64,000 nucleotides of DNA from an uncultured bacterium. GTDB lineage: Bacteria; Fidelibacterota; UBA2242. Positions 1 to 64,000 of the stretch are shown here, one piece after another. The notes below the pieces were generated by a model. That model was not told the DNA's origin and made no database searches. It saw only the letters and a list, made by a program, of their open reading frames with translations. Where the stretch lies: positions 18,639 through 82,638 of the forward strand of contig CAZPQN010000003.1 of NCBI GenBank assembly GCA_964588795.1, given 5' to 3'. How positions within the stretch are numbered: position 1 is the stretch's first letter; each line of letters begins with the position of its first letter. A program made the translations under genes and the position numbers.

Positions 1-110
1 TCGACGCCACAGAAAAAAAAACAGACTTCCTGCGTTGTAAGTTACACTGGCGCCGCAGATTACTGTTTCATCTTAGTTTAGGATTCCTTTTTAGCATTAA
101 TGCGGGGCAA

Positions 111-482
111 ATGCTACAAACCCCTGAACAATCCGCGCTGATTTCGCTGGATTCTTTGCTAAACATCTGCATCAGCACGGCTGCCAAGAATGAGCAACTA
201 CCAAAAGAAGCCTCCGCTTCGATCACGAGCATCACGGCGGAAGAAATTAAACAGTTTGGTTATCATACGTTCGCGGATGCTCGGGCCGTGGTACGCGGTT
301 TTGCATGTACACAACCTCCTCTGACGATGACCGGTGGGCCTGAATGTGTCAGAGCGGGCGTTACGCGGGGGGTTGAAATCCTCGGCGACCGACCCCTTTT
401 GCTGATCAAGGACAAGACTGCCCATTGGGAGGGTGTGAATTTCAGTACTCGTCTATTAAGTCTCGTAAAAATTATCGAGTAA
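111..482 (+). CDS. hypothetical protein (123 aa), no recognisable domain; ends 1 nt before the sensor gene
   Basis: Open frame only; tight spacing (482/484) to the downstream sensor ORF suggests co-transcription; no motif recognised. Confidence 0.3.
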   Translation: MLQTPEQSALISLDSLLNICISTAAKNEQLPKEASASITSITAEEIKQFGYHTFADARAVVRGFACTQPPLTMTGGPECVRAGVTRGVEILGDRPLLLIKDKTAHWEGVNFSTRLLSLVKIIE

Positions 483-483
483 T

Positions 484-1689
484 ATGAAACCTGTTGCATC
501 TCTGACTGACTTTTTGCAAAAGATCTCGATCCGCTCCAAGCTGATTTTGGTCATTGCGGCGGTGATCGGTCTGATTGCCGCATTTCTTTTTCTCTATTAT
601 CCCGTGCGTCTGAAGGGCAAATCGGTGGCCAGCCTCGTGGATAAAAGCCAGACCTACGCCAGCTTTCTGGCATATAGTCTCAGCCCGGCTTTAAATTTCA
701 ACGATAGAAACACCGCCGAAGAAATCATCTCTGCCGCCAAGCTGAACCCCGACCTGGTTTATTTAGTCGTTATGGATAACTCTCAGAAAGTATTTATGAG
801 CCATAACCTAGCCCAAGCCTTTCAGCTGGACTTCAAAGAAAAAAGCACTCTGGCCGAGCTTGATTTTTATCGCCCTGCCTACCAGTTTGTAGTTCCGGTC
901 ATTTTTAACAGAGAGACCATCGGAAAACTATACCTCGGTATCTCGCTTACCCACTTACAGAAAGAGGTCGCCTTGATCCGTTGGGATGGCGTTTTGCTGA
1001 GTCTGACCATCTTTGTCGTCGGCGTACTGTTAGTGATCGTGGTCGCTTCGCTAATTACCGAACCGCTCAGCCAGATTGTTAAAACGGTCAACAGTATTAG
1101 TTCAACCGATCTTAAGCAACGTGTCACAGTGCGCGGTAGTGATGAAATTGCGCTTCTCGCGAGCGCTTTCAATGCCATGCTCGAAAAACTAGAGAAAGCT
1201 TACGCCGAGCTGGACGGATTCAATAAAGACCTTGAAATCAAAGTCGAATCCCGCACCGCCGCTCTTTCCCTAGCCAATGCGCAATTGCAATCGGAGCTTA
1301 AGGCTCGGCAAAAAGCCGAAAAGGATTTAGCAGGTGAAAAAGAATTAGTGATGATCACCCTGAGCGCGATTGACGACGGTGTCATCACCACCGACACTAA
1401 TGGCAAAGTTCTGCTGCTGAATAAAGCCGCTGAAGCTTTGACCGGCTGGGCTGAAGTGGACGTTCATGGACAATCAATTGAGCGGGTTTTTTCACTCAAG
1501 GATGCCGAACCGAGCAATCGGACCATTGCCCGCATACTGCAAAACCAGGGTCCTTCCGTATCACTCGAGAAGGCGACTCTGGTCGATAAGTATAACCAGA
1601 AACGTGTCATAATCTATACTATTTCTAGCATTAAAGATTCGTATGGTGAAATCATCGGAACAGTGCTAATCTTTCGCCCGGCGGCCTGA
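484..1689 (+). CDS. membrane sensor protein with two TM segments, periplasmic domain, HAMP linker and a single PAS domain; no kinase/GGDEF/MCP output domain
   Basis: TM1 LILVIAAVIGLIAAFLFLYY; TM2 LLSLTIFVVGVLLVIVVASLI followed by HAMP-like ITEPLSQIVKTVNSISSTDLKQRV...AFNAMLEKL, coiled-coil, PAS-like ITLSAIDDGVITTDTNGKVLLLNKAAEALTGW; ORF stops right after PAS. Confidence 0.6.
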   Translation: MKPVASLTDFLQKISIRSKLILVIAAVIGLIAAFLFLYYPVRLKGKSVASLVDKSQTYASFLAYSLSPALNFNDRNTAEEIISAAKLNPDLVYLVVMDNSQKVFMSHNLAQAFQLDFKEKSTLAELDFYRPAYQFVVPVIFNRETIGKLYLGISLTHLQKEVALIRWDGVLLSLTIFVVGVLLVIVVASLITEPLSQIVKTVNSISSTDLKQRVTVRGSDEIALLASAFNAMLEKLEKAYAELDGFNKDLEIKVESRTAALSLANAQLQSELKARQKAEKDLAGEKELVMITLSAIDDGVITTDTNGKVLLLNKAAEALTGWAEVDVHGQSIERVFSLKDAEPSNRTIARILQNQGPSVSLEKATLVDKYNQKRVIIYTISSIKDSYGEIIGTVLIFRPAA

Positions 1690-1739
1690 ATCTTTCCCCG
1701 CGATCTAGACCAAGAAACGTCAATCACAGATCAAATTCG

Positions 1740-1812
1740 TGAGTGCAGCAGGATTCGAACCTGCGACCCACGGCTTAAAAGGCCGTTGCTCTACCAACTG
1801 AGCTATGCACCC
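1740..1812 (-). tRNA. tRNA-Lys (anticodon UUU), CCA not encoded
   Basis: Minus-strand read GGGTGCATAGCTCAGTTGGTAGAGCAACGGCCTTTTAAGCCGTGGGTCGCAGGTTCGAATCCTGCTGCACTCA: D-loop AGCTCAGTTGGTAGAGC, anticodon loop cTTTTaa, T-loop GGTTCGAATCC, 7-bp acceptor stem GGGTGCA/TGCACTC. Confidence 0.9.
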
Positions 1813-1884
1813 TGAAAAAAAGCCCGCAAAATTAGGATTTATCCTGTAATTATCCAAGAAAAAATCCCTGCTAAACTACAGATC

Positions 1885-2862
1885 TCAGGATGAGAGAATA
1901 CGATAAATCCTGAGTAATTCTTCATCCAATTTTTTCTTTTTCTGCCAAGTCTCCGGTAATGGCACATAACTGACGGAATTATTCAACCAGCCTACCATTA
2001 TGTCTGTCTGACCGTCTTCCAGAGCCTTGACTGCATGATAACCAAGCCGGCTGGCTAACAGACGGTCGGTGGCCGTCGGACTGCCGCCGCGTTGTGTGTG
2101 GCCTAGTACACAGACATGGCAGGTAGTATGATAAGCCGCTTTCAACTTGGCGGCGATTTCGTTGGCGTTGCCCAATTCATCACCCTCAGCCACGACAATG
2201 ACGCTGCTCGTTTTGCCTGCTTTTGCCCAGTTATTGATCAACACCCCCAGGTCTTCCAGGCTTAGCTGTGATTCCGGCACGAGGATTTCTTCGGCGCCGC
2301 CGCAGATACCCACCTGCATGGCGATAAAACCGGAGTGACGCCCCATAACCTCCAATATGAAAAGCCGATCGTGCGAAGCAGCCGTGTCCCGGATTTTATC
2401 CAACGAATCAAGCGCGGTGGCAACAGCGGTGTCGTAGCCGATAGTCAAATCCGTACCCCAGATATCATTATCAATCGTTCCGGGTATTCCGACCAGGCGC
2501 ACTTTCTGTTCTTCGTAGAGGGCCTGGGCGCCGCGGAAACTACCATCGCCGCCAATGACAACTAAACCTCCAATCTCCCATTCCCGGAGTACCTCAGCGG
2601 CGCGTTTACGTCCTGAAGGATGCAGGAAAGCCTCACAGCGCGACGTTTTCAAAAAGGTGCCGCCCTTTTGAATAATATTACTGACCGACCGACGATTAAG
2701 TGGCATTATTTCACCCTGAATCAGACCTTCGTAACCGCCGTATACTCCAAATACCGCCAGGCCATCGTAAATAGCGGTGCGTACCACGGCACGCACACAG
2801 GCGTTCATCCCCGGCGCATCTCCGCCACTGGTCAGCACTGCAATTTTCTTCAAGTCTACCAT
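1885..2862 (-). CDS. pfkA: ATP-dependent 6-phosphofructokinase
   Basis: N-terminal IAVLTSGGDAPGMNA, GGDGS and MGR motifs typical of PFK-A family; probable ATG at 2862 with GAGGAAAG RBS (track ORF extends to TTG at 2889). Confidence 0.9.
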   Translation of the reverse strand: MVDLKKIAVLTSGGDAPGMNACVRAVVRTAIYDGLAVFGVYGGYEGLIQGEIMPLNRRSVSNIIQKGGTFLKTSRCEAFLHPSGRKRAAEVLREWEIGGLVVIGGDGSFRGAQALYEEQKVRLVGIPGTIDNDIWGTDLTIGYDTAVATALDSLDKIRDTAASHDRLFILEVMGRHSGFIAMQVGICGGAEEILVPESQLSLEDLGVLINNWAKAGKTSSVIVVAEGDELGNANEIAAKLKAAYHTTCHVCVLGHTQRGGSPTATDRLLASRLGYHAVKALEDGQTDIMVGWLNNSVSYVPLPETWQKKKKLDEELLRIYRILSS

Positions 2863-2929
2863 ATATCTTTCCTCATTAATGATAAGCAATTTACATAAAT
2901 CTGCCGATAAACAGACACCCCCAACAGCG

Positions 2930-4969
2930 TTAATCCCGAAGCTTCTGAATTAATTGTTCCAGCGGAGCGACTACCGCAAGCTCGACTTGTCCGGCTGGTT
3001 GTTTGGCGCGTCTGAGTATCTCGGCGACGTCTTCGTACCATTTTGCAGAAGGTTGGGTCTCGGTTTTCAGATATTCGACGGTTTCAATTCCGTACTGAAA
3101 TAATTCATCTGCGGCGAGAGTCAGCGGCTCGATCTCCTTCAAGACCGGCGCGGAGGCGATTACACTCTGCAGTGGCGGGTAGTTATCATGCCAGATTGTG
3201 AGCATCTGCTGAATTCGATCCAGTTCGAGTCGGTTGTCTGTCCGACAATATCCTTCGACCAGATGGCGCAATTTTCTGGCGGTCATGGATTCCGGACGCG
3301 CCGCATCCACAATCCGTGTGTAGGGTGAGTAGGAAGTGTACGTGACTCCCTGAAAATGGCGGTCATATTGCTTGACCGGTTCGACGAGATCGACGAAACT
3401 ACGCAGGGCAGTGACATCTTCACGGCCGGTCAGGCGCCTGAGCATCATCTCGTAGTTTTTAATATGGGTCAGCTCCAGCTCCTCTAATTGCAGGCTGATG
3501 GTTTCCAGGCGGTCGTACATGCTTTCCACATCGCGTACACAGGCCGGTGACCACAAGCGCTCGGCGATCGCCGCCGTGCGTGGCCAAATGCGCGAGTCAA
3601 TGGTCTCATTAGTGACGATTTCGCCCCAGCTGGCGGCCTCGCCTCCTAGGATTAATTTTTTTTGCGCATCCGTCAGTTTTGAATCAGCTGGTATCGGATC
3701 AACCAAATAATGATATTCGGCAGGTTGTATCAAATCAATATAGTAGCCGTTCGACAGGATGCCCATATAGCCTTTTTGGGCCGCCTCCGCCAAGAAGTTA
3801 TATCCGCGCCATGAATGGATCACAATATTCTGTGGTAAACCCGGCTGAAATATTTCATCCCAGCCGATCATCTTCTTACCGTATTTAGTAAGAATTTTCA
3901 ACACCTGTTGGTTGAAATAACGCTGAAGTTCATGGTTATCCTTGAGCTTTTTGGCTTTGAGAAAAGCCTGGATTTCCTGGTTAGCATTCCAATGCCGCCC
4001 GTTATTTTCGTCACCACCGATATGCAGATACTCATCCGGAAACAGCATGGCCATTTCCTGGAAAAATTTATCGAGGAATTCGTAAGTGAATTCCCTGACT
4101 GGATTCATGGTCGGATCTTTGATACCCCAGTATCTCTCAATTGCATAAGACCCCGGGGCGCTGGCCAACTCCGGATAACCGACCAGCCAGCTCGTGGCAT
4201 GCGCCGGGACATCAAACTCCGGTACGATGCGGATGCCCCGCTCAGCGGCATATTCAATGATCTCGCGGATTTGGACCTGGGTATAGAACATGTCGTCCGA
4301 CCCCAATGCATGTAATTTGGGCCAGACTTTGGACTGGACGCGGAAGCCCTGATCGTCGCTAAGATGCCAGTGTAAAACATTCAGTTTGACAGCCGCCATA
4401 CCGTCAAGATTGCGCTTAATGACTTCGACCGGTTCAAAGTGCCGGCTGACATCAATCAGCAGACCGCGCCAGGGGAAGCGGGGCGCGTCTTTTATTTTAC
4501 ACCCCGGAAAAAAATAACTTCCTGCATCCGCCGCCAATAGTTGTAACAGCGTCTCAAGACCGCGCATGGCTCCTACATCTGTCGGAGCGAGCAACTCGAT
4601 TTTGTCCTTACCGACGGTCAAACGGTACGATTCATCCTCGGTAAGGATAATTTGGCCCAATCGCTCGTACTTTATGATGAATTGAGCGGAATCACTCACC
4701 TTGGCCGGAGTAATGAAGTCCTGCGGAAAAAACAAGCCCGTTCGCCCACTCAGGCGCCGCAAAAAGCGCGTGGCATAGCGACCTAATCGCGACGATGGCG
4801 GCCCCTGAACAGTCAGAGTAAATTTTGCGTCAAGTAGGTATCGGTCGCCGGTCAGTGTAACCTCTGCCGGTACCGGCATTAAATTCAATGGAGGCAATTC
4901 TCCGGCGCAAATTCCGGTTATAATCAGCAGTATGCCCGCAATGATGCGGATGATTGGTATTTGTTTCAT
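2930..4969 (-). CDS. secreted beta-N-acetylhexosaminidase, glycoside hydrolase family 20
   Basis: Signal peptide MKQIPIIRIIAGILLIITGICAG; GH20 catalytic region ...FDVPAHATSW... and HIGGDE motif. Confidence 0.85.
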   Translation of the reverse strand: MKQIPIIRIIAGILLIITGICAGELPPLNLMPVPAEVTLTGDRYLLDAKFTLTVQGPPSSRLGRYATRFLRRLSGRTGLFFPQDFITPAKVSDSAQFIIKYERLGQIILTEDESYRLTVGKDKIELLAPTDVGAMRGLETLLQLLAADAGSYFFPGCKIKDAPRFPWRGLLIDVSRHFEPVEVIKRNLDGMAAVKLNVLHWHLSDDQGFRVQSKVWPKLHALGSDDMFYTQVQIREIIEYAAERGIRIVPEFDVPAHATSWLVGYPELASAPGSYAIERYWGIKDPTMNPVREFTYEFLDKFFQEMAMLFPDEYLHIGGDENNGRHWNANQEIQAFLKAKKLKDNHELQRYFNQQVLKILTKYGKKMIGWDEIFQPGLPQNIVIHSWRGYNFLAEAAQKGYMGILSNGYYIDLIQPAEYHYLVDPIPADSKLTDAQKKLILGGEAASWGEIVTNETIDSRIWPRTAAIAERLWSPACVRDVESMYDRLETISLQLEELELTHIKNYEMMLRRLTGREDVTALRSFVDLVEPVKQYDRHFQGVTYTSYSPYTRIVDAARPESMTARKLRHLVEGYCRTDNRLELDRIQQMLTIWHDNYPPLQSVIASAPVLKEIEPLTLAADELFQYGIETVEYLKTETQPSAKWYEDVAEILRRAKQPAGQVELAVVAPLEQLIQKLRD

Positions 4970-4996
4970 AGGCTTCTTTCTACATCTTTATATCTT

Positions 4997-6382
4997 TTAA
5001 AACATACGGTCCCAGGGTGGTAGTTTGACTGGTTTCTGCTGGCGTACCGCCAACACCTTTTCCGGTAAAAATTGCTTGAGAATCACCAGACGGAACATAT
5101 ACTCTCCAAACCATTCATCAGTCATGGTCAGAAAACCTTCGTTGCCGTCGTCCTTGCCCCAGCTGTTCTCCAACAGCCATTTGGCCGGAATCCCGTTTGC
5201 CGTGGTATCCAAGCCAATCAGCGCCATACCATGCGAGGAGGAGGATTCATAGCTGAGGATGCGCTCTTTTTTATTCATGGTAAAAGGCACACCAAAGAGG
5301 GCTTCGTAATCATAGATGTTGACCGCTAAATAACCTTTTTCCCGCTCAAGGAACTTACCGACATCGCAGGAAAAGTACATTGGTTCGTCCGCTAATAATG
5401 AGGCTTTGGCAAATTTTTTAATTTCGGCAACCGGTACGTTGATAAAGGTCCAGTTGGGCCCCTCCCAGCAGTTGCGATCGTATTCAATTTCATAATGCTG
5501 GTAATAATCTTTCGAAGGATCGTCCATGAGCATAACATAGTCATTGAGGTTGACATTCAGGATCTCTTGATAGAAACGCTGAGGGGTGTAGCGGCCCTTG
5601 ACGATCAGGCTGTCGTTTTTATCAAGATAACGCCAGCTAAATTCCTGGGGTGGTGTTCCGAGAGTGACGACCAAAATCCGATAGATTTCAGTCAGTTGTT
5701 CGGCTTTTTTCGTGCGCAGAAATATAAGGTCTTTGCCGGCGTTGTGCGCTTGCCGCAATCGCAAACCGTGTTCACGCAGCTTACGCTGGAGCAGACGGCT
5801 CATCAGGGCTGTGTTTTCACTGTGGTAACTCTCGGGCATGACTTCCTTGGGGACAATGCCATATTTCTGGATCAATCCCGGCATCATCGTCCAGACCCCG
5901 CCGTCCTGCAGAGGATGCTGGAAAAGCCATTGCACTTCACGGTCATCAATATCCCGGGTGCGAGTCTGAATGATTGCCTCGAGGAACAGGTTAGCTTTTT
6001 CGAGCTGGTCATAGAAAAAGAGATAATTCTCCGAAAATTCAAAATTCTTCATTCCATACTTTTGCATTACCCTGGGACGGATAACGTTCAAGGCGGTGAA
6101 TAACCAACAGCGCCCTGATGATTTCTGATCGGTAATAGCTGGCACAGAGAGGCGGTGCGCAAAATAATGATCGAGGGTGCCCAGCATTTGACGGTTTAGT
6201 GCGATGTTCTTTATATCGTTATTCGAAACGGCATTCTGGCGGGTGAGGAGATTGGCGTCCGATGCCGCCACTTTGACACAGCCGGCAAGTATTTCAGGGG
6301 TCAGGGCGCCTTCCTGGGCCTGACCGTCAGCAATAATTAGAAGAATCACAACCGCCACCGAAATTTTTCTCCATGCGTTCAT
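4997..6382 (-). CDS. secreted papain-family (C1B) cysteine peptidase, aminopeptidase C / bleomycin hydrolase-like
   Basis: Signal peptide; active-site Cys motif QKSSGRCWLFTALN; C-terminal His/Asn region; length 461 aa. Confidence 0.8.
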   Translation of the reverse strand: MNAWRKISVAVVILLIIADGQAQEGALTPEILAGCVKVAASDANLLTRQNAVSNNDIKNIALNRQMLGTLDHYFAHRLSVPAITDQKSSGRCWLFTALNVIRPRVMQKYGMKNFEFSENYLFFYDQLEKANLFLEAIIQTRTRDIDDREVQWLFQHPLQDGGVWTMMPGLIQKYGIVPKEVMPESYHSENTALMSRLLQRKLREHGLRLRQAHNAGKDLIFLRTKKAEQLTEIYRILVVTLGTPPQEFSWRYLDKNDSLIVKGRYTPQRFYQEILNVNLNDYVMLMDDPSKDYYQHYEIEYDRNCWEGPNWTFINVPVAEIKKFAKASLLADEPMYFSCDVGKFLEREKGYLAVNIYDYEALFGVPFTMNKKERILSYESSSSHGMALIGLDTTANGIPAKWLLENSWGKDDGNEGFLTMTDEWFGEYMFRLVILKQFLPEKVLAVRQQKPVKLPPWDRMF

Positions 6383-6421
6383 AAAAGCACCTTTTAGTTT
6401 TTCATTTCCTATTCGATAGAC

Positions 6422-7780
6422 TCATTTCATACTGGCATATCGTTGCCAGAGTTGCACGGCAGCTTTCTGACTTTCTTCAATGATCAATTCTTCATCCAGA
6501 GTCAGGAAGGCGCCATCATCGTAAATGCGCTGTCCGTTCGTCATGACCAATGCTGCCCGGCAACCAGCCATGCCAAAAATCAGATGCCCGAAAAGATTAT
6601 CGCGGTGAAAAGGTGTCACGGGAACATAATCAAACACGACGATATCGGCGGCAGCGCCCGGCACAAGGCGTCCCGGGTGATAATCGAAGAAACGCGCCGC
6701 GATCTCGGCATTATTCTGCAATAAAACCGGCGGCAAAAGCGCGAACAATTCTTCCTCCGCAACACCTGCCTGACGGTGCCAAAGATAACCGGCTCTCAAG
6801 GTTGCCAGCATATCGGAATTCATGCCGTCGGTGCCCAGTCCGAGTTTGACTTTTTCCACCATTGGGAGCGACAAACGCCCCACATTGTTGTTCATATTCG
6901 ACTCAGGATTGTGAATCAGCGGCGCGCCGTGTTGCGCCAATAATTCCCGCTCAGCGGCAGTGAGGTGAATGCCATGGGCGCAGAGAGTTCTGGGCGTCAG
7001 CAAACCGAAGTGCTGCAGGCGATCCCCCGCCCCGTGGTAACCGAGCTGGCGGCACGTCTGACTATCAACCGGGTCTTCGGCACAATGAATATGCAAACCT
7101 GTTTCCGGGTCAAAGTTACGTGCGATTTCCTGCAGGGATTTTTCCGAAAGCGTGAAATTGGCGTGCAGACCGAGTGTGCCTTTTATTGACGCATCGTTCT
7201 GATGGGCGGCTATAAAGCGCAGGTTTTCATCGAGACCCTGTTTAAAAACATTGGCACCATCCCGGTCGGAAATCTCATAGCAAAGACAGGCTTTCAACCC
7301 GGCGCGTCTAACTACCACGGCGATGTTTTCTAAGCTGTCATGTACACAATTCGGTGAGGCGTGATGGTCAAAAATCAGCGTCACCCCGTGACGAATACAG
7401 TCGAGCAATGCCACCAGAGCGGAGAGTTGTACCGTTTCTAACGCCAAGGCTTTGTCCAGTCGCCACCAGAAATATTGCAGGCGTTCGCTGAAGTTATCCG
7501 GCGGTTTGAAGGGCGCAAGTCCTTTGGCAAAAGCAGAGTAGAAGTGATGATGCAGATTGATCAGTCCTGGAAAAATGACTTTGCCCTGGGTATCATAGAT
7601 CTCAATATTCTGGTCCCGTGGGACATGTTCGAAGACCGTTTCTTCCTCTCCCACATATTCAACCTTGCCATCCTTAACGAAAATAGCGCCGTTTTGAAAG
7701 ACGTGCTTCTCTCCGTCGAATAGTGGGCCACCGTAAATGATCATCGCTTTGTACGACTCATCCATTCTGTGTCCTTTCAA
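6422..7780 (-). CDS. amidohydrolase of the chlorohydrolase/deaminase (TRZ/ATZ) family, SsnA-like
   Basis: Metal-binding HHHFYSAF motif near N-terminus, size about 450 aa, adjacent to a hydantoinase-like gene as in ssnA loci. Confidence 0.6.
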   Translation of the reverse strand: MKGHRMDESYKAMIIYGGPLFDGEKHVFQNGAIFVKDGKVEYVGEEETVFEHVPRDQNIEIYDTQGKVIFPGLINLHHHFYSAFAKGLAPFKPPDNFSERLQYFWWRLDKALALETVQLSALVALLDCIRHGVTLIFDHHASPNCVHDSLENIAVVVRRAGLKACLCYEISDRDGANVFKQGLDENLRFIAAHQNDASIKGTLGLHANFTLSEKSLQEIARNFDPETGLHIHCAEDPVDSQTCRQLGYHGAGDRLQHFGLLTPRTLCAHGIHLTAAERELLAQHGAPLIHNPESNMNNNVGRLSLPMVEKVKLGLGTDGMNSDMLATLRAGYLWHRQAGVAEEELFALLPPVLLQNNAEIAARFFDYHPGRLVPGAAADIVVFDYVPVTPFHRDNLFGHLIFGMAGCRAALVMTNGQRIYDDGAFLTLDEELIIEESQKAAVQLWQRYASMK

Positions 7781-9193
7781 TTAATTCATTCCACGCGGGA
7801 TAAATTGCCCTTGCTTTGTATCGCTTAGTCCTTTCTGAAAATCGTAAATCTTGTTACCTCGTAAGTACACCTGCTCAATCCGCCCCTCAAAGACATGACC
7901 TTCGAAGGGAGTCAGCTTCCCTTTGGAGGGAAAATCAGCACCCTGGATGCGGGTTTGAGCATCTTCGTTAAAGACAACAAAATCGGCATCGCTGTCGAGT
8001 GCCAGCGTTCCCTTGCGTGGAAAAAGCCCAAAGCGACGCGCCGCCGCCGTGGCAGTAATTTCCACCAAACGCGCCAAAGTCAATCGTCCCTGCCGATATC
8101 CTGCCGAATACAGGTAAGGTAAAAGAGTTCCGACACCACTGATTCCGCCATAGTCCGTCCAGATGGAGCCGGTCTGTTTCTGAGCCGGCGGACAGGGTGC
8201 ATGGTCACTGGCCACCAATGCCAGCTTGTTTGATAATAACGCCTGCCAGAGCTGCTCGCGATGCTCTGGCGATTTAAGTACCGGAGCACATTTCAGGATA
8301 CTGCCCCGCGTTAAAAAATCCAGGGCGCTAAAAGCGAGGTAGTGCGGACAGGTCTCGCCACTGATGTCCGTTCCCAACGACCGATAATCATCGATCAGTT
8401 GGGCGCCTGCTCCAGTCGAAACATGCACGATATGCAGCCGCGCCCGGGTAGCCCGGGTGATTTTGGCGGCCCGCTCGATTGCCTGGGTTTCCGCTTTCAC
8501 CGGCCTCGAAAGATAATACGCTTCCGTATCCGTACGACCGCCTCTGACTAATTCATCAGTCAAATTCTGCACCAAGTCGGCATCTTCGGCGTGATGCCCG
8601 ACCAGAGCCCCGATTTCCGCCGCATACCCGACAACCTCTAGTAGTTCAGTCGGGGTCAGTTGCGGGAAAGTCGGCATCCCCGACAGAGCGTAGGTCTTGA
8701 ATCCAACCACTCCTGCATCCCAGAGCGTCCGCATTGCCGCGCGCCAGTCAAAGGTGGTTAACGGCCCTGCAACCCCTCCCCAGAGGGCGAAATCCACATA
8801 CGATTGGTGCTCAATAAAATGTAGTTTATTTTCCAGATGAGGAACCGAGGTCACCGGCGGCAAAGAAGTGCAGGGCATGTCAATTACCGTCGTGATGCCA
8901 CCCATCGCGGCAAAAGCCGAACCGGTCGCAAAACTTTCCCGTTCTTCGAATCCCGGTGTATTGAAATGCACATGCGGATCAATGCCTCCCGGCAAGACTA
9001 ACCGGCCCTCCAATTCGACGATTGCACAGTTTTCCGGTGCGATAAGTCCATGACCGCGGCCGGCTATTTTGCCATTTAGTACGAGAAAGTCGGAGATAAC
9101 GGCCGCATCTGCTTCTGCAGTCGCCATTTTTGCATTCCGGAAAAGAATCTTTGTTGCCGGCCAACTGCTCTGAGGCAAAAAGTTCACCCTCAA
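7781..9193 (-). CDS. cyclic amidohydrolase (D-hydantoinase/dihydropyrimidinase/allantoinase-like)
   Basis: GGIDPHVHF metal-binding motif, about 450 aa; true start may be the internal Met at 9127 (MATAEADAAVISDFLVLNG). Confidence 0.7.
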   Translation of the reverse strand: MRVNFLPQSSWPATKILFRNAKMATAEADAAVISDFLVLNGKIAGRGHGLIAPENCAIVELEGRLVLPGGIDPHVHFNTPGFEERESFATGSAFAAMGGITTVIDMPCTSLPPVTSVPHLENKLHFIEHQSYVDFALWGGVAGPLTTFDWRAAMRTLWDAGVVGFKTYALSGMPTFPQLTPTELLEVVGYAAEIGALVGHHAEDADLVQNLTDELVRGGRTDTEAYYLSRPVKAETQAIERAAKITRATRARLHIVHVSTGAGAQLIDDYRSLGTDISGETCPHYLAFSALDFLTRGSILKCAPVLKSPEHREQLWQALLSNKLALVASDHAPCPPAQKQTGSIWTDYGGISGVGTLLPYLYSAGYRQGRLTLARLVEITATAAARRFGLFPRKGTLALDSDADFVVFNEDAQTRIQGADFPSKGKLTPFEGHVFEGRIEQVYLRGNKIYDFQKGLSDTKQGQFIPRGMN

Positions 9194-9202
9194 CCTAGCT
9201 TT

Positions 9203-10669
9203 TCACTCTGATTCTGTGAGGAGTGCATTAAATTGCTCGATCAGGACATCAATTTTCTGTGCCAAACCATGCACCTGTCGCCAATAATTTCCGGCGTCGT
9301 ACCATTGGGCATTTAATTCCTCAACATTTTTACCCTGCTGTTCCACCCAGGTAAAATACTTCAAATTGTGGATACGCTTCCGATCGTAGTAATTCAGTTC
9401 CTGCATGTGGTCGGTCCTCTGACCAAGCAGGCAGCTGTGAAAGTCACGTTCGGCTCTTGCGGATGTATACTGCCCGTTTACTTTGAGATATTCCTGCAAG
9501 CGCGACTGGTACATTTCCATGGAATCGGTTGCGACGGTCAGCACGATATCCCCGCTGGTCAATTCATAATATTTCGCAAACTTGATGGCGCTGAGCAGAT
9601 TGGCAATTCCGGAAATTCCCAGCAAATCCAATTGACCTGCGATTGCCGAATCCACGCCGGTTCGTGTCAGGTAATTCCTGCCCGCTTCGGTATTGAAAAG
9701 AGCCAGCAGTTGCATCGGATCATCATCATCAATAGCAATAGCACAGTCCGTGTTACGGATATTATGAATCCACGGCACATGTTTGTCGCCAATGCCTTCG
9801 ATCCGGTGACCACCGTACCCGTTCAAGAGCAGTGTTGGGCACTGCCAGGCTTCTGCCGCCGCGATCCGCACACCGGGAAATTTTTCCTTCAGGTAATCTC
9901 CGCAGGCGATCGTACCCGCTGATCCAGTCGTTAAAACCACACCCGCCAGGTTGTCATCCGGTCTGGCAATCTGGTGCACGACTTCCTCCATTGCCGCCCC
10001 GGTAACCTCATAATGCCAGAGATAATTCCCAAACTCATCAAACTGATTGAAAATAACCACATCCGAACGGGTCTGCCGTAACTCCCAGCATTTATCATAA
10101 ATTTCCTTCACGTTGCTCTCACACCCGGGAGTCGCAATGATTTCACCGGCCACCGATTTCAACCACTCGAAGCGCTCCTGGCTCATGCCTTCCGGTAAGA
10201 TGGCGATCGACTGGCAACCAAGTAGAGCGGAATTATAAGCCCCGCCCCGACAGTAGTTGCCCGTGGACGGCCAGACGGCTTTCTGGCTCGTTGGATCAAA
10301 TTGACCGGTGATAAGCCGCGGCACCAGACAACCAAAGGTGGCCCCGACTTTGTGAGCTCCGGTCGGGAACCATTTGCCAATCAACATAATGATGCGCGCC
10401 GCTACACCGGTCAGTGCTGTAGGCAGTTCGATATAATTCACTTTGCCAAACAGGCCGCCATTTTTCTGCGGTGCATTTTTCCAGGTGATGCGGAACAGAT
10501 TGCGTGGATTGACTTCCCAGAGACCGACATTGCGCAATTCCGCGGTAATCTGCGGAGGAATTTGCTCCGGATGTTTTTGTTCCTTAAAAGTCGGAATGAT
10601 AATGTTACGCTCGCGACACTGCCGGGCGTTGCGCCGCACCTGCTTCTCGTTAATAGTCAGATCAATCAT
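9203..10669 (-). CDS. PLP-dependent enzyme, fold type II (tryptophan synthase beta / threonine synthase-like superfamily), subfamily unresolved
   Basis: Putative PLP-lysine motif FPTGAHKVGATFG and STGNYCRGGAYNSALLGCQSIAILPE block characteristic of PALP enzymes; 488 aa. Confidence 0.6.
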   Translation of the reverse strand: MIDLTINEKQVRRNARQCRERNIIIPTFKEQKHPEQIPPQITAELRNVGLWEVNPRNLFRITWKNAPQKNGGLFGKVNYIELPTALTGVAARIIMLIGKWFPTGAHKVGATFGCLVPRLITGQFDPTSQKAVWPSTGNYCRGGAYNSALLGCQSIAILPEGMSQERFEWLKSVAGEIIATPGCESNVKEIYDKCWELRQTRSDVVIFNQFDEFGNYLWHYEVTGAAMEEVVHQIARPDDNLAGVVLTTGSAGTIACGDYLKEKFPGVRIAAAEAWQCPTLLLNGYGGHRIEGIGDKHVPWIHNIRNTDCAIAIDDDDPMQLLALFNTEAGRNYLTRTGVDSAIAGQLDLLGISGIANLLSAIKFAKYYELTSGDIVLTVATDSMEMYQSRLQEYLKVNGQYTSARAERDFHSCLLGQRTDHMQELNYYDRKRIHNLKYFTWVEQQGKNVEELNAQWYDAGNYWRQVHGLAQKIDVLIEQFNALLTESE

Positions 10670-10925
10670 GGTGTTTTCCCTTCATAAGCACTTTGGCCGC
10701 ACTGGCGGACTGGATAAATTCACGGTATAAAATAGCGCAAAGTGCAAAACATTCAAAGGGTGAGTTAAAGAAATTCACGGCTGGCAATCCGTACCCATAA
10801 TCGGGAGCGCAAAGCATTCACCAATTATTCCGGAAACCAGCGCCGGTGATACCGCCATCTTTTACTGCTGATTCAATTTCATCTCTGGATAATTTTGCTT
10901 AAGTTTCACCCTGAAATGTATACGA

Positions 10926-12167
10926 ATGTTAGCGGGAATATTGATGAAAAATAACCTGTTTAATGGCTCGCTGTTAGTCCTTGGCCTCCTCATCCCGATG
11001 TTGAGTCTTGCTCAACAAGTCAAGCCCGGTATCGAGGTTCTGCTCGAAGAGCGGCTCGACCTTATCATGAACAAGGGGGTCGGACTGATCACTAATCCGA
11101 CCGGCGTTGATTCACGTTTGGAATCTACCGTTAATCTTCTGCATCGTACGCCCGGTGTGCGACTTGTGGCATTGTTTGGTCCGGAGCACGGAGTACGTGG
11201 CGATGCCTATGCCGGAGAAAAAGTCGAAACCGTCTATGATAAAGCCACCGGTATCCCGGTCTTCAGTCTTTACGGCAAGACCCGCCAACCGACTGCCGAA
11301 ATGCTCAAAAACGTGGATGTTCTGCTCTATGACATTCAGGATATCGGCAATCGGACCTATACCTACATTTACACCATGGCCTTAGCGATGACCGCCGCAA
11401 AGGAAAAAGGCATTCCGTTTATAGTGTTAGATCGTCCCAATCCGTTAGGTGGCAAACTGGTCGAAGGCCCCATACTCGATCCACAATTCAGTTCCTTCAT
11501 CGGCCTGTATCCGATTCCTTATATCTACGGATTGACGACGGGCGAGCTGGCGCGTTACTTCAACGTCGAACTCGATATCAAATGCAATCTGACCGTCGTC
11601 CCGATGAAAGGCTGGAAGCGCACGATGTTATACACCGAAACCGGATTGGCCTGGATTCCGACCTCACCCCATATTCCGCATGCCGAGACTCCTCTGTACT
11701 GCGCCGCCACCGGTGCATTGGGCGAGCTGAATACGATCAACGTCGGCGTCGGTTATACGGCACCGTTCGAATTTGTCGGCGAAGAGTGGATCAACGCCGA
11801 TAGTTTAGCCCGCGAGTTGAACCAGCGTAAACTCCCTGGAGTTATTTTTCGCCCGCTTCATTACCGACCTTACTATGGCGATCGGCAGAAAGTAGCTTTG
11901 CATGGGGTCCAGTTGCATGTGACCGATCCAAAAAAATTCCAGCCGGTGCGCACTCAGATACATATCCTCCATGCTCTTCATAAACTTTACCCTGAGCGCG
12001 AGCTCTTTGCCACACCCAGAACGGATATGTGTGACAAGGCTTTCGGCACCGATAAAATCAGGCGGGCGATCTGGGACGGTAGGCGACCCGACGATTTAAT
12101 CGCCGCCTGGTATACCGAATTGCAAAACTTTATCACCCGTAGTAAACAATATTATTTATATCAATAG
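10926..12167 (+). CDS. secreted DUF1343 family protein (exo-beta-N-acetylmuramidase NamZ-like)
   Basis: Signal peptide; LLYDIQDIGNRTYTYIYTMALAMTAAKEKGIPFIVLDRPNP block resembles DUF1343/YbbC-NamZ core. Confidence 0.55.
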   Translation: MLAGILMKNNLFNGSLLVLGLLIPMLSLAQQVKPGIEVLLEERLDLIMNKGVGLITNPTGVDSRLESTVNLLHRTPGVRLVALFGPEHGVRGDAYAGEKVETVYDKATGIPVFSLYGKTRQPTAEMLKNVDVLLYDIQDIGNRTYTYIYTMALAMTAAKEKGIPFIVLDRPNPLGGKLVEGPILDPQFSSFIGLYPIPYIYGLTTGELARYFNVELDIKCNLTVVPMKGWKRTMLYTETGLAWIPTSPHIPHAETPLYCAATGALGELNTINVGVGYTAPFEFVGEEWINADSLARELNQRKLPGVIFRPLHYRPYYGDRQKVALHGVQLHVTDPKKFQPVRTQIHILHALHKLYPERELFATPRTDMCDKAFGTDKIRRAIWDGRRPDDLIAAWYTELQNFITRSKQYYLYQ

Positions 12168-12210
12168 GCAGACAAATCATCGTTCCGATTTTCTTAATTT
12201 TCGATTATAT

Positions 12211-12876
12211 TTGTATGAGGTGAACATGGTAGCAAAAAGTGATAAAATCTGGTTCATGATCGCAATCGGTACTGTCTGGGGACTGATGGAGACATTATTG
12301 GGTATGGCATTGCGCCAGACAAGTATTTATTTCCTGACCGGTTCGATTATGACGGGGCTGGTCGGATTTCTACTGATTTTCGGTCAGACTGTCAGCCGGC
12401 GACTCCCATACCTCGCAATTCCGCTGACGATTGTCATCATTTTCAAAGCACTTGATGCCTGGATGTTGCACCTGCCGGCTATGCACGGCTCGATCGGCAA
12501 TCCCGTTTTTGCCATGCTCCTGGAAGTATGCGCCCTGGCGGGAGTCGTCGCGGTATCAAAGCCGTATGAGAAACAGCGTTATGTATACCAAATTGGCGCC
12601 GGGGCCCTGTATGCGATTCTGGCCGTGATATTTTTCCCAATGGTTAAATACTTCACCGGCGTGCCTGCCTGCGTCGTCAGCGGTACTAGTATTCCGCTCT
12701 GCCTCTACTATGCTCCGTTGGCGATATTGATCGCTGGTGGTGCATTTCCGCTTGGTATCGCACTCGGTTTGCACACCAGCTTAAAACTGGAAAATTCCTT
12801 CCGACCTGCAATAAAATATGCGTTGCAGGGACTTAGCCTGACCGCTATTATAATCGCTGTTCTGGTCCGGCTCTGA
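12211..12876 (+). CDS. integral membrane protein, about 6 TM helices, function unknown
   Basis: Hydrophobic segments throughout, no soluble domain. Confidence 0.45.
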   Translation: MYEVNMVAKSDKIWFMIAIGTVWGLMETLLGMALRQTSIYFLTGSIMTGLVGFLLIFGQTVSRRLPYLAIPLTIVIIFKALDAWMLHLPAMHGSIGNPVFAMLLEVCALAGVVAVSKPYEKQRYVYQIGAGALYAILAVIFFPMVKYFTGVPACVVSGTSIPLCLYYAPLAILIAGGAFPLGIALGLHTSLKLENSFRPAIKYALQGLSLTAIIIAVLVRL

Positions 12877-12907
12877 ACCGGTCATTTATTCAACCATATC
12901 GCCTGAT

Positions 12908-13411
12908 TTGAAAATCATTCTGACGGGTGCGAAGGGTAGCGGGAAAAGTACCCTGGTGCGTGAACTCCTGCGTCGATCGGCATGGCCGGCGGTTGGTTTT
13001 TTTACCGAAAAAGTCAGTGCCCAGAACCGGATTGTGGGGTATAAAATTCACGAGATCGGGGGAAGGAGCCGCACTTTCGCCCACATCGCATTTAAGACTC
13101 AGGTACGCTTCGAGCAATTTGGGGTCAAACCCGCAGTATTCGACACTTTCGGCATTGAATTGCTGACTCGCTGCGCCGCTACCGGTAAGCCGTTTCTGAT
13201 TGACGAAATGGGAGTGATGGAACAAAGTGCTGGTCGGTTCTGCGACTACGCGACGGAGATATTGAATCGATCAACCTGCTGGTTGGTCGTTGTTCAGCAA
13301 CGAGCGCTGGATTTTTGGCGACCGCGTTTAGCCCCTCCTCAGGTCTTGACAGTTACGACTGCCAATCACGACGCACTGCTCCAGACTATCTCGGCGAAAA
13401 TCGAGAACTGA
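12908..13411 (+). CDS. P-loop nucleoside-triphosphatase, THEP1/NTPase_1 family
   Basis: MKIILTGAKGSGKSTLV Walker A at extreme N-terminus, FLIDEMGVME Walker-B-like, 167 aa. Confidence 0.65.
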   Translation: MKIILTGAKGSGKSTLVRELLRRSAWPAVGFFTEKVSAQNRIVGYKIHEIGGRSRTFAHIAFKTQVRFEQFGVKPAVFDTFGIELLTRCAATGKPFLIDEMGVMEQSAGRFCDYATEILNRSTCWLVVVQQRALDFWRPRLAPPQVLTVTTANHDALLQTISAKIEN

Positions 13412-13415
13412 CTAC

Positions 13416-15635
13416 TTAACTACGCAGGACGGGTGGTGTATAGCGTTTCAGTAGCAGGGCGAGTGAAATCACCGTGACCGAGCTTAAGGCCATTGCCAGT
13501 CCTCCCAGCTCCGGTCGGAAGGTGATCCCGAATAGCGGCTTGAGCAGACCAGCGGCGACCGGTATCAGCGCAATATTATAAGCAAAGGCCCAGAACAGAT
13601 TCTGCCGAATTTTTCGCATCACCTGCCGACTCAACTGCAATGCCGCGACGACGCCGCGCAGGTCTTCACGCATCAGTACAATCGCTCCACTTTCCAGCGC
13701 GACGTCGGTGCCAGAACCGATCACGATGCCGATATCCGCCTGGGCTAAGGCGGGCGCATCATTGATACCATCGCCTACAAAAGCCACTTTTACACCTTGC
13801 TTCTGCAGGTCGACGACTTTCTCCGCTTTGCGGGCAGGCATAACTTCTGCCAGTACTTCTTTGATCCCTGCCCGGGCCGCTATCGCCTGTGCCGTCTGCA
13901 TATTATCCCCGCTTATTAAAGCCACTTGGTAGCCTTCGGTCTGTAGAGCGGCAACAGCCTCCCGGGCTGTGTTTTTCAAGCGGTCTGCGATGGCAATCAG
14001 TCCTACCGTTTGATCGTCGAGAGCGACGCTAACGACGGTCCGACCTGCGTCCGAAAATTGTTGCATACGTAAGCGTAAATCTTCCGGTATCATTACTCGG
14101 CGTTCATCGCAAAAGCGTCGGTTGCCAATGACAACCGAATGACCTTCGATTATCGCACTCACCCCCTGACCGCCGGAGGCAGAAAAGTCTGTCGCTTCAG
14201 GTAATTCAATATGGCGTTCCTCCGCCATGTGGACAATTGCTTTGCCCAAGGGATGCTCTGAGTTGCGCTCCACGGCGGCGGCGTATCGAAGCAGAGCATC
14301 AGTAGATAACTGCGGACTGTAAATTTCGACAACTTCCGGCTTTCCCGTCGTCAAAGTGCCGGTTTTATCAAATATGACCGTGCCGACGCGGGAAGCTACC
14401 TCCAGCGCCGCACCATCTTTGATGAGAATTCCCAACTCAGCACCGCGCCCGACGCCAACGGTGATAACCGTCGGAGTAGCCAGTCCTAGGGCACAGGGAC
14501 AGGCGATAACCAGTACTGCAATCAGCGCCGATAGCGCGAACAAGAGCGTCTCTCCGGCAATAAAGTACCAAAACAAAAAAGTCAGGAGCGCGATCACGAG
14601 TACCACTGGAATAAAATAAGTCACCACGGCGTCAGCTAACCTCTGTATCGGAGGTTTACTGCTCTGCGCGGATTCCACGAGTCGAATAATGCTGGCCAAA
14701 ACCGTTGCCTGTCCGATTTGCTCCGCCCGTACTTGTAAAACACCGTTTTTGTTCAGCGTTCCGCCAATCACTTTGTCATTAACCTCTTTAAAAACCGGGA
14801 GCGATTCTCCGGTCAGCAAGGCTTCGTCCAACCAGCTGGAGCCGGCGACGATAGTTCCGTCAACCGGTACCTGACTGCCCGGTTTGATCAGCACAAGATC
14901 ACCGACAATAACATCGGCCACCGGAATTTCTTCGGTCTTATCGTCGCGCACAACCCAGGCGGTTTTCGGTTGCAGATCTAAAAGACGTTGCAAAGCTGCC
15001 GAAGTTTTGCCCTTCGCCCGGGCTTCCAAATAGCGCCCGAGGCTTAGAAAGGTCGCCAAGAAAATCGCCGTCTCGTAGAACATGAATTCATGCGTCAGGA
15101 CGATTTCAAAAGTGCCCAGCAGGCTGGCAAGGTATGCGACCCCGATGCCCAAAGCATACATCACGTCCATATTCAGCTGACGATGCATTAGGGCGATGCC
15201 CGCAGAACGGAATATCGGCCAACCTAAAAATATAAAAACCGGAGTGGCAATCAGTAATTGCACAAGATGCAGATTCACGCGGAGCGCGTTTCCGACCAGC
15301 ATGGCTGACATCAGCAAGGCACCGGTGACGAAACCGACAACAATCCGCCAGAATTGCTTGCGCAGACTGCGCCGTAGCATTTCAGCCCCGGCAAATTCCG
15401 GCTCGCCTTCGACTCCGATCAGCTCATACCCGGCGCCGCTGAGAGCTTTCCGTATCAGGGCAAAGTCAGGCAGGCGATTTACGGTCAACCACGCCTTTTC
15501 CGTTGCCAGATTAACTGTGGCGCTGATAACGTCCGGCACCGCGCTGAGCGTCTTCTCAACCGTCCTGACGCATGCCGCACAATGCATTCCGCCAATTTTG
15601 ACAGCGACATTTATTTTAGCCATTGGAGATTCCAT
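13416..15635 (-). CDS. copA: copper-translocating P1B-type ATPase
   Basis: N-terminal HMA domain GMHCAACV, CPC motif (ACPCALGLATP), DKTGTLT phosphorylation site, GDGINDAP. Confidence 0.9.
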   Translation of the reverse strand: MESPMAKINVAVKIGGMHCAACVRTVEKTLSAVPDVISATVNLATEKAWLTVNRLPDFALIRKALSGAGYELIGVEGEPEFAGAEMLRRSLRKQFWRIVVGFVTGALLMSAMLVGNALRVNLHLVQLLIATPVFIFLGWPIFRSAGIALMHRQLNMDVMYALGIGVAYLASLLGTFEIVLTHEFMFYETAIFLATFLSLGRYLEARAKGKTSAALQRLLDLQPKTAWVVRDDKTEEIPVADVIVGDLVLIKPGSQVPVDGTIVAGSSWLDEALLTGESLPVFKEVNDKVIGGTLNKNGVLQVRAEQIGQATVLASIIRLVESAQSSKPPIQRLADAVVTYFIPVVLVIALLTFLFWYFIAGETLLFALSALIAVLVIACPCALGLATPTVITVGVGRGAELGILIKDGAALEVASRVGTVIFDKTGTLTTGKPEVVEIYSPQLSTDALLRYAAAVERNSEHPLGKAIVHMAEERHIELPEATDFSASGGQGVSAIIEGHSVVIGNRRFCDERRVMIPEDLRLRMQQFSDAGRTVVSVALDDQTVGLIAIADRLKNTAREAVAALQTEGYQVALISGDNMQTAQAIAARAGIKEVLAEVMPARKAEKVVDLQKQGVKVAFVGDGINDAPALAQADIGIVIGSGTDVALESGAIVLMREDLRGVVAALQLSRQVMRKIRQNLFWAFAYNIALIPVAAGLLKPLFGITFRPELGGLAMALSSVTVISLALLLKRYTPPVLRS

Positions 15636-15727
15636 TTATTTTCATTTACTCGTTGGAGTCTACGTCGGGCAATAGGTTACCGGATCTTTGTTTCTGGTCA
15701 AGGAATATCAGAACCGCAACCGCTTCC

Positions 15728-18571
15728 TCACAAGGCAATTCCGGCCAAAACCAGCTCCATTCGGGTGTCGCGTTCATGTACACGGTAGGTGTAGCGTACT
15801 CCACCGGTCAAATCAACCGGCATGGTAAAAAGATTAAAATCGCACTGCAATTCAATACCGAACGCGTCGTAAAGCACAGACCGTGATCCTGTTTTCCCAG
15901 ATGCCCGGTCGCCGAACAGATTGCTCCAGATACGTTTACAATTAAACAGGGCACCCAGGGCGAAATCCGGATAAAACAGCGGAAAGGCATAATCCAACGA
16001 AGCGCGTCGGAAATGATCGTAGTAGGTATAGGCATAACCGCGAACAAACGATACCGGACTTACAAAACGATAATTGGTTGGATCCTGAATCTCGACCGCG
16101 CCTCCGATCACCAGGCTATGATGGCGCGCTAGCCCCGGGAAATAGAGATTACCCTCGCCGACTAACTGCCGACCCTGATAATCCATCTTAAACGGCGTAT
16201 GCCGCAATGTTAATTGCCCATCAATACCGGCAACCGGTCGTAAATCGCGCAGGGCTTTACTCCGATACTTCTGGTAGACGACCTGGTAATGGAACGGGCA
16301 GAAACTGCCGTCATTATTCACGTAGCTTTTAGGTTGTTCTTTTCCTTTCAGCGAGGTAATGCCAAAACCGGCGTTGAGCTCCAGCCGTCGCGAATAGACT
16401 CCGCTCGAAAGATCACAGGGAAGCCGCAGATTCAATGCCAGGTTACGCTCTGTCCAGACATCGGTCACCGTTCGCCTCCCATTATTGATCAGGGCAAATC
16501 TTCTTCCGCAACCACTGCTGACGTCAACAATCGGACGGATACCGGCATAACTGCAGGTGGCATTGACGAACAGCGCTTTCTCGCTGGCGTAATAGAGCAG
16601 GGCTGGACTGAATTGAAAGGTATTTAAAAGATCAGTAGAAAAACAACCGGCCGCTAAAAATCCCGAGACCGGAATGAAGTACCAGCTGTGAATATTGATC
16701 AGGTGGGCGCGGGGACTGTATTCTGTCGAGGGATAAATTATATCAGGTATTTTCTCCGGCATTAGCGGATTTTGCGGATTTTCTTGCTCCATAATAGGTG
16801 CAAAATAATCAATCGGACGCCGGGCAACCGTTTCCAACGCTCGCCAGTTGACCGTATCCAACGTCGTGCATTTGATGTCCAATCCTTTAACCGCGTAATC
16901 GCTGTAAACCAACTGGTTCCCTTTTACCATCGGCGAAAATGCCCCAAAACGACTGGAAATTACCTGATACCGACGACCGTTCATCAGGTCGAGGGCATAG
17001 ATATTGTCAATCCCGGAGTACGAAGAGCTGTAGAAAATATAGTCGCCTGCCTGGATAGGATTGGATACATTTTCGTCACTTTCCGGCAGGAGGTCGCGGA
17101 ACTCTCCGCTGTGACAATCGAGCCTAGTCAGTGTCTTACCATTAAATTGCTGGCGGGTCATAATTAAAAACTTCCCGTCCGGAGACCATGACGGTTCCTT
17201 AAGAAAAGAATTGGCAGGTGCCGGAAAGCGCTTGATTGTTGCCCCGGTTCGAGGATCAAGTAAAACTATCGCACAACGACGTTCCGGTGTGAATTCAATC
17301 GCGGCGATATTTTTCCCGTCTGGCGCGGGTGCCGGGGCAAAGTACCGTCCGCCGCTGGTAATTTCCTGCACACGTCCGGTCTGCAGGTCACAGACCGCGA
17401 CATCCGAGGCTATTTGACTTCCCCAAAACCTGTCGGTGTTGTAGACACTCCAGGTCGCTAACTGTCCATTGATGGCGACCCGCCCCGGTCCTGATACAAA
17501 AGTCAGGGGTTTTTCCCGCCCGTCAGCCTGAATTCGAACCAGCGTCGGAATATCGGCCATCCCGGAAATGGTGACCCAGAGTGCACCGTCCGCAGACCAT
17601 TGTGGCCAGCGGTACTGGGTCCAGACTTTTTTCGGTTTCTTATTCAGCGGCGTAACTTCTTCGAAGATCAAATTAGCCGATTGCCATTGCCAAAGAGAGT
17701 CCAGCTCATTCATCGTCGCCTGATAGATCTGGCGTGAATTTTTCCCGATAATACGCTTTGCCATCCGGCTGAAAGCAAAAGGACTGTAACTACGCTGGGC
17801 AGAGCGAGTTATGATCCGCGCCCAGGCATCAGCACCATAGCATCGCCGGACATGCGTCGTCATCAAGTATCCTAAGGTATAATGATTCGGGTAATAGTCG
17901 CGATAAGAGTTTAAGAAAGCCTTGTAATACGAATAACGGAATCCCGAAAGCTCTACCGCTCTTACGCCAATATCAAATTCCGGTAAACGGCCACGACCAC
18001 TGCGAGAGAGCGCGGTTTCGATTCCCACCGCGTCACCTTCCCAGAACCAGGCCGGAGTCTGCCAGAAACTGAGCACGCGTCCGACGTCGCCAAATAAAAA
18101 ACTCGCCAGGCGAGTGAAACCCCGCTCATGATAATCGAACTGTGCCATGTGCCGCCCTTCATGCACCGCGAGCAGGTTGTACCATTCTTCCGTGCCGGAG
18201 AAATTATCCTGCGGAGGCGTGGCAAACCACTCACTTTTCCGCGGCGCCAGACTGACATAGCCATTGGCGACGGCGCTCCGATTAGAAAGCACGACCGGCC
18301 ACCGGCGACTTTCGACTCGCAGGGTCTTGCGCAAAGGTTGATGCAAATATTCGAGAGTGTTGGCGACCCGCTGGGCTTCGGATTCGATTTCAGCCGGAAA
18401 AACTATTGCATAATGCTGAGTTTGCAGTTGACGCCAGTGAATGCCCGGCGGTGGCTGATTCGAGTCGAGCATCTGCGCGTATACCAGAGCAGAAAGATAG
18501 TGCATAGCGAAAATGGTATAGCCGATGTTCTTAAAAAAGACGTTGGCCGGCGGTTTCCAGGAATTTTTCAT
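15728..18571 (-). CDS. large secreted protein (947 aa): N-terminal HExxH zincin-like domain, central TolB/PD40-like beta-propeller repeats, beta-strand-rich C-terminal region
   Basis: Signal-like MHYLSALVYAQ; AVHEGRHMAQFDY (HExxH); repeated ...SPDGK.../...APDGKNIA... propeller-like blades; Tyr/Gly-rich C-terminus. Confidence 0.5.
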   Translation of the reverse strand: MKNSWKPPANVFFKNIGYTIFAMHYLSALVYAQMLDSNQPPPGIHWRQLQTQHYAIVFPAEIESEAQRVANTLEYLHQPLRKTLRVESRRWPVVLSNRSAVANGYVSLAPRKSEWFATPPQDNFSGTEEWYNLLAVHEGRHMAQFDYHERGFTRLASFLFGDVGRVLSFWQTPAWFWEGDAVGIETALSRSGRGRLPEFDIGVRAVELSGFRYSYYKAFLNSYRDYYPNHYTLGYLMTTHVRRCYGADAWARIITRSAQRSYSPFAFSRMAKRIIGKNSRQIYQATMNELDSLWQWQSANLIFEEVTPLNKKPKKVWTQYRWPQWSADGALWVTISGMADIPTLVRIQADGREKPLTFVSGPGRVAINGQLATWSVYNTDRFWGSQIASDVAVCDLQTGRVQEITSGGRYFAPAPAPDGKNIAAIEFTPERRCAIVLLDPRTGATIKRFPAPANSFLKEPSWSPDGKFLIMTRQQFNGKTLTRLDCHSGEFRDLLPESDENVSNPIQAGDYIFYSSSYSGIDNIYALDLMNGRRYQVISSRFGAFSPMVKGNQLVYSDYAVKGLDIKCTTLDTVNWRALETVARRPIDYFAPIMEQENPQNPLMPEKIPDIIYPSTEYSPRAHLINIHSWYFIPVSGFLAAGCFSTDLLNTFQFSPALLYYASEKALFVNATCSYAGIRPIVDVSSGCGRRFALINNGRRTVTDVWTERNLALNLRLPCDLSSGVYSRRLELNAGFGITSLKGKEQPKSYVNNDGSFCPFHYQVVYQKYRSKALRDLRPVAGIDGQLTLRHTPFKMDYQGRQLVGEGNLYFPGLARHHSLVIGGAVEIQDPTNYRFVSPVSFVRGYAYTYYDHFRRASLDYAFPLFYPDFALGALFNCKRIWSNLFGDRASGKTGSRSVLYDAFGIELQCDFNLFTMPVDLTGGVRYTYRVHERDTRMELVLAGIAL

Positions 18572-18580
18572 ATAATGATC

Positions 18581-18612
18581 GTCAAGTGCAAATTTAACAG
18601 GAGTAAATTACT
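18581..18612. promoter_or_regulatory. possible weak operator-like half sites (GTAATTTAC / AAATTTGCAC) upstream of the 947-aa gene
   Basis: Partial resemblance to the arms of the TetR palindrome GTAAATTTGACTGA; 10-40 nt upstream of the 947-aa gene start (18571), within the 157-nt gap after the OMP gene. Confidence 0.2.
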
Positions 18613-18728
18613 GGATGAACCAGGAAAATCAAAAATGGGTCGCGTACCCTCTGGTGACATCTCATGGAGATTTAACGATTTCAGCGTCCCCTGTGGTCAA
18701 TTCTGCAAAAGTGGCTCGGCGGCGGAGC

Positions 18729-20207
18729 CTAAAAGCTGATTTTCAAACGCAGGTACGGCCAGAGATTCTCCATCAGGTCAATTTCCTTGACTCCGTACAG
18801 CGTGTAGCGGCCGTCGAACTCGGAACCGCGTGAGCCTCCTAAAATGAAAGCCCCTACGGTGATGTCAAAATTGTTATAGGGCGAGTAACTGTAACCCGGC
18901 AGGACCGCAAAACTGCCGTCGTCCAGATTAGTAAAGAAAGCCAGGTTGAATTTATGGAAATCCTTAACCGTTTTTTCCAACATCAGGAACGAATAATTGC
19001 GGGCGTTGACCAGTTTCTCACCGGACAGGATTGTCATAAGATTGTAGTCTTTTTTATTTTTAGCACCGGAACCCTGATAGTAGTACTCCATCCGCGTGTC
19101 GACCTCAACCGCCGAGATCCGGTAGTCGAAACCCAGACACATTTCCAAATTATCGGCGGTACGATAATTTTTCAGGACGAATTTTTTATCCCGGTTATCG
19201 CGGGGCAAGCGGAGGACAAACTCACCATATACCCCGCAATCCCCGATTGCTCCGGCAAAATCAAAACCCGCGAAATAACTGCGCTTATAATAAGGATGAC
19301 GCGGCAGGTCAGCCAGCAGCTGGGCCAAGGCTCCCTGCTTGAACATTTCGAGAACCGTGACAGTGTCGCCCGCCGCCAACAGCTCCGCCATTGCCTGGTT
19401 GGCGACTATTCCCTGAATATAAGCCATGCCAGCCTGGGTCAGGACTGCGTCCAGCGGGCGAGTATCCAAATCATTATAGAGCACTTCTCTGATCCAGCTC
19501 AGTGAAATGTCGAACGCGCCGGCGATGCCATTCAGTTTAATGCCATAGGGCAGGTTTTTAATGTCGCTGTCCTCCTGATAGGCGGTCTTTTTCTGGGTCT
19601 TATCCTGGAAAGCGAGGTAGGCTTCGATGGAGAAACGGTTGGAAAGAGCATAACTGGGCAATAGTGCCATGGTACCCGGCGTATCCTCCGTCACCATATC
19701 CAGAAACGGTGGAAAAGCCACCCGCGCCGTGGGATTGAAAACATATCCTGTGCCCCAGGCGACCGGGAACTTCCCAAACTGCAAATCAAAATCACCAAAA
19801 CTGGCCATCCCCCAGACATGATCGAAAAACAGGCGCTGATTAAAATCCTCCAGTGGAAAATCGCTCTGCGAAAATCCGGCAATACCCAACCTTTCATAAA
19901 GCAGATAGGGATTTTGATTGCCTACGTTGGACTGGTAGGAAAATTCCATATGAAAGCGCAGGTTCTGCTCCGGTCGCCAGTCACCCTTCAAGCGTAGTAA
20001 AAGAGCATCCCCGAACGTGGGCCGGGAAAACTGCTGATTTCTAAAATTCAGACTGGATTGAAAATAGTTTATGAGGTAGCCGTAAAGACCGGTCGATTCA
20101 TCGGAACCGCCCATACTCGAATCCTCATTCGGCGCACTTGCTACTGTCAGATCAGCACCCAGCCCGCTGATTAAAAAAACCATCGAAAGATAGATTATTT
20201 TTGGCAT
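18729..20207 (-). CDS. putative outer-membrane beta-barrel protein
   Basis: Signal peptide MPKIIYLSMVFLISGLGADLTVASA; alternating amphipathic pattern; C-terminal ...YLRLKISF ending in Phe typical of OM barrels. Confidence 0.5.
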   Translation of the reverse strand: MPKIIYLSMVFLISGLGADLTVASAPNEDSSMGGSDESTGLYGYLINYFQSSLNFRNQQFSRPTFGDALLLRLKGDWRPEQNLRFHMEFSYQSNVGNQNPYLLYERLGIAGFSQSDFPLEDFNQRLFFDHVWGMASFGDFDLQFGKFPVAWGTGYVFNPTARVAFPPFLDMVTEDTPGTMALLPSYALSNRFSIEAYLAFQDKTQKKTAYQEDSDIKNLPYGIKLNGIAGAFDISLSWIREVLYNDLDTRPLDAVLTQAGMAYIQGIVANQAMAELLAAGDTVTVLEMFKQGALAQLLADLPRHPYYKRSYFAGFDFAGAIGDCGVYGEFVLRLPRDNRDKKFVLKNYRTADNLEMCLGFDYRISAVEVDTRMEYYYQGSGAKNKKDYNLMTILSGEKLVNARNYSFLMLEKTVKDFHKFNLAFFTNLDDGSFAVLPGYSYSPYNNFDITVGAFILGGSRGSEFDGRYTLYGVKEIDLMENLWPYLRLKISF

Positions 20208-20218
20208 CGTGCTTTTCC

Positions 20219-20962
20219 CTATTTGTAAAACCGCATTGGATTAAAATATTTATCATCAAGCGGCACGTCGTATTCAGCATCGTGCATTATGACGACGGTT
20301 TTGCTCTGCTTAATCAGGTTCAGCATCGTCATGCGCGTGGGCATCTGGCGCCCGGAAATCATTTTGTACTCTTCGATCAAGAGATCCTTTTTATGACCAT
20401 CAGCAGCGGTATAATATTCAATTTTAGGCGTCTGATAGTTTTCTTTTAAAATGGTGATGACCACTTTGGAATAGGATGATTCCTTTTTCGGAGTTCCCTC
20501 CAGCGTCCAGCTTTTGGCGTCCGATTTGAGAATTTTAAAGGAATAACTCTCTTCCATATTGCCGCCACCGAGATCTTCATAAGTGAAATCCCCACCGACG
20601 CCCTGTACTGTCTGATCCTTCGATTTGGCGGCGATTTTACGCACCCGCCCTGTGGACGGAAAGTAGACCCACTGATCGCCGGAAAGAGACAGAATCCGCA
20701 ATCCTTGAATGGACTTTGGGGTAATGAACTCCATGTAGCTGTTATCTTCGCCTTTACCGTAAGCCAAGACCTTCATTTCCCGAAAATTACTATTATCACC
20801 GACATAAGGATAGGTCAACATGCTCATTTTGGCGCTACTACTGCTGGTCTTGCCCATTTCATCCACTTTGCGAATGATAGTCAGCGCCTCATCCTCGGCT
20901 GAGGCTGAAATCGCCACAAGCACAATCATCAATCCCCTTAAAAATCGTCCCGTATATTGCAT
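20219..20962 (-). CDS. LolA-like periplasmic protein (outer-membrane lipoprotein-sorting-like, non-canonical LolA fold family)
   Basis: Signal peptide; about 220-aa mature domain; paralogous to ORF 52187..52930 (shared ...GGDFTYEDL... / ...GSDLSYEDM... block); immediately downstream of MMPL exporter. Confidence 0.55.
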   Translation of the reverse strand: MQYTGRFLRGLMIVLVAISASAEDEALTIIRKVDEMGKTSSSSAKMSMLTYPYVGDNSNFREMKVLAYGKGEDNSYMEFITPKSIQGLRILSLSGDQWVYFPSTGRVRKIAAKSKDQTVQGVGGDFTYEDLGGGNMEESYSFKILKSDAKSWTLEGTPKKESSYSKVVITILKENYQTPKIEYYTAADGHKKDLLIEEYKMISGRQMPTRMTMLNLIKQSKTVVIMHDAEYDVPLDDKYFNPMRFYK

Positions 20963-20976
20963 GGTTTCCTCCTTGG

Positions 20977-23697
20977 TTATTTTTGCTTCTGGTCAAAAGT
21001 CAACAGGGCGGGTAAAATGAATATGGCGGTCAACAGGCAGGTCGTTATACCCACGAAGAGAATCCGCCCCATGGAATTTACTGATCCAAATCGTCCGATC
21101 AACCCCAACGAACCAAATCCGATCATCGTCGTCAAGGCTGACAGTAAAACGCCTTTACCGGTGTAGCGATAGACGGTTTTGATGTCTTGTTCAACCCGGA
21201 AACGGTGCGCGATATGAATACCGAAGTCGATACCCATGCCGATGACGAGAGGTATCATGGCGATGTTAATGAAATTTAGTCGCTGCCCCAATAATGGATA
21301 CAAACCACCCATCCAGAGCATGCCGATAATTAGCGGCGCCGACGCGAAAACCACATATTTCAGGTTCCGGAAATTCAGAATCAGGAAAAAGAGCACTGCC
21401 GCAAAAATATATATGCCTGCCCTCCCGGAAGCATTAATAACCTCGTCTAACCAGGCTGTCAGGATTTGGGTTACCCCGGTGATTCTCGGCGATACCCGCG
21501 CAAGGGAATTGTTAAAATGGCGAATTATGTCAATTTTATCCAGAATACCTCCTTCCGGATAGATCATGATCAGATTCCGGGTTCCCGTTTGATCGAACAT
21601 GCCATTCCGGACGGATTCCGGCAGGTCGTCAATGGTCATCGGGCGGCGGGCCTGACACATCCGGGTAACGATCGCATCCATTTCCTTAGCAAAATAATAA
21701 TCCAGCTGGGTCAGACGCCGGGCGTATAGTTGCGGATCGCTGGCGATAAGCCCAATCAAATTTTTAAAAATTTCCCGCCCCGACTGACCCACCTCCGCTC
21801 CAAAAATCTCGCGAATCATGGCATTGCGCCTTTTGACGATCTTATTGTTCTCGCCCAATCCGGCGACTGAGAGATCGCTCATCTCAATAATATTCCATTC
21901 CAGGCGCTGAATTTCCTGCACAAATCTTTCAATATCGGCACTAGAATAGTGTATCTGACGGTAGCGGGTGGGCATTTTACGCAGCTTGGCGATGGCCGCC
22001 AGCCGAGCCTGCTGTTCCTCTTCCGGGGGAAAGAAGTAGGACACCGAACTGATCTCGGCGATCATCGGAGTTTTTTCCAGTTTTTCGGTAATCGTGCGAG
22101 CTTCCTCAATGCTATTGGTTATCACCATCGAGGCAAAGGGGGTCATCTCGAATTTTTCCATGACTTTCTGATATTGGATCATCGCGGGCATATCCTGCGG
22201 CTCGAGCTTCATGATATCATATTCAAGTCGGTTCAGGAATATCGCCCCAGACAGTCCGACGGTGATCAGCCCGCTCAATATCAGGGATAGCTTTCGATGT
22301 CTGTAAAGCGTCTGGCTGATGTCGGCTAAAAACTGATAATTGATGTTGGGCAGGTGGGTTTTGCTGACATCCTTTTTTCCCCACCAGAGTAAGAGGGATG
22401 GTAATATGAAAAACATCGCTAAAAAACAATTAATGATGCCGGTCCCCATAATCAGCCCGAATTGCTCAAAAGCCTGGACGCCGGCAGCGGACATGACAAA
22501 AAAAGCGATCGCCGTCGTTATTGCGGCTAAAAATGTACCCATCCCGGCTTTTTGATAGGTAAGACGCAGGGCTTCGGGCGGTTCATAACCGTCCTCACGG
22601 TAAGTGGTAAAATTGGTTATGATCTGAATCCCGTAATCCACTCCTAACCCGATGAGCAGGATGCCCATAATGCTGGTCATCATGTTGATCTCTTTAATTG
22701 TCACGCCAACGAATCCGTAATTAAATACAACCCCCATAATCAGGACCAGCAAAACGAAAATTATTGAACGCAACTGGCTGAAGGAAAAAATAAACAGCAA
22801 TAAAATCAGAACAATAGCCACTATTGACGGAACCGCCATATCGAAGCTGAGTGCGTCCTGTTCATCGCTCTGAGTTGGTAAATCGCCGGTATACCCGACA
22901 TGTAAATCAGGATACTTGGCATTCATAGCACTCTGTACTACTTTTATCTCATGCATGAACTCGATCACTTTTTCTACTTCGATCGCGTTAATTGCGGGGG
23001 TGATAGTGAATAAAAGCATGCTGTTATCATGGTTAAACCGGTACGGATCGCCGTAGAGAAATGTCTCCGCTAGGACCTGGCCCTGCTCTGCAACCGGCAA
23101 CGTGTCCGGATTGGATAGAAAAACCCGCAAACTGGTAAAGAAGTTCTCTATTTGCGAAAGCATGGCAACCGCATCGTTTTCCTGCTTGTTGGTCTCCAGC
23201 TCCTCTTCGGCTTCGTCGCCTGTGTAAGTCTCCTCAAAAGAATTATTCAGCGCGGTGACGAATGGTAAAAGATTCAGTTGCGACAAGGTTTGGCTGGTCT
23301 TTTCAATGTCCTTGGCCTTGGACAGCATCAAACCCCAATCATCAATGAACTGGCGATCGGTTTTCAGGTTGATGGCTTTGATACTCTGCACCAGCTTCTC
23401 ATTGGCGCGGACCATGGCAACGAAATCCTCGGCACACTGGCCCATGCGTATTTTATCCTGACCCTCGATGGTGATCATGGCGGTAGCTCCACCGGAAAAA
23501 ACCGAATCAACTTCGAGATAGCTGGCAATTTTGGGATCTTCTGCTGATAGGAGGTCCTTGATCTCGGTTTTCGTTTCAATATTTTGCGCCGCGATCAGAC
23601 TAAGCACAAAAAGCACTACCGCCACAAACGGTATCCATTTGTAAAAACGAACTACGAAATTAGCGACGATTTGCATGATTTTTCCCTCTGATTTCAT
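20977..23697 (-). CDS. MMPL/RND-superfamily exporter (predicted 12-TM, two large periplasmic loops)
   Basis: 906 aa, two repeated 6-TM bundles each preceded by a large hydrophilic loop; characteristic of COG1033 exporters. Confidence 0.8.
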   Translation of the reverse strand: MKSEGKIMQIVANFVVRFYKWIPFVAVVLFVLSLIAAQNIETKTEIKDLLSAEDPKIASYLEVDSVFSGGATAMITIEGQDKIRMGQCAEDFVAMVRANEKLVQSIKAINLKTDRQFIDDWGLMLSKAKDIEKTSQTLSQLNLLPFVTALNNSFEETYTGDEAEEELETNKQENDAVAMLSQIENFFTSLRVFLSNPDTLPVAEQGQVLAETFLYGDPYRFNHDNSMLLFTITPAINAIEVEKVIEFMHEIKVVQSAMNAKYPDLHVGYTGDLPTQSDEQDALSFDMAVPSIVAIVLILLLFIFSFSQLRSIIFVLLVLIMGVVFNYGFVGVTIKEINMMTSIMGILLIGLGVDYGIQIITNFTTYREDGYEPPEALRLTYQKAGMGTFLAAITTAIAFFVMSAAGVQAFEQFGLIMGTGIINCFLAMFFILPSLLLWWGKKDVSKTHLPNINYQFLADISQTLYRHRKLSLILSGLITVGLSGAIFLNRLEYDIMKLEPQDMPAMIQYQKVMEKFEMTPFASMVITNSIEEARTITEKLEKTPMIAEISSVSYFFPPEEEQQARLAAIAKLRKMPTRYRQIHYSSADIERFVQEIQRLEWNIIEMSDLSVAGLGENNKIVKRRNAMIREIFGAEVGQSGREIFKNLIGLIASDPQLYARRLTQLDYYFAKEMDAIVTRMCQARRPMTIDDLPESVRNGMFDQTGTRNLIMIYPEGGILDKIDIIRHFNNSLARVSPRITGVTQILTAWLDEVINASGRAGIYIFAAVLFFLILNFRNLKYVVFASAPLIIGMLWMGGLYPLLGQRLNFINIAMIPLVIGMGIDFGIHIAHRFRVEQDIKTVYRYTGKGVLLSALTTMIGFGSLGLIGRFGSVNSMGRILFVGITTCLLTAIFILPALLTFDQKQK

Positions 23698-23721
23698 AAT
23701 GCCCCCATCAGTAAGTCTATT

Positions 23722-24405
23722 TCATTTTCTGGGATCTTTAAAACGTGATGCAGACATGCTTTTCATAATTTCATTAAGATTAAGCATTTCGATTTGATCC
23801 CGGGTCAGCGCTGAATAAAGCTTGCCAAAAGAATTGGCGAAAATGGTTGAAATGGTCTTCAAATCGGTATGATAGTACTCGCACCATTCATCACTAAATA
23901 TTACAAAGGAAAACAAGGGCGCAAAAAAGCAAAAGAAACCACTTAACAGCTGGGCCTGATTCTTTTCCAGTCTAATGCCTAATCGAGCCGAAATAGCATA
24001 ACCGGCATCGAAATTCTGATCGAAATAGCGGAAAATATTCAGGTGGGGGGTCAATTCTACATCTTTGATGGACTCGGCAAATGCAATTTTAATCGCGTTT
24101 TTATTGGCCATCAAAAAAGGTAGCGTGTTGTTCAAAATGATCGTGTCGATACCAAGCGTCGGTTCTGCAAGCCAGGCTTCGGTGATGGATTGTTTGATGA
24201 CCACCGACTTTTTCACGAAGTCATCCATGAGCGAGGCCAGGATTTCTTCCTTGCTCTTGAAATAATAGTAGATGAGTGACTTGGTTATTCCCGCCGTTTT
24301 GGCGATCTGATCAATACCGGTGGCGTCGAAACCGCGCTGAGCAAAAAGGGCTTCAGCCGTCTGCAGGATCTTCCGGCGGATGTTTTTTCTTGGTTGCTTG
24401 ACCAT
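23722..24405 (-). CDS. TetR/AcrR family transcriptional regulator
   Basis: N-terminal HTH AEALFAQRGFDATGIDQIAKTAGITKSLIYYYFKSKEEIL. Confidence 0.85.
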   Translation of the reverse strand: MVKQPRKNIRRKILQTAEALFAQRGFDATGIDQIAKTAGITKSLIYYYFKSKEEILASLMDDFVKKSVVIKQSITEAWLAEPTLGIDTIILNNTLPFLMANKNAIKIAFAESIKDVELTPHLNIFRYFDQNFDAGYAISARLGIRLEKNQAQLLSGFFCFFAPLFSFVIFSDEWCEYYHTDLKTISTIFANSFGKLYSALTRDQIEMLNLNEIMKSMSASRFKDPRK

Positions 24406-24420
24406 AGCGGTACTCTTTCC

Positions 24421-24452
24421 GTAAATTTGACTGACCGTTCAGTCAAATTTAC
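24421..24452. promoter_or_regulatory. perfect palindromic operator GTAAATTTGACTGA-ccgt-TCAGTCAAATTTAC (14+4+14), plus a third half-site-like copy at about 24469-24480
   Basis: Directly read; located 16-47 nt upstream of the tetR start codon (24405) on the leading edge of the TetR-MMPL-LolA-like-OMP operon. Confidence 0.6.
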
Positions 24453-24565
24453 GAAGAACGCCCTTGTCTGTCAAGTCAATTTTTCACCCTTTAATTATTC
24501 CCCGCGCCTTTTCTTAAGCGAAAGTAGGCCACCAACAATTAGCGTGATGGATGAAATGCCAGGAT

Positions 24566-25987
24566 TCAGCTTCGGAAAAACGCGGCACCTTTCCGGACTG
24601 CCTGCTGATTGAGCTCGATCAGGTTTTTACGCTTTAATACATCCCCTAAGGTGTCGAGTACAATTTCCATGTGCATGATTTTTTGGTGTTCGATCAGAGC
24701 ACCGGCGATGATCATATTCGCGGCTTTGGAATTGCCGAGTTCATCCGCCATCTGGGTAGCAGGAATCGCCAGAACCGTCACATCAGTTCGTACCGGTTGA
24801 CGGTCAATGATGGAATCGTCATAAATGATCAGACCTCCGGGTACGACATCATTTTCGAATTTGTCCAGCGAGGGACGATTCATGGCAATCAGCACGGTGG
24901 GATTGGCGATCAGCGGAGTACCAATCTTGCGGGTGGCGATTTTGACGCTGCAATTGGCCGTACCTCCGCGCATTTCCGGCCCGTAAGAAGGGAGCCAGCT
25001 GACATGATAGTCATGACGCATCGCCATCTCGGCTAACACTTTGCCCAAACTCAGCACACCCTGTCCTCCGAACCCGGCGATCTTGATTTCCTCGGTGAGG
25101 TCGTCTTTGCGGATCGTGGCGATTTTATGCTGGTCGATTTTGGAACCTTCAATATTGAGAATTTTCGGCAGCTCTTCAAACTGGACTACGGTTCGTTTGA
25201 AATCTCTACCGGGAAATTGTTCTGAGATGTCCTTTTTAACTCCTAAGGGAAATTGTTTCTGGAACACTTCGCGCACCCATTCGCGGGCTTTAACTGACGA
25301 CAATTTGAGGTTCGAAGGACAGGATGACAGAGCTTCGATGAAACAAAAGGCGTTTTTTTCCGCCTGGAGTTTCAAGGCTTTCCGAACCGCTGTGCGGGCT
25401 TGCATGATGCTTTTTGTATCGCCCAGCATCACACGCTCGACGTACACCGGGGCTTCCAATTGAGCAATGAGTTCCGCCATCCGAATTGGATAACCCTCAT
25501 TGTCGCTCGTGCGTCCGCGGGGGCTGGTGAGAGTTTTCTGGCCGATCAGCGTCGTGGGAGCCATCTGTCCGCCCGTCATACCGTAAACGGCATTGTTCAC
25601 GAAGAAGACTGTGATCCCTTCTCCGCGATTGGCGGCGTGGATAATCTCGGCGGTGCCGATCGCGGCTAAATCACCGTCACCCTGGTAGGAAATAACGATT
25701 GATTCGGGATGCGCGCGTTTGATGCCCGTTGCGACTGCCGGAGCCCGCCCATGAGCTACCTGGACATTGCCGGTATGAAAATAATAATAAGCAAAGACAC
25801 TGCAACCGACTGGACTGATAAAAATCGTCCGATCGCGCAGACCGAAATCGTCCAGCGCTTCAGCAATCAACTTATGCAGATTGCCATGACCGCATCCCGG
25901 ACAGTAGGTCGTCGTCAATTTATCACTGCCGGGTTTACGCTCATAGACTTCATAGAAAGAACTGGATTTCTGCAGGACCGTGTTCAT
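24566..25987 (-). CDS. 2-oxoacid:ferredoxin oxidoreductase, fused beta (TPP-binding) and gamma subunits
   Basis: N-terminal [10 protein letters not shown] and GDG TPP motifs (beta); C-terminal [20 protein letters not shown]...GPEMRGG (gamma). Confidence 0.8.
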
Positions 25988-27048
25988 ACCGACCTCATGA
26001 GTTTGATGACTTCATCGTGAATTTCGCGAATCGACGGTACATTGCCGCCCACCCGACCGTAAAAGTAAACTGGCTTGCGGCCATCTACCGCGAGGCGCAC
26101 ATCGTCGACCATCTGACCGTTACTCATTTCGGAGACCAGGAAGAAACGTGCCTGTTTAGTCAATTCGCGCATGATCGCTTTGGGAAACGGGAAAAGCGTT
26201 ATCGGGCGCACCAGACCGACCGGAATGCCTTCCTGGCGTAGATTATCAACCACCGTTTGCAGGATGCGGGAAATGATTCCGAATCCCACCAGGATAATTT
26301 CCGCATCCCTGGTCTGATAGGTCTCGTAGCGGACTTCTTCCTCTTCCATAATCCGGTACTTCTGCTGGAGTTTGTTGATATGTTTTTCCAAATCATCGGG
26401 ATCAAGGTCAATCGAGGTTAGCAAATTATCGGCGGTTTCGGGCGTACCTTTTACTGCCCAGCTTTTTTCCGGGAACTTCGTGACCGGTTCCGGAAATTCC
26501 ACCGGTTCCATCATCTGACCGATAAAGCCATCGGTTAAAATGTAAACCGGATTACGGTATTTGTCCGCTAATTCAAATGCCAATTTGCCCAAATCGCACA
26601 TTTCCTGCACCGAATTGGGGGCGAGGACAATGACTTTGTAATTTCCATGGCCCCCGCCTTTGACTACCTGATTGTAATCACTTTGCTCCGGAGCGATGTT
26701 GCCCAGTCCCGGTCCACCGCGCATGACGTCAACGATGACGCAGGGCAATTCGGCCCCGGCACAATACGAAACTCCCTCCTGCTTCAGGCTGATTCCCGGA
26801 CTGGAGGAAGCGGTCATGACGCGCTCGCCAGCCGCCGCGGCGCCGTAGACCATGTTAATGGCGGCAATTTCGCTCTCTGCCTGGATGAAAGTCCCCCCGG
26901 CCACCGGTAAATAGAGGGCGGCGGCATGCGCGATTTCACTCGCGGGAGTTATTGGATAGCCATAGTAGGCCCGGCAACCCGCCAGTATGGCTCCCTTGAC
27001 TACTGCTTCATTTCCATATAACAATTGTTTTGCCATAGCAGACCTCAT
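25984..27048 (-). CDS. 2-oxoacid:ferredoxin oxidoreductase alpha subunit
   Basis: N-terminal [31 protein letters not shown] typical of KorA/VorA/PorA; 4-nt overlap with beta-gamma gene. Confidence 0.8.
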
Positions 27049-27416
27049 TACTTATCAGAAATATTTACGGTTTCGGGTATCGTCGTAAGGCAGTTGGTAC
27101 AGCGGACCTTGTTCGGGGTGCTCGCCTCACTAAAAACCTTATATTCGCCCCGGCAATGTGGACAATACCGGGTCTCCGTCATTAAATCCCACCTTTTAAA
27201 AACCGTAATTGCTCCCGGTTCGGGACAATTGTAGAAGCACACGCCACATCCGGTACAGCCTTCGCCTTTGTAGGTGGATGGATGATAGCTGTGCGTATTA
27301 AAGCGTTCGGTCAGGTACAGCACCTTGACCGGACAGGACTCGATGCAGAGTTCACAGCCTTTGCATTCTTCGGCATTGATAACGACATGTCCTCTGGTTT
27401 TCACATCACTCATATT
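27048..27416 (-). CDS. 2-oxoacid:ferredoxin oxidoreductase delta subunit (2x[4Fe-4S] ferredoxin)
   Basis: [12 protein letters not shown] and [12 protein letters not shown] motifs; likely start at internal Met MSDVKTRG (track ORF to 27506 overlaps the upstream aminotransferase by 70 nt). Confidence 0.75.
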
Positions 27417-27435
27417 GTGCTCCGTCACTAACTTA

Positions 27436-28635
27436 TCATTTGAATTGTTTAAACACTTTAGCAAAACCCGGTAAGGCGCCGATAATTTCCCGTTCCGGAA
27501 CCGCAAATGAAATCCGGAAGTAGCCGGGACGGTGAAAAGCCACGCCGGGAGTCGCCAGGATCAGGTTTTCCTGCAAGGCATTGATAAAAACCACATCATC
27601 GGGAATCGGACTTTTCGGAAAAATGTAAAAAGCGCCCTCGGGTTTGATCACCTCATAACCAATCTCGACCAACCCGTTATAAATCAGGTCCCGCCGACGC
27701 TGGTAAAGTGCCACATCCACGCGTTCATTTAAAACGTGGCTGATGACACGTTGCATCAGCGCGGGAGCATTGATGAAACCCAGCACCCGGTTGCAGAAGG
27801 CGGCGGCGGCGATGATTGTCGCGTTGTCTTCGATTAACGGGCTGACAGCCAGGTAACCGATCCGTTCTCCCGCCAATGATAAATCCTTGGAAAAAGAGGT
27901 CGCCATGATCGTATGCCGGTAAAACCGGAATGCGGTGTCACAGCGCTTACCGTCAAAGACAATTTTTTTATAGGGCTCGTCAGTTAAGAGATAGATGGGC
28001 GACTGGCGCGTTTGATTGCTACGAGTCAGCAGCTTGCCGATTTCCGTCAGCAGGTGGGCGCTGTAGATTCGCCCGGTGGGATTATTGGGGGAATTGATGA
28101 CCAGGATTTTTGTTCGGGTGGTGATTTTGGCGGCCAGGTCATCCAGATCGGGCAGTAAATCAGCGGTGGTCTGCACCATTACCTTGCGCCCCTGATGGTT
28201 ATCGATATAAAAATCGTACTCTGTAAAATAAGGGGCGATCACCATGACCTCGTCTCCGGGATCGAGCAAAGTCTTGAAAATGACATTGATTGCTCCCGCC
28301 GTACCACAGGTCATCAGCACCTGCTCCGCAGTAAAAGGCAAACCGCTTTCTTTCTCTAACACCTCAGCGATAGCCGTACAGGTTTCGGTATATCCCTTAT
28401 TTGGCATGTAGCCATGCCTGTGCGCTCCGGTTTTTTGGGCTTCAGCGACCAACGCCTGATCAAATGCCGCCGGACTGGGTACATCTGGATTGCCTAATGA
28501 GAAGTCAAAGACCCGGTCGGCACCGTATCGCTTTTTCAGAACAATGCCGGCATCGAACATTTTGCGGATCCAGGAACTGTGTCGCATGGATTCGGTGATT
28601 TTAGTGGCGATTGGCATTCCTGTTCCTCCTCTCAC
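27436..28635 (-). CDS. class I/II PLP-dependent aminotransferase (aspartate/aromatic aminotransferase-like)
   Basis: [18 protein letters not shown]-lysine motif; 399 aa. Confidence 0.8.
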
Positions 28636-28640
28636 GGTGT

Positions 28641-30083
28641 TTAAATGTCAAAGGACCACTGACCGGTTTGTAAATATTCGTCAATGGCTTGGGCGGCAGA
28701 GCGGCCCGCGCCCATAGCCAGAATTACCGTCGCCCCACCGGTAACAATGTCTCCGCCCGCAAATACTCCCGGTTTGGAAGTGCGTCCACTTTCCGGTTCG
28801 GCGAGGATATTGCCCCACTTATTGCACCGCAAATCCGGAGTGGTCTGCGAAATCAACGGATTGGAACCATTTCCAATCGCCATGATCACCAAATCGGTCT
28901 CTATTTCAAATTCTGAACCAGCTATAGGTACAGGGCGGCGTCGGCCGGAAGCGTCCGGCTCTCCGAGCTCCATTCGCAGACAGCGGGCTTTGTGCACCCA
29001 GCCGGTGCCGTCAGCAACAAATTCAATCGGGTTGGTGAGCGTCCGAAAAATGATGCCTTCTTCACGGGCATGGTGCACTTCCTCGATCCGGGCTGGCATT
29101 TCAACTTCCGATCGACGGTAAACGATGGTTGCGGTTTCGGCCCCTAAACGCTTGGCGGTGCGGACAGCGTCCATGGCAGTATTGCCACCGCCAACGACCA
29201 CGACGTTTTTTCCGTGCCTGACGGGCGTATCGGTAGACGGAAACTCATAAGCGCGCATCAGATTGACGCGAGTCAGATACTCATTGGCCGAGTAAACCCC
29301 CATCAGGTTTTCCCCGGGAATATTCATAAACCAGGGCAAACCCGCCCCAACTCCCAAAAATACCGCCTGATAGCCACCTGTGGTAAGCAATTCGTCAATC
29401 GTCATGGTCTTGCCTACGATAAAATTGGCGACGAATTCCACCCCCATCTGCCGCAGGTTATTGATTTCGAAGCGCAGGATCTTCTTCGGCAGGCGAAATT
29501 CCGGAATGCCATAAACCAGCACTCCCCCGAACTCATGTAAAGCCTCAAAAACCGTGACCGCATGTCCTCGTTGCACCAAATCGCTGGCACAAGCCAAACC
29601 CGCCGGACCGCTACCCACGACAGCAACCTTTTTTCCCGTCAGTTTGGCATTCTTGGGAAATGCAGTAGCTGAATTTTGCTGGCGTTCATAGTCTGCGACA
29701 AAGCGCTCTAATCGACCGATGGCCACCGGTTCGAACTTACCTTTCAGGATACAGGTTTTCTCACACTGTTCCTCCTGTGGGCATACGCGCCCGCAGACAG
29801 CTGGCAGCAGGTTATCCTCCTTGATTTTACGGGCGGCACCTAAGAAATCACGCACGGCAATCAGCTGGATAAATGCGGGTATTTTAATGCGCACGGGACA
29901 GCCATCAATACAAGTCGATTTGGGACAATTCAGGCACCGCTGCGCTTCCCGGACGGCGGTCTCAACGTCAAATCCAAGATTCACTTCCTCGAAATTGCGA
30001 TTGCGGATCTGCGGCGGCTGTTCCGGCATTTTTTGACGGGGGATTGCGAGACGCTCTTTTTTACTCAAAATCTGGTTCGCCAC
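28641..30083 (-). CDS. nfnB: NfnB/SudA-type glutamate-synthase-small-subunit-like oxidoreductase (2x[4Fe-4S], FAD, NAD(P)H)
   Basis: Cys clusters CLNCPKSTCIDGCP / CGRVCPQEEQCEKTC, dinucleotide fold VAVVGSGPAGLACA and VVVVGGGNTAMD. Confidence 0.7.
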   Translation of the reverse strand: MANQILSKKERLAIPRQKMPEQPPQIRNRNFEEVNLGFDVETAVREAQRCLNCPKSTCIDGCPVRIKIPAFIQLIAVRDFLGAARKIKEDNLLPAVCGRVCPQEEQCEKTCILKGKFEPVAIGRLERFVADYERQQNSATAFPKNAKLTGKKVAVVGSGPAGLACASDLVQRGHAVTVFEALHEFGGVLVYGIPEFRLPKKILRFEINNLRQMGVEFVANFIVGKTMTIDELLTTGGYQAVFLGVGAGLPWFMNIPGENLMGVYSANEYLTRVNLMRAYEFPSTDTPVRHGKNVVVVGGGNTAMDAVRTAKRLGAETATIVYRRSEVEMPARIEEVHHAREEGIIFRTLTNPIEFVADGTGWVHKARCLRMELGEPDASGRRRPVPIAGSEFEIETDLVIMAIGNGSNPLISQTTPDLRCNKWGNILAEPESGRTSKPGVFAGGDIVTGGATVILAMGAGRSAAQAIDEYLQTGQWSFDI

Positions 30084-30091
30084 GATTGCCT

Positions 30092-30970
30092 CTATTCTTC
30101 TGCCTGCGGATTAAGCTGTTCACTCAGGCGACAATGATGTACTGGTGGAGGAGTCTGCTCAAACTCCTGCAAGGCCTGGGCTTCAAATTCCACAAACTGA
30201 CGCTGGCGCCGACCAATTTCCGCAAAGTCGACCTGATGACCGTCGAACTCCGGTCCATCAACACAAACGAACACCGTTTTATCGGCTACCGTCGCGCGGC
30301 AGCCCCCGCACATACCCGTTCCATCCACCATAATGCTGTTAAGCGAAACCATAGTCTTAATCCCGAAGGGACGGGTCTGCTCCGCTACCGCCGCCATCAT
30401 CGGCAAGGGACCGACAGCCAGAATAAAATCCGGCCTGTGTCGTTGGAGCAAATCCTGCAACACTTGTGTGACAAAACCTTTGATCCCGTAACTGCCGTCG
30501 TCGGTTGAGATGAGCACCTCGTCACAGACAGCCCGCATCTCGGATTCACAAATAATCAGTTCTCTCTGCCGGGCACCGACAATGGCGATGACCTGATTCC
30601 CGGCCTGTTTCAGTGCTTTAGCGATGGGTAAAGCTTCCGCGGTGCCCACCCCCCCGCTCACGCAGACTGTCAACCCAAATTTATCAATATGCGTCGGTCG
30701 TCCCAGTGGGCCGACTAAATCGTGTATGTAATCGCCGGCTGATAATAAATTTAAATGCCGCGTAGTTTTCCCGATCCCCTGGACAATCAGTGTTATGGTA
30801 CCCTGCGCGGGATCGCCATCCACAATCGTCAGGGGAATGCGTTCCCCTTTTTCCCAGACACGCAGAATGACAAATTGCCCGGGCTGGCGTTTGCGGGCAA
30901 TCAGCGGCGCCTCAACGATAAATTTTTTAATCTGCGGTGCGATAAATTCAGCCGTGATAATTTGATGCAA
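30092..30970 (-). CDS. nfnA: NfnA/SudB-type FAD- and [2Fe-2S]-containing electron-transfer subunit (PyrK-like)
   Basis: Ferredoxin-NADP-reductase-like fold with C-terminal CGGCRATVADKTVFVCVDGPEF cluster; adjacent to GltD-like partner. Confidence 0.65.
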   Translation of the reverse strand: MHQIITAEFIAPQIKKFIVEAPLIARKRQPGQFVILRVWEKGERIPLTIVDGDPAQGTITLIVQGIGKTTRHLNLLSAGDYIHDLVGPLGRPTHIDKFGLTVCVSGGVGTAEALPIAKALKQAGNQVIAIVGARQRELIICESEMRAVCDEVLISTDDGSYGIKGFVTQVLQDLLQRHRPDFILAVGPLPMMAAVAEQTRPFGIKTMVSLNSIMVDGTGMCGGCRATVADKTVFVCVDGPEFDGHQVDFAEIGRRQRQFVEFEAQALQEFEQTPPPVHHCRLSEQLNPQAEE

Positions 30971-30989
30971 CCTCTGCGACCTTTCTTTT

Positions 30990-31346
30990 TTACACGAGAA
31001 CCTGGTAGGCTTTTTCCAGGGACTCCAGTTCTTTCAGCACGAAGGGCAACATCTTAAGGACCGTGGATAAGCCAACGATGGGTATTGTCAATATGAGCGT
31101 GTCAATGATTTCATCGCGCGTCGCACCCGCCCGCAGTGCTTTGGGAATGATGATTTTTATGGCGTCCGGAGAAGGGCTATTGACCTGAATAGCTAACATG
31201 ATCAGTTCCCGGGTCTTTTCGTCGAGATGATTGCCAAGGACATTGACCATTTTCTGATAGCTTTTAAAAACTTCCTTGCGGTTTTCCATAAGGAAGGTCA
31301 ATCCATCTTTATCGAGGTCCTCCCAACGGAAATTGTCGGTTACCAT
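30990..31346 (-). CDS. carboxymuconolactone decarboxylase / AhpD-like family protein
   Basis: 118 aa; ...TRELIMLAIQVNSPSPDAIKIIIPKALRAGATRDEIIDTLIL... matches AhpD-like CMD domain layout. Confidence 0.55.
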   Translation of the reverse strand: MVTDNFRWEDLDKDGLTFLMENRKEVFKSYQKMVNVLGNHLDEKTRELIMLAIQVNSPSPDAIKIIIPKALRAGATRDEIIDTLILTIPIVGLSTVLKMLPFVLKELESLEKAYQVLV

Positions 31347-31360
31347 ATAATCCCTCCTTT

Positions 31361-32389
31361 TTATTTGACCTCTTCTATCCAGCCAAACCGGTCTTCTATG
31401 TCACCCAGCTGGTAAGCGGTCAGATACTTGTACAGTTTTACCGTCAGCGGGCCCGGTTCCAAACCATCGGCATAAAACTTATATTGCCGGTTTTGATACC
31501 CCAAACAACCAACGGGGGTGATGACCGCCGCGGTGCCGCAGGCTCCAACTTCGACAAAATCTTCGATCTCATCAACACTAACCCGCCGCTCGATAAAAGT
31601 CAGTCCCAGGGCTTCCTGGGCGACCGTGATCAGCGATTTGCGCGTTATACTGACCAAAATAGAGTCCGACCGCGGTGTCGCCAGAGTCCCATCCTTGAAT
31701 ACAAAATAAATATTAGCTGCGCCCATCTCCTCGAAATATTTATGCTCGATCGAGTCCAAGTATACGACTTCCTGATAACCCTCCTCTTTGGCAATCTTGA
31801 GCGGTACCAGCGAGGCGGAATAATTGCCGCCGGCCTTGGCGCGCCCGATCCCGTGGAGAGCGGCACGATCGTAGTAGTCGTCGACTTTCAACTTGATGGT
31901 CTTAAATCCAGTCTTGAAATAGGGGCCTACCGGACAGACAAAAACGACAAACATGTATTCATAGGCCGCGCGGACACCCAAATTTTCGCCCACTCCCAGT
32001 TCAAAGGGGCGCAGGTAAAGCGCCGCCCCGGAACCATAGGGTGGTACGTAATCAATATTGGCCTTAATTGCCTCCAGAATACCCTTCATAAAGAGCTCTT
32101 CCGGCACTTCCGCCATCAGGATGCGGCTGGCAGATTCACGGAATCGCCGCGCATTATCGCGGGGACGAAAAAGCAGAATCCGACCATCCTTTGCCCGTTG
32201 CGCTTTCATCCCCTCAAAAATCTGCTGACCATAATGCAGACAGGTGGCCCCTTCATCAATACTCAGTTTGTTTTCGGTGACCAGGCGTCCATTATCCCAT
32301 TGCCCATCTTTCCAGTGCGCAATAAAGCGGTAGGGAGTATAACTGTAGCGAAAATCGAGTTTGCTCCACTCAATAGTTTTGGGGTCCAT
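31361..32389 (-). CDS. ilvE: branched-chain amino acid aminotransferase (class IV)
   Basis: EVVYLDSIEHKYFEEMGAANIYFVFKDGTLATP and C-terminal ...GACGTAAVITPV... blocks typical of BCAT. Confidence 0.85.
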   Translation of the reverse strand: MDPKTIEWSKLDFRYSYTPYRFIAHWKDGQWDNGRLVTENKLSIDEGATCLHYGQQIFEGMKAQRAKDGRILLFRPRDNARRFRESASRILMAEVPEELFMKGILEAIKANIDYVPPYGSGAALYLRPFELGVGENLGVRAAYEYMFVVFVCPVGPYFKTGFKTIKLKVDDYYDRAALHGIGRAKAGGNYSASLVPLKIAKEEGYQEVVYLDSIEHKYFEEMGAANIYFVFKDGTLATPRSDSILVSITRKSLITVAQEALGLTFIERRVSVDEIEDFVEVGACGTAAVITPVGCLGYQNRQYKFYADGLEPGPLTVKLYKYLTAYQLGDIEDRFGWIEEVK

Positions 32390-32774
32390 GACCTGCCTCT
32401 CTCTTTAAAATAGTTGTTGGATTGGATTTCTGCATACTCTGTTTCAAGCACCATGTAGCGTATTTGAGTCAAACAAAAGTAATGCCACACAGCCCTGACC
32501 GCCGCGAAAGCCGGACAGTTTATAAAAAGATCGCAAGTACCGACACTTTGGGAAAAAAGATTTGGATCAAGCTTTTTTTCCTAATTCTGAAAATCCAGCG
32601 GAAATCTTTTTATTGGAAATAGGAAATTGCACGCCCCTAGGGAAAGTTTTTACCTTTATTATCATCGAATAAGGATCATGACCCGGATTTTTGGTAAAGA
32701 GTTTGCATGGTAGCGGGAGAGTACCTGGTAGGTTTTTTACAATGCTTAACCACTTTAATCAACGGAGGTGAGAA

Positions 32775-33851
32775 ATGTCCAAAAAGTTATTCATACCCGG
32801 GCCGGTCGATGTTCGCCCCGCGGTTTTACAGGCCATGAGCACACCGATGATCGGCCACCGCAGTAAAGATGCCTCCGCGCTTCAGCGACGCATCTCCGAC
32901 AAACTCCGCAAAGTTTTTTTCACCGCAAATCCCATCTTGTTATCTACTTCTTCCGGCACGGGATTGATGGAAGGTTCCATCCGTTCCTGCACCGCCAAAC
33001 GCGCGGTCGTTTTCTCGGTCGGTGCCTTCGGCGATCGATGGGCGGGACTGGCGAAATCCAACAACGTTCCGCATGACTTGGTCCGCGCTGAAAATGGTCA
33101 ACCCACTCTGCCGGATATAGTTGATCAGTACCTTTCTTCCGGAAAATACGACGTCTTTACTATTACCCATAACGAGACTTCGACGGGCATTATGAATCCG
33201 GTCGCGGCGATCGCGGAAATTCGTCAGAAATATCCCGACATCCTCTGGTTGGTGGATACGGTTTCATCTATGGGTGGAACACGCATCGAGGTGGACGAAC
33301 TCGGCATTGACGTTTGTATCACTTCGACCCAGAAATGCCTTGGCCTGCCACCCGGGTTGTCCATCGCTTCTGTCAGTCAACGCGCACTCGAACATGCCCG
33401 TACCGTCTCCTTCCGCGGTTCCTATTTAGACATCGTCGAGCTCTATGACTACCTGGTTAAAAAGGATTACCAATATCCCTCCACTCCATCGCTGGCCCAC
33501 ATGTTCGCGCTCGATCAGCAGCTCGATTACATTCTCGAGGTCGAGGGACTTGAAAATCGGTTTGCGCGTCACCTTGAAATGGCACTGCTGACTCGTCAGT
33601 GGGCTAAGGAAAACTTCGCTCTTTTCGCCGCTCCCGGTTATGAATCCGTCACCCTCACGACCATAAAAAACACCAAAGGTATTTCGATCGCCGATCTCAA
33701 CAAGAAAATCGGCGAGCAGGGCTATCAGATTTCCAACGGCTACGGTGACCTGAAAGAAAAAACCTTCCGCATCGCGCATATGGCCGACCGGACGATCGAG
33801 GAAATGCAGGCGCTATTTAAAGTGCTCAATGAGACCATCGCTAAAATGTAA
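32775..33851 (+). CDS. class V aminotransferase (serine-pyruvate / archaeal-type phosphoserine aminotransferase-like)
   Basis: N-terminal LFIPGPVDVRPAVLQAM, SGAT-family layout, 358 aa; adjacent serA. Confidence 0.7.
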   Translation: MSKKLFIPGPVDVRPAVLQAMSTPMIGHRSKDASALQRRISDKLRKVFFTANPILLSTSSGTGLMEGSIRSCTAKRAVVFSVGAFGDRWAGLAKSNNVPHDLVRAENGQPTLPDIVDQYLSSGKYDVFTITHNETSTGIMNPVAAIAEIRQKYPDILWLVDTVSSMGGTRIEVDELGIDVCITSTQKCLGLPPGLSIASVSQRALEHARTVSFRGSYLDIVELYDYLVKKDYQYPSTPSLAHMFALDQQLDYILEVEGLENRFARHLEMALLTRQWAKENFALFAAPGYESVTLTTIKNTKGISIADLNKKIGEQGYQISNGYGDLKEKTFRIAHMADRTIEEMQALFKVLNETIAKM

Positions 33852-33866
33852 CCGCGAGAGGAACCT

Positions 33867-34763
33867 ATGAAAATCCTGATTACTGACGGACTGAGCAAAG
33901 AAGGCCAGGCAATCCTGCGCCAAGCTGGAATCGAGTTTGACATCCAATTTTATGAACCTGCCGAATTACTGAAGGTCATTCCCGAATATGACGGTATTTT
34001 AGTCCGTTCCGCCACTAACGTCCCGCGGGAAGTCATTGACGCCGGTAAAAAACTCAAGGTCATTGCGCGCGGCGGAGCCGGTATTGACAACATCGATCAT
34101 AAATACGCCAAATCCATCGGAATTCCGGTTTTGAACACGCCGGCGGCTAATTCGCACTCCGTCGCCGAGCTGGTTTTCGCCCACCTGTTCGCCTTGGCGC
34201 GGTTCATACCCCAGGCCAATATTACCATGCGCGAGGGCAAGTGGGAGAAAAAAGCCTATGCCAAAGGCCTCGAGCTCGCCGGGAAGATCCTGGGCATTGT
34301 CGGTTTTGGCAAAATCGGTCAGATCGTCGCCAGGCTTGCCCATGGACTGGGAATGCAGGTAATCGTCTATGACATTGCCGAAACTAAAACTGATTTACCT
34401 ATCCGGATGGTCAGTTTCCCGGACCTGCTGAAAAATTCCGACTTCATCACCCTGCACGTTCCCAAGCAGGCCCAGCCGCTGATTGGAGTCAGCGAAATCG
34501 AAATGATGAAACCCGGCGTTTTCATCATCAACTGCGCCCGCGGCAATGTCGTCGACGAAAAAGCTTTACTGAAAGGATTAAAATCCGGAAAGATCGGCGG
34601 CGCGGGATTGGACGTATATGCCGAGGAACCTACCCAAAACCTCGAACTGGTACGTCATCCCCGGGTTTCGGTCACGCCCCATACCGGAGCCAGCACGATT
34701 GAAGCGCAGGAGCGCGTCGGGGTAGAAATCGCGACCAAAATAGTCACAACTTTGACCGCGTGA
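33867..34763 (+). CDS. serA: D-3-phosphoglycerate dehydrogenase (short form, no ACT domain)
   Basis: 2-hydroxyacid dehydrogenase family; NAD-binding GIVGFGKIGQIVARLA; catalytic ...CARG...H... Confidence 0.8.
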   Translation: MKILITDGLSKEGQAILRQAGIEFDIQFYEPAELLKVIPEYDGILVRSATNVPREVIDAGKKLKVIARGGAGIDNIDHKYAKSIGIPVLNTPAANSHSVAELVFAHLFALARFIPQANITMREGKWEKKAYAKGLELAGKILGIVGFGKIGQIVARLAHGLGMQVIVYDIAETKTDLPIRMVSFPDLLKNSDFITLHVPKQAQPLIGVSEIEMMKPGVFIINCARGNVVDEKALLKGLKSGKIGGAGLDVYAEEPTQNLELVRHPRVSVTPHTGASTIEAQERVGVEIATKIVTTLTA

Positions 34764-34828
34764 TAAACGGCGCGGCTGACTCATCTCTGTAGAAATAATT
34801 TACATGGCAAGTTTACGTAGGGTTACGC

Positions 34829-36079
34829 ATGGTAAAAATAAAAGCCTTTAAAGGGCTCCGGCCCCGGCCAGAGTTGGCGGTCAGGATCGCCTCACTGCCG
34901 TATGATGTAATTGACTCCGACGAAGCTCGACAGGCAGCGGTGGGGAATCCTTATTCCTATCTGCACGTGGTAAAATCCGAAATCGATCTGGCTCCCGAAG
35001 TCGATCATTACGCTGAAAAAGTCTACCTAAAAGCCGCTGAAAATCTGCAACAGATGTGGGCCCGGGGCTGGTTACTCCAAGACGGTCAACCGTCATTCTA
35101 CATCTACCGCCAGCGGATGGATCAGCACGTCCAGACCGGTCTGGTAGTGACTGCCCACATTCAAGATTATCTGGATCAGAAAATCCGCATCCATGAATTA
35201 ACGCGTGCCAAAAAAGAGCAGGACCGTATCAACCACGTCCGTTATACTCAGGCCAACACGGAGCCAGTGTTTCTAACCTATCCCGCCCGCAAAGAAATTG
35301 ATACGATCATCAACGACTTTTGTACAAGCCAGCCGCCGGTCTACCATTTCCTTGCTGATGATAAAATTCAGCATACCGTCTGGATCATCGATAATCAGGC
35401 GTTAATTCTTGAACTAATCGCATTATTTGAACAGATTCCCTATGCTTACGTTGCGGATGGACATCATCGCACGAAATCGGCGGTCATGGTCGGCGAACAA
35501 CTGCGGCAGGAAAATGTCAAACATACCGGTTCCGAGGAGTACAACTGGTTTTTAGCCGTGTATTTCCCGCATGACCAGCTCCAAATCCTGCCCTATAATC
35601 GGGTAGTCAAAGACCTGCATGGTTTAACTTCAGCGGAGTTCCTGCATAAGGTCGCGGAGAAATTCAAAATCCAACCCGCCGCTGACCGCAAACAGGCTGA
35701 ACCACAACGGAAACATCAATTCGGTCTGTATCTGGACCACAAATGGTATGCAATGGAAGCCCGAACCGGGACTTTCAACACCGACAATCCGGAAGCCGCA
35801 CTGGACGTGGCTATTCTGCAAGCCAATCTGCTCGCCCCGGTTTTGAACATTGGCGATCCGCGTACCGATGAAAGAATTGACTTTGTGGGGGGAATACGCG
35901 GTCTGGCCGAACTGGAACGGCGGGTCAATTCCGGTGAAATGGCAATCGCTTTTGCCCTTTATCCTACGCAAATTGACCAGTTATTCGCGATTGCCGACGC
36001 GGGTAAGATCATGCCGCCCAAATCCACCTGGTTCGAACCTAAACTCCGGAGTGGATTGATCATTCATCTGCTGAAATAA
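34829..36079 (+). CDS. DUF1015 family protein
   Basis: N-terminal IKAFKGLRPRPELAVRIASLPYDVIDSDEAR matches the DUF1015 signature; 416 aa; serA/serC neighbourhood. Confidence 0.55.
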   Translation: MVKIKAFKGLRPRPELAVRIASLPYDVIDSDEARQAAVGNPYSYLHVVKSEIDLAPEVDHYAEKVYLKAAENLQQMWARGWLLQDGQPSFYIYRQRMDQHVQTGLVVTAHIQDYLDQKIRIHELTRAKKEQDRINHVRYTQANTEPVFLTYPARKEIDTIINDFCTSQPPVYHFLADDKIQHTVWIIDNQALILELIALFEQIPYAYVADGHHRTKSAVMVGEQLRQENVKHTGSEEYNWFLAVYFPHDQLQILPYNRVVKDLHGLTSAEFLHKVAEKFKIQPAADRKQAEPQRKHQFGLYLDHKWYAMEARTGTFNTDNPEAALDVAILQANLLAPVLNIGDPRTDERIDFVGGIRGLAELERRVNSGEMAIAFALYPTQIDQLFAIADAGKIMPPKSTWFEPKLRSGLIIHLLK

Positions 36080-36134
36080 ACTTCCCACGGGTGAGATAGT
36101 ACCCTGATAACGCGTTTTTTCGTATATTAACAAC

Positions 36135-37799
36135 ATGAAAAGACGTGATTTCCTCAAATCAGCGACGCTTGCGGGGGCGGGCTTGCTAATAGGTTGTTAT
36201 TCCCGCAACCGGTTCGATATAATCATCCGCAACGGGCAGGTATTCGATGGGCTCGGACATCCTGCCCGGCGACTTGATCTCGGGCTCAGAGGCAATCAGA
36301 TCGTCGCCCTGGCTGACCTCAGCCAGGCCTCGGCTGATTTGACGATCGATGCCTCCGGTTTAGTGGTCGCTCCCGGCTTTATTGATTGCCACTCGCACAC
36401 CGACATCGAATTGCTAGTCAATCCCCGTGCCGAAAGTAAAATCCATCAGGGTATCACGACCGAAATATCGGGAAATTGTGGCGATTCACCTTTCCCATTG
36501 AACGAAAATGATTTCCGCGAATACCAGCGCCGGATACGTGAACAATACGGAATCGAAGTCGGTTGGCGGGATGCACGGGCTTTTTTCAGAGCGATTCAGC
36601 GCGCCCGTCCGGCCTTCAATTACGCCTCATTTACCGGGCACGGTGCCCTACGCGCCATGGTTGTCGGCAAAAACGATGTCCCCCCTGCATCAGTCCAGAT
36701 CCGGCAGATGCAACAAATCCTGGCGGAGACTTTGGAAATGGGCAGTCTGGGACTATCTACGGGCCTGGAATATGCCCCGGGCAGTTACGCCAAAACCGAC
36801 GAACTTATCGCCCTGTGTCAGACGGTTGCGCGGTACAACGGGGTTTACGCCACGCATATGCGCAATGAAGATGACCGCGTCGAAGAAGCAGTCGCCGAAG
36901 CCCTGCAGATCTGTCGGGCAGCCAGCGTATCCCTGGAAATTTCACACCTGAAAGCCTGCAACCAATCCAACTGGTACAAGGAACCACGCCTGTTAGATAT
37001 GCTAACCAAGGCCGCCGAGAGTGGCTTACCAGTCCAGGCTGACCGCTATCCCTACAACGCCTGGAGCACCGGATTGACCGCCTTTTTACCGCTCTGGGCG
37101 CGGCAGGGCGAACGCGAAGAGGTTTTAGCCCGCCTGAAAGACCGGACGCTGGAGGCAGAAATCCGTCAGTATATCGAAGCCCGCGGCCAACGCATCGGCG
37201 GCTGGGATAAAGTCGTAATCAGCGATTGCTTTACTGCTAAAAACAGCCATTATGAAGGTCAGTCCATCGCCCAGGCTTGCAGACAGAGTGGTCAATCACC
37301 CTTTACATTCATCCGTGATTTATTGCTCGTGGAAGAAAACCGGGTGGGAGTCATTGGCTTTGCCATGAGCGAAGAAAACCTGAAGCAGACACTTGCCCAT
37401 CCGCTGGTGACTATTGGTTCCGATGGTAGTGCCGTCGCACCTTACGGCAAATTATCCGAAGGCAAACCACATCCGCGTCACTATGGAACGTTTCCCCGGG
37501 TACTCGGTAAATACTGTCGGGAAGAACAGATCTTCGATTTAGCGACGGCCATTCACAAGATGACGGCGCAACCAGCTCAAAAACTGGGTCTGAAGCAGCG
37601 CGGCTGTCTGGAAGTTGGCTATTACGCTGACGTCGTCATATTCAATCCGCAGACCATAATTGATCGGGCGACTTTTGCCGATCCTCATCAATATCCAGCG
37701 GGCATCGAATATGTCTTCGTTAATGGTCAGCTGGTCATCGAACACGGTCAGCACACCGGACGGTGCCCAGGCGAGATTTTAAGATCACAGCGATCTTAA
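36135..37799 (+). CDS. Tat-secreted N-acyl-D-amino-acid deacylase (D-aminoacylase) family amidohydrolase
   Basis: Twin-arginine signal MKRRDFLKSATLAGAGLLIGC; metal-binding GFIDCHSHTD; 554 aa. Confidence 0.75.
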   Translation: MKRRDFLKSATLAGAGLLIGCYSRNRFDIIIRNGQVFDGLGHPARRLDLGLRGNQIVALADLSQASADLTIDASGLVVAPGFIDCHSHTDIELLVNPRAESKIHQGITTEISGNCGDSPFPLNENDFREYQRRIREQYGIEVGWRDARAFFRAIQRARPAFNYASFTGHGALRAMVVGKNDVPPASVQIRQMQQILAETLEMGSLGLSTGLEYAPGSYAKTDELIALCQTVARYNGVYATHMRNEDDRVEEAVAEALQICRAASVSLEISHLKACNQSNWYKEPRLLDMLTKAAESGLPVQADRYPYNAWSTGLTAFLPLWARQGEREEVLARLKDRTLEAEIRQYIEARGQRIGGWDKVVISDCFTAKNSHYEGQSIAQACRQSGQSPFTFIRDLLLVEENRVGVIGFAMSEENLKQTLAHPLVTIGSDGSAVAPYGKLSEGKPHPRHYGTFPRVLGKYCREEQIFDLATAIHKMTAQPAQKLGLKQRGCLEVGYYADVVIFNPQTIIDRATFADPHQYPAGIEYVFVNGQLVIEHGQHTGRCPGEILRSQRS

Positions 37800-37820
37800 T
37801 CTTGAATAAAGGAAACCCAA

Positions 37821-38690
37821 TTGCATAAAATATTCCTGCGAATTTTTCAAGTAGTCGTAATTCTGCTGATCCTGGGCTTGGCAAGCAGTACGTTTCTGCC
37901 GCCAAGTTCCCACTGCCCGGATTGCCCGCCGGCGCTTCGTTTGCTACTGCCTGATCGTTTTTATGATTCTCCTCTGCATGCCAGCCTGTGGCTTGTGCTT
38001 GCGGTAAGCATGATCATAGCGGTGATTTTCCGGGGCCTCCGCACTGCTTCCCAGAAGATTCTGCACCTTTTGTTGGCGCTGATTTTTTTAACGATTTTCT
38101 TCGAAAAAAGCACGAACCGCCGGTTTTTTATGACCATCAAAGAGGGACAGGCTGTGAACTTATCCGATGTTATCCATTCCAGCACGCCAGAATATAATTT
38201 GCAGTTGCGGCTCCTGCGTTTTGAGCTCGAACGCCACCCCGACGGCCTGCGTCCCAAAGCCTTCAACAGTCATCTGCTAATCGAAGGACACAAGCCCGCA
38301 ACCGTTTCGATCAACCGCCCACTGGCAATCGGACGTTACCGGCTCTATCAAAATGCCTATCATGAAGTTCCGACCTTCAAATTCCTGGTTGCAGAAGATA
38401 CCCTGATTGCCGCAGTAGGTGATACTGTCAAGTGGAATGAACACCGGATTTGGTTCGATAATTACGACCTCCATGAGCCGAGTCTGCGGGTGTATTGGGA
38501 TGGCATTCCCAACCATGTTTCACTCAGTGGGGAATTTACGGCAGACCGAATGCGCATCCGCGTAACGCCGGGGCCATTTATTTATGCCAGTATCATTGAG
38601 GTTGTCGAAGTCGCCGGGACTGCTTTTCTACTCTTTGTCAGCTTGTTGTATCTGGTTGCACTGGTCAATGTATTCTGGTGGAATCGCTGA
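37821..38690 (+). CDS. short ResB/CcsB-like cytochrome c biogenesis membrane protein
   Basis: N-terminal TM, hydrophilic middle, C-terminal TM; directly upstream of ccsA; only 289 aa (canonical ResB is larger). Confidence 0.4.
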   Translation: MHKIFLRIFQVVVILLILGLASSTFLPPSSHCPDCPPALRLLLPDRFYDSPLHASLWLVLAVSMIIAVIFRGLRTASQKILHLLLALIFLTIFFEKSTNRRFFMTIKEGQAVNLSDVIHSSTPEYNLQLRLLRFELERHPDGLRPKAFNSHLLIEGHKPATVSINRPLAIGRYRLYQNAYHEVPTFKFLVAEDTLIAAVGDTVKWNEHRIWFDNYDLHEPSLRVYWDGIPNHVSLSGEFTADRMRIRVTPGPFIYASIIEVVEVAGTAFLLFVSLLYLVALVNVFWWNR

Positions 38691-38705
38691 AGTAAGGTTA
38701 TTGTT

Positions 38706-39470
38706 ATGGAAAAAATCGGTTTATATACCGCTCTTATTCTATACCTAATCGCGTTCGTGTTGCTAATTACTCAGAGCCGATGGCGCAGTTGGGGTATAGC
38801 GATTTCTCTATCCGTGCTTACTCATATGGGGGCCTTGGTTGTGCGCTCTCTCTCCGCCAACCATCCTCCCTTCACCAACCTTTACGAAACCTTACTTTTA
38901 CTCTCGTTGCTGATTGCTCTGCGGCTTCTTTTCTGGCAGAAGCAAATTGAATCACGATACCGGTGGCTGGTACTGCTGACAGGCATTATCTGTCTGGGAA
39001 CTGCATTATTACTACCTGCCCACTTCAGCGTCAGCAGACCGCTCATGCCTGCACTGAATAGTTTCTGGATGTATATCCATGTACCGGCATATTTTTTCGG
39101 ATATATGGCATTGATTCTGGCTTTTCTATTTGCGCTGATTTTCCTCGGCACTGGAAAAAACGAAAGCGCCCCGGAAATCGCCAGTCTGCTGCGCAAACTC
39201 CACAACGAGGTCAAAATTGCCTTCCTGTTCCTGAATATCGGTCTGGTGACTGGCGCCTTCTGGGCTTACTTCAGCTGGGGCAATTACTGGTCCTGGGATC
39301 CTAAAGAAGTCTGGGCCTTGATCGATGTCCTCGTTCTGGGAATTTATTTTCATCTGCTCAAGCCGCGGGGCACCAAAAAGGTGTGGATCGTTTTACTGGC
39401 TTTTCTATGTATGCTGTTCACCTACTTTGGCGTCTCCTTCATTCTAAGCGGACTACATTCTTATGCTTGA
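38706..39470 (+). CDS. ccsA: cytochrome c biogenesis heme-handling protein CcsA/ResC (system II)
   Basis: WWD domain FWAYFSWGNYWSWDPKEVWALID, conserved His-containing TM helices, 254 aa. Confidence 0.8.
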   Translation: MEKIGLYTALILYLIAFVLLITQSRWRSWGIAISLSVLTHMGALVVRSLSANHPPFTNLYETLLLLSLLIALRLLFWQKQIESRYRWLVLLTGIICLGTALLLPAHFSVSRPLMPALNSFWMYIHVPAYFFGYMALILAFLFALIFLGTGKNESAPEIASLLRKLHNEVKIAFLFLNIGLVTGAFWAYFSWGNYWSWDPKEVWALIDVLVLGIYFHLLKPRGTKKVWIVLLAFLCMLFTYFGVSFILSGLHSYA

Positions 39471-40350
39471 AATGGCTGATTTTTTTCGCGGTCAACCAAT
39501 TGACGCTATCATCCGGAACCGGACTTCATGGCGTCGGTTCAACGGTCAACCGTTGGCTCCGGAAATGCGAACCCAGGTTGAAACCTTATTAGCCCCGGAA
39601 GCCGGACCATTTGGCAATACCGTGGATATACGATTGGTCACCCGAAAAGCCACCACGGGGTCCCGACCCGAAAAACTGGGGACTTACGGTTTTATCAGCG
39701 GAGCGCGGGAATTTTTAGTCGGCATTGTCCAGCCCACCCGGCCCAATATTTTCGAGGATTTCGGTTACCTGATGGAAAAAATAATCCTGCAGGCCACGGC
39801 TCTCGGGCTGGGCACCTGTTGGTTGGGAGGATCTTTTAATAAATCCGCCTTCGCTCGTGCCGTTGCATTAAAACCCGATGAATTGATCCCTGCGGTGGTG
39901 CCGCTGGGTTACCCGACGCCCAAGCGTGGTCTGAGGGATCGGTTTATCCGCGCGTTGGCCGGTTCGAAAAACCGCAAACCGTGGGACGAATTATTTTTCG
40001 ATCACAATCCTCTGAAGCCCTTGAAAAAACACCAGGCGGGTGCGTTTACCCTGCCGATTGAAATGGTGCGTCTGGCGCCTTCCGCATCCAATCGTCAACC
40101 CTGGCGGATTATATTGTCTGATCATTCCTTTCATTTTTATCTTCAGCGCACTCCGGGGTACACGATGCCCTTTAAATCCGATCTACAGAAAGTCGACCTC
40201 GGTATCGCGATGTGTCATTTCGAACTGACTGTCCGGAGGCACCACCTGCCCGGAGGCTGGATCGTGCAGAAACCTGACCTCACTCTGCCCGATGACTGGA
40301 TTTATATCGCCACCTGGCGATCTGTTGCTGACAGCCCTACCCGGGATTAA
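39463..40350 (+). CDS. nitroreductase-superfamily protein, atypical domain order (putative TM-nitroreductase-like)
   Basis: IRNRTSWRRF, GLGTCWLGG, APSASNRQPWRIIL and DLGIAMCHFELT blocks; overlaps ccsA by 8 nt. Confidence 0.6.
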   Translation: MLEMADFFRGQPIDAIIRNRTSWRRFNGQPLAPEMRTQVETLLAPEAGPFGNTVDIRLVTRKATTGSRPEKLGTYGFISGAREFLVGIVQPTRPNIFEDFGYLMEKIILQATALGLGTCWLGGSFNKSAFARAVALKPDELIPAVVPLGYPTPKRGLRDRFIRALAGSKNRKPWDELFFDHNPLKPLKKHQAGAFTLPIEMVRLAPSASNRQPWRIILSDHSFHFYLQRTPGYTMPFKSDLQKVDLGIAMCHFELTVRRHHLPGGWIVQKPDLTLPDDWIYIATWRSVADSPTRD

Positions 40351-40439
40351 TGGTCAACCGAACTGCCCGATACAGGAGAATCACAACCGGATAACATACT
40401 CATGGTTTCAGCTTGCATGACAGATGACCATGACCTAAA

Positions 40440-40934
40440 TTGCATTATTCTATTTGTATAAAGGGTTACACCGGGAATTCTATGAATCAGAAAAAGATCA
40501 CCGCCATTCTGGATTTCGCGATCGAGAAAGAATGGGAAGCCGTTAAATTTTACAACCGTCTGATCCAGCGCGCCGGCTCATTTGAGATGATGGAAGCTAT
40601 TCGAGAAATCGAAATGTTCGAGCGGCGGCATGTCGAAAAATTGGAGGTTTTAAAAAAAACTGGTAAGGAACAACTCGCTATTTCTGCACCTGAGAACCTG
40701 CAAATCAGCGAATATCTGACCGCCCCTGCCACCGATGAACTAGCGAGTTACCGTGACATTCTCCTAACGGCGATGAAGCGGGAAGAAGCGTCGTGGCAGC
40801 TTTATGTGCAAATCGCCACCGCATCCGCAGATCCGCAGGTCCAGAAAGTTTTTAAAAAACTTGCCACTGAAGAGGCCAATCATAAAACTTTCTTCGAGAA
40901 AATCTATGATACAGAAGCCCTAAAAGAAAATTAG
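40440..40934 (+). CDS. ferritin-like/rubrerythrin-like diiron-type domain protein (no rubredoxin domain)
   Basis: Paired E...E..H-like helices (EKEWEAVKFY... EIEMFERRH... EEANHKTFFEK); likely true start MNQKK at 40482. Confidence 0.5.
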   Translation: MHYSICIKGYTGNSMNQKKITAILDFAIEKEWEAVKFYNRLIQRAGSFEMMEAIREIEMFERRHVEKLEVLKKTGKEQLAISAPENLQISEYLTAPATDELASYRDILLTAMKREEASWQLYVQIATASADPQVQKVFKKLATEEANHKTFFEKIYDTEALKEN

Positions 40935-40970
40935 GCCGAAGGAAACGCAACACACCCAAACCGGTTAATT

Positions 40971-41882
40971 ATGGCATCGCTCTCCTCACTATTAGAAAAA
41001 TCGCTGGGCATTGCCCCGGCGGTGCAAATTAAAATCATCAATTCTGCAATTGTCGTTCTTCTGCTAATTCTTCTGCGGATTTTCGTCATTAAAATCGTCT
41101 GGCGCAAAACCGAAGATGTCCGTCTGCGGTACATCTGGGGCAAAACACTTTCCTATACCGTCTCGATTCTCGGTTTGCTTTTATTGAGCAATATCTGGTT
41201 TCAGGGTTTGCATAATTTAGGCACTTTTTTCGGATTGCTGTCCGCCGGTCTGGCTCTCACGCTCAAAGATCCGGTCGTCAACATGGCGGGCTGGCTCTTT
41301 ATCATCATCAGGCGCCCGTTCACGATCGGCGATCGCGTGCAAGTCGGCAATTTCGCCGGAGACGTTATTGACATTCGCGTTTTCCAGTTCACTTTGCTTG
41401 AAATCGGCAATTGGGTAAATGCTGAACAGAGCACCGGCAGGATTATTCATATCCCTAATGGGCAGGTTTTTACTCTCCCGCTGGCGAACTACACGAAGGG
41501 TTTTGAGTATATCTGGAGTGAAATTCCGGTGGTCATAACTTTTGAAAGTGATTGGCACAAGGCTAAAGACATCCTCTTGAATATCGCCAGCATCCATTCG
41601 GAACATCTGACCGGTCGGGTCGAAAATAAAGTCCGCGAAGCTAGTAAAAAATTCATGATCGCTTACACCAAGCTTACTCCGGTCGTCTATACCGCCGTCA
41701 AGGAAAATGGCATTCAGCTCACTATCCGGTATATATGTGAGCCACGTAACCGCCGCCCGACCGACGAATTGATCTGGGAGGATATTCTCGAACAATTTGC
41801 CAAGGAAAAGGACATTGATTTTGCCTACCCCACCACCCGATTCTATGATAATCGGACCGAAGGAAAAAAGGTAACCCGTTAA
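40971..41882 (+). CDS. small-conductance mechanosensitive channel, MscS family
   Basis: 3 TM then beta-domain DPVVNMAGWLFIIIRRPFTIGDRVQVGNFAGDVIDIRVFQFTLLEIGNW. Confidence 0.8.
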   Translation: MASLSSLLEKSLGIAPAVQIKIINSAIVVLLLILLRIFVIKIVWRKTEDVRLRYIWGKTLSYTVSILGLLLLSNIWFQGLHNLGTFFGLLSAGLALTLKDPVVNMAGWLFIIIRRPFTIGDRVQVGNFAGDVIDIRVFQFTLLEIGNWVNAEQSTGRIIHIPNGQVFTLPLANYTKGFEYIWSEIPVVITFESDWHKAKDILLNIASIHSEHLTGRVENKVREASKKFMIAYTKLTPVVYTAVKENGIQLTIRYICEPRNRRPTDELIWEDILEQFAKEKDIDFAYPTTRFYDNRTEGKKVTR

Positions 41883-41906
41883 ATTAATTTTAGGCGAGGA
41901 TCGAAT

Positions 41907-43031
41907 ATGGCAGTTGAAATTATTGAAGTCACCACTCCTCAGCAACTGAAAGCCTTCGTACGCTTTCCCCATTCGCTTTACAATAAAAATCCGTTCTACG
42001 TGCCATTATTGGATTTTGACGAACTCAATACGCTCCGGCGCGATAAAAACCCGGCTTTCGAATTCTGTGAAGCACGTTACTGGCTGGCGTTTAAAAATGG
42101 AAAGATTGCCGGCCGAATCGCCGGAATACTAAATCGTCGTGCCAATGAAGCCTGGGGGAAAAAACAACTCCGGTTCGGATGGATTGATTTTATTGACGAT
42201 GAAGAGGTGGTAAAGGGATTGTTTACAGCCGTCGAAGGCTGGGCCCGGCAGCTGGGCATGGAAGAAATCCACGGACCTCTCGGATTCACCGACCTTGACC
42301 GGGAAGGCATGCTGATCGCAGGTTTCGATGAAGTCGGCACGCTGGCGGCGATATATAATTATCCGTACTATCCCCAGCGCCTGGAACAATTGGGTTTCCG
42401 CAAGGACGTGGACTGGATTGAATATCAAATCCAGGTTCCGGAGCAATTGCCGGAAAAAGTTGGCGAGATTACCCGCATTGTCAAGGAACGGCATAATCTG
42501 CATACGCTGAAAGTGAAAAAAAGTCGAGACCTATTACCATACGCGCAGCAGATGTTTACCGTATTCAATCAGGCTTACAAGGTCTTATATGGCATGGTGC
42601 CTTTGACGCCTCGACAGATTGATGCTTATGTCAAACAGTATATCGGATTAATCAATCCGCGGTACATTGCGGTAGTTTTGGACAAGGATGACCAGGTCGT
42701 CGGTTTCGGGATTACGATGCCGTCCCTGGTGCGCGCCCTCCAGAAAGCCCGCGGGCGACTTTTCCCCTGCGGCTTTCTGCACATCCTGTGGGCTTTGCAT
42801 CATGTCCGAACGGTTGAACTGCTACTCGTCAGTGTCTTGCCCGAGCTCCAGGGCCAGGGCGTTCCGGCATTAATGATCGCCGAATTGGCGCAGAATTTCA
42901 CCCGGATGGGGGTACGGTATGCCGAGTCCAACCCGGAATTGGAGCACAACGCCAAAGTGCAGGCGCTCTGGAAAGGTTACAGTCTGCGGCAACATAAACG
43001 CCGGCGCTGTTTTGTCAAATCTTTGATCTGA
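41907..43031 (+). CDS. GNAT-like acyltransferase-fold protein (374 aa, two-domain)
   Basis: Resembles the conserved about 370-aa family with N-terminal ...FVRFPHSLYNKNPFYVPLL... and C-terminal acyl-CoA N-acyltransferase-like half; assignment by recall only. Confidence 0.4.
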   Translation: MAVEIIEVTTPQQLKAFVRFPHSLYNKNPFYVPLLDFDELNTLRRDKNPAFEFCEARYWLAFKNGKIAGRIAGILNRRANEAWGKKQLRFGWIDFIDDEEVVKGLFTAVEGWARQLGMEEIHGPLGFTDLDREGMLIAGFDEVGTLAAIYNYPYYPQRLEQLGFRKDVDWIEYQIQVPEQLPEKVGEITRIVKERHNLHTLKVKKSRDLLPYAQQMFTVFNQAYKVLYGMVPLTPRQIDAYVKQYIGLINPRYIAVVLDKDDQVVGFGITMPSLVRALQKARGRLFPCGFLHILWALHHVRTVELLLVSVLPELQGQGVPALMIAELAQNFTRMGVRYAESNPELEHNAKVQALWKGYSLRQHKRRRCFVKSLI

Positions 43032-43172
43032 TCTACACGTCGGTACACCTCACTAAAATTGGGTCGTCTACCTTCGGGGTAGTTAGACGGCTTACTTGCC
43101 GCGTCATCATAGAAACCCTAAATTTGCGCGATTTTTTACACAGCCAGAAACACTCCATATTCTAATACCTCA

Positions 43173-44576
43173 ATGAACAATAACCACATTTTAGCCGATT
43201 CGCATATCGGTCGCCTGCTCATAAAGCTCTCGCTTCCCGCTACGATCGGTATGCTCGTCATGGCGCTTTATAATATTGTTGACACAATATTCGTGGGACA
43301 CGGCGTTGGTTCCCTGGCGATTGCCGGTTTGACGATTGTCTTTCCGATTCAAATGATTGTAATGGCGGTTGCTATGATGGTTGGTATGGGCGCCGCCTCC
43401 ATTATTTCCCGCGCCCTGGGAGCGAATGATATAGCACGCGCAAACCAAACTTTGGGCAATGTTCTGCTGATCGTCGTGAGTTTAGGAATCGTCGTGGCAG
43501 TGGGTGGAAATTTGTGCATCGATGTCCTCCTGAAAATTTTCGGCGCTACTCCGGCGATTCTGCCCTATGCCCGGGATTATGCTCGCATCATCTTAGCAGG
43601 CACCATGCTTTTTGCTTTCGCGATGACGGCCAATGCCGTGGTCAGAGCCGAAGGACGGGCGACTATCGCCATGACTACAATGATAGTCTCTTCCGTGCTG
43701 AATATCATTCTCGATGCGGTTTTTATTTTCGGCTTTGGCTGGGGTATCCGGGGCGCGGCAGTGGCGACTGTCGTTTCGCAGCTGACTACCGATCTGTATT
43801 TGCTTGGTTTTTTTGTGCGCGGCAAAGGTTCCTTAAAAATCTGTCGTGTCGGATTCCGGCCGAATTTCAAAATAATCCGGGAGATGGTGGCAGTCGGTTC
43901 CTCGGCTTTCGTGCGCCAGATATCCGGCAGTTTGATTGCTGTGATCGTCAATAATACCCTCAAGTTTTACGGCGGAGAATTGTCAATAGCCGTCTACGGC
44001 ATCGTCAATCGGATTCTTATGTTTGTTTTCATGCCCATCTTTGGCATCGCCCAGGGCGTTCAGCCGATCGTCGGCTATAACTATGGTGCCCGCCGCTATG
44101 CTCAAGCTCTGCGCGTATTGCATCTCGGGATGGTCTGCACCACGCTGATCGCGGTAGCCGGAGCGTTTTATCTGGAAATCTTCCCAGCGCAGATCTTCTC
44201 CTTTTTTACCAATGATCAACAGCTCATCAAATTGGGAGTGCGGGCCATCCGCATCATCAACATCGGCACTGCTTTGATTGGATTCCAGGTCATTGCCACC
44301 ACATTATTCCAATCGCTGGGCATGGCTCGTAAGGCCCTCTACCTGACTGTCGCCCGACAATTGGTCCTAATCCCCCTGGTAATCTTTCTGCCAATCCCTT
44401 TCCAGCTGAATGGCGTCTGGTGCGCCTTCCCCCTGAGCGATCTGCTCTTCTTCTTCGTCAGCTGGGGTATGTACCGACCGCAAGTCCACAACCTGAAAAA
44501 GATGCACCTGCACCCGGAACTATCGGTCATCGCCGCGCATGAAGTAACGCCATCGGCGCATTTTAATAGGATCTGA
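43173..44576 (+). CDS. MATE family efflux transporter
   Basis: 12 TM, 467 aa, twin 6-TM repeats with MATE-typical loops. Confidence 0.85.
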   Translation: MNNNHILADSHIGRLLIKLSLPATIGMLVMALYNIVDTIFVGHGVGSLAIAGLTIVFPIQMIVMAVAMMVGMGAASIISRALGANDIARANQTLGNVLLIVVSLGIVVAVGGNLCIDVLLKIFGATPAILPYARDYARIILAGTMLFAFAMTANAVVRAEGRATIAMTTMIVSSVLNIILDAVFIFGFGWGIRGAAVATVVSQLTTDLYLLGFFVRGKGSLKICRVGFRPNFKIIREMVAVGSSAFVRQISGSLIAVIVNNTLKFYGGELSIAVYGIVNRILMFVFMPIFGIAQGVQPIVGYNYGARRYAQALRVLHLGMVCTTLIAVAGAFYLEIFPAQIFSFFTNDQQLIKLGVRAIRIINIGTALIGFQVIATTLFQSLGMARKALYLTVARQLVLIPLVIFLPIPFQLNGVWCAFPLSDLLFFFVSWGMYRPQVHNLKKMHLHPELSVIAAHEVTPSAHFNRI

Positions 44577-44630
44577 AAGGCACTTTTCGGAAATTTTCAC
44601 CACGTTTAGAAAATTCATTAGGAGGAAAAT

Positions 44631-45107
44631 TTGAATACCCTGATTGTTTATACCACGCATCATGGTTGCGCCGCCTTCTGTGCTGAAAAATTAGCCCAAC
44701 GACTGAATCCGCCCGTCACAACGCTCGACCTTAAAAAACAGCGTGTCCCGGACCTCGCCGGTTTTGAGGCAATCATCATCGGTGGGTCAATCCACGCCGG
44801 ACGCCTACAAAAAATCGTGCGCCGTTTCTGCGAGCAGAACCAGGCCATCCTGACCCAGAAAAAAATCGGCTTGTTTCTGTGTTGCATGGAGGAAGGCGAT
44901 AAAGCCCGCCTGCAATTTGAAACAGCGTTTCCGTCTCAGCTGCGGCAACAGGCCGTCGCTACGGGACTATTCGGCGGCGCCTTTGATTTCCAGAAGATGA
45001 ACTGGCTGGAACGCGCCATAATTAAAAAAATCTCCGGGCTCACTGACAGCGTCACCAAGATTAACGAGAGTGCCATCAGCGAGTTCGCCCGGACATTCAA
45101 TCAATAA
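44631..45107 (+). CDS. flavodoxin-like fold protein (Flavodoxin_5/HemG-like)
   Basis: TTG start after AGGAGG; N-terminal LIVYTTHHGCAAFCAEKLAQRL typical flavodoxin beta1-loop; 158 aa. Confidence 0.55.
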   Translation: MNTLIVYTTHHGCAAFCAEKLAQRLNPPVTTLDLKKQRVPDLAGFEAIIIGGSIHAGRLQKIVRRFCEQNQAILTQKKIGLFLCCMEEGDKARLQFETAFPSQLRQQAVATGLFGGAFDFQKMNWLERAIIKKISGLTDSVTKINESAISEFARTFNQ

Positions 45108-45122
45108 ACCAAGGACGGCTTT

Positions 45123-45506
45123 ATGCGTTTCAATTTTCTATTTGGCTGGTTGTTCCTGATTTGCCTGAGCCTTATTCAATGTAAACCAATCCAGGAATAC
45201 CAGCGACGAATGGCCGCTATCGAGATTACCGAGATTGACTTAAACAAAGTCAAAGACGGTGAATATACGGGTGAATATGACGCGGTAGCTGTTCATGCGG
45301 TCGTTTCGGTTACCGTCAAAAACCACACGATTACCGACATTCGGCTCCTTAAGCACGAAAACGGACGGGGTTCCGCGGCGGAGGTAATACCTAATCGCGT
45401 CATTGAAAAACAATCCCTGCTGGTAGACACCGTGACCAAAGCCACTTCCAGCAGTAAGGTCATCCTTGAAGCAATCGAACAAGCCCTGCGCAAAGGACTG
45501 GATTAA
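45123..45506 (+). CDS. secreted/lipoprotein FMN-binding (FMN_bind) domain protein
   Basis: Signal peptide MRFNFLFGWLFLICLSLIQC; C-terminal VDTVTKATSSSKVILEAIEQAL resembles the flavinylation motif region of FMN_bind domains. Confidence 0.55.
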   Translation: MRFNFLFGWLFLICLSLIQCKPIQEYQRRMAAIEITEIDLNKVKDGEYTGEYDAVAVHAVVSVTVKNHTITDIRLLKHENGRGSAAEVIPNRVIEKQSLLVDTVTKATSSSKVILEAIEQALRKGLD

Positions 45507-45547
45507 CAGCAGATTGCCTGCCCGGGAGAAAAATCCGGGGCCTCGCC

Positions 45548-46660
45548 TTGGTTCATAACGAACTATTTACCTCCCTACTGATCTATTACCAGAGCGGAAC
45601 GGGCAACTCTTACCGCGCCGCAGTCTGGATGGCCAGAACAGCCCAGGAAAAAGGCTTACCTGCCACCCTGATCCCACTCGAACTGAGTGAGCCCGGAAAG
45701 GAATTAAAAAATGACCGGCGAGCGTTAATCGGCTTTGTCATGCCGACTCACGGCTTTACTGCTCCCTGGAGCATGATCAAATTTATCCTGCGCCTGCCAA
45801 AAGGGCGCCACCTCCCGGCCTTCTGTCTGGCTACGCAGGGACAATTGAAATGCGGTCCGGTTCTTATCCCGGGACTAAGCGCCACGGCAACTTTCCTCTC
45901 CGCTTTCCTGCTATATGTTAAAGGTTTTCACGTACGCGGCGTCGAGAGCATCAACATGCCTTCCAACTGGATGAGCCTGCATCCCGCGCAAAAACCGCAT
46001 TCCATTCGCACGATCGTCAATCGCGGCCAGCCCCGTGCGGAATATTTTATTACCCGCCTGCTCAATGGCAAAATCAATTGGCTCACTGCAAGTAATTTGG
46101 TGGAGTTCATCGGTGGTTTGATCTTGCTACCGGTCGCCTGTGGCTACCTGCTTTTCGGCAAAACCGGCATGGCCAAAATCTATTTTGCGAATAACGCCTG
46201 CAATGGTTGCGGTCGATGTGCCGAAATTTGCGCACAAAAGGCTATCATCATGAAAAACTCCCTTCATCCCCGTCCTTTCTGGACTTACCGCTGTGAAAGC
46301 TGTATGCGCTGTATGGCTTTTTGCCCTCAAACCGCGATCGAAGTAAATCAACCGTGGGTGATCGGGCTTTTTTTCTATATCGTCATGCCGTTGAGTACCT
46401 GGTTGGCGATCCGGGTTGTGAATTTCGCCCAGCTTCCGTACTGGTGGAACATTTTTATTTATGGTGTTGTTTATCTTGTTACTTACCTGAGCTCGGTCGC
46501 GGTATCGTACCTAATCCTTTTTGGGCTTACCCAATTTAAAAGGCTGAATGCTATGCTGACCCACACGACTTTTTCACATTACTATCGCCGGTACCGGGAA
46601 CCTGCTACACAGGTAAACGACCTCACCCGTAAGCAGGTTTTTCAGGCGCCGCGGAAGTAA
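45548..46660 (+). CDS. membrane-anchored flavodoxin-like + 2x[4Fe-4S] ferredoxin protein (EFR1-family-like)
   Basis: N-terminal LIYYQSGTGNSYRAA flavodoxin-like; CNGCGRCAEICAQKAI and CESCMRCMAFCPQTAI clusters; C-terminal TM helices. Confidence 0.6.
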   Translation: MVHNELFTSLLIYYQSGTGNSYRAAVWMARTAQEKGLPATLIPLELSEPGKELKNDRRALIGFVMPTHGFTAPWSMIKFILRLPKGRHLPAFCLATQGQLKCGPVLIPGLSATATFLSAFLLYVKGFHVRGVESINMPSNWMSLHPAQKPHSIRTIVNRGQPRAEYFITRLLNGKINWLTASNLVEFIGGLILLPVACGYLLFGKTGMAKIYFANNACNGCGRCAEICAQKAIIMKNSLHPRPFWTYRCESCMRCMAFCPQTAIEVNQPWVIGLFFYIVMPLSTWLAIRVVNFAQLPYWWNIFIYGVVYLVTYLSSVAVSYLILFGLTQFKRLNAMLTHTTFSHYYRRYREPATQVNDLTRKQVFQAPRK

Positions 46661-47647
46661 CTATTTGCCAGCGGTAAGCACCCTCAATTGTTGCTGATTA
46701 ACGTTCAGCAGTCCCACCGCCTGGATGCGTTCGGTCAGGATGCGCCAGTTGTTGTCCCGCTGAAACACTTCCTGGAAAATGCGCTGGGCTTCGTCCAGTT
46801 TACCAATGTTGGCCAATGAAACGGCATGCCAGTAGCGCATTTCCAAGTTTTCCGGAAAAAGTTGCTCGGCCAACCCGTATTCCCGCAGGGCGGTGATTTC
46901 GTCCCGGCGCTCAATCGCCAAATCCCCGGCGTTCATATGTTTATAAGCCTGGTCAACCCGCAAAAGACGTCGCAATTCTTTGACCGGGTCTGGATGATCT
47001 TCGATGCGCAGGTCAATCAGCCGGTCTTCCCAGATGCGGCCCGTAGGCTGAGCACGAACAACCAACAACGCCGCTGATTGCCGACCGCGAATATCGCCGC
47101 CCGCCGCTTCCGCGGCTTCGAGTGCGGTCAGCATTCTTTCTGCCAGTGAACCCCTGGCGGATTGGAAAGCCGCGTGCATCGCCGGCCAGACTGTCGCCTG
47201 CAACATCATATTCGCCTGAACGGAAAAACCTTCCCCAGTGTTGTGCCCGGCACAGGCAATGCACTGGGCACCGGTCCAGGCGGCTACTCGACCACCCGCA
47301 TCCACGATTGCCAACTGCCGATAGTCACGCCCGTCATCGCCTGCGATCAATAATTGCAGAACTTCATCAGCTTTCTTGCCGGCTTTGAGATACTGCAACC
47401 CTTCCGGCCCGAAGGCGGGATTGACCAATGACTGAGTCGCGATGACCCCGACGCCGGCCTCCGCCCAGGAAACAATAGTACCCACCGAAAACCAATGACT
47501 CTGCACCGCCACTCCCATTTCACCTGTTTCCGTATCTCTTGCTACGACAGAATAAGTATGCATCAGGGGGCCCGGCCGGGACTGAGCCGCCGCATTGATG
47601 AGCGACATAGCAATCACGCTCCAGATTACAAACATTGGTTTGGTCAT
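46661..47647 (-). CDS. secreted DUF1028 family (Ntn-hydrolase-like) protein with C-terminal TPR-like region
   Basis: Signal peptide then HTYSVVARDTETGEMGVAVQSHWFSVG matching the DUF1028 T(F/Y)SIVARD N-terminus; C-terminal helical repeats. Confidence 0.65.
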   Translation of the reverse strand: MTKPMFVIWSVIAMSLINAAAQSRPGPLMHTYSVVARDTETGEMGVAVQSHWFSVGTIVSWAEAGVGVIATQSLVNPAFGPEGLQYLKAGKKADEVLQLLIAGDDGRDYRQLAIVDAGGRVAAWTGAQCIACAGHNTGEGFSVQANMMLQATVWPAMHAAFQSARGSLAERMLTALEAAEAAGGDIRGRQSAALLVVRAQPTGRIWEDRLIDLRIEDHPDPVKELRRLLRVDQAYKHMNAGDLAIERRDEITALREYGLAEQLFPENLEMRYWHAVSLANIGKLDEAQRIFQEVFQRDNNWRILTERIQAVGLLNVNQQQLRVLTAGK

Positions 47648-47775
47648 ATTAATGCTCCTTAAAAGATCTTAAATATCCACTACAACTCAAACTTTTCTCC
47701 TTTTGGAATTTGGATTTGGATTAAGCTCGTCAATCATAGGCGTATCTGCAATAGCTCAAGCCCGAGAAGGCGCAT

Positions 47776-47789
47776 GGATAAATTTACCC
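47776..47789. promoter_or_regulatory. possible weak operator-like site ATAAATTTAC upstream of the putative OMP/ABC operon
   Basis: Shares the AAATTTAC arm of the TetR palindrome at 24421-24452; about 32 nt upstream of the OMP gene start (47821). Confidence 0.2.
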
Positions 47790-47820
47790 GAATGCCTAAT
47801 TAAGGTGAGTAACCCCGGAT

Positions 47821-49005
47821 TTGTATATTTGGCGATTTTTTTCTAATCTGTCAGCAGACATGCAGACGACTAGGACACATTATCAGAGGTACCGATTAAT
47901 TGGCTCGTTGTTATTCCAGATGGGAATCGCCGGTAGCGTGATTGGTCAGGGTCAGACCAACCCGGCAAGTACCTGGGATTTTCGCGGACAGTTGGAACTG
48001 AGTGGCAGTCTGAGCCGTTATCAGCAGATCTGGTCGAGACGGGGAACCGCCCGGTATCTGCCATCAATCGAATACCAGCACCAATTGTCAGAGGCCAGGA
48101 CTCTCGGCGCGGATTTCTCTGTCATCCTGTTCGCGGATAGTATAAAAAAACCTGCCCCCGAAAACGTTGATCTCTACCGTCTGAGCTTCCGCTATGCGAC
48201 TCCCCAAAGTGAATGGCAGTTCGGTTTGCAGAAAATCAATTTTGGACCGGCTCAGATTCTGCGTTCCTTGATGTGGTTCGACCGCCTTGATATTCGGGAT
48301 CCGCTGAAAGCTACCACCGGCGTCTGGGGACTACGCTGGCGCTATAATTACCTGAATAATGCCAACGCCTGGCTATGGGTGCTCTATGGCAACGACGGTA
48401 CCAAAGGGATGGAAACGGTGCCGACAGCGCAAGGTCGCCCGGAACTCGGCGGTCGTTTTCAAATTCCAGTACGCTCCGGCGAAGTGGCGATGACAATACA
48501 TCAACGGGCGCTTGCCCAGCCCTTCGATAAGGATGAAACCCGGGTGGCCTTCGACGGACGCTGGGATTTCATCTTGGGCTGGTGGCTCGAAGCAGTCTGG
48601 CATAATAATAGCCCGGACCTCAAATATGCGGTCACCGGGGGAGTGGATTACACCTTCGGAATTGGCAATGGCCTTTATACCATACTCGAGCATAAAACCA
48701 ATTTTTTCCCAACCAGCAATCGCTTTCCTGAAATGAATCTGACCGGGCTGACCCATTGGCACGGCTACGATCTGCTTAAGGTCTCTGCATTGATGCTCAC
48801 TTACCCTCTGACGCTGTTCGATAACCTGGTGGCGGTAGGTTATTATTCATGGGCTACGAATGAGTTTTTCGAATATTTGGGCTGGCAGAGAACCTTCGAC
48901 AGAGTGATTATTAACCTGAGCTTTTTTAATTACCCTGGACCGACACTGGCTACGGGAAAAATGGCTGGTTCTGGCGCCCAGCTTATGTTAATTTACAATC
49001 ATTGA
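47821..49005 (+). CDS. putative outer-membrane beta-barrel protein (start uncertain)
   Basis: No cytoplasmic motif; alternating aromatic/hydrophilic pattern; loosely resembles ORF 18729..20207; upstream of Lol-like ABC operon. Confidence 0.35.
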   Translation: MYIWRFFSNLSADMQTTRTHYQRYRLIGSLLFQMGIAGSVIGQGQTNPASTWDFRGQLELSGSLSRYQQIWSRRGTARYLPSIEYQHQLSEARTLGADFSVILFADSIKKPAPENVDLYRLSFRYATPQSEWQFGLQKINFGPAQILRSLMWFDRLDIRDPLKATTGVWGLRWRYNYLNNANAWLWVLYGNDGTKGMETVPTAQGRPELGGRFQIPVRSGEVAMTIHQRALAQPFDKDETRVAFDGRWDFILGWWLEAVWHNNSPDLKYAVTGGVDYTFGIGNGLYTILEHKTNFFPTSNRFPEMNLTGLTHWHGYDLLKVSALMLTYPLTLFDNLVAVGYYSWATNEFFEYLGWQRTFDRVIINLSFFNYPGPTLATGKMAGSGAQLMLIYNH

Positions 49006-49031
49006 CAGTGGTTTGATAAAGGGGACAATTC

Positions 49032-49733
49032 ATGCACAACTCGGCAATTATCACAATCCAGAATCTGGTTAAAGACTATCCCATAGGTGGCGGTTCATTC
49101 CGGGCGTTGAGCGACATCAGTCTGCAAATCGGTCAAGGTGAATTTATCGGTTTGGTCGGCCCGAGTGGCAGCGGCAAAACAACTTTGCTGAATATCATTG
49201 GTGCACTTGATAATCCCACCGCGGGACATACCGAAGTCCTGGGACATACCATCGAGAACCTCAGCCACCGGCAGGCCGCACGGTTGCGCAACTCCTATCT
49301 CGGATTTATTTTCCAGACCTATAACCTGTTGCCCGTGTACAATGTTTACGAAAACGTGGAATTTCCGTTGCTATTATTGAAAAAGAGTCAAAATGAACGT
49401 CGGGAACTGACTCTGCGCGCTCTGGAATGGGTGGGCTTGACCGATAAAATCAAGTCCCGTCCGGCTCAACTCTCCGGTGGGGAGTGCCAGCGCGTCGCCA
49501 TTGCCCGGGCTATGGTCAAGCAACCCCAGGTCGTGTTGGCCGATGAACCGACCGCCAACTTGGACGCCGCCAATTCCCACCACATCTTGCAGACCATGGC
49601 GAAGCTCAACACCGAGCTCAAAACGACCTTTATCTTCGCGACCCATGATGACAAGGTCATCGGCTACCTGCGCCGCAAAGTCAGTCTGGCGGATGGTCAC
49701 GTGATAAAAGACGAAAACATCGTACAATCCTGA
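49032..49733 (+). CDS. ABC transporter ATP-binding protein, LolD/MacB-type
   Basis: Walker A GPSGSGKTT, signature LSGGECQRVAIARA, Walker B VVLADEPT, 233 aa. Confidence 0.85.
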   Translation: MHNSAIITIQNLVKDYPIGGGSFRALSDISLQIGQGEFIGLVGPSGSGKTTLLNIIGALDNPTAGHTEVLGHTIENLSHRQAARLRNSYLGFIFQTYNLLPVYNVYENVEFPLLLLKKSQNERRELTLRALEWVGLTDKIKSRPAQLSGGECQRVAIARAMVKQPQVVLADEPTANLDAANSHHILQTMAKLNTELKTTFIFATHDDKVIGYLRRKVSLADGHVIKDENIVQS

Positions 49734-49746
49734 ACAGGAGAGTAGC

Positions 49747-50919
49747 ATGTTAGCATTAAAACTTGCTTTCCGCAACCTGATGGGCGCCCGTTTGCGCACC
49801 TGGTTGAATGTATTTGTACTATCCCTGGCTTTCGTCTTAGTTATCTGGTTCAAAGGAGTACTGAACGGCTGGGACCGCCAGGCGCGCCGTGAAACGATTA
49901 ACTGGCAAATCGGTGGCGGGCAGTACTGGCAAGAGAATTACGACCCTTACGACCCTTTCACAATTGAAGATAGCCACGCGCTTTTGACCGATTCGATCCA
50001 AAAAGAAATCGGACAGGGACATCTGACCCCCATGCTGATCAGTCAGGCGACGATCTACCCGCAGGGACGCATCCAGAATGTCAAATTGCAGGGCGTTGAT
50101 CCAAATCAGAAAATCCTCGCCCTGCCTTCCGAGTATCTGAACACGACGGACGGTGGCATTCCGGCGATGATTGGCGAACGCACCGCCCGCAACAGTAAAT
50201 TGTCCATTGGGGACTTTGTCACCATCCGCTGGCGGGACGCCAATGGAACTTTCGACGCCGATGAAATCCGTATCGTGCACATCTTCAAAACTGACGTGGG
50301 TACGATGGATATGGGGGTCGTATGGATTCCCTTGAAAAAGCATCAGGAAATGATGCGCCTGTCCAACTCCGCGACTATCCTTACCACCGCTCAGGAAGCC
50401 GGTTTTCGGGGGCCATTCACCGGCTGGGATTTTAAGGATCATGCCTATCTGTTAAAAGAAATTGAAGCTATGATCGAGACCAAGTCAATCGGTGGTATAG
50501 TCATGTTCCTGTTTCTGATGTCGCTGGCGATGCTGGCGATTTTTGATACTCAGGTATTATCTATTTTCCGACGCCAGAAAGAAATCGGCACGCAAATCGC
50601 CCTGGGTATGACCCGCCCTCAGGTCGTGACCCTGTTTACCATTGAAGGAGCGATGCATTCCGTTTTTGCCGCAATCTTAGCCGCAATTTACGGTGCGCCG
50701 CTACTGGCTCTGCAAGCCAAAGTCGGTTGGAAGATGCCCGCCGGAACCGACGATTTCGGTCTGACCATTTCCGAAACGATCTACCCGGCTTACTCGGTAG
50801 GATTGGTGCTGGGCACAACCCTTTTGGTGATGATCACCACGACTATTGTCAGTTATCTTCCCGCCCGCCGGATTGCGAAGATGAATCCGACCGATGCCAT
50901 CAGAGGAAAAATCCAATGA
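49747..50919 (+). CDS. ABC transporter permease, FtsX/LolC/LolE family
   Basis: N-terminal LALKLAFRNLMGARLRTWLN; TM1, large periplasmic domain, 3 C-terminal TMs. Confidence 0.75.
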   Translation: MLALKLAFRNLMGARLRTWLNVFVLSLAFVLVIWFKGVLNGWDRQARRETINWQIGGGQYWQENYDPYDPFTIEDSHALLTDSIQKEIGQGHLTPMLISQATIYPQGRIQNVKLQGVDPNQKILALPSEYLNTTDGGIPAMIGERTARNSKLSIGDFVTIRWRDANGTFDADEIRIVHIFKTDVGTMDMGVVWIPLKKHQEMMRLSNSATILTTAQEAGFRGPFTGWDFKDHAYLLKEIEAMIETKSIGGIVMFLFLMSLAMLAIFDTQVLSIFRRQKEIGTQIALGMTRPQVVTLFTIEGAMHSVFAAILAAIYGAPLLALQAKVGWKMPAGTDDFGLTISETIYPAYSVGLVLGTTLLVMITTTIVSYLPARRIAKMNPTDAIRGKIQ

Positions 50920-52190
50920 TCAAGTTTATCTTACGCGGTTTGTTACGCGATCGGCACCGTAGTTTGTTTCCATTCCTGATTGTGACGTTGGGAGTCTGGA
51001 TTGCGGTCTTCATGCAAGCCTATATGAATGGCGTCCTGTCAGATATGGTTGATTATAACGCCCGTTATGCCACCGGACATGTCAAGGTCATGAGCCGGGC
51101 TTATGCTGAAAATGTCGATCAACTCCCCAATGACTTAGCCTTGACCGGCGTCTCGAATCTCATGCAAAGACTCCAGCAGGAATACCCCGATATGACCTGG
51201 GTCAGACGTATCCAGTTCGGTGGATTACTGGACATTCCCGATGATAATGGAGAAACCCGGGCACAATGCATGGTCATCGGGATGGGCGTGGATTTACTGA
51301 GTCCCGCAAGTTCGGAAATCAACACCCTCAATATCGGCAATTCGCTCGTGTCCGGACGCATGCCACGCGAAGCGGGCGAAATTCTGGTCAGCGTGGACAT
51401 GGCGGAAAAACTGGGCGTTCAGCCCGGCGAAGTCGCCACGCTTTTGTCCTCCAGTATGTACGGCAGTATGGTTATTTACAATTTTAGCGTGGTCGGCACT
51501 CTTCGATTTGGGGTGCAGATGATGGATCGGGGTGCAATGATCGCGGATGTGACTGACGTGCAGGCAGCACTCGACATGCAGGACGCCGCCGGTGAAATTA
51601 TCGGTTATCTGCCGAATCGTGTCTATGATGATTTGGCCTGTCAGGACATCGTCCGCAAATTCAACGCGGGATATGAGCGGGATACGAGTGAGTTTGCACC
51701 GGTCATGGGCACTCTGAAGGAAATAAGCAATTTGGGTGGCTACCTCGATATGGCTTCCAGCTTCTCAAGTATCATCGTGGCGGTCTTCATGATGGTAATG
51801 TCGGTGGTGCTCTGGAACGCCGGACTTTTAGGCGGCTTGCGACGCTATGGCGAAGTCGGCGTGCGCTTAGCCATTGGTGAGAACAAGAGCCATATTTTCC
51901 GCACGATGATTTACGAGTCAATGGCTATCGGGCTATTTGGTTCGATTACTGGAACAGTCTTTGGTCTGGGCTGCGCTTACTGGATGCAGGTCAAGGGATT
52001 GGACATCAGCAATCTGATGAAAAATGTCAATATGATGATCCCTACTATTTTTCGCGCCCGAATCACCCCGACGACCTACTACATCGGCTTTTTCCCTGGC
52101 CTGCTGGCCACGGTGTTGGGTACGGCTCTGGCTGGCATCGGCATTTACCGGCGGCAGACAGCCTCATTATTCAAGGAGTTGGAAGCATGA
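50916..52190 (+). CDS. ABC transporter permease, FtsX/LolC/LolE family (second copy)
   Basis: ATGA overlap with upstream permease stop; MIKFILRGLLRDRHRSLFPFLIVTLGVWIAVF; same topology. Confidence 0.75.
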   Translation: MIKFILRGLLRDRHRSLFPFLIVTLGVWIAVFMQAYMNGVLSDMVDYNARYATGHVKVMSRAYAENVDQLPNDLALTGVSNLMQRLQQEYPDMTWVRRIQFGGLLDIPDDNGETRAQCMVIGMGVDLLSPASSEINTLNIGNSLVSGRMPREAGEILVSVDMAEKLGVQPGEVATLLSSSMYGSMVIYNFSVVGTLRFGVQMMDRGAMIADVTDVQAALDMQDAAGEIIGYLPNRVYDDLACQDIVRKFNAGYERDTSEFAPVMGTLKEISNLGGYLDMASSFSSIIVAVFMMVMSVVLWNAGLLGGLRRYGEVGVRLAIGENKSHIFRTMIYESMAIGLFGSITGTVFGLGCAYWMQVKGLDISNLMKNVNMMIPTIFRARITPTTYYIGFFPGLLATVLGTALAGIGIYRRQTASLFKELEA

Positions 52191-52930
52191 AAATCGTAAC
52201 GGGTGGTTTAGTACTTTGCCTTTTAGTACAGTTCCCCACCGCTCAGACTCTTAGCGGGCGGGAAATCCTGGACCGGGTCGATCAAAACCGCATCGTGGGA
52301 CAGGCCATCAGCGTGACCACGATGATCATTCACGGACGCAGTGGTACCAGAACCATCCAGGCGCGTGCCTGGAGCGATGGCACCGAAAAAGCCTTCGTGG
52401 AGTACCTTTCGCCCGCTCGTGAAAAAGGCAAAAAAATGCTGAAACTGGCCAAACAGCTCTGGATTTACACTCCGGAACCAAATGACCGGATCATCGCCAT
52501 CTCCGGTCACCTTTTGCGGCAATCCGTGATGGGCTCTGACCTATCTTACGAAGATATGCTTGAAAATGACATCTTACAGGATCAGTACGAAGCCCGTGTG
52601 TTGGGACAGGAAACACTGCATGATCGGCAATGCTATTTACTCGAGTTGACAGCACGCATGGACAACATCGCCTACCATTCCCGCAAAATCTGGGTCGACA
52701 GCGAACGCTATTTGCCATTGAAAGAAAATCGCTATGCCCGCGGGGGTAAACTGCTGAAAACTACCACCGTGCATTCCGTATTTCAGGTTGACGGGCACTG
52801 GTTGCCGAAGAAGATGACATTCCGCGATATGCTGTCGAGCGGCGGCGGCACGGAATATATCATTGACTCGCTTGATTTCAAGGTTAACATCCCCGATTAC
52901 CAGTTTACCAAAGCCGCTCTGCGCAAATAG
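52187..52930 (+). CDS. LolA-like periplasmic protein (paralog of 20219..20962)
   Basis: ATGA overlap with permease stop (translational coupling); signal peptide; shares ...SDLSYEDM... block with the other copy. Confidence 0.55.
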   Translation: MKIVTGGLVLCLLVQFPTAQTLSGREILDRVDQNRIVGQAISVTTMIIHGRSGTRTIQARAWSDGTEKAFVEYLSPAREKGKKMLKLAKQLWIYTPEPNDRIIAISGHLLRQSVMGSDLSYEDMLENDILQDQYEARVLGQETLHDRQCYLLELTARMDNIAYHSRKIWVDSERYLPLKENRYARGGKLLKTTTVHSVFQVDGHWLPKKMTFRDMLSSGGGTEYIIDSLDFKVNIPDYQFTKAALRK

Positions 52931-52939
52931 GCGCACGAA

Positions 52940-53830
52940 TCAGTTTTTCTTACGGTCTTTATCGGCGAAATACTTGCTGACCAGATAGAGCGTGTTTTTT
53001 TCCGCAGTCGTCAGGTTATCGTAACCATCGCGACTGACTTTGTCGAGGATGCGGTCCAGTTCCTCGCGCATGGTTTCTTCAGTTTGATAGGATGGGGGTC
53101 GATCGGGACGGCGGGTTTTCGTCCGGAATAACCGGTGCAGGGGATTTTTCCAGTTCCAATGTAACCGGGGTAAGTGGCAACGTGGCAGACGGATGCGGGG
53201 AAAGTGCCAGAAACGGTCGCGGCGCAGATAAATATAACCGACCAGCAACCCGCCTAAATGCGTCAGATGCGAGATGTTGCTAGCGGAGCTGCTGAAGGTC
53301 GAAAAAAATGTCACTGCGCCCATGATCAGGACGAAATATTTGGCTTTGACGGGTATCAGAAAATAGACATTGATATAGCGCTCCGGAAAGAGCAGGGCGA
53401 AGGCTAAGAGAATGCCGTAAATTGCCCCGCTGGCACCCACTACGGGAATCGGTGAATTCCAACTGAACAGCAGAGTCAGCAAACCTGAACCTACTCCTGT
53501 CAGAAAATAATATTTATAGAACTCGCGTTTGCCCCAGTTGTATTCAATCTCCTGCCCAAACATCCAGAGCACGAACATATTGACAAACAGATGTCCGAAC
53601 CCTCCATGGATGAATAAATAAGTGCACAGTTGCCAGAGATAACCGCGATTGATGATCGCCTGCGGCACAAGACCGAAATAGACGACGAAATAACGTTCCG
53701 CCCGCAGTAGAACCATGACCAGAAAAACAACCCCATTGGCGATGATCAGATTCTTTACCGCACCCCGGAAAATGCGCGGCCGGATATAAGAATAACCCGA
53801 CGGGGGACGATAGTTGGAGTAATAGTTCAT
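52940..53830 (-). CDS. rhomboid family intramembrane serine protease with basic C-terminal tail
   Basis: GASGAIYGILLAF (GxSG) and HLGGLLVGY (His) motifs in TM helices. Confidence 0.8.
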   Translation of the reverse strand: MNYYSNYRPPSGYSYIRPRIFRGAVKNLIIANGVVFLVMVLLRAERYFVVYFGLVPQAIINRGYLWQLCTYLFIHGGFGHLFVNMFVLWMFGQEIEYNWGKREFYKYYFLTGVGSGLLTLLFSWNSPIPVVGASGAIYGILLAFALLFPERYINVYFLIPVKAKYFVLIMGAVTFFSTFSSSASNISHLTHLGGLLVGYIYLRRDRFWHFPRIRLPRCHLPRLHWNWKNPLHRLFRTKTRRPDRPPSYQTEETMREELDRILDKVSRDGYDNLTTAEKNTLYLVSKYFADKDRKKN

Positions 53831-54585
53831 CGGTTTCCCATTCCGATCAGCATTTCGAGACTTTTGAGCTTCGGCGTCACATCAAGATGCCAGGCGATAT
53901 ATTGGACTATCAGACGCGCAAGGTCTTCGTGACTCACGGAAGAATTGGTGCAAGCAATGTCGTCGGCAGAAGCGCCGGCGGTTATCTGGCGTAAAAAGGT
54001 GAGGCTCGCACGGTTCAGCTTAGGCGGGGCGATTAGGTTTTGTCCGCACTTTTCGCAGACAAAGCCACCGGACGTAGAATCGTAAAATGCCTCCCCGAGC
54101 AACCGGTGACATTGCCCGCAGGTGTCAAATGCCGGTTGGTAGCCGAGGGCGGTCGCCAATTGTAACAGAAAAGCGATAAAAACCACCGCCCGATTCGAAG
54201 ACCGGTCTTGCAGACGATCCAGGATTTCGGTCGCCAGTCGGAAAAGATTTTCGTCGGGATGATGTTCGGGGATGAATTTTTCGAGACATTCGATCACTGC
54301 GGTGCCATAAATAGGCGCGCTCAGCTCAACCTCGCCATAAAAGTAATTTTTCAGCGGGGTAACCTTGCTGAGAGTTTGAATTTCACGAGTGGCCTTGTAA
54401 TAAAAGATGACCTCCGCCAGATTCAATGGCTCCAGATACCCTCGGAAGGTGCTTTTCAAACGGCGGGCACCCTTGGCAATCACCGCCACCTTGCCCTGCG
54501 ATTCGGTGAACAGGCGCACGATTAGACTACTTTCCTGAAAAGGGATATGCCTCAGGATCAAAGCGCGAGTAGTTATGATAGCCAT
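53827..54585 (-). CDS. recO: DNA repair protein RecO
   Basis: N-terminal OB-fold region ALILRHIPFQESSLIVRLFTESQGKVAVIAKGARR; C4 zinc finger CGQCH...CEKCG. Confidence 0.8.
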   Translation of the reverse strand: MAIITTRALILRHIPFQESSLIVRLFTESQGKVAVIAKGARRLKSTFRGYLEPLNLAEVIFYYKATREIQTLSKVTPLKNYFYGEVELSAPIYGTAVIECLEKFIPEHHPDENLFRLATEILDRLQDRSSNRAVVFIAFLLQLATALGYQPAFDTCGQCHRLLGEAFYDSTSGGFVCEKCGQNLIAPPKLNRASLTFLRQITAGASADDIACTNSSVSHEDLARLIVQYIAWHLDVTPKLKSLEMLIGMGNR

Positions 54586-54643
54586 GTCAGGATCATTCTA
54601 AGTGTTCAACTATCACACGCGCGTCGTCATCAGTCTCCAGGCA

Positions 54644-56071
54644 TTAGTAAGCCTTGGCGAGAATGACGGTCTGCTGTGCCGGTTGGCCGGTATAGAAGCA
54701 CTTACCCTTAGCCGCCTGATCGAAGGGAATAACCCGGATGGTAGCTTTGGTCTCTTCCTGGATGCGCGCTTCATCTTCTCTCCCGCCTGCCCATAGCGCC
54801 CGCACAAAGCCGCCTTTTTCGATGATGTCTTTGAATTGCGTGTAATTCTCTGCCGGGAATGTATTTTGCTCGCGGAAATCACGAGCACGCTGGAATAATT
54901 CCTGCTGGATCCGGTCGAGGATCTCCGGAATTACCGCGGCGACATTGACCACCGGAATGCGCAGTTTTTCACGCGTATCGCGACGTGCCAAAATTACTGC
55001 CTGCCCCGCGACGTCTTTCGGGCCGACCTCGATCCGCAGCGGCACGCCCTTCATCTCATAATGATTGAATTTCCAGCCCGGCGTTTCCTGCTCATTCGTG
55101 TCATAAAGGAATCGCACTTTTAAAGCTTCCAGCGCCTGGATCAGGGGACTGACAAAAGCCTTGATCAGGTCTTTATCCTCGGCGCTTTTCCAGATGGGAA
55201 CGATGACCACCTGCAAGGGAGCTATGCGCGGTGGCAGGATCAATCCTTTGTCATCGCCATGGGTCATGACTACGCCACCCACCAGACGCGTGCTGACGCC
55301 CCAGCTGGTAGCGTAGACATACTCCAACTGATTAGCATGGTTCAAAAACTGGACATCGAAGGCTTTGGCAAAGTTCTGTCCTAAAAAATGAGAGGTGCCA
55401 GCCTGCAGCGCTTTCTTGTCACCCATCATGGCTTCGATGGCATAAGTGTCCACGGCACCAGCAAATTTCTGGGCGTCGGTTTTACGACCGACGAACACTG
55501 GCATCGCCAAATAATCTTCCGCCAGCTGCCGATAGAGTTCCAGAATACGGAGAGTCTCTTCCTCGGCTTCGACGGCGGTGGCGTGTGCAGTGTGTCCTTC
55601 CTGCCAGAGAAATTCGGTCGTCCGCAGGAACAGGCGGGTGCGCAATTCCCAGCGTACGACATTCGCCCATTGATTAATAAGAATCGGCAGGTCGCGGTAG
55701 GATTTGATCCACTTTTTATACATGGCCCAGATGATTGTTTCTGAAGTGGGACGAATGTAGAGTGGTTCATCCAGAGGTTTACCGCCGCCGATGGTTACTA
55801 CGGCGCATTCCGGAGCAAAGCCTTCGACATGCTCGGCTTCTCTTTTCAGATAGCTTTCCGGAATGAACAGCGGAAAGTAGGCATTGACATGCCCGGAGGC
55901 TTTGAACATCCGGTCGGCAATATCCCGAATATTCTCCCAGAGTGCATAACCGTAGGGGCGAATGACCATGGTGCCTTTGACCGGTCCATAGTCAGCCAGT
56001 TCAGCTTTCTGAACAACATCGGTATACCATTTGGCATAATCTTCACTGCGTTTGGTGACACTGATCGACAC
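54644..56071 (-). CDS. proS: prolyl-tRNA synthetase, archaeal/eukaryotic-type class II
   Basis: N-terminal [35 protein letters not shown] and class II motifs; 475 aa without bacterial-type INS domain. Confidence 0.9.
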
Positions 56072-56080
56072 GATAAATTC

Positions 56081-56758
56081 CTATATTAAATCCTTGGTTT
56101 TTTCCTTAAATCCGATGCGATGGTAGGGGTTGACGATGCTGGTGCAGACATTGAACAGATGCGCGGCGACCCGTTTCAGAAAACGGCTGTAGAGTGCTAA
56201 GGTCACGGCATCGGAAACACTGCACTGGCATTCCCCTTTCACTAACGTATTGGTCAGAATGGCGCTGTCACGCGATACATCTTTGTAGCCGTTGAGAACC
56301 TGGCGGGCTAAATCTGCATCCGACTCCGGAAAGGCTTTGACCGTCAAATCAAAAAACTCCTTAACCTTCTGCTCGATACCGGTGATGGTGGCTTCAAACT
56401 CGCCCCCGCTGAGGAGTGCTTTGTGCAAGGTTGCCAGGTCGGCGATATTTTTTGTATAATCCCCAATCCGCTCAATATCCGTGACGACATTAGCCAGCGT
56501 CAGACCGGAAACAATCTCACTTTTCTCGGTAATTAAAAGATGCGTAAGCACTTTTTTACGGACATCCCGTTCGAGTTTGTTAATGGTTTTGTCATGCTGA
56601 TAGATATCAATACGCAACTGACCGGTGTCGCTCTCGCGTAGCGACCATACCGCCTCGAAAAACATCTCACGTGTCAGGGAAAGCATTTTTTCCGCCAATT
56701 CCAACGTTTCCGCTGTCAGCGTCTTTTTTCTCCACAACCTGATAAATTCGCCAAACAT
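56081..56758 (-). CDS. PhoU-domain protein (likely split C-terminal regulatory part of Na/Pi cotransporter)
   Basis: Two helical PhoU-like repeats; immediately downstream (2-nt gap) of Na/Pi cotransporter gene. Confidence 0.55.
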   Translation of the reverse strand: MFGEFIRLWRKKTLTAETLELAEKMLSLTREMFFEAVWSLRESDTGQLRIDIYQHDKTINKLERDVRKKVLTHLLITEKSEIVSGLTLANVVTDIERIGDYTKNIADLATLHKALLSGGEFEATITGIEQKVKEFFDLTVKAFPESDADLARQVLNGYKDVSRDSAILTNTLVKGECQCSVSDAVTLALYSRFLKRVAAHLFNVCTSIVNPYHRIGFKEKTKDLI

Positions 56759-56760
56759 AT

Positions 56761-57855
56761 TTACCTCGATATGAAAATTAGAATTATTGGAATAATAAAA
56801 AACAGCGTCGCCACATAGACGATTGCATAAACCCGGTTACGGCGCGTCAAACTAGCCAGACCACGGGCTAAAGCGATCGGCAGCCTCTGCAAAGGCAGAA
56901 ATATACACGTGCCGAAAATATTGAATATTGTATGCGAGAAAGCGATCGTAATCGCATTGATATTGCCGGTAGCCATTGCCGCTAAAAAAGCCGTGATAGT
57001 GGTGCCGATGTTGGCTCCCAGGTCATACGGATAAATTTTCTTCAGCGTCAGGATCCCCGCCGCCGCCAACGGCACAACCAGAGATGTGGTAATCGAACTA
57101 CTCTGGACGATGGTGGTCAAAACTAATCCTAAAAGAAAAGCCCGCACAGTATTTTTAAAAATGTACTGATCAAAGAACACTTCGACCTTGGCCAGCACCA
57201 AGGATTTAATCACTCTGACCAGAAAAGTCAGCGCCACAAACAACAGTACGAAAGCAAGAATGATATTGAGCCAAAGATGTCCGGGAAAAAGTCCGCAAAT
57301 CCTCATTGCCACCGGATCGAGAATCTTACCCAATGGATTGATGAGCCTTAAACCGCCCACGTTCTCGAACAATTCGGCGATAAAATGCGCGCTACGCCCG
57401 ATAATATTGAAAAAATATTGCAGTGGGAAAAGTAATAGTACGGCAAGAATGTTAAAGAAATCATGCACCGTCGCTGCGGCGAATGCGCGTTCAAATTCAT
57501 CTTTTTTCCCGATATGCCCGATTGAAACCAACACATTGGTAATGGTGGTCCCAATATTGGCGCCCATGATAATGGGTATGGCCAGCCCAATAGTCAGCAC
57601 TTCTCCCGCGACCATGCTCACCACCAACGAAGAAGTCAGGGAAGAGCTTTGGACGATAGCGGTGGTCAGTACGCCAACAATCAAACCCACAAACGGATTG
57701 GAAACGCCCTGCATTACTTTGGTGGCAAAGTCCGCCCCCATCAGTTTCAGCGAACTGCCGATGATGGTAATGCTCAGTAAAAACAGGTATACTAACACCA
57801 AGATGGCGCTGCCTTTGAGAAGAGTGCGTAATCGGTGTATGCTTTTCAGCTCCAT
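56761..57855 (-). CDS. Na+/phosphate cotransporter family (NptA-like) membrane protein
   Basis: Duplicated SSLTSSLVVSMVA / SSSITTSLVVPLA re-entrant loop motifs. Confidence 0.8.
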   Translation of the reverse strand: MELKSIHRLRTLLKGSAILVLVYLFLLSITIIGSSLKLMGADFATKVMQGVSNPFVGLIVGVLTTAIVQSSSLTSSLVVSMVAGEVLTIGLAIPIIMGANIGTTITNVLVSIGHIGKKDEFERAFAAATVHDFFNILAVLLLFPLQYFFNIIGRSAHFIAELFENVGGLRLINPLGKILDPVAMRICGLFPGHLWLNIILAFVLLFVALTFLVRVIKSLVLAKVEVFFDQYIFKNTVRAFLLGLVLTTIVQSSSITTSLVVPLAAAGILTLKKIYPYDLGANIGTTITAFLAAMATGNINAITIAFSHTIFNIFGTCIFLPLQRLPIALARGLASLTRRNRVYAIVYVATLFFIIPIILIFISR

Positions 57856-57954
57856 TATTTTCCTGATTTAAGGTTAAAAAAGTGGTGCAAAGTTACACAA
57901 AATTTACGATTTTCACCGCATGTAATGTTCAAATGCCCAGGCTGTAGGCGCGGC

Positions 57955-58920
57955 CTATTTTGAAGGAAAATGACAATGAAAACACCGGCCGCCGGCAGAA
58001 ACTGTCATTGGCGGTGATTCTTCCAAACACACCTTCCGGCGGTTCGGACAGCGGGTCACGAAACGGCAACCGCGTCCGGGAACATTTTGGGTAAATTCCG
58101 GCGCGTTCGGGCTGAAGGGTTGATTGTTCAACAAGGCGCGCCAGGCGGCAGTCAGCAACTGCGTATATGGATGATGGGGAGCCTCAATCAGGTTTGCGGC
58201 TGGTCCGGATTCGATCGCTTCCCCGGCGTACATGACCAATAAATGATCGGCAAATTTGTGCACGTTTAATAGATCGTGCGTGACGATGATAACCGACAAA
58301 CCGGTTTCCTGACACCGACGATTTAGCAGGTCAATTAAATCGCGCCGCGCTATTGCATCTAAGGCGGTGGAAGGTTCGTCCACGATCAGGATTTCCGGTT
58401 TTCCGGCCAGCGCCATGGCCAGTGCGACGCGTTGTTGCATGCCACCGGATAATTCAAAAGGAAACGCATCCATAATCCGCCGGGGATTTTCGAATCCAAC
58501 CGAGACCAGCAGGTCTTCAAGCGCGGTGGCCAGCTCTGTCCGTGAAAGGGTCTGAGTCGTCGCAATTACATCGCTAAGCTGACGTCCGCATTTCAGTACC
58601 GGATTCAGTGAAGCAGGTGTGTCCTGAAAGACAAACCCGATAATCCGGCCGCGTATGAATTCCAGCACCTGCTGATCGGCATGGTCTATTTTTCCCGAGA
58701 ACCGGCCGGATTCGAGGCGGATTTCACCGGTAAGTCTAAATCCGCGAGGCAATAATCTGACCAATGCCCTGCAAAGCATCGTTTTACCACTGCCGGATTC
58801 ACCGCAAATCGCAAGCTTGGCGCCGGGCGGCAGGTGCAAGGAAATAGCACTGACCAGCGTTTTTTGCCCCGTCTCTGATTCACGCAGGACAGTCAGGTTT
58901 TTTATTTCCAATAAAGCCAT
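57955..58920 (-). CDS. peptide ABC transporter ATP-binding protein (OppF/DppF-like, with C-terminal oligopeptide domain)
   Basis: Walker A GESGSGKT, LSGGMQQRVALAMA, IVDEPSTALD. Confidence 0.85.
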   Translation of the reverse strand: MALLEIKNLTVLRESETGQKTLVSAISLHLPPGAKLAICGESGSGKTMLCRALVRLLPRGFRLTGEIRLESGRFSGKIDHADQQVLEFIRGRIIGFVFQDTPASLNPVLKCGRQLSDVIATTQTLSRTELATALEDLLVSVGFENPRRIMDAFPFELSGGMQQRVALAMALAGKPEILIVDEPSTALDAIARRDLIDLLNRRCQETGLSVIIVTHDLLNVHKFADHLLVMYAGEAIESGPAANLIEAPHHPYTQLLTAAWRALLNNQPFSPNAPEFTQNVPGRGCRFVTRCPNRRKVCLEESPPMTVSAGGRCFHCHFPSK

Positions 58921-58921
58921 C

Positions 58922-59704
58922 TCAAACGTCCAATTCAGCCGCTTCCAGCAGTGCGCGGGTCAAAGCTGTGCGTGGTTGGCTAAACAGCACGGCAGTCGGT
59001 TCGTATTCAATCAGGTGGCCCCGCGCAATTATCCCAACCCTATCCGCAAGGGAGCGGACGGTCAACAGGTCGTGGGCAATCAGGATTAGCGTGAGCTTTT
59101 GCGTGCTCTTCAGGTGTCGGAGCAGGTCAGTCAATTGCACTTGAATTAACAGATCCTGAGCGGAAAAAGGTTCATCTAATATCAACAGCTCCGGCTTGGC
59201 GGCCAGCGCCCGGGCTATACACACGCGCTGTTTCTGTCCCCCGCTTAGCTGGGCGGGATAGCGTTCGATTAGCTCTGCGCTAAGTTCGACCATCTGTAAA
59301 AAATGCATTACCTGGTCAAGACACTCGCGTTTTGAGAGGTTTTTAGCACACGCCTCCGCTATCGCCGCTCCGATATTCAGATGGGGATTGAGGGCGCCTC
59401 CGGCATCCTGAAAAATGAGTTGTATTTTTCGTGGCGCGCCTCGAGCCTGATCATCTAATTTTTCGCCTCTAAACCGGATGATACCGCTTTCCGGTTTTAA
59501 AAAACCGGCCAGCGCCATGGCCAGCGAGGTCTTGCCACCTCCGGAAGGCCCGACGAAAGCGACGGTCTCTCCGGGATTAATCGCAAAAGAAATTCCGGAA
59601 ATGACAGGCCGATAGTTTTGTCGTTTCCCGATCAGCCCGGGAGTGCAAGGATAACCTGCAGTTAAGTTTTCGACGGATAGGAGCGATTCTACCATACGTT
59701 TCAC
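58922..59704 (-). CDS. peptide ABC transporter ATP-binding protein (OppD/DppD-like, short)
   Basis: GPSGGGKTS, LSGGQKQRVCIARA, LILDEPFSAQD. Confidence 0.85.
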   Translation of the reverse strand: MKRMVESLLSVENLTAGYPCTPGLIGKRQNYRPVISGISFAINPGETVAFVGPSGGGKTSLAMALAGFLKPESGIIRFRGEKLDDQARGAPRKIQLIFQDAGGALNPHLNIGAAIAEACAKNLSKRECLDQVMHFLQMVELSAELIERYPAQLSGGQKQRVCIARALAAKPELLILDEPFSAQDLLIQVQLTDLLRHLKSTQKLTLILIAHDLLTVRSLADRVGIIARGHLIEYEPTAVLFSQPRTALTRALLEAAELDV

Positions 59705-60531
59705 ATCCGTCGTTCTTCGAATAATTGCTTCAATCCGTCGCCGATCAGATTAAGGCCGGTAACGGTCAATACGATACAAGCTCCGGCAAACGCTGACAAC
59801 CACCAGGCACCAACGGGATCCTGGCGCCCCTGGTTCAATAGCGTCCCCCAACTGGCAGTCGGTTCCTGCACGCCTAAACCGAGAAAACTCAATCCGGATT
59901 CGACAATGATCACTGTGCCGATGAGAAGCGTAAAGCTCGTCACCACCACGCCGGCAATATTTGGTAAAATATAAGCCGTAAGAATCCTGAAACGGGAAAC
60001 CCCGAGCCCCTGCGCGGCTTTGACGTACAACGCCTGATTAACCAGCATGCTTTCCGCGTGCACCACGCGCGCCGTTTCCATCCAGGAAAAGGCTACAATG
60101 ATCTGCAGTGTAAGCCAGGGCGAGTTGTGCCAGATACTGGCACACAACAGGATTGCAAACAAGCGCGGAAAGCCTAAAAAGACATCGGTCAATCTCATCA
60201 GTACCCGGTCAATCAAACCCCCAGTCGTTCCGGCTATCATGCCGATTAGGGTGCCAATGAGAGTCGCCAGTACGGCCGCGCCAAAAGCCATGGCAAGCGT
60301 AAGCCGCGTACCGAAAATAAGGCGGGCGAATACATCGCGACCGAAATAATCCGTACCGCATAAATGCCGGGCAGACGGCGCGGCCAGAGTCATTGATAAA
60401 TTCTGCGTATCCGGTGCATGTCTGGTCAGAGCACCCTGCATAATCGCGATAATTAAAAAAGGTAGGATAATGACCAGGCCGGTACGGCAATTTTTATTTC
60501 TGAAGAATGGGTGCCAGAAAACTGATTTCAT
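59701..60531 (-). CDS. peptide ABC transporter permease (OppC/DppC-like)
   Basis: 6 TM, EAA-like loop region, overlaps neighbours by 4 nt. Confidence 0.85.
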   Translation of the reverse strand: MKSVFWHPFFRNKNCRTGLVIILPFLIIAIMQGALTRHAPDTQNLSMTLAAPSARHLCGTDYFGRDVFARLIFGTRLTLAMAFGAAVLATLIGTLIGMIAGTTGGLIDRVLMRLTDVFLGFPRLFAILLCASIWHNSPWLTLQIIVAFSWMETARVVHAESMLVNQALYVKAAQGLGVSRFRILTAYILPNIAGVVVTSFTLLIGTVIIVESGLSFLGLGVQEPTASWGTLLNQGRQDPVGAWWLSAFAGACIVLTVTGLNLIGDGLKQLFEERRM

Positions 60532-61490
60532 CGGGCAGGCCTCAGCCGCGGATCGGCAAAACGATAAAGCAGATCTGCCATTAAATTGCCCCCTACGACC
60601 GCCATCAGGGCGATGACGCTGGTAGCCAAAATGACCGGGTAATCACGCGCCTGGGCGGCTTCCAACATCAATCTGCCCATTCCGGGAATGGTAAAAATCA
60701 CCTCCACTAACACAGCTCCACTGAACAGCAGCGGCCAACTTGTTCCGATCAGGGTGATCTGCGGCAGGAGGCAATTCCGAAAAGCATAGTCGTAGACGAT
60801 ACGGCGGTTTGTTATACCATGCGCACGGGCAGCGATAATATAGTCGGCGTTCAGGGCGTTCACCATGCTCGTACGCATGTAACGGTAAAAAACCGCACTC
60901 ATCGGTAATCCCAGGGTGATTACCGGCAGAACCAGATGACGAATATAATCAACCACTCGCGCTCCGCAATCCAGTTGATCATGGAAGGGAGATTCCAAAA
61001 GCGCCGCCGGAAACCAGTGCAACCTGATCGCTCCGATACTGAGGACGAGCAACCCTAACCAATAAACCGGCAAAGCATTAAAAAAAAACATTACCCCGGT
61101 CGTCAACCGATCAAAAACACTGCCCGCACGCACCGCCGCCTGAATACCAAGGAAAATCCCACTGACCAGCGCCAGGATTAACGCCGATCCAACGACCAAT
61201 ATCGAAGCGGGCAACGCTGCCCGCACCAAATGCATGGCGGGTATGCCGGACTGTACTGAATAACCAAAATCTCCGTGCAAAACCAGACGATTCAGCCATT
61301 TCAGGTATTGGATAAACAGCGGCTGATCCAGACCAAAACGCTGCTGGAGAACGGTCTGGGTTTCCGCATCGATTCCCGGGCGAAAATAACGGTCAGCTGG
61401 ACTGCCGGGCGCCAGGTGAACGATAAAGAAAGCCAGCGAAATCCCTAAGAAAATAACCAAAAGGGATTCGAGCAGGCGCCTTAAAATCAT
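60528..61490 (-). CDS. peptide ABC transporter permease (OppB/DppB-like)
   Basis: N-terminal MILRRLLESLLVIFLGISLAFFIVHLAPGSP classic OppB/DppB start. Confidence 0.85.
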   Translation of the reverse strand: MILRRLLESLLVIFLGISLAFFIVHLAPGSPADRYFRPGIDAETQTVLQQRFGLDQPLFIQYLKWLNRLVLHGDFGYSVQSGIPAMHLVRAALPASILVVGSALILALVSGIFLGIQAAVRAGSVFDRLTTGVMFFFNALPVYWLGLLVLSIGAIRLHWFPAALLESPFHDQLDCGARVVDYIRHLVLPVITLGLPMSAVFYRYMRTSMVNALNADYIIAARAHGITNRRIVYDYAFRNCLLPQITLIGTSWPLLFSGAVLVEVIFTIPGMGRLMLEAAQARDYPVILATSVIALMAVVGGNLMADLLYRFADPRLRPAR

Positions 61491-61501
61491 TACAGTTACT
61501 T

Positions 61502-63247
61502 CTAATTAAAAGCCTGATCCGCTGGAATGCGTTCTTCCAGAGGAATCCACCAGTCTTCGAGATTATTGTACATCCCGCGCTTGTCGATTATGACCGACTT
61601 AAATCGCCGGTGGAGGGCGCTACACTCCAGCTTATAGTACAGCCAGGTGTAGGGCAAATCTTCCGACAGTAAAGCGGCAATCTTGTCCCATTCTTTCTGG
61701 GCAATATGCGGATCGAGCGTCGCTCGCGCATTGTCTTCCAGCACATCAAAAACCGGCGAATAGTAACCCGTAAAATGAAAGGGAATAAAAAAACTCTGAC
61801 TATGAAAAAGGGGGGTCAACTCCATTTTCAAGCCGACGTTCCAACCGAATAACACGGCATCAAATGTGCGACCGGTCAGGATTCGCGTCGTTAACAGACC
61901 CGGATCCACACTGCGGGTAGTGATTTTCACTCCGATGCTTTTCCACTGCTCCTGGAGCATCGTCATTACGGTTTGCCGGCGGATATTCCCGGTGTTGGTC
62001 ACGAGTTCAAAGGTAAAGGGATTTCCATCTTTATCCAATATCCCATCGCCATCGGTGTCGCGCCAGCCTTCCTCTGCTAACCACTGTCGGGCCAGTTTGG
62101 GATTATAGTCGTATTGGTGATTCGCATCGGGATTATATGCCCAGATGATCAACGGGATTGGACCATGCATGGGTATCGCCTGACCGGCATTGACTACCTC
62201 GGTTATTTTCTGACGATCCACGGCTATCGTCAGAGCCGCCCGCACTTTTTGCTTACCAAATAGGGGGTGCGGTTTCAGATACCTGGCGAAATCCTTGCGA
62301 GCCGCAGGCGGCAATTTGGCAATTGCCTGGTAACTGTCGCCGTCCAACAGATTCCAGCCGATGAAATCGTACTGCCGTCCCAGGTAACTGATCGGCCGGA
62401 TGGGAATGTCTCCGGCGTTCCAAGCCTTCTGAAGGCGCAGGAAATCCTGAGGTAGCAGACCTTCGGCTAAGTCAATTTCGCCACTCCTTAATTGCTGGAA
62501 CAGACTGACGTTATCCGGCACAAAACGAAAGACAATCCTTTCAAGATGGGGTTTGCCTGCCAAATAAAAATCCGCATGCTTGGCTAAAACTAAATATTGC
62601 TGGTTTTTCCATTCAACTAAATGGTAAGGTCCGCAACCGACTGGCTGACGATTGAAAACATGGGTGAACAGCTCGGCTGGCTTTACGGATTCCAACACAT
62701 GGCGGGGAACAATATAGCCTTCGACTGCATCCATCACCATCGTCGGAGTCGGCTTTTTAAAACAAAAGATTACTGTAGAATCATCCTCGGCGCGGACGTC
62801 CAGAATATCGTCTTTATAGGAGGCACCGTCCCAGCTGATCGTCGGATCGATTTGCAGATGATAAGTAAAGACTATATCCGCGGCCGTAAGGGGTTGTCCG
62901 TCATGCCATTTTGCATCAGTTCGCAAGTGAAAACGCACCGTTCTGCCATCCGATGCGATGTCCCAGGACCTGGCTAATGCTGGTTGTAGACTTACCAAAT
63001 CACTGTCAAGATTAGCCAGACGAGAAAAAATCAAACCCATCACGTTTTGGGCCGGCTGGGACAAAGCGATCAGTGGATTCAAACCTTCCGGTTCGGCATT
63101 GAGTCCAGCCACCAACACTCCTCCGTCAACGACAACTGCGGAAGCTGCCCCCGAGCGATCAGTGGCTTTTGGGCGTTCTACGCGCTGACAACTGACCAAG
63201 AGGATGACGATACTTGTGAGGATCAACCCCGAGTAACGGCGGCTCAA
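61502..63247 (-). CDS. ABC transporter substrate-binding protein, family 5 (peptide/nickel/opine)
   Basis: Lipoprotein-like signal (VSCQ), 581 aa, SBP_bac_5 layout. Confidence 0.8.
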   Translation of the reverse strand: MSRRYSGLILTSIVILLVSCQRVERPKATDRSGAASAVVVDGGVLVAGLNAEPEGLNPLIALSQPAQNVMGLIFSRLANLDSDLVSLQPALARSWDIASDGRTVRFHLRTDAKWHDGQPLTAADIVFTYHLQIDPTISWDGASYKDDILDVRAEDDSTVIFCFKKPTPTMVMDAVEGYIVPRHVLESVKPAELFTHVFNRQPVGCGPYHLVEWKNQQYLVLAKHADFYLAGKPHLERIVFRFVPDNVSLFQQLRSGEIDLAEGLLPQDFLRLQKAWNAGDIPIRPISYLGRQYDFIGWNLLDGDSYQAIAKLPPAARKDFARYLKPHPLFGKQKVRAALTIAVDRQKITEVVNAGQAIPMHGPIPLIIWAYNPDANHQYDYNPKLARQWLAEEGWRDTDGDGILDKDGNPFTFELVTNTGNIRRQTVMTMLQEQWKSIGVKITTRSVDPGLLTTRILTGRTFDAVLFGWNVGLKMELTPLFHSQSFFIPFHFTGYYSPVFDVLEDNARATLDPHIAQKEWDKIAALLSEDLPYTWLYYKLECSALHRRFKSVIIDKRGMYNNLEDWWIPLEERIPADQAFN

Positions 63248-64000
63248 CTGACAACCGGAGCTTTTTTAATTCTGGCAGTCGATTCTGAGATAGTGTAAAT
63301 GATTTTTTCGATTGAGAACGGTTTACTGATAATAAAATCTACGATGTTGGCGGTATCCCGTTCATCGAGATTCAACCCCCATCCCGACATCAGAATTATC
63401 TGGGTGCTGGGATTGATGTTTTTTAGCCGGGACGCCAGTTCAAGTCCGTTCATTTCGGGCATACCCAAGTCGGTGATTACGATTTCGTAGTTGTTTTTCT
63501 GGAACCGTTCAACGGCACTGAGGGGAGAACTGCTGATGGTGACGGCATGTCCCAATTCAGTTAGCAGTTCCGACATGATATCGAGAATATACTCCTCATC
63601 GTCCACCACCAGAATTCTGCAGGGCGCGATTTCTGGTTCCTGGGAAGAGACCGGAACTTCACTCGGTTTTTCGGCCTTGTTAAACCAGAGCCGAATCGTG
63701 GTTCCGCGCCCGACATGACTATAAATCGAGATGCGAGCGTTATGGCGACGGATGATGCCCCAGACCTCGCTCATTCCCAAACCGGTTCCGAAAACACCTT
63801 TGGTTGAAAAGAAGGGATCAAAGATTTTCTCCCGAACCTCCTCGGTCATTCCGATGCCGGTATCAATAAAATCGCAGACCACATGCCCGTCATTCTGGTA
63901 GGTTTTAATGGTCAGCACCCCACCTTCCGGCATGGCATCTACCGCATTGAAGATGATATTGGTAAAGGCATTGCGAAGATCAGAGGTATCACCGTTGATA
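63244..64000 (-). CDS. hybrid sensor histidine kinase/response regulator (partial; 5' end beyond window)
   Basis: HATPase_c region (GTGLGMSEV) followed by receiver domain ILVVDDEEYILDIMSELL...VITDLGMPEMNGLEL; frame remains open to position 64000. Confidence 0.7.
   Translation of the reverse strand, partial: INGDTSDLRNAFTNIIFNAVDAMPEGGVLTIKTYQNDGHVVCDFIDTGIGMTEEVREKIFDPFFSTKGVFGTGLGMSEVWGIIRRHNARISIYSHVGRGTTIRLWFNKAEKPSEVPVSSQEPEIAPCRILVVDDEEYILDIMSELLTELGHAVTISSSPLSAVERFQKNNYEIVITDLGMPEMNGLELASRLKNINPSTQIILMSGWGLNLDERDTANIVDFIISKPFSIEKIIYTISESTARIKKAPVVS

Follow-up and report, generated by a model that had tools for sequence, protein, structure and literature searches.

We propose that the functional unit of this locus is an autorepressed four-gene operon, which encodes a TetR-family regulator, an HpnN-like RND pump, a LolA-like protein and an outer-membrane barrel (OMP). 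The last three genes, referred to here as the trio, probably transport a greasy cargo through the envelope. The overall explanation, in which such an operon serves transport of hydrophobic cargo from the RND pump to the LolA-like protein and then to the barrel, is moderately probable in our judgment.

Organization of the locus and its putative operator

The initial annotation described five consecutive minus-strand genes in the window, the 64-kb stretch of DNA that was analyzed, with gaps of 11-24 nt followed by one of 157 nt. An ORF check found the five ORFs where it had placed them (Table 1), and the intergenic gaps from tetR through the 947-aa gene are, in order, 24, 14, 11 and 157 nt. Its classes for the first three proteins were borne out by profile searches (TetR_N, PF00440, 2.9e-18 over residues 13-58; MMPL, 2.2e-26; LolA_like, PF17131, 4.8e-43). 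The claim of a TetR-operator operon stood for tetR, MMPL/RND, LolA-like and OMP, but not for the 947-aa gene. Taking only spacing and synteny, we infer that these four genes may be co-transcribed.

Table 1. Features of the locus and of a parallel module in the window
Feature	Position	Strand	Description
tetR	23722-24405	-	227 aa; TetR-family repressor; operon's first gene, autoregulated layout
MMPL/RND	20977-23697	-	906 aa; HpnN-like, HAE3-type inner-membrane transporter
LolA-like	20219-20962	-	247 aa; PF17131 (now named TP_0789-like); periplasmic
Outer-membrane barrel (OMP)	18729-20207	-	492 aa; 18-strand-type; unclassified family
Spacer between OMP gene and 947-aa gene	18572-18728	-	157 nt
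947-aa gene	15728-18571	-	Outer-membrane protein, outside conserved module
Putative TetR operator	24420-24453	.	Perfect palindrome, CGTAAATTTGACTGA-ACGG-TCAGTCAAATTTACG
Promoter-like site of the operon	24446-24474	-	-35 TTGACA (24474-24469), 17-nt spacer, -10 TAAATT (24451-24446)
Parallel module	47821-52930	+	394-aa protein, ABC ATPase, two FtsX/MacB-type permeases, paralogous LolA-like protein (Pfam)

A palindrome upstream of the operon had also been reported, with an extent of 24421-24452. It is indeed perfect, and its extent is corrected in Table 1. Its two 15-nt arms (24420-24434 and 24439-24453) show 100% complementarity across a 4-nt spacer. No other perfect inverted repeat in the window reaches 15 nt with a short spacer, and a rough estimate of chance gives ~0.002 such repeats per window. 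A search across the window for a second convincing operator copy found none. The -10 element and the putative operator overlap, and the operator stops 15 nt short of the tetR ATG. Its core, TGACTGAnCGnTCAGTC, is kept at the same position 5' of tetR in the related loci L001/L002 and L004/L005, and the relatives that share it have a TetR identity of 48-57%.

The promoter-like site of tetR was the top match of a 9.2-kb scan, with 10 of 12 positions matching, and its -35 and -10 regions are also kept in L001. Promoter-like sites in the region are as many as expected from shuffling, and the promoter and terminator scans were at chance level overall. Therefore, support for the tetR promoter comes from its position and conservation, not from the count. 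The TetR protein does not reach the cut-off of any NCBIfam equivalog. A same-strand TetR lies upstream of the trio in 29 of 53 related loci, with more divergent TetRs in 5 further, while TetR is absent or undetected in ~40% of loci. In Fibrobacterota loci, a GntR-like regulator and an SPFH-like protein, both assigned by eye, precede the trio. Regulation of the operon by a TetR ligand is plausible.

The pump, carrier and barrel form a conserved trio

The proposed MMPL/RND, LolA-like and OMP unit held up, since domains, fold, tight spacing and cross-phylum synteny agree. In all 55 species loci whose sequence reaches far enough upstream, the MMPL and LolA-like genes precede the barrel gene. The same order and strand are kept in 54 of these 55. 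The trio is found in at least eight phyla, with loci in Marinimicrobia/Fidelibacterota, KSB1, Spirochaetes, diderm Bacillota, Fibrobacterota, Cloacimonadota, Delongbacteria, WOR-3 and PVC; barrel homologues are most numerous in Spirochaetes. In Oceanispirochaeta sp. M1 and a Spirochaetaceae genome, genes of the trio either overlap or have 8 nt between them. Identity of the trio to its L001 and L008 orthologues is 76-82%, equal to that of the flanking pyruvate:ferredoxin oxidoreductase genes. In close relatives, a PEMT/ICMT-type membrane methyltransferase gene sits between the RND and LolA-like genes.

The RND pump matches PF03176 (93 bits) and Sterol-sensing (26.5 bits, above the Pfam cut-off), the latter a similarity common to NPC1, Patched and Dispatched. 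It falls under every NCBIfam equivalog cut-off (HpnN, BstA, HAE3), with 372 bits against the 752-bit cut-off of TIGR03480 HpnN. Its closest relatives in the PDB are HpnN 5KHN and 6WU0. The Asp of GLGVD354 is aligned to that of the HpnN GLGVDF motif, the TM4 acidic residue, and T856/T857 are aligned to the HpnN TT pair. An additional D824 lies in GMGIDF, where HpnN has Ala. The hydropathy profile gives ~12 TM segments and two periplasmic loops (~41-287 and 489-755).

The LolA-like protein has PDB relatives 9TP6, 3BK5, 3BUU and 4Z48. It scores 19.4 bits against DUF1329, which is sub-threshold (cut-off 23.1), and 19.8 bits against LolA3 (cut-off 83 bits), and is not a canonical LolA. The protein has a signal peptide and, because it has no cysteine, is soluble and not lipid-anchored. 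Most orthologues carry type-I signal peptides, and 5 of 67 have a lipobox-like motif. The 492-aa protein is an 18-strand-type outer-membrane barrel without a Pfam family and was previously unclassified. The protein starts with a signal peptide and ends in ...KISF, and a helical hairpin insert specific to its clade lies at ~residues 246-304. The initial annotation suggested a DUF1302-like identity, a label we drop since no homology between the barrel and DUF1302 was detected.

Two parallel exporter/LolA-like/OMP sets were also claimed. There is a second conserved module (Table 1), whose five-gene order is repeated in a Desulfobacteraceae and an Ignavibacteria contig, and the window's two LolA-like proteins are paralogous (22% identity, E 3e-13). 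No homology was detectable between the 394-aa candidate OMP and the 492-aa barrel. The 394-aa protein is itself unclassified, and its true start is probably an internal Met that gives 381 aa.

Proposed transport route and alternative readings

In the proposed mechanism, a TetR dimer would sit on the palindrome and block RNA polymerase when there is no inducer. A hydrophobic ligand, which may be the cargo or a related compound, would free TetR from the palindrome. The proton-motive-force-driven RND pump would then pull very hydrophobic cargo out of the outer leaflet of the inner membrane and pass it to the LolA-like protein, which is soluble and would shield the cargo in the periplasm within its beta-clam cavity. 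The LolA-like protein would dock on the dedicated barrel, which would insert the cargo into, or release it through, the outer membrane. Such a route would rely on a carrier, as Lol and Mla do, and not on a continuous AcrAB-TolC-type duct. The cargo, the transport direction and the physical contacts of the trio are what we infer here. Because of the local repressor and the AmeABCD precedent, our preferred reading is by analogy inducible export, and the cargo would be a membrane-partitioning hydrophobic compound (terpenoid, hydrocarbon or lipid). The conservation of the trio, the HpnN/BstA affinities and the PEMT/ICMT-type methyltransferase are no less compatible with an endogenous lipid cargo than with a xenobiotic one.

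The 947-aa protein has a signal peptide, an HExxH N-terminal domain (~45-300), a 6-bladed TolB-like propeller (~318-570) and an Omp85-like C-terminal barrel (~627-942). Upstream of the gene, the 157-nt spacer shows weak hairpin-plus-U runs at two places (18729-18705 and 18649-18625). A promoter-like block in it, TTGATT-16 nt-TAATTT (18632-18605), is shared with L008, while the remaining spacer has diverged. The fold z of the spacer is -0.24, so it has no strong structure.

It is very unlikely that the operon has five genes, with the 947-aa protein acting as an AmeC-like propeller partner or as the exporter's processing protease. The same strand, the adjoining position and a 157-nt gap without a strong terminator would allow it, but the spacer also holds the conserved promoter-like block. 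Adjacency to the OMP gene is retained in the closest relatives, L008 and L009; against this, a homologue is near the trio in only 1 of the 52 species loci with enough downstream sequence. An opposite-strand restriction-modification pair lies between the OMP gene and the 947-aa homologue in L001 and L011, and UvrA or a reverse-strand TonB_C gene is downstream of the OMP gene in other lineages. The family stands solo in Bacteroidota (Adhaeribacter) and Aminicenantes. It also diverges much faster, with 45-47% identity in genome pairs whose trio is 76-82% identical. A beta-propeller subunit does belong to AmeABCD-type systems, but the propeller here is TolB-like on an Omp85-like barrel, not Ycf48/COG4447. 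We propose that the 947-aa gene is a lineage-specific neighbor, putatively transcribed independently, for a separate outer-membrane protein.

Another reading, which is possible but on the doubtful side, is HpnN- or BstABC-like delivery of an endogenous lipid, with TetR tuned to lipid status. The cargo would be a self-made hopanoid-like, sterol-like or other amphiphile moving from the inner to the outer membrane. Among characterized proteins, the pump is nearest to HpnN, a hopanoid shuttle, and BstA, a sterol transporter, although it is far under both equivalog cut-offs. The sterol-sensing match, a conservation as strong as that of core metabolism genes and the methyltransferase in close relatives all favor a lipid. 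Among the window's Pfam-scanned ORFs, which lie outside 38.7-45.5 kb and 56-64 kb, no lipid-biosynthesis genes were seen, and none recur beside the trio among 79 loci. In NCBIfam, the TetR is weakly similar to FasR, FadR and KstR, and lipid metabolism and mmpL genes can also be under TetR regulators, but a repressor-first operon with an operator over its promoter is more typical of inducible efflux. Uptake is unlikely. In that reading, a hydrophobic substrate would enter through the barrel and travel inward on the LolA-like protein, and the RND protein would place it in the inner membrane. To our knowledge, the bacterial RND/MMPL/HpnN proteins so far characterized are exporters. AmeABCD also behaves as an exporter, and catabolic genes for hydrophobic substrates neither flank the trio in the window nor recur in related loci. 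The logic of uptake would be that of NPC2 to NPC1 in eukaryotes, whose NPC1 shares the sterol-sensing similarity, and of the alkane uptake proposed in hydrocarbon degraders. The fused MMPL-LolA-like protein of Thalassolituus and its adjoining porin-like protein are induced on a growth substrate, C28 alkane, and Pseudomonas putida DUF1302/DUF1329 mutants show defects with fatty esters and Tween 20 (10.1101/2020.07.04.188060).

Comparison with known systems

Of known systems, those of the AmeABCD HAE3 type come closest. AmeABCD of Castellaniella defragrans has an HAE3 RND pump together with a DUF1329 protein of the LolA superfamily and a DUF1302 OMP; it gives tolerance to monoterpenes and has a part in exporting Nile Red (PMC6394551). 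Genes of DUF1302/DUF1329/BNR/COG1033 clusters cofit in transposon screens (10.1101/072470). AmeABCD, the DUF1302/DUF1329/COG4447/COG1033 clusters of Proteobacteria and the trio all have an HAE3/COG1033-type RND protein, a LolA-superfamily protein and a dedicated barrel. In both AmeABCD and the trio, the barrel replaces an MFP adaptor plus TolC, and there is a link to hydrophobic compounds. The trio differs in its carrier, which is of the short PF17131 type (247 aa) and not DUF1329 (~450 aa), and in its barrel, for which no DUF1302 similarity could be detected and whose family is missing from Pfam. The gene order here is RND-first with a repressor-first layout, and the hosts are Marinimicrobia, Spirochaetes, Fibrobacterota and diderm Bacillota, whereas AmeABCD-type systems are in Proteobacteria. 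Since the COG4447 propeller gene is missing from the conserved module, the analogy to AmeABCD is architectural only.

HpnN (Burkholderia multivorans 5KHN/5KHS; Rhodopseudomonas palustris) is the best relative of the pump among solved structures and in NCBIfam. The two share a 12-TM topology, two periplasmic domains and the aligned TM4 Asp and TT pair. The pump differs in its score far under the HpnN cut-off and in the extra Asp of GMGIDF. HpnN is described as working without co-encoded periplasmic or outer-membrane partners, and hopanoid biosynthesis genes are not near the trio.

In Thalassolituus oleivorans, TOL_3187 is described as an MMPL-LolA-like fusion next to the domain-less, porin-like TOL_3188, and both are induced on C28 alkane; uptake or OMP export is the published interpretation (PMC6304351). 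The arrangement of MMPL and LolA-like followed by a porin-like protein resembles the trio, with TOL_3188 likened by description only, but MMPL and LolA-like are separate genes here. In Treponema pallidum, the RND protein TP0790 adjoins the PF17131-type TP0789 by locus-tag numbering, and TP0789 is the source of the current name of PF17131, TP_0789-like. TP0790 has been modeled as AcrB with the MacA-like TP0965 and TolC-like factors (PMC8407342), unlike the carrier route proposed for the trio. Finally, LolCDE-LolA-LolB and MlaFEDB-MlaC-MlaA/OmpC also consist of an inner-membrane transporter, a soluble periplasmic carrier of hydrophobic cargo and an outer-membrane acceptor, and the carrier compared has a LolA-type fold. 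In contrast to both, the trio would be energized by a proton-motive-force-driven RND protein instead of an ABC transporter, and its acceptor is an integral 18-strand barrel instead of the lipoprotein LolB or MlaA.

Gene order and the boundary of the unit

Five ORFs are arranged head to tail on the minus strand: tetR, an MMPL/RND transporter, a LolA-like protein, an outer-membrane barrel protein (OMP), and a 947-aa protein. The gaps between them are 24, 14, 11, and 157 nt. Upstream, also on the minus strand, is a 2-oxoacid:ferredoxin oxidoreductase operon, and downstream is a gene for a P-type copper ATPase. Judging from the titles of related records, the window belongs to Candidatus Neomarinimicrobiota/Fidelibacterota.

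Features of the window and of homologous loci (L numbers) fetched from other genomes
Feature	Locus	Coordinates	Strand	Remarks
tetR	window	23722-24405	-	ORF
MMPL/RND transporter	window	20977-23697	-	ORF, 906 aa
LolA-like protein	window	20219-20962	-	ORF, 247 aa
OMP	window	18729-20207	-	ORF, 492 aa
947-aa protein gene	window	15728-18571	-	ORF
Palindrome arms	window	24420-24434 and 24439-24453		putative operator
Sigma-70-like match	window	24474-24446		TTGACA-17 nt-TAAATT
Spacer block	window	18632-18605		TTGATT-16 nt-TAATTT, candidate promoter
Second module, five genes	window	47821-52930	+	394-aa protein, ABC ATPase, two FtsX/MacB-type permeases, PF17131 protein
Second-module counterpart	L090	7001-12064
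Second-module counterpart	L091	7001-12036
PEMT/ICMT-family methyltransferase gene	L001	8374-9045
PEMT/ICMT-family methyltransferase gene	L008	3720-4391
PEMT/ICMT-family methyltransferase gene	L010	2153-2821
BglII-type restriction endonuclease and N6/N4 methyltransferase insertion	L001 (also L002, L011)	11640-13213
Two tandem MMPL genes	L003 (also L024, L026, L040, L044)	3556-9180

Synteny was assessed in 79 species-level loci, each encoding a relative of the barrel. The loci came from Marinimicrobia, KSB1, many Spirochaetes, diderm Bacillota (Hydrogenispora, Capillibacterium), Fibrobacterota, Cloacimonadota, Delongbacteria, WOR-3, and a PVC bacterium. The coupling of MMPL, LolA-like, and OMP genes proposed in the initial annotation was upheld. 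Both an MMPL gene and a LolA-like gene were found in all 55 loci with at least 4.2 kb of upstream sequence, and the order MMPL, LolA-like, OMP is kept on one strand in 54 of these. The trio genes overlap or are 8 nt apart in the cultured Oceanispirochaeta sp. M1 and in a complete Spirochaetaceae genome. In 29/53 loci the trio is preceded by a same-strand TetR gene, and another five loci have more divergent TetRs. Trio synteny, these upstream regulators, and a conserved operator core are strong evidence, at the level of sequence, that tetR and the RND, LolA-like, and OMP genes form a four-gene regulatory and functional unit.

Some variation was seen among the loci. In those of the Fibrobacterota type (L067, L068, L075, L076, L079, and L088), what by eye look like a small GntR/YtrA-like protein and an SPFH/Band-7-like protein replace the TetR before the RND gene. 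In Spirochaetaceae operons, the LolA-like gene is preceded by two MMPL genes in tandem. In close relatives, a gene encoding a 223-aa membrane methyltransferase of the PEMT/ICMT family separates the RND gene from the LolA-like gene, a site at which the window has only the 14-nt gap. When flanking ORFs from 81 loci were clustered in search of a universal, cargo-revealing accessory gene, only local regulators recurred across phyla.

The 947-aa gene had been counted as the fifth member of the operon. This was not borne out, as a homologue is present within the locus in just 1 of the 52 species whose downstream sequence was long enough. In a close relative (L001/L011), the OMP gene is separated from a 951-aa gene by the BglII-type restriction endonuclease and N6/N4 methyltransferase genes, which run in the opposite direction; this insertion is not in the window. 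The OMP gene is followed by a UvrA gene in a relative with a 55%-identical OMP and by a reverse-strand TonB_C gene in the Spirochaetaceae genome. Compared to the same relatives, the trio is 76-82% identical and the flanking oxidoreductase 76-81%, while the 947-aa protein is only 45-47% identical. Its family is large and conserved over the full length in Bacteroidota, Aminicenantes, KSB1, and Gemmatimonadota, where it stands alone in unrelated contexts. The 157-nt spacer has no significant structure (fold z-score -0.24). A search for an intrinsic terminator between the OMP and 947-aa genes gave only two weak hairpin-plus-U runs, and neither hairpin is kept in the related locus L008. One spacer block is conserved with L008 while the remaining spacer has diverged, making it a candidate promoter for the 947-aa gene; the candidate -10 of this gene reads TAATTTAC. 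Judged by these comparisons, the 947-aa gene is a neighbor and not part of the conserved module, and the operon is redrawn with four genes in place of five.

The 947-aa protein belongs to an unannotated family of about 930-1000 aa that is also present in Marinimicrobia. It has a signal peptide, an HExxH domain with family invariants H137/E138, E178, and E185, a six-bladed propeller, and a C-terminal barrel, and it looks like an outer-membrane-anchored putative metallopeptidase. Propeller and barrel dominated the fold searches with its model, and nothing informative was matched by the N-terminal HExxH domain. Neither this domain nor the barrel had a Pfam match.

The repressor and its putative operator

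The tetR product matches TetR_N (PF00440) at residues 13-58 (65.8 bits vs the 24-bit Pfam cut-off, 2.9e-18). Its C-terminal domain matched none of the Pfam TetR_C families, and no NCBIfam equivalog reached its cut-off. The inverted repeat reported before tetR was confirmed. It consists of two perfectly complementary 15-nt arms with 4 nt between them (15+4+15), and the 64-kb window holds no other perfect inverted repeat of this size. The best sigma-70-like match in the region places its -10 hexamer inside the upstream arm of the palindrome. Since the overall number of promoter-like sites in the region is at chance level, weight was given to position and conservation. The operator core, TGACTGAnCGnTCAGTC, is found at an equal distance from the tetR start in relatives with TetRs only 48-57% identical. 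The palindrome is thus a putative TetR operator at the repressor's own promoter. TetR would occlude this promoter and repress the operon for as long as it has no hydrophobic ligand bound.

The -10 region of the tetR promoter (window 24446-24453) reads TAAATTTG and also fits a TAnnTTTG -7 element, which is a feature of Bacteroidota-type promoters (FCB group). A second operator copy in the window was considered and rejected. The sole other match is intragenic with two mismatches and does not exceed what shuffled sequence yields, as 2 of 100 shuffles gave as many matches.

Pump, carrier, and barrel

The 906-aa pump matches MMPL (PF03176) with 93 bits vs a 20.5-bit cut-off (2.2e-26), and a sterol-sensing-domain match is also above the Pfam cut-off. 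Its hydropathy fits 12 transmembrane segments (1+5 / 1+5), and two stretches, about 41-287 and 489-755, fit large loops in the periplasm. The best relatives of solved structure are the hopanoid transporter HpnN entries 5KHN and 6WU0, and the pump aligned end to end with 6WU0. In the alignment, GLGVD354Y is opposite the Asp of HpnN GLGVDF, and T856/T857 are opposite the HpnN TT pair. We take the aligned TM4 Asp and the Thr residues to be proton-relay residues, as in the HpnN structure. The GMGIDF motif of the pump contains a further Asp (D824), at a position occupied by Ala in HpnN. An HpnN equivalog was rejected, with 372.5 bits for TIGR03480 vs a cut-off of 751.85. The pump also scored below the NCBIfam cut-offs of NF052374 (240 vs 1100), BstA (198.5 vs 1400), and HAE3 TIGR00921 (182.6 vs 351.9 bits). 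No hopanoid biosynthesis genes were found among the Pfam-scanned ORFs of the window (all but about 38.7-45.5 kb and 56-64 kb), and none are recurrent in the related loci.

The carrier matches PF17131 (LolA_like / TP_0789-like) over 179/184 profile positions (147.4 bits vs a 30-bit cut-off, 4.8e-43). Its PDB relatives are the structural-genomics LolA-superfamily entries 3BK5, 3BUU, and 4Z48 and entry 9TP6. The protein carries a signal peptide and lacks cysteine, and just 5 of 67 orthologues show a lipobox-like motif. On these grounds it is classed as a soluble periplasmic protein, and a role as a lipoprotein anchor was rejected. Canonical LolA/LolB was also rejected, as the sole match was LolA3_fam at 19.8 bits vs an 83-bit cut-off, and an RND pump takes the place of LolCDE as conserved partner. 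DUF1329 (PF07044) was below its cut-off as well, with 19.4 vs 23.1 bits over only 40 residues.

The OMP falls in the 18-strand class (Occ/OprD, AlgE, maltoporin, and Wzi folds), with a signal peptide, a closed antiparallel barrel, and a C-terminal aromatic residue. It had been suggested to be DUF1302-like (PF06980). This identity was rejected, since the sequence has no Pfam match even at E<=10 and distant members gave only sub-threshold matches to Wzi and Porin_O_P. There was no NCBIfam match and no PDB profile match for the OMP. The barrel family contains about 2,700 (~2,715) cluster representatives at 50% identity (E<=1e-3), with no Pfam or NCBIfam model and no annotation. One barrel loop carries a conserved helical hairpin insert of about 55 residues (residues ~246-304, motifs GDT and FKQGAL). 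The hairpin is limited to the Marinimicrobia-type clade, and the spirochaete and other homologues have 1-13 residues at this place.

A second module, possible cargo, and known systems

Two parallel sets of exporter, LolA-like protein, and OMP had been proposed. The part of this proposal that stood is a second conserved module with a LolA-like paralogue; the two window LolA-like proteins are distant paralogues (22% identity, E 3e-13). The part that did not is the kinship of the candidate OMPs, which are not detectably related. The 492-aa OMP and the 394-aa protein were rejected as homologues (hhalign probability 0.2%). The 394-aa protein has no Pfam family and 1,744 homologues, none annotated. 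The five-gene order is also found in a Desulfobacteraceae contig, behind an HTH regulator, and in an Ignavibacteria contig, behind a TetR. In four loci of different phyla (L051, L054, L067, and L079; diderm Bacillota, Cloacimonadota, an unclassified MAG, and Fibrobacterota), ABC-FtsX-LolA-like genes adjoin the RND trio. This adjacency is a hint that the two modules are functionally linked, and the picture of two parallel modules is a reasonable one.

Two gene starts in the second module may be placed differently. The 100% identical protein P0383 (381 aa) suggests that the true start of the 394-aa protein is an internal Met near 47860. The FtsX permease ORFs, listed mechanically at 49747-50919 and 50727-52190 (+), overlap by 193 nt. 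The second of these probably has a later start codon because the homologues in L090/L091 overlap by only about 4 nt.

In the proposed mechanism, the RND pump would draw on the proton-motive force to pull a very hydrophobic cargo out of the inner membrane. The soluble LolA-fold protein would then ferry it through the periplasm, and the barrel would receive it and then insert or release it. We favor inducible export of a hydrophobic compound because of the local repressor. A serious rival is that the trio delivers an endogenous lipid. This would fit the affinity of the pump to HpnN and BstA and the housekeeping level at which the trio is conserved. The methyltransferase gene inserted in close relatives is a further point in its favor, and may be a hint at a lipid-like cargo. 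Uptake, following an NPC2-to-NPC1-like logic, is less likely than either inducible export or lipid delivery.

The locus bears on how HAE3/HpnN-type RND transporters pass very hydrophobic cargo through the periplasm and then into, or beyond, the outer membrane. HpnN is described as working alone, and the partners of AmeABCD-type pumps are uncharacterized. The locus defines a minimal three-part version, strictly syntenic in at least eight phyla, in which the pump is joined by a soluble carrier of the LolA fold and by a dedicated barrel. It offers a defined operator and repressor for ligand discovery and a cultured host, Oceanispirochaeta sp. M1. If the trio is merely another inducible solvent pump, these findings matter mainly for annotation, as they add a new OMP family and correct the boundary of the operon.

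In its proposed use of a soluble carrier instead of an MFP-TolC duct, the trio resembles Lol and Mla. The Treponema pallidum RND protein TP0790 has been modelled as AcrB with a MacA-like adaptor and TolC-like factors (PMC8407342). TP0789, its neighbor by locus-tag number, is the source of the current name of PF17131. The trio suggests that the AcrB-style model of TP0790 may need another look. Literature searches on TP0788, TP0789, PF17131, and lipid transport by LolA-like plus RND proteins turned up no functional study, and no paper was found describing a PF17131-type trio or its barrel family. A broader reading, which we consider unlikely but worth stating, is that the trio is a previously unrecognized, widespread trans-periplasmic lipid shuttle alongside Lol, Mla, and Lpt. 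It would share the logic of eukaryotic NPC2/NPC1, be the route by which HpnN-type transporters of Spirochaetes, Fibrobacterota, Marinimicrobia, and diderm Firmicutes deliver cargo to the outer membrane, and could include TP0790-TP0789. Together with the ABC-FtsX-LolA-like module, it would make up a modular family of carrier-based envelope transporters.

Related combinations of proteins have been described. In Thalassolituus, TOL_3187 is an MMPL protein fused to a LolA-like domain, its neighbor TOL_3188 is porin-like, and both are induced on C28 alkane (PMC6304351). In Shewanella, Kangiella, and Pseudomonas, the genes of DUF1302/DUF1329/BNR/COG1033 clusters show cofitness (10.1101/072470). The AmeABCD system of Castellaniella defragrans is made up of an HAE3 RND pump, a DUF1302 OMP, a COG4447 propeller, and a DUF1329 protein, a family stated to belong to the LolA superfamily; it provides monoterpene tolerance and contributes to dye export (PMC6394551). 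No recurrent propeller gene that could encode a COG4447/Ycf48-like subunit was found in the 79 loci. The propeller of the 947-aa neighbor is TolB-like and sits on an Omp85-like barrel, and its gene is not conserved with the trio. In contrast to AmeABCD, the window system does not match DUF1302, DUF1329, or COG4447, and it is an architectural analogue built from different parts.

Follow-up and report, generated by a model that had tools for sequence, protein, structure and literature searches.

Two distant LolA-like paralogs, each in its own exporter cassette: a putative periplasmic role in the transport of hydrophobic molecules

Introduction

The window, meaning the whole 64-kb stretch of DNA analyzed here, encodes two LolA-like proteins (A and B), each lying beside a different class of exporter, and a search with family HMMs found these two to be its only LolA-like open reading frames (ORFs). 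The homologs of both proteins carry the public name "outer membrane lipoprotein-sorting protein". This arrangement raises the questions of whether the two proteins are genuinely related, whether the pairing of each with its exporter is a local specialization or a property of the family, and what the proteins and their neighbors may do together in the cell envelope. The two genes are as follows.

20219..20962, minus strand: LolA-like protein A, 247 aa, PF17131; periplasmic component of cassette A
52187..52930, plus strand: LolA-like protein B, 247 aa, PF17131; final gene of cassette B

Materials and methods

Gene neighborhoods were compared across 160 loci that represent the best matches to each query, with very divergent PF17131 members lying outside the sample. 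The 80 A-type loci came from one-genome-per-species contigs and the 80 B-type loci from metagenomes, and the window proteins were placed by tblastn. Scores for the Pfam family PF17131 (LolA_like, now also TP_0789-like) were read against its gathering threshold of 30 bits. The tree was built by neighbor-joining on Poisson distances from 143 sequences.

Results and discussion

Kinship of the two LolA-like proteins

The initial annotation described two LolA-like paralogs of about 247 aa, each with a signal peptide and both sharing a conserved internal block, and this description was borne out. Both proteins are 247 aa long and both match PF17131, protein A with 147.4 bits (E=4.8e-43, profile positions 1-179 of 184) and protein B with 174.6 bits (E=2.1e-51, profile positions 1-184 of 184). 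Their N-termini resemble Sec signal peptides without a conserved lipobox, which is present in 6 of 70 A-family and 3 of 71 B-family members. In a BLASTP alignment the pair shared 22% identity and 45% positives from end to end (E=3e-13); because the alignment spans 241 of the 247 residues, the similarity reaches well past the short block, and a chance resemblance restricted to that block was ruled out by the full-length alignment together with the Pfam scores. On sequence grounds, A and B are thus taken to be true, distant homologs.

The block, previously paired as GGDFTYEDLGGG (A) and GSDLSYEDML (B), corresponds to VGGDFTYEDLGGG at residues 122-134 of protein A and MGSDLSYEDML at residues 115-125 of protein B. 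It is the top-conserved motif of the A and B families, with its G, D, Y and D residues each at least 90% conserved.

Two cassettes with different inner-membrane transporters

Protein A is encoded within cassette A, whose other conserved genes are the following.

23722..24405, minus strand: TetR-family regulator, first gene of cassette A (PF00440 TetR_N, E=2.9e-18)
20977..23697, minus strand: MMPL/HAE3-type RND inner-membrane pump, 906 aa (PF03176 MMPL, 93 bits)
18729..20207, minus strand: X492, a 492-aa putative outer-membrane beta-barrel, last conserved gene of cassette A

The gene for the MMPL pump directly precedes that for A, as previously described, with 14 nt between the MMPL stop codon and the start of A and an AAGGAGG ribosome-binding site ahead of the latter; a further 11 nt separate A from the X492 gene. 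Among NCBIfam models, the pump scored 372 bits with HpnN (cutoff 752), 183 bits with HAE3 TIGR00921 (cutoff 352) and 198 bits with BstA, also under the equivalog cutoff. Across the sampled loci, an MMPL gene lies immediately 5' of the A-type gene in all 78 loci with upstream sequence, and an X492 homolog lies immediately 3' of it in 73 of the 74 loci with room for one. A TetR homolog was found 5' of the MMPL gene in 46 of the 80 loci, or about three-quarters of those with sufficient upstream sequence, and was seen in locus L001 too.

Protein B is encoded at the end of cassette B, which otherwise consists of four genes.

47860..49005, plus strand: X394, a 381-aa outer-membrane beta-barrel (length from ATG), first gene of cassette B
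49032..49733, plus strand: ABC ATPase, 233 aa, LolD/MacB-like (PF00005); position conserved
49747..50919, plus strand: FtsX-type permease 1, 390 aa (PF02687 FtsX); position conserved
50916..52190, plus strand: FtsX-type permease 2, 424 aa (PF02687, and PF12704 MacB_PCD, a MacB-like periplasmic domain)

The start of permease 2 was placed at the ATG at 50916, where the mechanical ORF list had a TTG at 50727. The coupling of the FtsX permeases to B that had been noted previously was also found here, with the genes for permease 2 and B joined by an ATGA overlap, as are those for permeases 1 and 2; the 4-nt overlap with the B-type gene is kept in 36 of 51 loci and that between the permeases in 39 of 42. 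A convergent rhomboid gene terminates the operon. An FtsX gene lies directly 5' of the B-type gene in all 75 loci with room, and the full order of barrel, ATPase, FtsX, FtsX and LolA-like gene was present in each of the 36 loci with at least 4.3 kb of upstream sequence. Promoter and terminator scans around both cassettes were uninformative, giving counts at or near shuffle expectation.

Exporter pairing as a family property

The attachment of the two copies to different exporter classes, which the initial annotation proposed for the window, therefore extends across the sample, with MMPL at every A-type and FtsX at every B-type locus that could be read. Within this sample, the A and B proteins fall into separate exporter-specific clades, the split between them being recovered in 100 of 100 bootstraps. 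Identity between members of the two families was 17-32% (median 24%), in comparison with within-family medians of 40% for A and 55% for B, and the family HMMs favored their own members by margins of more than 250 bits; protein B itself scored 378 bits with the B-family HMM versus 85 bits with the A-family HMM.

Homolog searches returned 289 protein clusters for A and 7325 for B, with the top homologs of both coming from Marinimicrobia/Fidelibacterota and several further phyla. The genome that contains the window appears to belong to Marinimicrobia/Fidelibacterota. The sources of the A-type loci were Marinimicrobia, KSB1, many Spirochaetota, Bacillota metagenome-assembled genomes (MAGs; Hydrogenispora, Capillibacterium), Cloacimonadota, a PVC-group MAG and Chitinispirillum. 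Additionally, Pfam annotation showed the same two cassettes on contigs of Latescibacteria, Deltaproteobacteria, Spirochaetales and a Marinimicrobia relative. The suggestion that the pairing is unusual or locally specialized did not hold up, given an ancient split, two multi-phylum families and two common cassettes. The families span several phyla with constant gene order, so the pairing represents the family norm rather than a local oddity, and exporter-specific pairing would appear to be the ancient, normal state of two common PF17131 subfamilies. The subfamily of a PF17131 gene can thus be told from the class of pump beside it, a rule that can help annotators. A cargo-specific periplasmic chaperone role, as was proposed for both proteins, is plausible.

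The pairing rule also holds in locus L062 (45..12102), a Bacillota MAG contig on which both module types are adjacent within 12 kb. The first part of this locus reads FtsX, FtsX, a divergent B-like PF17131 gene and a gene for a 408-aa X492-type protein (E=2.7e-19 with the X492 HMM); the second part opens with a gene for a patatin-like phospholipase (E=3.2e-21) and continues with the TetR, MMPL, A-type and X492 genes in that order. The FtsX-linked LolA-like gene in this locus is therefore followed by an X492-type barrel and has no X394-type barrel in front of it.

Outer-membrane barrels as third partners

A barrel gene is the third conserved partner in both cassettes, one that the initial annotation overlooked. 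The window copy of X492 had no match in Pfam or NCBIfam. Within its family, 5 of 34 members matched Pfam DUF1302 (best E=9.7e-8) and 5 matched Wzi weakly; the N-terminus resembles a signal peptide, and a C-terminal Phe is present in 67 of 68 members. The 381-aa barrel of cassette B had no match in Pfam, NCBIfam or PDB sequences, and its predicted structure (from a 40-sequence alignment; pLDDT 79.6, pTM 0.75) contains about 18 long strands, with substrate-uptake channels of the Occ/OprD type as the nearest structural neighbors.

Whether the two barrel families are related to one another was approached by several comparisons. A direct BLASTP search detected no similarity between X492 and the 381-aa barrel, and a profile search of both families against PDB sequences found nothing. 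In cross-comparison, the HMMs of the two families scored 12-21 bits, and when both were run against 5376 six-frame ORFs from all loci, the cross-family matches had E values of 2e-5 to 0.013; matches consisted of each model's own family, the L062 protein and the other family, with none unrelated. Because the hhalign probability is just 7-11%, homology of the two barrel families is regarded as suggestive only.

Four homologs of the 381-aa barrel (P0318, P0323, P0335 and P0347; 536-646 aa) additionally carry Pfam PF05036, which we take to be the SPOR peptidoglycan-binding domain. Such a domain would fit an envelope-anchored outer-membrane protein.

Fold of the LolA-like proteins and relation to the pump

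The model of protein A (pLDDT 84.9) is an open beta-barrel of the LolA superfamily, nearest to 3bk5, 4z48 and LolA3 of Porphyromonas gingivalis (LolA3-PG). The segment holding the conserved block (residues ~121-139) forms two short helices and has the lowest pLDDT of the model (65-69). By sequence, the solved structure nearest to protein B is 3buu (E=7.9e-19), and in profile comparison the A family was nearest to 9tp6 (92 bits) and the B family to 3buu (76 bits).

Single ORFs of ~1200 aa join the MMPL C-terminus in frame to the LolA-like protein in two Spirochaetota assemblies of alkaline or soda-lake origin (L054, an Alkalispirochaeta chromosome, 7121..10723; L069, 5722..9297). The junction comprises a linker and the former signal peptide, which is now an extra hydrophobic segment, and Pfam confirmed both the MMPL and the LolA_like domain in the L054 fusion. 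These fusions argue for direct physical cooperation of the LolA-like protein with the pump. A similar MMPL and LolA-like fusion is TOL_3187 of Thalassolituus (PMC6304351).

Relation to described systems

Published annotation of P. gingivalis and Prevotella already contains the MMPL-linked arrangement (PMC10434189, PMC13096392). In P. gingivalis, transcriptome studies list a single unit made up of a porin gene (PG1178), a gene named for an outer membrane lipoprotein-sorting protein (PG1179), an MMPL/membrane protein gene (PG1180) and a TetR gene (PG1181); this unit responds to iron or heme limitation with strong induction and has been termed an uncharacterized transport system (PMC10434189, PMC13096392, PMC11018363), and Prevotella carries similar operons (PMC10434189, PMC13096392). 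Matched by annotation, cassette A resembles this unit in combining TetR, MMPL, PF17131 and porin-like genes in one co-directional cluster, whereas the Bacteroidota operons belong to another phylum and have two ABC ATPase genes in addition. PDB entry 9tp6 is LolA3-PG (PGN0947), which has a hydrophobic groove, lacks both the LolA arginine and the LolB leucine, and binds LolB weakly, such that its authors, who make no reference to the gene neighborhood, assigned it "a separate function" (PMC13103446). From the shared annotation, LolA3-PG appears to be the product of PG1179.

Cassette A also parallels the DUF1302/DUF1329/BNR/HAE3-RND clusters (AmeABCD; Sama_1588-1591), of which it is a shorter variant. 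In Proteobacteria, DUF1302, DUF1329, BNR and RND genes show cofitness (bioRxiv 10.1101/072470). In Castellaniella defragrans, ameB (DUF1329, LolA superfamily) is required for growth on monoterpenes, and deletion of ameABCD lowered monoterpene tolerance and led to lower dye efflux/increased dye influx (PMC6394551). Cassette A differs from this type in several respects: a 247-aa PF17131 protein stands in place of the ~450-aa DUF1329 protein (the DUF1329 score here is 19.4 bits, below the cutoff of 23.1, and 247 aa is about half the usual DUF1329 length), a conserved BNR/Ycf48 propeller gene is missing, a TetR gene is added, and X492 of the window itself reaches no DUF1302 score, the matches to that family coming from 5 of 34 relatives. 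The pump is related to the HAE3 type, with scores under the curated cutoffs.

Devotion of a LolA paralog to one pathway has been proposed for LolA2/LolB2 of the flexirubin locus in Bacteroidota, as the first case of LolA-paralog specialization (PMC11885536). Proteins A and B are similar to LolA2 in that a LolA-family paralog is devoted to a particular pathway, but LolA2 comes from another LolA subfamily and is paired with a LolB-like lipoprotein in a pigment biosynthesis locus with no pump or barrel. No description of cassette B was found in the searchable literature, where queries for PF17131 and TP0789 likewise returned nothing relevant.

Proposed mechanism and alternatives

Combined, these results indicate that proteins A and B each probably serve, in the periplasm, as one subunit of an export cassette that spans the envelope and handles hydrophobic cargo, the two cassettes being separate and widely conserved. 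Known RND/MMPL pumps and type VII ABC (FtsX/MacB/Lol) transporters work as exporters or extractors; the direction of transport and the carrier role in the present cassettes are what we infer from gene order and fold. In the proposed mechanism, the inner-membrane pump would remove a lipid or other hydrophobic molecule from either the inner membrane or the periplasm and pass it to the hydrophobic groove of the LolA-like protein paired with it, which would then dock on, or bridge to, the barrel of its own cassette, and the barrel would let the cargo go into the outer membrane or beyond it. In this way, the LolA-like protein would replace the membrane-fusion protein and TolC of classical tripartite pumps, and its pairing with a pump class would be a property of the subfamily. 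The TetR gene of cassette A suggests induction by a small hydrophobic ligand, either the cargo or a related compound. If this tripartite model is correct, the cassettes would give diderms outside the Proteobacteria a common, unstudied way of moving hydrophobic molecules as far as the outer membrane or past it, and the PG1178-81 operon, which is genetically tractable, would be a suitable system in which to test it.

The strongest of the alternatives, although unlikely, is that the LolA-like proteins bind no cargo and instead link pump to barrel, as structural adaptors or in assembly, in the manner of a membrane-fusion protein. The MMPL fusions tether the LolA-like domain, as would be expected of a stationary bridge more than of a freely moving shuttle, and AmeB and AmeC have been suggested to be periplasmic adaptors (PMC6394551). 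The fold, however, is a lipid-binding open barrel, for which LolA3-PG provides a reported hydrophobic groove (PMC13103446), and a domain of 25 kDa is small for spanning the periplasm by itself. The adaptor and carrier roles are also not mutually exclusive.

Somewhat less likely still is that cassette B constitutes a genuine lipoprotein-sorting (Lol) pathway, with LolD, LolC and LolE as the ABC transporter and protein B as LolA. As in LolCDE-LolA and MacAB (type VII ABC) systems, cassette B combines an ATPase, two FtsX permeases with a MacB-like periplasmic domain and a LolA-fold protein, and the two unequal permeases with their ATPase and carrier mirror LolCDE plus LolA. The best NCBIfam match of the ATPase is LolD (TIGR02211, 243 bits), the best matches of the permeases are the LolC/E models (TIGR02212; 54.2 bits for permease 1 and 24.6 bits for permease 2), and the public name of the carrier points the same way. 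Yet the cassette scores below every Lol equivalog cutoff (307.75 bits for LolD, 362 bits for LolC/E), the carrier does not classify as a canonical LolA, and an 18-strand barrel is encoded where Lol uses LolB, with no LolB-like lipoprotein in the cassette. It is also distinct from MacAB-TolC, since no membrane-fusion protein and no TolC-family outer-membrane efflux protein (OEP) was found, either in the window including cassette B or in the Pfam-annotated relatives. As neither cassette has the hallmarks of a Lol system, both LolA-like genes are probably misnamed by the database label "outer membrane lipoprotein-sorting protein".

Slightly weaker again, and improbable, is the reverse direction of transport, in which the cassettes scavenge or import nutrients that are hydrophobic, for example lipids, alkanes or compounds like heme, and the LolA-like protein carries cargo inward from the barrel. 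The induction of PG1178-81 under iron/heme limitation (PMC10434189, PMC13096392) and that of TOL_3187 and a neighboring porin on C28 alkane (PMC6304351) could indicate acquisition over efflux, and the Occ/OprD-type channels nearest to the cassette B barrel are themselves uptake channels. Against uptake, the cassettes contain no importer-type periplasmic binding protein, TetR control is typical of efflux systems, and loss of ameABCD raised dye influx and reduced tolerance (PMC6394551). Lastly, a match of protein B to Pfam MucB_RseB (30.2 bits, cutoff 22.3, residues 124-197) would allow an RseB/MucB-like envelope-stress sensor with no part in transport, but this reading is disfavored to the point of being barely credible.

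Returning to the export model, the two cassettes may share more than a general plan. A LolA-like protein with a dedicated 18-strand barrel could form a portable periplasm-to-outer-membrane module that operates on two unrelated energizers, the HAE3 RND pump and the type VII ABC transporter. This extension is tentative, and we hold it with less than even confidence; it draws on the weak reciprocal HMM matches of the two barrel families, which detected nothing unrelated among the ORFs searched, and on locus L062, with its X492-type barrel gene located after a LolA-like gene linked to FtsX. If the module is real, it would define a class of trans-envelope exporters of lipids or hydrophobic compounds that work without a membrane-fusion protein and without TolC, and cassette B would be a very widespread member of it, undescribed in the literature that could be searched, with a barrel family for which Pfam has no model. 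The more modest additions made here are that the database name of the LolA-like proteins is probably misleading and that both cassettes contain a conserved barrel, the one in cassette B lying outside Pfam coverage.

Flanking genes and cassette variants

Directly downstream of cassette A, 15728..18571 (minus strand) encodes a 947-aa protein with an HExxH-like motif (HEGRH) near its N-terminus and a propeller segment of the TolB/PD40 type (PD40, E=3.4e-6; TolB model, E=4.4e-10). This protein was considered as a counterpart of the AmeC propeller and rejected, as such a gene occurs in one other locus only, and there at a distance. Because a PD40-propeller gene was found near the cassette only in the window and in L009 and was missing from the remaining 79 loci, the 947-aa gene is probably unrelated to cassette A. 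Farther out, one flank holds a gene for a CopA-type copper P-type ATPase (13416..15635, minus strand; TIGR01525, 630 bits) and the opposite flank holds two genes with 2-oxoacid:ferredoxin oxidoreductase domains (24566..27048, minus strand; POR, TPP_enzyme_C, POR_N, PFOR_II), neither with an evident link to cassette A.

Several A-type loci depart from the basic gene order. In L001 (7282..7953) and L009 (9289..9960), and probably in L007, a gene for a 223-aa membrane protein resembling methyltransferases (Pfam ICMT, E=2.3e-12, and PEMT) splits the MMPL and LolA-like genes; these loci come from the closest Marinimicrobia relatives, and the gene is missing from the window, where the MMPL-LolA gap is the 14 nt given above. 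The methyltransferase-like gene could be a sign that the cargo is a modified lipid or isoprenoid. Five Spirochaetaceae loci (L020, L023, L026, L027 and L039) have two tandem MMPL genes, ~5.6 kb in total, 5' of the A-type gene. L075 is the sole A-type locus lacking a detectable X492 homolog despite ~3.1 kb of downstream sequence, and it has ABC ATPase-like matches 5' of its MMPL gene, recalling the pair of ABC ATPase genes in the Bacteroidota operons. Among the B-type loci, L087 holds a truncated second B-type fragment (7608..7940) that is 68% identical to residues 182-247 of protein B and lies ~850 nt downstream of a complete B-type gene, resembling a partial duplication.

Follow-up and report, generated by a model that had tools for sequence, protein, structure and literature searches.

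Do the eight closely spaced genes at positions 24566-32389 of a 64-kb stretch of DNA from an uncultured bacterium of the Marinimicrobia (Fidelibacterota), hereafter the window, form a complete pathway of amino-acid fermentation, as a preliminary description of the sequence had proposed? Here we report that the operon represents a familiar type of system whose arrangement is new. On balance, we lean slightly towards a sigma-54-type-driven Marinimicrobia unit that interconverts branched-chain amino acids (BCAAs) and branched-chain acyl-CoAs, most likely in the oxidative direction.

Gene content and enzyme identity

All eight open reading frames (ORFs) are present on the minus strand, in the order ilvE (type II), a gene for a CMD-fold protein, nfnA, nfnB, a class I aminotransferase gene, and the genes for the delta, alpha and beta-gamma subunits of a 2-oxoacid:ferredoxin oxidoreductase (OFOR), and the Pfam and NCBIfam assignments of each agree with the families proposed earlier. 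Starting from ilvE, successive genes are separated by 14, 19 and 8 nt, then by 5 or 23 nt and by 22 nt, followed by a 1-nt overlap or an 11-nt gap and finally by a 4-nt overlap of the beta-gamma start with the alpha stop. The alternative values reflect the choice of start codon. Alignment with orthologues points to ATG 28617 (conserved, and inferred from the orthologue in locus L002), ATG 27413 and ATG 27036 as the starts of the aminotransferase, delta and alpha, respectively. Within the cluster, promoter and terminator signals did not exceed chance, and consensus scans gave no terminator above chance at the end of the unit.

The operon's first gene, ilvE (31361..32389, minus strand), encodes a type II branched-chain aminotransferase of 342 aa (PF01063) that scores 433.7 bits against NF009897 (cutoff 307) and 391 bits against TIGR01123 (cutoff 250). 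The other transaminase is a class I (AspAT-like) PLP enzyme (27436..28617, ORF to 28635, minus strand) with 531 bits against the class I/II model NF005305 (cutoff 376); its nearest PDB entries are 3ELE (268 bits) and the Thermus AspAT (170 bits).

The OFOR is encoded on the minus strand by three genes. Its delta subunit (27048..27413) combines a 2x[4Fe-4S] ferredoxin of the Fer4 families with a C-terminal CxxC...CxxC zinc-ribbon-like tail, of which residues 115-143 match the MJ0042-type zinc finger TIGR02098. This tail occurs in the 11 delta subunits from Marinimicrobia and in 0 of 24 from other phyla; it is a Marinimicrobia-specific feature, which is a new observation. The alpha subunit (25984..27048, likely start ATG 27036) has POR_N and PFOR_II domains and the YPITP motif. 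The beta-gamma fusion (24566..25987; 473 aa) joins a TPP/[4Fe-4S] domain (PF02775, TPP_enzyme_C, residues 69-218) to a gamma domain (PF01558, POR, residues 307-468), and its residues C29, C32, C62 and C223 and the GDG...NN motif (G103-D104-G105...N131-N132) are invariant across 17 homologues.

The alpha subunit matches the VorB profile NF005507 from end to end with 545 bits (cutoff 399) and stays below the cutoffs of the KorA and OorA models (243 of 579 and 320 of 411 bits); archaeal VOR, POR and IOR alpha models give 78-107 bits, with the archaeal VOR alpha model NF006232 at 78 bits. Were the enzyme instead a 2-oxoglutarate synthase (KOR), the operon would serve a glutamate-centred distribution of nitrogen, in which succinyl-CoA and CO2 yield 2-oxoglutarate and then glutamate, from which the transaminases supply BCAAs and aspartate. 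The best solved structures for alpha are indeed all KOR-type (1YD7, 226 bits; 8YS5, a 2-oxoglutarate synthase, 185 bits; 6N2N, 143 bits), but since we know of no VorB-type structure in the PDB, such top matches are expected by default.

The neighbours of this OFOR in other phyla speak to the same question. A GdhA-type glutamate dehydrogenase (GDH) lies near it in 11 loci, and in 24 of 68 loci the gene immediately before delta encodes a CoA-transferase of the acetyl-CoA hydrolase/transferase family, which includes succinyl-CoA transferases. Both would suit a KOR, but the scores of this CoA-transferase on the butyryl-CoA:acetate model (307-332 bits) exceed those on the succinate CoA-transferase model (131-135 bits) by a factor of 2.3-2.5. 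Moreover, a type I IlvE (NF005146, 361 bits, cutoff 279) directly follows beta-gamma in 15 of 80 loci, so that branched-chain aminotransferases of two non-orthologous types are recurrent neighbours. We therefore regard the KOR reading as improbable, in line with the earlier expectation; profile scores and gene neighbourhood support a branched-chain OFOR of the VorB subfamily. To our knowledge, no bacterial member of this family has been assayed for its substrate.

The identification of nfnA and nfnB has held. NfnA (30092..30970, minus strand; 292 aa, TTG start), the FAD/NAD-binding small subunit with an Asp/3Cys [2Fe-2S] motif, scores 391.7 bits against NF004862 (cutoff 220); NfnB (28641..30083, minus strand; 480 aa, GTG start), the bifurcating FAD/NADPH subunit with two [4Fe-4S] clusters, scores 597 bits against TIGR01316 (cutoff 472). 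That model is named 'NADPH-dependent glutamate synthase' in NCBIfam, and source annotations give homologues of the protein the same name, which might suggest GltD/PyrK-type partners of glutamate synthase or dihydroorotate dehydrogenase. The structural matches speak against this: NfnB reaches 552 bits with T. maritima NfnB (4YLF_B) and 501 bits with 5JCA_L versus 280 bits, about half, with GltD, and NfnA reaches 321 bits with the small subunit of P. furiosus NfnI (5JCA_S) versus 73 bits, about four times lower, with PyrK. Both non-cysteine cluster ligands are also retained, namely the Asp of the [2Fe-2S] cluster, in the same D-x4-C-x2-C...C motif as in NfnS, and Glu126, a ligand of the proximal [4Fe-4S] cluster of NfnB (PMC9503767). 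Neither gltB nor pyrD is among the annotated genes of the window, and there is hardly any chance that the pair belongs to such enzymes.

The CMD-fold protein (30990..31346, minus strand; 118 aa; PF02627, 39.7 bits) had been described as AhpD-like and as inserted into the operon; it is not AhpD-like in function, and it is not an insertion. The CPGC..H motif of AhpD (CxxC...H) aligns with SPSP..K, and the protein has no cysteine at all and no conserved Cys or His; without cysteine, it cannot act as AhpD. Its AF2 model (pLDDT 78) has CMD-fold proteins as all of its top 31 Foldseek matches. A search of 1.84 billion representatives placed it in one tight cluster found only in Marinimicrobia, scoring 222 bits versus at most 90 bits for all other CMD proteins. 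With 71-87% identity within the clade it is a core member of the operon, and may serve the OFOR or a transaminase as a structural or regulatory partner.

Conservation and promoter region

The same eight-gene order with the same divergent neighbours is found in at least three other Marinimicrobia lineages (loci L081-L083, L084/L085 and L089) at a beta-gamma identity of 76-81%, and because of this recurrence the arrangement is not due to chance. The single transcription unit proposed earlier is thus borne out as a conserved unit. Its implied history is inverted, however: four related operons (L002, L086, L087 and L088) consist of a six-gene core without nfnAB, so that the ancestral core comprises six genes, the CMD gene among them, and nfnAB was recruited later as an accessory block.

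This core, together with the separate nfnA-nfnB-rubrerythrin-like unit that other Marinimicrobia carry elsewhere, could mean that the eight genes are mere neighbours with no function in common, with nfnAB present by chance and serving general NADPH supply. We consider this very improbable. The genes overlap or lie 5-23 nt apart, with no internal promoter or terminator signal as noted above; the nfnAB insertion has been retained across lineages down to 76% beta-gamma identity; and nfnAB adjoins the same OFOR in Acidobacteriota, as nfnA-nfnB-CoA-transferase-delta-alpha-beta-gamma (L044) and nfnAB-delta-alpha-beta-gamma (L064). The linkage arose independently there, which is a new observation.

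A sigma-54-type -24/-12 promoter-like motif, TGGCAT-TACT-TTTG(T), lies upstream of ilvE (32474..32487, minus strand), its 3' end 84 nt from the ilvE ATG. TGGCAT-N4-TTTG has its sole match in the 64 kb here, both strands having been scanned. Each of the nine related Marinimicrobia loci carries the motif 84-116 nt before ilvE, and in L012, L004 and L019 it stands ahead of the gene that opens the OFOR operon; the upstream windows hold 12 matches versus a calculated expectation of about 0.6. At the -12 element the motif has TTG[T/A] instead of the canonical TTGC; the consensus in Clostridiales is TTGGCATNNNNNTTGCT (PMC6615313).

About 90-140 nt upstream of the -24 element there is an inverted repeat, TTTCCTAATTC / GAAATAGGAAA (32577..32626, minus strand), with 11-nt arms that are 28 nt apart and 91% complementary. 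Locus L089 carries the equivalent repeat AATTCCTAA/TTAGGAATT, and in an alignment of eight orthologous intergenic regions each arm forms one of the few conspicuous blocks. The repeat is a candidate upstream activator site (UAS) for an enhancer-binding protein (EBP), although no EBP gene is present in the window. The conserved promoter and the upstream repeat before ilvE are new here, and judged by these motifs the operon is probably sigma-54-dependent.

Predicted function

The substrate range and direction of the operon, as we infer them, would be as follows. IlvE would transaminate Val, Leu or Ile with 2-oxoglutarate as the acceptor, and the AspAT-like transaminase would pass the amino group on to oxaloacetate or another acceptor, or broaden the range of amino acids. 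The VorABC-type OFOR would convert the branched 2-oxoacid and CoA to acyl-CoA, CO2 and reduced ferredoxin, and NfnAB, recruited in this sub-lineage only, would couple reduced ferredoxin and NADH to the NADP(H) pool. The acyl-CoA would be processed by enzymes encoded elsewhere, and the net direction is most likely oxidative (catabolic), in a peptide-scavenging anaerobe.

Of the fermentation claim, the gene identities stand, with a branched-chain OFOR and NfnAB; the direction is a prediction. OFOR, transaminases and Nfn are all reversible enzymes, so fermentation is favoured rather than proven. The pathway also is not complete as claimed: neither the operon nor the window encodes Ptb/Buk, an ADP-forming acyl-CoA synthetase or a CoA-transferase, which leaves out a step from acyl-CoA to acid and ATP, and GDH is likewise absent from both. 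To call the organism an amino-acid fermenter on the strength of the operon is an overstatement, as the window also encodes cytochrome c biogenesis genes.

In an anabolic role, the enzymes would use isobutyrate, isovalerate and 2-methylbutyrate from the environment to make Val, Leu and Ile: the OFOR would carboxylate the acyl-CoA reductively, IlvE would aminate the 2-oxoacid, and NfnAB would bifurcate (2 NADPH to reduced ferredoxin and NADH) for low-potential electrons. Synthesis requires reduced ferredoxin and NADPH, exactly the two currencies of Nfn, and there is no ATP-yielding step in cis. The operon is always divergently paired with genes for a class V aminotransferase, a 2-hydroxyacid dehydrogenase and DUF1015, of which the first two look like serine biosynthesis (serC/serA-like) genes. 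Activation of the acids could fall to the But-like CoA-transferase that adjoins the OFOR in other phyla, and reductive carboxylation of short acids is known in Bacteroides and rumen anaerobes, according to work cited in PMC11304471. VorABC, the family's name-giver, is counted in the title, as cited, among the 'four anabolic 2-oxoacid oxidoreductases' of Methanobacterium thermoautotrophicum (Tersteegen et al. 1997).

Against this role, BCAA synthesis has no need of a second, AspAT-like transaminase, and four related operons do without nfnAB. Promoters of the sigma-54/EBP type are typical of inducible catabolic or nitrogen-regulated operons, and sigma-54 regulons of anaerobes include genes of amino-acid catabolism and fermentation (PMC6615313). 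Genes for the uptake and cleavage of peptides occur in the window, namely those of an Opp/Dpp peptide ABC transporter, of aminopeptidase C and of a tricorn-like protein. The phylum is fermentative according to the literature, in which anoxic-zone Marinimicrobia are described as heterotrophs that ferment and possess peptidases, Rnf and hydrogenases (PMC8359207). An anabolic operon is thus possible but doubtful, and the oxidative interconversion of BCAAs and acyl-CoAs remains our preferred reading.

Comparison with known systems

The large subunit of VorABC, the 2-oxoisovalerate:ferredoxin oxidoreductase of Methanothermobacter, is a beta-gamma fusion. This enzyme, the basis of NF005507 (Tersteegen et al. 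1997), shares with the window's OFOR the VorB profile (545 bits) and a three-gene layout in which a small ferredoxin subunit is joined by an alpha subunit of about 350 aa and a third subunit of some 475 aa. It is archaeal and anabolic, whereas the window's enzyme is bacterial, carries an extra zinc-ribbon tail on delta, and shares its operon with two transaminases, the CMD protein and NfnAB. The four-subunit VOR of Thermococcales, said to have been described by Heider, Mai and Adams in 1996, is reportedly used in peptide fermentation. The logic of transaminase, 2-oxoacid:ferredoxin oxidoreductase and acyl-CoA is shared, but the archaeal VOR belongs to another OFOR lineage (NF006232, only 78 bits here) with separate gamma, delta, alpha and beta subunits, and its pathway is completed by an ADP-forming acyl-CoA synthetase, not seen in the operon or window.

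Both Nfn subunits match NfnAB/NfnSL (T. maritima 4YLF; P. furiosus NfnI 5JCA) over their full length, with the Asp and Glu126 ligands conserved, but the setting between a CMD gene and a transaminase gene within an OFOR operon differs; a review of nfn gene contexts makes no mention of aminotransferase or 2-oxoacid oxidoreductase neighbours (PMC6405883). The AhpD/CMD family shares with the operon's protein the fold, the PF02627 match and the Foldseek matches, but AhpD has a catalytic CxxC and His where the operon's protein has SPSP and K.

The bkd operon of Bacillus subtilis encodes BkdR- and SigL-dependent Ile/Val degradation by an NAD/lipoamide 2-oxoacid dehydrogenase complex with Ptb and Buk. 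The window's enzyme is ferredoxin-dependent, in an operon without Ptb/Buk; in both cases a sigma-54-type promoter and an upstream activator site, here predicted from sequence, precede an operon for the oxidation of branched-chain 2-oxoacids.

Results and discussion

The preliminary description had proposed an eight-gene minus-strand operon with very short spacers at 24566–32389; the operon is present, and the gene calls proved right when families were assigned by Pfam and NCBIfam. Its first gene, ilvE (31361–32389), encodes a type II branched-chain aminotransferase (NF009897, 433.7 bits, cutoff 307; TIGR01123, 391.2 bits, cutoff 250) and is followed on the same strand by a gene for a 118-aa carboxymuconolactone-decarboxylase-family (CMD) protein (30990–31346), nfnA (30092–30970; NfnA-like FAD/NAD protein), nfnB (28641–30083; NfnB-like; TIGR01316, 597 bits, cutoff 472) and a class I aminotransferase gene (27436–28635; NF005305, 531 bits, cutoff 376). 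The last three genes encode the subunits of a 2-oxoacid:ferredoxin oxidoreductase (OFOR), namely the two-cluster ferredoxin subunit delta (27048–27413), subunit alpha (25984–27048; NF005507 'VorB', 545 bits, cutoff 399) and a 473-aa beta-gamma fusion (24566–25987) of a TPP/[4Fe-4S] beta domain and a gamma domain. The spacers in gene order are 14, 19, 8, 5 or 23, and 22 nt, a 1-nt overlap or 11-nt gap, and a 4-nt overlap, the alternatives depending on the choice of start codon; orthologue comparison favours ATG 28617 for the aminotransferase, ATG 27413 for delta and ATG 27036 for alpha. Consensus scans of 23000–33500 for sigma-70 promoters and intrinsic terminators gave counts not above those of shuffled sequences and did not delimit the unit, and an Rfam scan of 24300–32900 returned neither a leader nor a riboswitch.

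By its motifs, the window enzyme is a multi-subunit OFOR. The beta domain (PF02775) carries the TPP motif G103-D104-G105...N131-N132 and the proximal [4Fe-4S] cysteines C29, C32, C62 and C223, all invariant among 17 homologues, and the gamma domain (PF01558) occupies residues 307–468 of the fusion. Subunit alpha has POR_N and PFOR_II domains, and its translation contains YPITP, the substrate-carboxylate motif of OFOR alpha subunits (PMC5020499). Two CxxCxxCxxxCP [4Fe-4S] motifs are present in delta, as in every delta subunit compared. Among the profile models, alpha exceeded the cutoff of VorB only; the KorA/OorA-type models reached 243 and 320 bits (cutoffs 579 and 411), and PorA, IOR and archaeal VOR alpha reached 107, 83 and 78 bits. 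The best solved-structure matches of alpha are KOR-type enzymes (143–226 bits), but these carry little weight because, to our knowledge, no VorB-type structure has been solved.

The substrate class was further approached through the neighbours of 88 loci from many phyla that contain a delta-alpha-betagamma block. Directly downstream of the block, 15 of 80 loci have a type I IlvE gene (NF005146, 361 bits, cutoff 279) that is not orthologous to the type II ilvE of the window, and a GdhA-type glutamate dehydrogenase (GDH) gene lies nearby in 11 loci. Directly upstream, 24 of 68 loci have a gene of the acetyl-CoA hydrolase/transferase family (CoAT), whose product scores 307–332 bits on butyryl-CoA:acetate CoA-transferase versus 131–135 bits on succinate CoA-transferases. 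The layout CoAT-delta-alpha-betagamma-IlvE-GDH at two of the loci (L030 and L040) would spell out a full route between branched-chain amino acids and branched-chain acids. Two types of branched-chain aminotransferase, a glutamate dehydrogenase and a butyryl-type CoA-transferase as neighbours argue against a KOR, the outcome that the preliminary description had named as fatal to its reading; together with the KorA/OorA scores below cutoff, they led us to reject that identity. We regard the OFOR as VorB-type, with a branched-chain 2-oxoacid as predicted substrate. Reading the specificity from active-site residues of the Sulfolobus enzyme StOFOR (PMC5020499) or of DaPFOR was abandoned, because what determines specificity in one lineage does not carry over to another.

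NfnB scored 552 bits against NfnB of T. maritima (4YLF_B) and 501 bits against NfnL of P. furiosus, versus 280 bits against the glutamate synthase small subunit GltD; NfnA scored 321 bits against P. furiosus NfnS and 257 bits against NfnA, versus 73 bits against PyrK. Unusual aspartate and glutamate cluster ligands are characteristic of Nfn. Both are kept in the window proteins: the small subunit has the [2Fe-2S] pattern D-x4-C-x2-C...C ('VDGTGMCGGC...C', the same as in P. furiosus NfnS), and Glu126 of the large subunit, in 'GRLERF', aligns with E126 of NfnL, a ligand of the proximal [4Fe-4S] cluster (PMC9503767). The annotated genes of the window and the called genes of the related loci L081–L089 include neither gltB nor pyrD. 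On the scores, the ligands and the lack of such partner genes in these gene sets, we reject a GltD/PyrK-type identity, the other objection raised beforehand, and the nfnA and nfnB calls stand as a genuine NfnAB, a predicted electron-bifurcating transhydrogenase.

The nearest homologues of beta-gamma, NfnB and the CMD protein all belong to Candidatus Marinimicrobia (Fidelibacterota). The identical eight-gene order, with the same three divergent genes next to it, was found at L081–L083, L084/L085 and L089, where beta-gamma is 76–81% identical to that of the window, and a version without nfnAB (ilvE-CMD-aminotransferase-delta-alpha-betagamma) at the more distant L002, L088, L086 and L087 (67–74%). 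Still other Marinimicrobia have nfnAB elsewhere, in a separate nfnA-nfnB-rubrerythrin-like unit (70–73% identical). The G + C content over nfnAB (0.51–0.53) is like that of the remainder of the window. The six-gene operons and the constant presence of the CMD gene imply a history opposite to the one first assumed: what had been called an inserted AhpD-like gene is a fixed core member, and nfnAB is the insertion, which would have joined the operon within one sub-lineage.

In Marinimicrobia whose OFOR operon lacks nfnAB, nfnA and nfnB are followed by a gene for a rubrerythrin/ferritin-like protein of about 155 aa (L090, 6093–8870; L091, 6132–8919). This layout recalls PRK12775, the NCBIfam model of a 'trifunctional ... 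ferritin domain' fusion; no ferritin-like gene came with nfnAB into the operon of the window. The divergent genes (32775–36079, plus strand) encode a class V (AGXT/SerC-like) aminotransferase, a 298-aa D-2-hydroxyacid dehydrogenase and a DUF1015 protein, which probably form a phosphoserine-pathway cluster. They lie beside the ilvE operon at every related Marinimicrobia locus, the stretch of L086 covering the aminotransferase only.

In Acidobacteriota, nfnAB immediately precedes, on the same strand, the OFOR genes (L064, nfnA-nfnB-delta-alpha-betagamma) or the CoA-transferase gene in front of them (L044, nfnA-nfnB-CoAT-delta-alpha-betagamma), and lies within a few kb of them at L073 and L075. 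From gene order, nfnAB appears to have been recruited beside the same OFOR family independently in two unrelated phyla, which suggests that an electron-bifurcating transhydrogenase and a 2-oxoacid oxidoreductase are here real and specific redox partners. The OFOR would produce or use reduced ferredoxin, and Nfn would couple ferredoxin and NADH to NADPH.

The CMD protein lacks what defines AhpD, a redox-active CxxC with its accompanying histidine. No cysteine or histidine is conserved among 19 orthologues, the window protein and 18 orthologues have no cysteine at all, and CPGC...H of the AhpD structure 5DIK aligns with SPSP...K, which excludes AhpD-type redox chemistry. An AlphaFold model (pLDDT 78) retrieved only CMD-fold proteins among the top 31 Foldseek matches and gave no functional hint, and a profile search of 1.84 billion representatives yielded one cluster only, with 222 bits, followed by a match with 90 bits. 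With 71–87% identity across the clade, the protein is as conserved as the catalytic subunit alpha; this fixed operon member is thus redox-dead and very strongly conserved, and our guess is that it partners another protein in a structural or regulatory role. Its eight closest distant relatives among those examined are likewise cysteine-poor in the motif region. One of the eight, P0283 (213 aa), is fused to a C-terminal domain with CPH...CPxH motifs, which we tentatively read as Rieske-like, and P0289, P0291 and P0297 are of similar length; this hints that the CMD subgroup may partner with electron-transfer proteins. Subunit delta ends in a 35-aa tail (CxxC...CxxC) that matches a zinc-ribbon model and is present in 11 of 11 Marinimicrobia subunits and in none of 24 from other phyla.

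Overall conservation is low across the 385 nt upstream of ilvE (45% column identity), with two conspicuous exceptions. The first block is a sigma-54-type -24/-12 motif, TGGCAY-N4-TTTG[T/A] (32474–32487, minus strand), the sole match within the 64-kb window, which lies 84–116 nt upstream of ilvE in 9 of 9 related loci. The motif, which can also be written TGGCAT-N5-TTG[T/A], is kept in position and strand in 14 operons. OFOR operons of a distant Marinimicrobia lineage (L012, 7098–7111, before a CoA-transferase gene) and of Calditrichota (L004 and L019, upstream of delta) likewise have it ahead of their first gene. Over the 88 loci, both strands gave 37 matches, 12 of them within the 480-nt upstream windows, versus about 0.6 expected from a background rate of 0.013 per kb. 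Compared with the sigma-54 consensus TGGCAY-N5-TTGC (GG at -24 and GC at -12, ten bases apart), the final C is always replaced by T or A; the consensus reported for Clostridiales is TTGGCATNNNNNTTGCT (PMC6615313). In these phyla, TGGCAT-N5-TTG[T/A] may represent a local variant of the sigma-54 -12 element, and a sigma-54-type promoter appears to control the OFOR operon across Marinimicrobia-related lineages, Calditrichota included.

The second block (32577–32626) is an inverted repeat, TTTCCTAATTC / GAAATAGGAAA, also present at L089. The repeat (TTCCTAATT...AATTAGGAA) is a candidate upstream activator site at the distance expected for an enhancer-binding protein. No gene for such a protein (AAA+ Sigma54_activat) was found within the window; a Sigma54_activat protein is present on the related Marinimicrobia contig L091. 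In the anaerobic Clostridiales, sigma-54 regulons include genes of fermentation and amino-acid catabolism (PMC6615313), which lends mild support to an inducible, catabolic role. Such a promoter would offer a handle on regulation and, through the inducer, on the direction of the operon.

TetR was also considered as operon regulator. Its gene (23722–24405) lies downstream of the operon in a separate cassette, and just upstream of it is a perfect palindrome, AAATTTGACTGA-ACGG-TCAGTCAAATTT (palindrome 24427–24446; operator 24423–24450), which overlaps a promoter-like site, TTGACA-17-TAAATT (24446–24474), and looks like a classic autoregulated TetR operator. TetR was rejected because the palindrome has no copy upstream of ilvE. 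The cassette (18729–24405), between the OFOR operon and a PD40/tricorn-like gene, comprises genes for TetR, an MMPL/RND-like transporter, a LolA-like protein (20219–20962) and a 492-aa protein without family match. It is absent from L081, L084 and L088, tetR or MMPL matches occur in none of 91 loci, and its G + C content is 0.46–0.47 versus about 0.51; it looks like a lineage-specific insertion. The second LolA-like gene of the 64 kb follows genes for a LolD-like ABC ATPase and two FtsX-type permeases (49032–52930).

Every enzyme of the operon is reversible. The preliminary description had seen the complete logic of amino-acid fermentation; this logic is plausible, but the pathway is incomplete, as no ATP-yielding step is encoded in the operon or the 64-kb window, and it could run in either direction. 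On balance, we lean slightly towards catabolism, which is favoured by the genes for a peptide transporter, aminopeptidase C and tricorn-like proteins in the window, the second transaminase, the apparent promoter type, and the description of anoxic Marinimicrobia as fermentative heterotrophs (PMC8359207). The missing ATP-yielding step and the constant pairing with serine-pathway-like genes speak instead for biosynthesis by reductive carboxylation and amination, which require exactly reduced ferredoxin and NADPH. The archaeal VOR that names the VorB family is likewise anabolic; the title of the Methanothermobacter VOR study reportedly calls it an anabolic 2-oxoacid oxidoreductase. We consider biosynthesis rather unlikely. 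A literature search found nothing specific on branched-chain amino acid auxotrophy or VOR use in Marinimicrobia.

Marking the organism as an amino-acid fermenter, as previously done, goes too far. Genes at 37821–39470 for ResB-like and CcsA proteins, which belong to cytochrome c biogenesis system II, indicate that it makes c-type cytochromes, which argues against the label of a strict fermenter. An Opp/Dpp-type peptide ABC transporter (57955–63247; solute-binding protein, two permeases, two ATPases), aminopeptidase C (4997–6382), a GH20 hexosaminidase (2930–4969) and a NamZ exo-muramidase (10926–12167) suggest a lifestyle of peptide and peptidoglycan scavenging. Three minus-strand genes in a row (6422–10669), encoding an SsnA-like aminohydrolase (454 bits, above cutoff), an allantoinase/hydantoinase-type amidohydrolase and a 488-aa PALP enzyme, resemble putative purine or hydantoin catabolic clusters of the ssnA/ygeW type.

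A more far-reaching and quite improbable reading is that NfnAB and the VorABC-type OFOR form one coupled unit, possibly a physical complex, in which the cysteine-free CMD protein and delta's zinc-ribbon tail serve as adaptors. In that case NAD(P)(H) would directly drive the oxidation or synthesis of branched 2-oxoacids by way of flavin-based electron bifurcation without a free ferredoxin pool, under the control of a sigma-54 activator, and the unit would have evolved at least twice, in Marinimicrobia and Acidobacteriota. Such a unit would count as a branched-chain 2-oxoacid oxidoreductase or synthase linked to pyridine nucleotides.

The operon provides a concrete gene set for branched-chain amino acid handling in an abundant uncultured phylum. 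It is real, conserved and built from textbook enzyme families, and it does not overturn current understanding; new here are the recurrent linkage of NfnAB and OFOR, the candidate sigma-54-type promoter, a redox-dead CMD protein in the operon core and delta's zinc-ribbon tail.

What the first reader, a model, noticed from the sequence alone, without database searches (positions are those of the whole stretch)
43173..46660. MATE transporter followed by flavodoxin-like / extracytoplasmic FMN_bind / membrane flavodoxin-ferredoxin trio
Four same-strand genes have 15-54 nt spacers. The trio pairs a cytoplasmic flavodoxin-fold protein, a secreted (signal peptide, possible lipoprotein) FMN-binding-domain protein and a membrane-anchored protein carrying a flavodoxin-like module plus two [4Fe-4S] clusters. 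That is the minimal parts list for moving electrons across the membrane to an extracytoplasmic flavoprotein, reminiscent in logic of flavin-based extracellular electron transfer systems but with different components.
Basis: partly seen in the sequence, partly recalled or inferred. Interest (0 to 1): 0.5.

Follow-up and report, generated by a model that had tools for sequence, protein, structure and literature searches.

The report
Flavodoxin–FMN lipoprotein pair plus unrelated neighbour
The four genes are real and correctly described, but only the small flavodoxin-like gene and the exported FMN-binding lipoprotein gene travel together in other genomes, so the membrane flavodoxin-ferredoxin gene is a neighbour in this genome only and the proposed three-part electron bridge across the membrane is not supported.

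Summary
Observation confirmed. Four same-strand ORFs lie at 43173-46660 with 54, 15 and 41 nt spacers. They encode a MATE transporter, a Flavodoxin_5 protein ("Fld5"), an FMN_bind protein with a lipoprotein signal, and an EFR1-family flavodoxin + 2x[4Fe-4S] protein with hydrophobic C-terminal helices.

In 12 independent loci carrying the small FMN_bind family, a Flavodoxin_5 gene sits immediately upstream in 8. An EFR1-like gene is adjacent only in this window. Two syntenic relatives (L017, L028) keep rubrerythrin-MscS-GNAT-MATE-Fld5-FMN_bind but lack EFR1. Ten of 11 EFR1-anchored loci lack both partners.

The EFR1-like protein most likely has both redox domains in the cytoplasm. Its transmembrane hairpin has no conserved cofactor ligands, so it cannot carry electrons across the membrane by itself. 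No ApbE gene lies in the 64 kb window.

The conserved unit is therefore a two-gene module: a cytoplasmic HemG-like flavodoxin-fold protein plus an exported, probably flavinylated lipoprotein (invariant Thr108). I did not find this module described in the papers I searched or read. Its function is inferred, not shown. Modest interest.

The parts
43173..44576 (+). MATE-family efflux transporter (467 aa). Conserved upstream of the pair only within one synteny block (window, L017, L028).
   Evidence: PF01554 1e-52; TIGR00797 218 bits against a cutoff of 147; YeeO family only 38 bits against a cutoff of 465. Synteny.
44631..45107 (+). Fld5: cytoplasmic Flavodoxin_5-family (HemG-like fold) protein, 158 aa, with no signal peptide. 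First gene of the conserved pair.
   Evidence: PF12724 104 bits. HemG model NF008316 50 bits against a cutoff of 142. 20% identity to E. coli HemG in the multiple alignment and no BLASTP hit. No hydrophobic segment.
45123..45506 (+). Small FMN_bind-domain lipoprotein, 127 aa. Second gene of the conserved pair.
   Evidence: PF04205 36 bits. The AF2 model (pLDDT 84) best matches 3O6U, 8P2B and 8P2A, which are FMN_bind domains. Family alignments.
45123..45182 (+). Signal peptide ending in the lipobox-like L-I-Q-C20.
   Evidence: Hydrophobic segment at residues 3-23. A Cys at the equivalent position in all ~40 closest homologues, usually followed by Lys.
45426..45446 (+). Flavinylation-type motif D102-T-V-T-K-A-T108. 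Thr108 is the predicted FMN attachment site. Lys106 replaces the canonical Gly.
   Evidence: T108 in 115/115, D102 in 114/115 and A107 in 115/115 family members. Position 106 is G in 89 and K in 26. Motif definition D-x-x-[S/T]-G-A-[S/T] from PMC12052999.
45548..46660 (+). EFR1-family protein, 370 aa: flavodoxin domain + 2x[4Fe-4S] ferredoxin domain + C-terminal transmembrane hairpin + conserved basic tail. Not a conserved partner of the pair.
   Evidence: NF038196 111 bits against a cutoff of 75. 2311 homologues, the top 120 nearly all full length. AF2 pLDDT 93.3, pTM 0.91.
45593..45610 (+). S16-G-T-G-N-S21, a flavodoxin-type FMN phosphate-binding loop.
46088..46180 (+). Hydrophobic helix 181-211, kinked near the conserved Pro195. 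Inferred to be interfacial or re-entrant rather than membrane-spanning.
   Evidence: DSSP H181-192 + H194-211. Hydropathy peak at 184-202. Conserved face L193, S197, Y200, G204, L208. It lies inside the region matched by the 242-position EFR1 model.
46199..46324 (+). Two [4Fe-4S] binding motifs: C218/C221/C224/C228 and C249/C252/C255/C259.
   Evidence: Seven of the eight Cys are invariant and C259 is >=90% conserved in 117 sequences. All eight are invariant in the 22-sequence alignment. Fer4 Pfam families.
46355..46531 (+). Transmembrane helical hairpin (residues 270-294 and 298-328) with a 3-8 residue connecting loop that lacks Lys/Arg.
   Evidence: No conserved His or Cys in these helices.
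46532..46657 (+). Conserved basic C-terminal tail (T-T-x-T-H-x-Y-R-R-Y-R-E-P) with 9 Lys/Arg in 40 residues. Predicted cytoplasmic.

Best explanation
The four-gene run is a composite.

Its conserved core is a two-gene module. The first gene encodes a cytoplasmic Flavodoxin_5 (HemG-like fold) protein. A 15-nt spacer separates it from the second gene, which encodes a small exported, lipid-anchored FMN_bind protein. That protein is most likely flavinylated by ApbE on Thr108 and works as a periplasmic one-flavin electron carrier.

In this lineage the module lies at the end of a conserved block: rubrerythrin-MscS-GNAT-MATE-Fld5-FMN_bind. The EFR1-family gene sits just past the point where synteny breaks. 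It is a widely distributed gene with no recurring redox neighbour of its own. It encodes a cytoplasm-facing flavodoxin-ferredoxin fusion tethered by a cofactor-less transmembrane hairpin.

The EFR1-like protein is therefore not a dedicated transmembrane wire for the pair. If the pair does exchange electrons across the membrane, the link is most likely the quinone pool, by analogy with HemG, which passes electrons to menaquinone. Alternatively it is a membrane complex encoded elsewhere. The EFR1-like protein could at most feed that pool from ferredoxin.

Shown: gene identities, the fold of the FMN_bind and EFR1-like proteins, motif conservation, export signals, and which genes co-occur.
Inferred: flavinylation, EFR1 topology, quinone coupling, and direction of electron flow.
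For: Pair conservation. A Flavodoxin_5 gene lies immediately upstream of FMN_bind, on the same strand, with gaps of -13 to +21 nt. This holds in the window, L005, L012, L015, L017, L019, L021 and L028, which is 8 of 12 independent loci. They come from Marinimicrobia/Fidelibacterota-type and probably Firmicutes-type contigs, even though the flavodoxin partner is only 20-24% identical between the two groups.

EFR1 is not a partner.
- L017 and L028 are syntenic with the window (44-69% amino-acid identity over 5-8 genes) but have DUF1028 or a HAD hydrolase directly after FMN_bind.
- A profile HMM of the FMN_bind family hits only L005 among the 11 EFR1-anchored loci. There the pair is 6 kb away, in another transcription unit. 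An EFR1 HMM finds no full-length hit in any FMN_bind- or Fld5-anchored locus.
- Recurrent EFR1 neighbours are PGI, ZIP, DUF362, CoiA_N and Fpg. None is FMN_bind, ApbE or flavodoxin.

FMN_bind is exported. Lipoprotein-type signals occur in the closest ~40 homologues. More distant homologues have an N-terminal anchor helix preceded by Lys/Arg clusters.

Flavinylation site. Thr108 is invariant in 115/115 sequences, within D-x-x-[ST]-[GK]-A-T.

EFR1 topology. There is no signal peptide. The SGTGNS loop starts at residue 16. Fe-S clusters are assembled in the cytoplasm. The C-terminal tail is basic. The model (pLDDT 93) shows a two-helix hairpin with no conserved His or Cys.
Against: - All four genes could still be co-transcribed here. 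Spacers are 15-54 nt and no terminator was found. A local, lineage-specific functional recruitment of EFR1 cannot be excluded.
- In L005 EFR1 lies within 6 kb of the pair, which hints at loose regional linkage.
- The topology of helix 181-211 was not measured. A three-span topology would put the two redox domains on opposite sides of the membrane.
- Fld5 orthologues (about 55% identical) in Aminicenantes and Latescibacterota contigs lack an FMN_bind neighbour. Four FMN_bind loci lack a flavodoxin gene. The pairing is therefore frequent, not obligate.
- The motif has Lys where Gly is canonical. A Gly-to-Ala change halves flavinylation in a model protein (PMC12052999).
- No ApbE gene lies in the window.
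- The context sample is small: 12 + 11 loci. The planned large metagenome scan failed.
Confidence: 0.6

Rival explanations
1. Fld5, the EFR1-like membrane protein and the FMN_bind lipoprotein form one dedicated chain. Electrons pass from the cytoplasmic flavodoxin through the membrane Fe-S/flavin protein to the periplasmic flavoprotein.
For: The genes are adjacent on one strand with 15-41 nt spacers and no predicted terminator. The three proteins have complementary predicted locations. In L005 the EFR1 gene is within 6 kb of the pair. The region 193-267 weakly resembles the C-terminus of NapH (32 bits).
Against: The trio is found only in this window. Two syntenic genomes lack EFR1 at this site. 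Ten of 11 EFR1 loci lack the pair, and 11 other FMN_bind or Fld5 loci lack EFR1. The membrane helices carry no conserved cofactor ligands, and both redox domains are best placed in the cytoplasm. The NapH score is far below the cutoff (32 against 213).
Confidence: 0.12
2. Co-regulated flavoprotein substitutes. Fld5 and FMN_bind do not exchange electrons with each other. They are expressed together, for example under iron limitation or oxidative stress, as iron-free replacements for a ferredoxin in the cytoplasm and for a cytochrome or Fe-S carrier in the periplasm.
For: The pair is conserved but no membrane electron conduit is ever encoded beside it. Meheust et al. propose that flavinylation-based transfer is advantageous in iron-poor settings, by analogy with the ferredoxin/flavodoxin switch (PMC8238504). 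Rubrerythrin and a nitroreductase-family gene lie in the same conserved block. The genome uses ferredoxin-dependent enzymes.
Against: No regulator or Fur-type site was examined. The tight spacing and overlaps (-13 to +21 nt) suggest stoichiometric co-production, which is more typical of partners. Flavodoxin_5 proteins are HemG-like rather than classical electron-carrier flavodoxins.
Confidence: 0.13
3. An export or detoxification module. The MATE pump and the pair act together in one of two ways. Either the pump exports FAD or flavin needed for periplasmic flavinylation, as the MATE proteins Bfe and YeeO do. Or the flavoproteins reduce a toxic redox-active compound that the pump expels.
For: MATE-Fld5-FMN_bind is kept in three genomes. 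Other family members lie beside TetR + MFS (L014), TetR + ABC (L018), MacB/FtsX (L021), MFS (L012) and ABC-2 (L019) genes. MATE-family flavin exporters exist (PMC5655446).
Against: The three MATE cases are one synteny block, not independent events. The MATE protein scores 38 bits against a 465-bit cutoff on the YeeO-family model and is closest to generic multidrug MATE models. L005, L015, L023 and L024 have no nearby pump. Enrichment was not tested statistically.
Confidence: 0.12
4. Pure chance. The four genes are functionally unrelated neighbours.
For: Every gene belongs to a large, common family. The flanking genes are unrelated housekeeping or stress genes.
Against: The Fld5-FMN_bind pairing recurs in 8 of 12 loci, across distant lineages and with a divergent flavodoxin partner.
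Confidence: 0.03

Closest known systems
ApbE-flavinylated extracytosolic FMN_bind proteins (PplA, NqrC/RnfG, the monomeric CPE2226/3O6U 'FMN-bind1' protein), as surveyed in PMC8238504 and PMC11334425
   Same: Same domain by Pfam and by fold. Export signal or lipidation. Invariant Thr in a D-x-x-[ST]-x-A-T motif. Small single-domain size, like 3O6U.
   Different: No apbE gene and none of the five described membrane apparatuses (NapH-like, MsrQ-like, PepSY-like, DsbD, NQR/RNF-like) is encoded beside it. The recurring partner is a cytoplasmic Flavodoxin_5 protein. That partnership did not come up in the passages of those two surveys that I searched. Lys replaces the motif Gly in 26 of 115 members.
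HemG, the menaquinone-dependent protoporphyrinogen IX dehydrogenase (Flavodoxin_5 family)
   Same: Same Pfam family and overall flavodoxin-like layout. JGI annotation pipelines call the homologues HemG.
   Different: Scores 50 bits against a 142-bit cutoff. 20% identity to E. coli HemG in the multiple alignment and no BLASTP alignment. 158 aa against 181 aa. It is not a HemG orthologue.
EFR1 family ferrodoxin (NCBIfam NF038196)
   Same: N-terminal flavodoxin domain followed by a 2x[4Fe-4S] domain. Scores above the family cutoff.
   Different: Carries about 100 extra C-terminal residues, a transmembrane hairpin plus a conserved basic tail, that lie outside the 242-position model. No member found in the literature search has a studied function.
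NapH-like membrane Fe-S proteins of flavinylation clusters
   Same: A membrane protein with two cytoplasmic [4Fe-4S] motifs next to an FMN_bind gene.
   Different: 32 bits against a 213-bit cutoff. Different helix count and order. It has a flavodoxin domain and no co-occurrence with FMN_bind genes.
Listeria flavin-based extracellular electron transfer (Ndh2-DMK-EetA/B-PplA)
   Same: The logic: cytoplasmic flavoenzyme, then quinone, then a lipid-anchored flavinylated FMN_bind protein outside the cell.
   Different: No Ndh2, EetA/B, FmnB or ECF flavin transporter here. The FMN_bind protein has one domain. The quinone link is only inferred.

Membership tests
FMN_bind (PF04205), ApbE-flavinylated extracytosolic domain | Profile score above the Pfam gathering threshold | tested here: met
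   36.2 bits against a cutoff of 22.
FMN_bind (PF04205), ApbE-flavinylated extracytosolic domain | FMN_bind fold | tested here: met
   The AF2 model (pLDDT 83.6) best matches 3O6U, 8P2B and 8P2A, with Foldseek probability 0.99-1.0 and TM 0.5-0.68.
FMN_bind (PF04205), ApbE-flavinylated extracytosolic domain | Flavinylation motif D-x-x-[S/T]-G-A-[S/T] | tested here: inconclusive
   D102, T105, A107 and T108 are present and T108 is invariant in 115/115. Position 106 is Lys, not Gly. The K variant occurs in 26/115 members. Motif from PMC12052999.
FMN_bind (PF04205), ApbE-flavinylated extracytosolic domain | Export signal or lipidation site | tested here: met
   Hydrophobic N-terminus ending in Cys20. 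A lipobox-like L-x-x-C is conserved in the closest ~40 homologues. No dedicated signal-peptide predictor was available.
FMN_bind (PF04205), ApbE-flavinylated extracytosolic domain | ApbE flavin transferase encoded in the genome or cluster | tested here: inconclusive
   No PF02424 hit among about 56 ORFs of the 64 kb window, and none called beside the homologues. The rest of the genome is not available.
FMN_bind (PF04205), ApbE-flavinylated extracytosolic domain | Covalently bound FMN | not testable with these tools
   Needs protein expression with ApbE, then UV-SDS-PAGE or mass spectrometry.
Flavinylation-associated transmembrane electron-transfer systems (NapH-like, MsrQ-like, PepSY-like, DsbD, NQR/RNF-like; PMC8238504) | A membrane protein of one of the described classes in the cluster | tested here: not met
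   The EFR1-like protein hits only Fer4 families in Pfam. The NapH model TIGR02163 gives 32 bits against a cutoff of 213.
Flavinylation-associated transmembrane electron-transfer systems (NapH-like, MsrQ-like, PepSY-like, DsbD, NQR/RNF-like; PMC8238504) | Conserved co-localisation of the membrane component with the flavinylated protein | tested here: not met
   EFR1 is adjacent in 1 of 12 FMN_bind loci. FMN_bind is present in 1 of 11 EFR1 loci, and there it is 6 kb away.
EFR1 family ferrodoxin (NF038196) | Score above the NCBIfam cutoff | tested here: met
   111.2 bits against a cutoff of 75. Residues 12-267 match model positions 1-232 of 242.
EFR1 family ferrodoxin (NF038196) | Flavodoxin-fold N-terminal domain with an FMN phosphate loop, plus two 4Fe-4S motifs | tested here: met
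HemG (NF008316) | Equivalog score of at least 142 bits | tested here: not met
   50.1 bits.
HemG (NF008316) | Detectable pairwise similarity to E. coli HemG | tested here: not met
   No BLASTP alignment at E <= 100. 20% identity in the multiple alignment.
MATE flavin exporters (YeeO type) | Score on the EmmdR/YeeO family model NF007562 | tested here: not met
   37.8 bits against a cutoff of 465. The best hit is the generic MATE model PRK09575 at 262 bits. Bfe of Shewanella could not be compared because no sequence was available.

The most novel reading that the evidence does not exclude
The Flavodoxin_5 + single-domain FMN_bind pair is a minimal flavin-only system, not mentioned in the papers I searched. 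It is found in Marinimicrobia/Fidelibacterota and some Firmicutes-like lineages, with FMN_bind as a lipoprotein or as a membrane-anchored protein. It would move electrons between the cytoplasm and the cell envelope through the quinone pool, without any dedicated transmembrane protein. In this genome the membrane-tethered EFR1-type flavodoxin-ferredoxin would have been recruited next to it as a ferredoxin-to-quinone feeder.
Probability: 0.2. Interest if true: 0.6.

Novelty: new variant of a known kind. Interest (0 to 1): 0.3.

Why it matters
Flavinylated envelope proteins are emerging as a widespread alternative to cytochromes for extracytosolic electron transfer. Their described partners are always membrane complexes.

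A recurrent pairing with a small cytoplasmic HemG-like flavodoxin, with no membrane component encoded nearby, would point to a simpler route, possibly mediated by quinones. It occurs in uncultured, abundant marine and sediment lineages (Marinimicrobia/Fidelibacterota).

The analysis also flags a large, uncharacterised, membrane-anchored subfamily of EFR1 flavodoxin-ferredoxin fusions. That subfamily has 2311 detected homologues across many anaerobic phyla and no known function.

Tried and rejected
Context statistics therefore rest on 12 look-ups plus 11 genome loci.
- The afdb50 fold library was unavailable.
- Model coordinates were not exposed. I could not measure the FMN-to-cluster distance or the orientation of helix 181-211.
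- A literature search for 'EFR1' found only a gene-list mention in C. difficile. Searches for Flavodoxin_5/PF12724 and for Marinimicrobia + flavodoxin gave nothing relevant.
- HemG identity for Fld5 was rejected.
- 'SGLT' in Fld5 as a flavinylation site was rejected because it is not conserved.
- A Fld5-FMN_bind fusion (Rosetta-stone test) was absent among the top 120 Fld5 homologues.
- The hairpin in the 41-nt spacer before EFR1 is not significant (z -0.3).
- The EFR1 C-terminal module searched alone gave only 28 weak hits and no new architecture.
- No solved structure covers the EFR1 protein beyond generic Fe-S and flavodoxin domains.

Full report
**1. Observation**

All are on the + strand, separated by 54, 15 and 41 nt.

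Profile searches give the following:
- MatE: PF01554, 1e-52.
- Flavodoxin_5: PF12724, 104 bits against a cutoff of 27.
- FMN_bind: PF04205, 36 bits against a cutoff of 22.
- The last gene: the NCBIfam model NF038196 'EFR1 family ferrodoxin', 111 bits against a cutoff of 75, plus 4Fe-4S families.

Each of the three small proteins has 96-98% identical metagenomic copies and many more distant homologues, so these are real genes. The nearest named relatives are MAGs of Candidatus Marinimicrobia / Neomarinimicrobiota / Fidelibacterota. No terminator-like site separates the four genes. The small hairpin in the spacer before the last gene is not better than shuffled sequence.

**2. The FMN_bind protein**

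An alignment of 115 family members shows an invariant Thr108. It lies within D-x-x-[S/T]-[G/K]-A-T-x-S-S. Asp102 is present in 114/115 and Ala107 in 115/115.

This is the ApbE flavinylation motif D-x-x-[S/T]-G-A-[S/T] (PMC12052999), except that the window protein and 25 others have Lys in place of Gly.

The AF2 model (pLDDT 84) is most similar to 3O6U, which PMC11334425 describes as a flavinylated monomeric FMN-bind1 protein. It is also similar to single domains of multi-flavinylated proteins, 8P2B and 8P2A.

The N-terminus is a hydrophobic segment ending in Cys20. The closest ~40 homologues all end their signal region with L-x-x-C, usually followed by Lys. More distant, Clostridium-type members instead have an uncleaved anchor helix preceded by Lys/Arg clusters. 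Both forms place the domain outside the cytoplasmic membrane. 'Secreted, possible lipoprotein' is therefore supported.

**3. The Flavodoxin_5 protein (Fld5)**

It has no hydrophobic segment or signal.

It belongs to the Pfam family that contains HemG, and JGI pipelines label its homologues HemG. It fails the HemG equivalog model (50 against 142 bits). It is only 20% identical to E. coli HemG in the multiple alignment and gives no BLASTP alignment. It is a HemG-like flavodoxin-fold protein of unknown function.

**4. The EFR1-like protein**

Full-length homologues of about 360-370 aa are numerous: 2311 hits. They occur in Deltaproteobacteria/Thermodesulfobacteriota, Planctomycetota, Omnitrophota, Marinimicrobia and others.

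In 117 sequences, G17, T18, G19 and N20 of the flavodoxin phosphate loop are invariant. Seven of the eight cluster cysteines are invariant and C259 is at least 90% conserved. All eight are invariant in the 22-sequence alignment. The motifs PTHGF.APW and MPSNW..H and a C-terminal T-T-x-T-H-x-Y-R-R-Y-R-E-P tail are also highly conserved.

Three long hydrophobic helices remain: 181-211 (kinked near the conserved Pro195), 270-294 and 298-328. The tail after the last helix has 9 Lys/Arg in 40 residues. The loop between the last two helices has none. The last two helices therefore form an in-out-in hairpin, and the Fe-S domain before them is cytoplasmic. That agrees with the absence of a Tat or Sec signal.

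A three-span topology would then put the 180-residue flavodoxin domain outside the cell with no signal peptide. I regard that as implausible. Helix 181-211 also lies inside the region covered by the 242-position EFR1 model. I therefore infer that it is interfacial or re-entrant.

No His or Cys is conserved in the membrane helices, so they cannot hold a haem or cluster. The protein can deliver electrons to the membrane surface, for instance to a quinone, but cannot conduct them across the membrane.

**5. Is the trio a unit?**

*EFR1 as anchor.* Eleven genome loci were examined (L001-L011). tblastn and profile HMMs find Fld5 and FMN_bind only in L005. There the two genes overlap each other but lie 6 kb from EFR1, which sits between fpg and pgi. 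Families that recur next to EFR1 are PGI, ZIP, DUF362, CoiA_N and Fpg. No FMN_bind, ApbE or flavodoxin family recurs.

*FMN_bind or Fld5 as anchor.* Twelve look-ups gave the following.

| Locus | Arrangement |
|---|---|
| L017 | nitroreductase-rubrerythrin-MscS-GNAT-MATE-Fld5-FMN_bind, then convergent DUF1028 after 5 nt; 44-69% identity to the window; no EFR1 |
| L028/L029 | rubrerythrin-MscS-GNAT-MATE-Fld5-FMN_bind, then a HAD hydrolase |
| L012/L013 | GlnRS-Fld5-FMN_bind |
| L021/L022 | divergent MacB/FtsX, then Fld5-FMN_bind |
| L015/L016 and L019/L020 | a divergent Flavodoxin_5 gene (36 bits against a cutoff of 27; 20-24% identical to the window's) directly upstream of FMN_bind |
| L014 and L018 | TetR-FMN_bind |
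| L023 | FMN_bind alone |
| L024 | FMN_bind overlapping a secreted 523-aa protein |

An EFR1 HMM finds no full-length hit in any of these loci.

So Flavodoxin_5 + FMN_bind is the conserved unit, in 8 of 12 loci with gaps of -13 to +21 nt. MATE is conserved only inside one synteny block. EFR1 lies just beyond the point where that synteny ends.

The pairing is frequent but not obligate. Fld5 orthologues in an Aminicenantes and a Latescibacterota contig have no FMN_bind neighbour. No fused Fld5-FMN_bind protein appears among the top 120 Fld5 homologues.

**6. ApbE**

None of about 56 ORFs across the 64 kb window hits PF02424. None was called next to any homologue. This says nothing about the rest of the genome.

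**7. Mechanism**

*Shown:*
- An exported, lipid-anchored FMN_bind domain with an invariant flavinylation-site Thr.
- A cytoplasmic flavodoxin-fold partner encoded directly upstream.
- No membrane electron conduit encoded with them.
- An EFR1-type protein that is present only here.

*Inferred:*
- The FMN_bind protein carries covalent FMN and acts as a periplasmic electron carrier.
- The Fld5 protein, like HemG, may exchange electrons with menaquinone at the inner face of the membrane. The HemG-menaquinone link is from my own knowledge of HemG and was not tested here. The quinone pool, or a complex encoded elsewhere, would then be the link.
- The EFR1-like protein would be a ferredoxin-side, membrane-tethered oxidoreductase. 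The window also encodes 2-oxoacid:ferredoxin oxidoreductase and NfnAB-like genes, so a ferredoxin pool exists.

*Rivals:*
- Co-regulated iron-free substitutes without direct electron exchange.
- An export or detoxification link with the MATE pump. MATE flavin exporters exist (PMC5655446), but this MATE fails the YeeO model.

**8. Comparison with known systems**

The surveys of flavinylation systems describe five uncharacterised membrane apparatuses, beyond the already characterised systems, and flavinylated extracytosolic Flavodoxin_4 and FMN_red proteins. I found no cytoplasmic Flavodoxin_5 partner in the passages I searched (PMC8238504 and PMC11334425).

All four proteins are members of known families. 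What may be new is the recurrent two-gene arrangement and the long, membrane-anchored form of EFR1.

**9. Verdict**

This is a new variant of a known kind, of modest interest (0.3). The main limitation is the small context sample. The metagenome scan failed.

Noticed in passing
window 24566-27506 (-) and 28641-30970 (-): A 2-oxoacid:ferredoxin oxidoreductase gene set (POR_N; TPP_enzyme_C+POR; a 2x4Fe-4S subunit). Next to it lies an NfnAB/GltD-like pair (Fer4_20+Pyr_redox_2, and DHODB_Fe-S_bind). These indicate a ferredoxin-based anaerobic metabolism.
   Followed up: partly
window 37821-39470 (+): ResB-like and CcsA-like (Cytochrom_C_asm) genes, the system II cytochrome c biogenesis pair, directly upstream of the nitroreductase-rubrerythrin-MscS-GNAT block. 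The same order is seen in L017.
   Followed up: no
window 20219-24405 (-) and 49032-52930 (+): Two transporter clusters that each end with a LolA_like gene. One is MMPL/RND-like + TetR. The other is an ABC ATPase + two FtsX permeases. The listed start of the second FtsX ORF (50727) overlaps the first by 193 nt and is probably too far upstream.
   Followed up: no
window 47821-49005 (+), 18729-20207 (-), 12211-12876 (+), 111-482 (+): Sizeable ORFs (394, 492, 221 and 123 aa) with no Pfam hit. The 394- and 492-aa ORFs also gave nothing at E 0.1.
   Followed up: partly
window 46658-46663: The stop codon of the EFR1-like gene abuts the stop codon of the convergent DUF1028 gene, with a 0-nt gap. No room is left for a terminator on either strand.
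   Followed up: no
window 45438-45440 (Lys106 of the FMN_bind protein); alignment A7: 26 of 115 family members, all among the lipoprotein-type sequences inspected, carry Lys instead of the canonical Gly in the flavinylation motif. This suggests a tolerated or functional variant of the ApbE recognition site.
   Followed up: partly
L014, L018, L021, L012, L019 and window/L017/L028: Efflux or ABC-type transporter genes (MFS+TetR, ABC, MacB/FtsX, ABC-2, MATE) lie within one to three genes of many members of this FMN_bind family. Enrichment was not tested.
   Followed up: no
L026 4628-5056 (+): In an Aminicenantes contig the Fld5 orthologue is followed not by FMN_bind but by a 142-aa protein with 3-4 hydrophobic helices, several His residues and no Pfam hit.
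   Followed up: partly
L002-L006 (EFR1-anchored loci): In Marinimicrobia-type genomes the EFR1-like gene sits in a conserved order: EFR1, pgi, a ZIP transporter, then an ORF of about 1200 aa. A DUF362 gene is often upstream. The window's copy is in a different place, consistent with relocation.
   Followed up: partly
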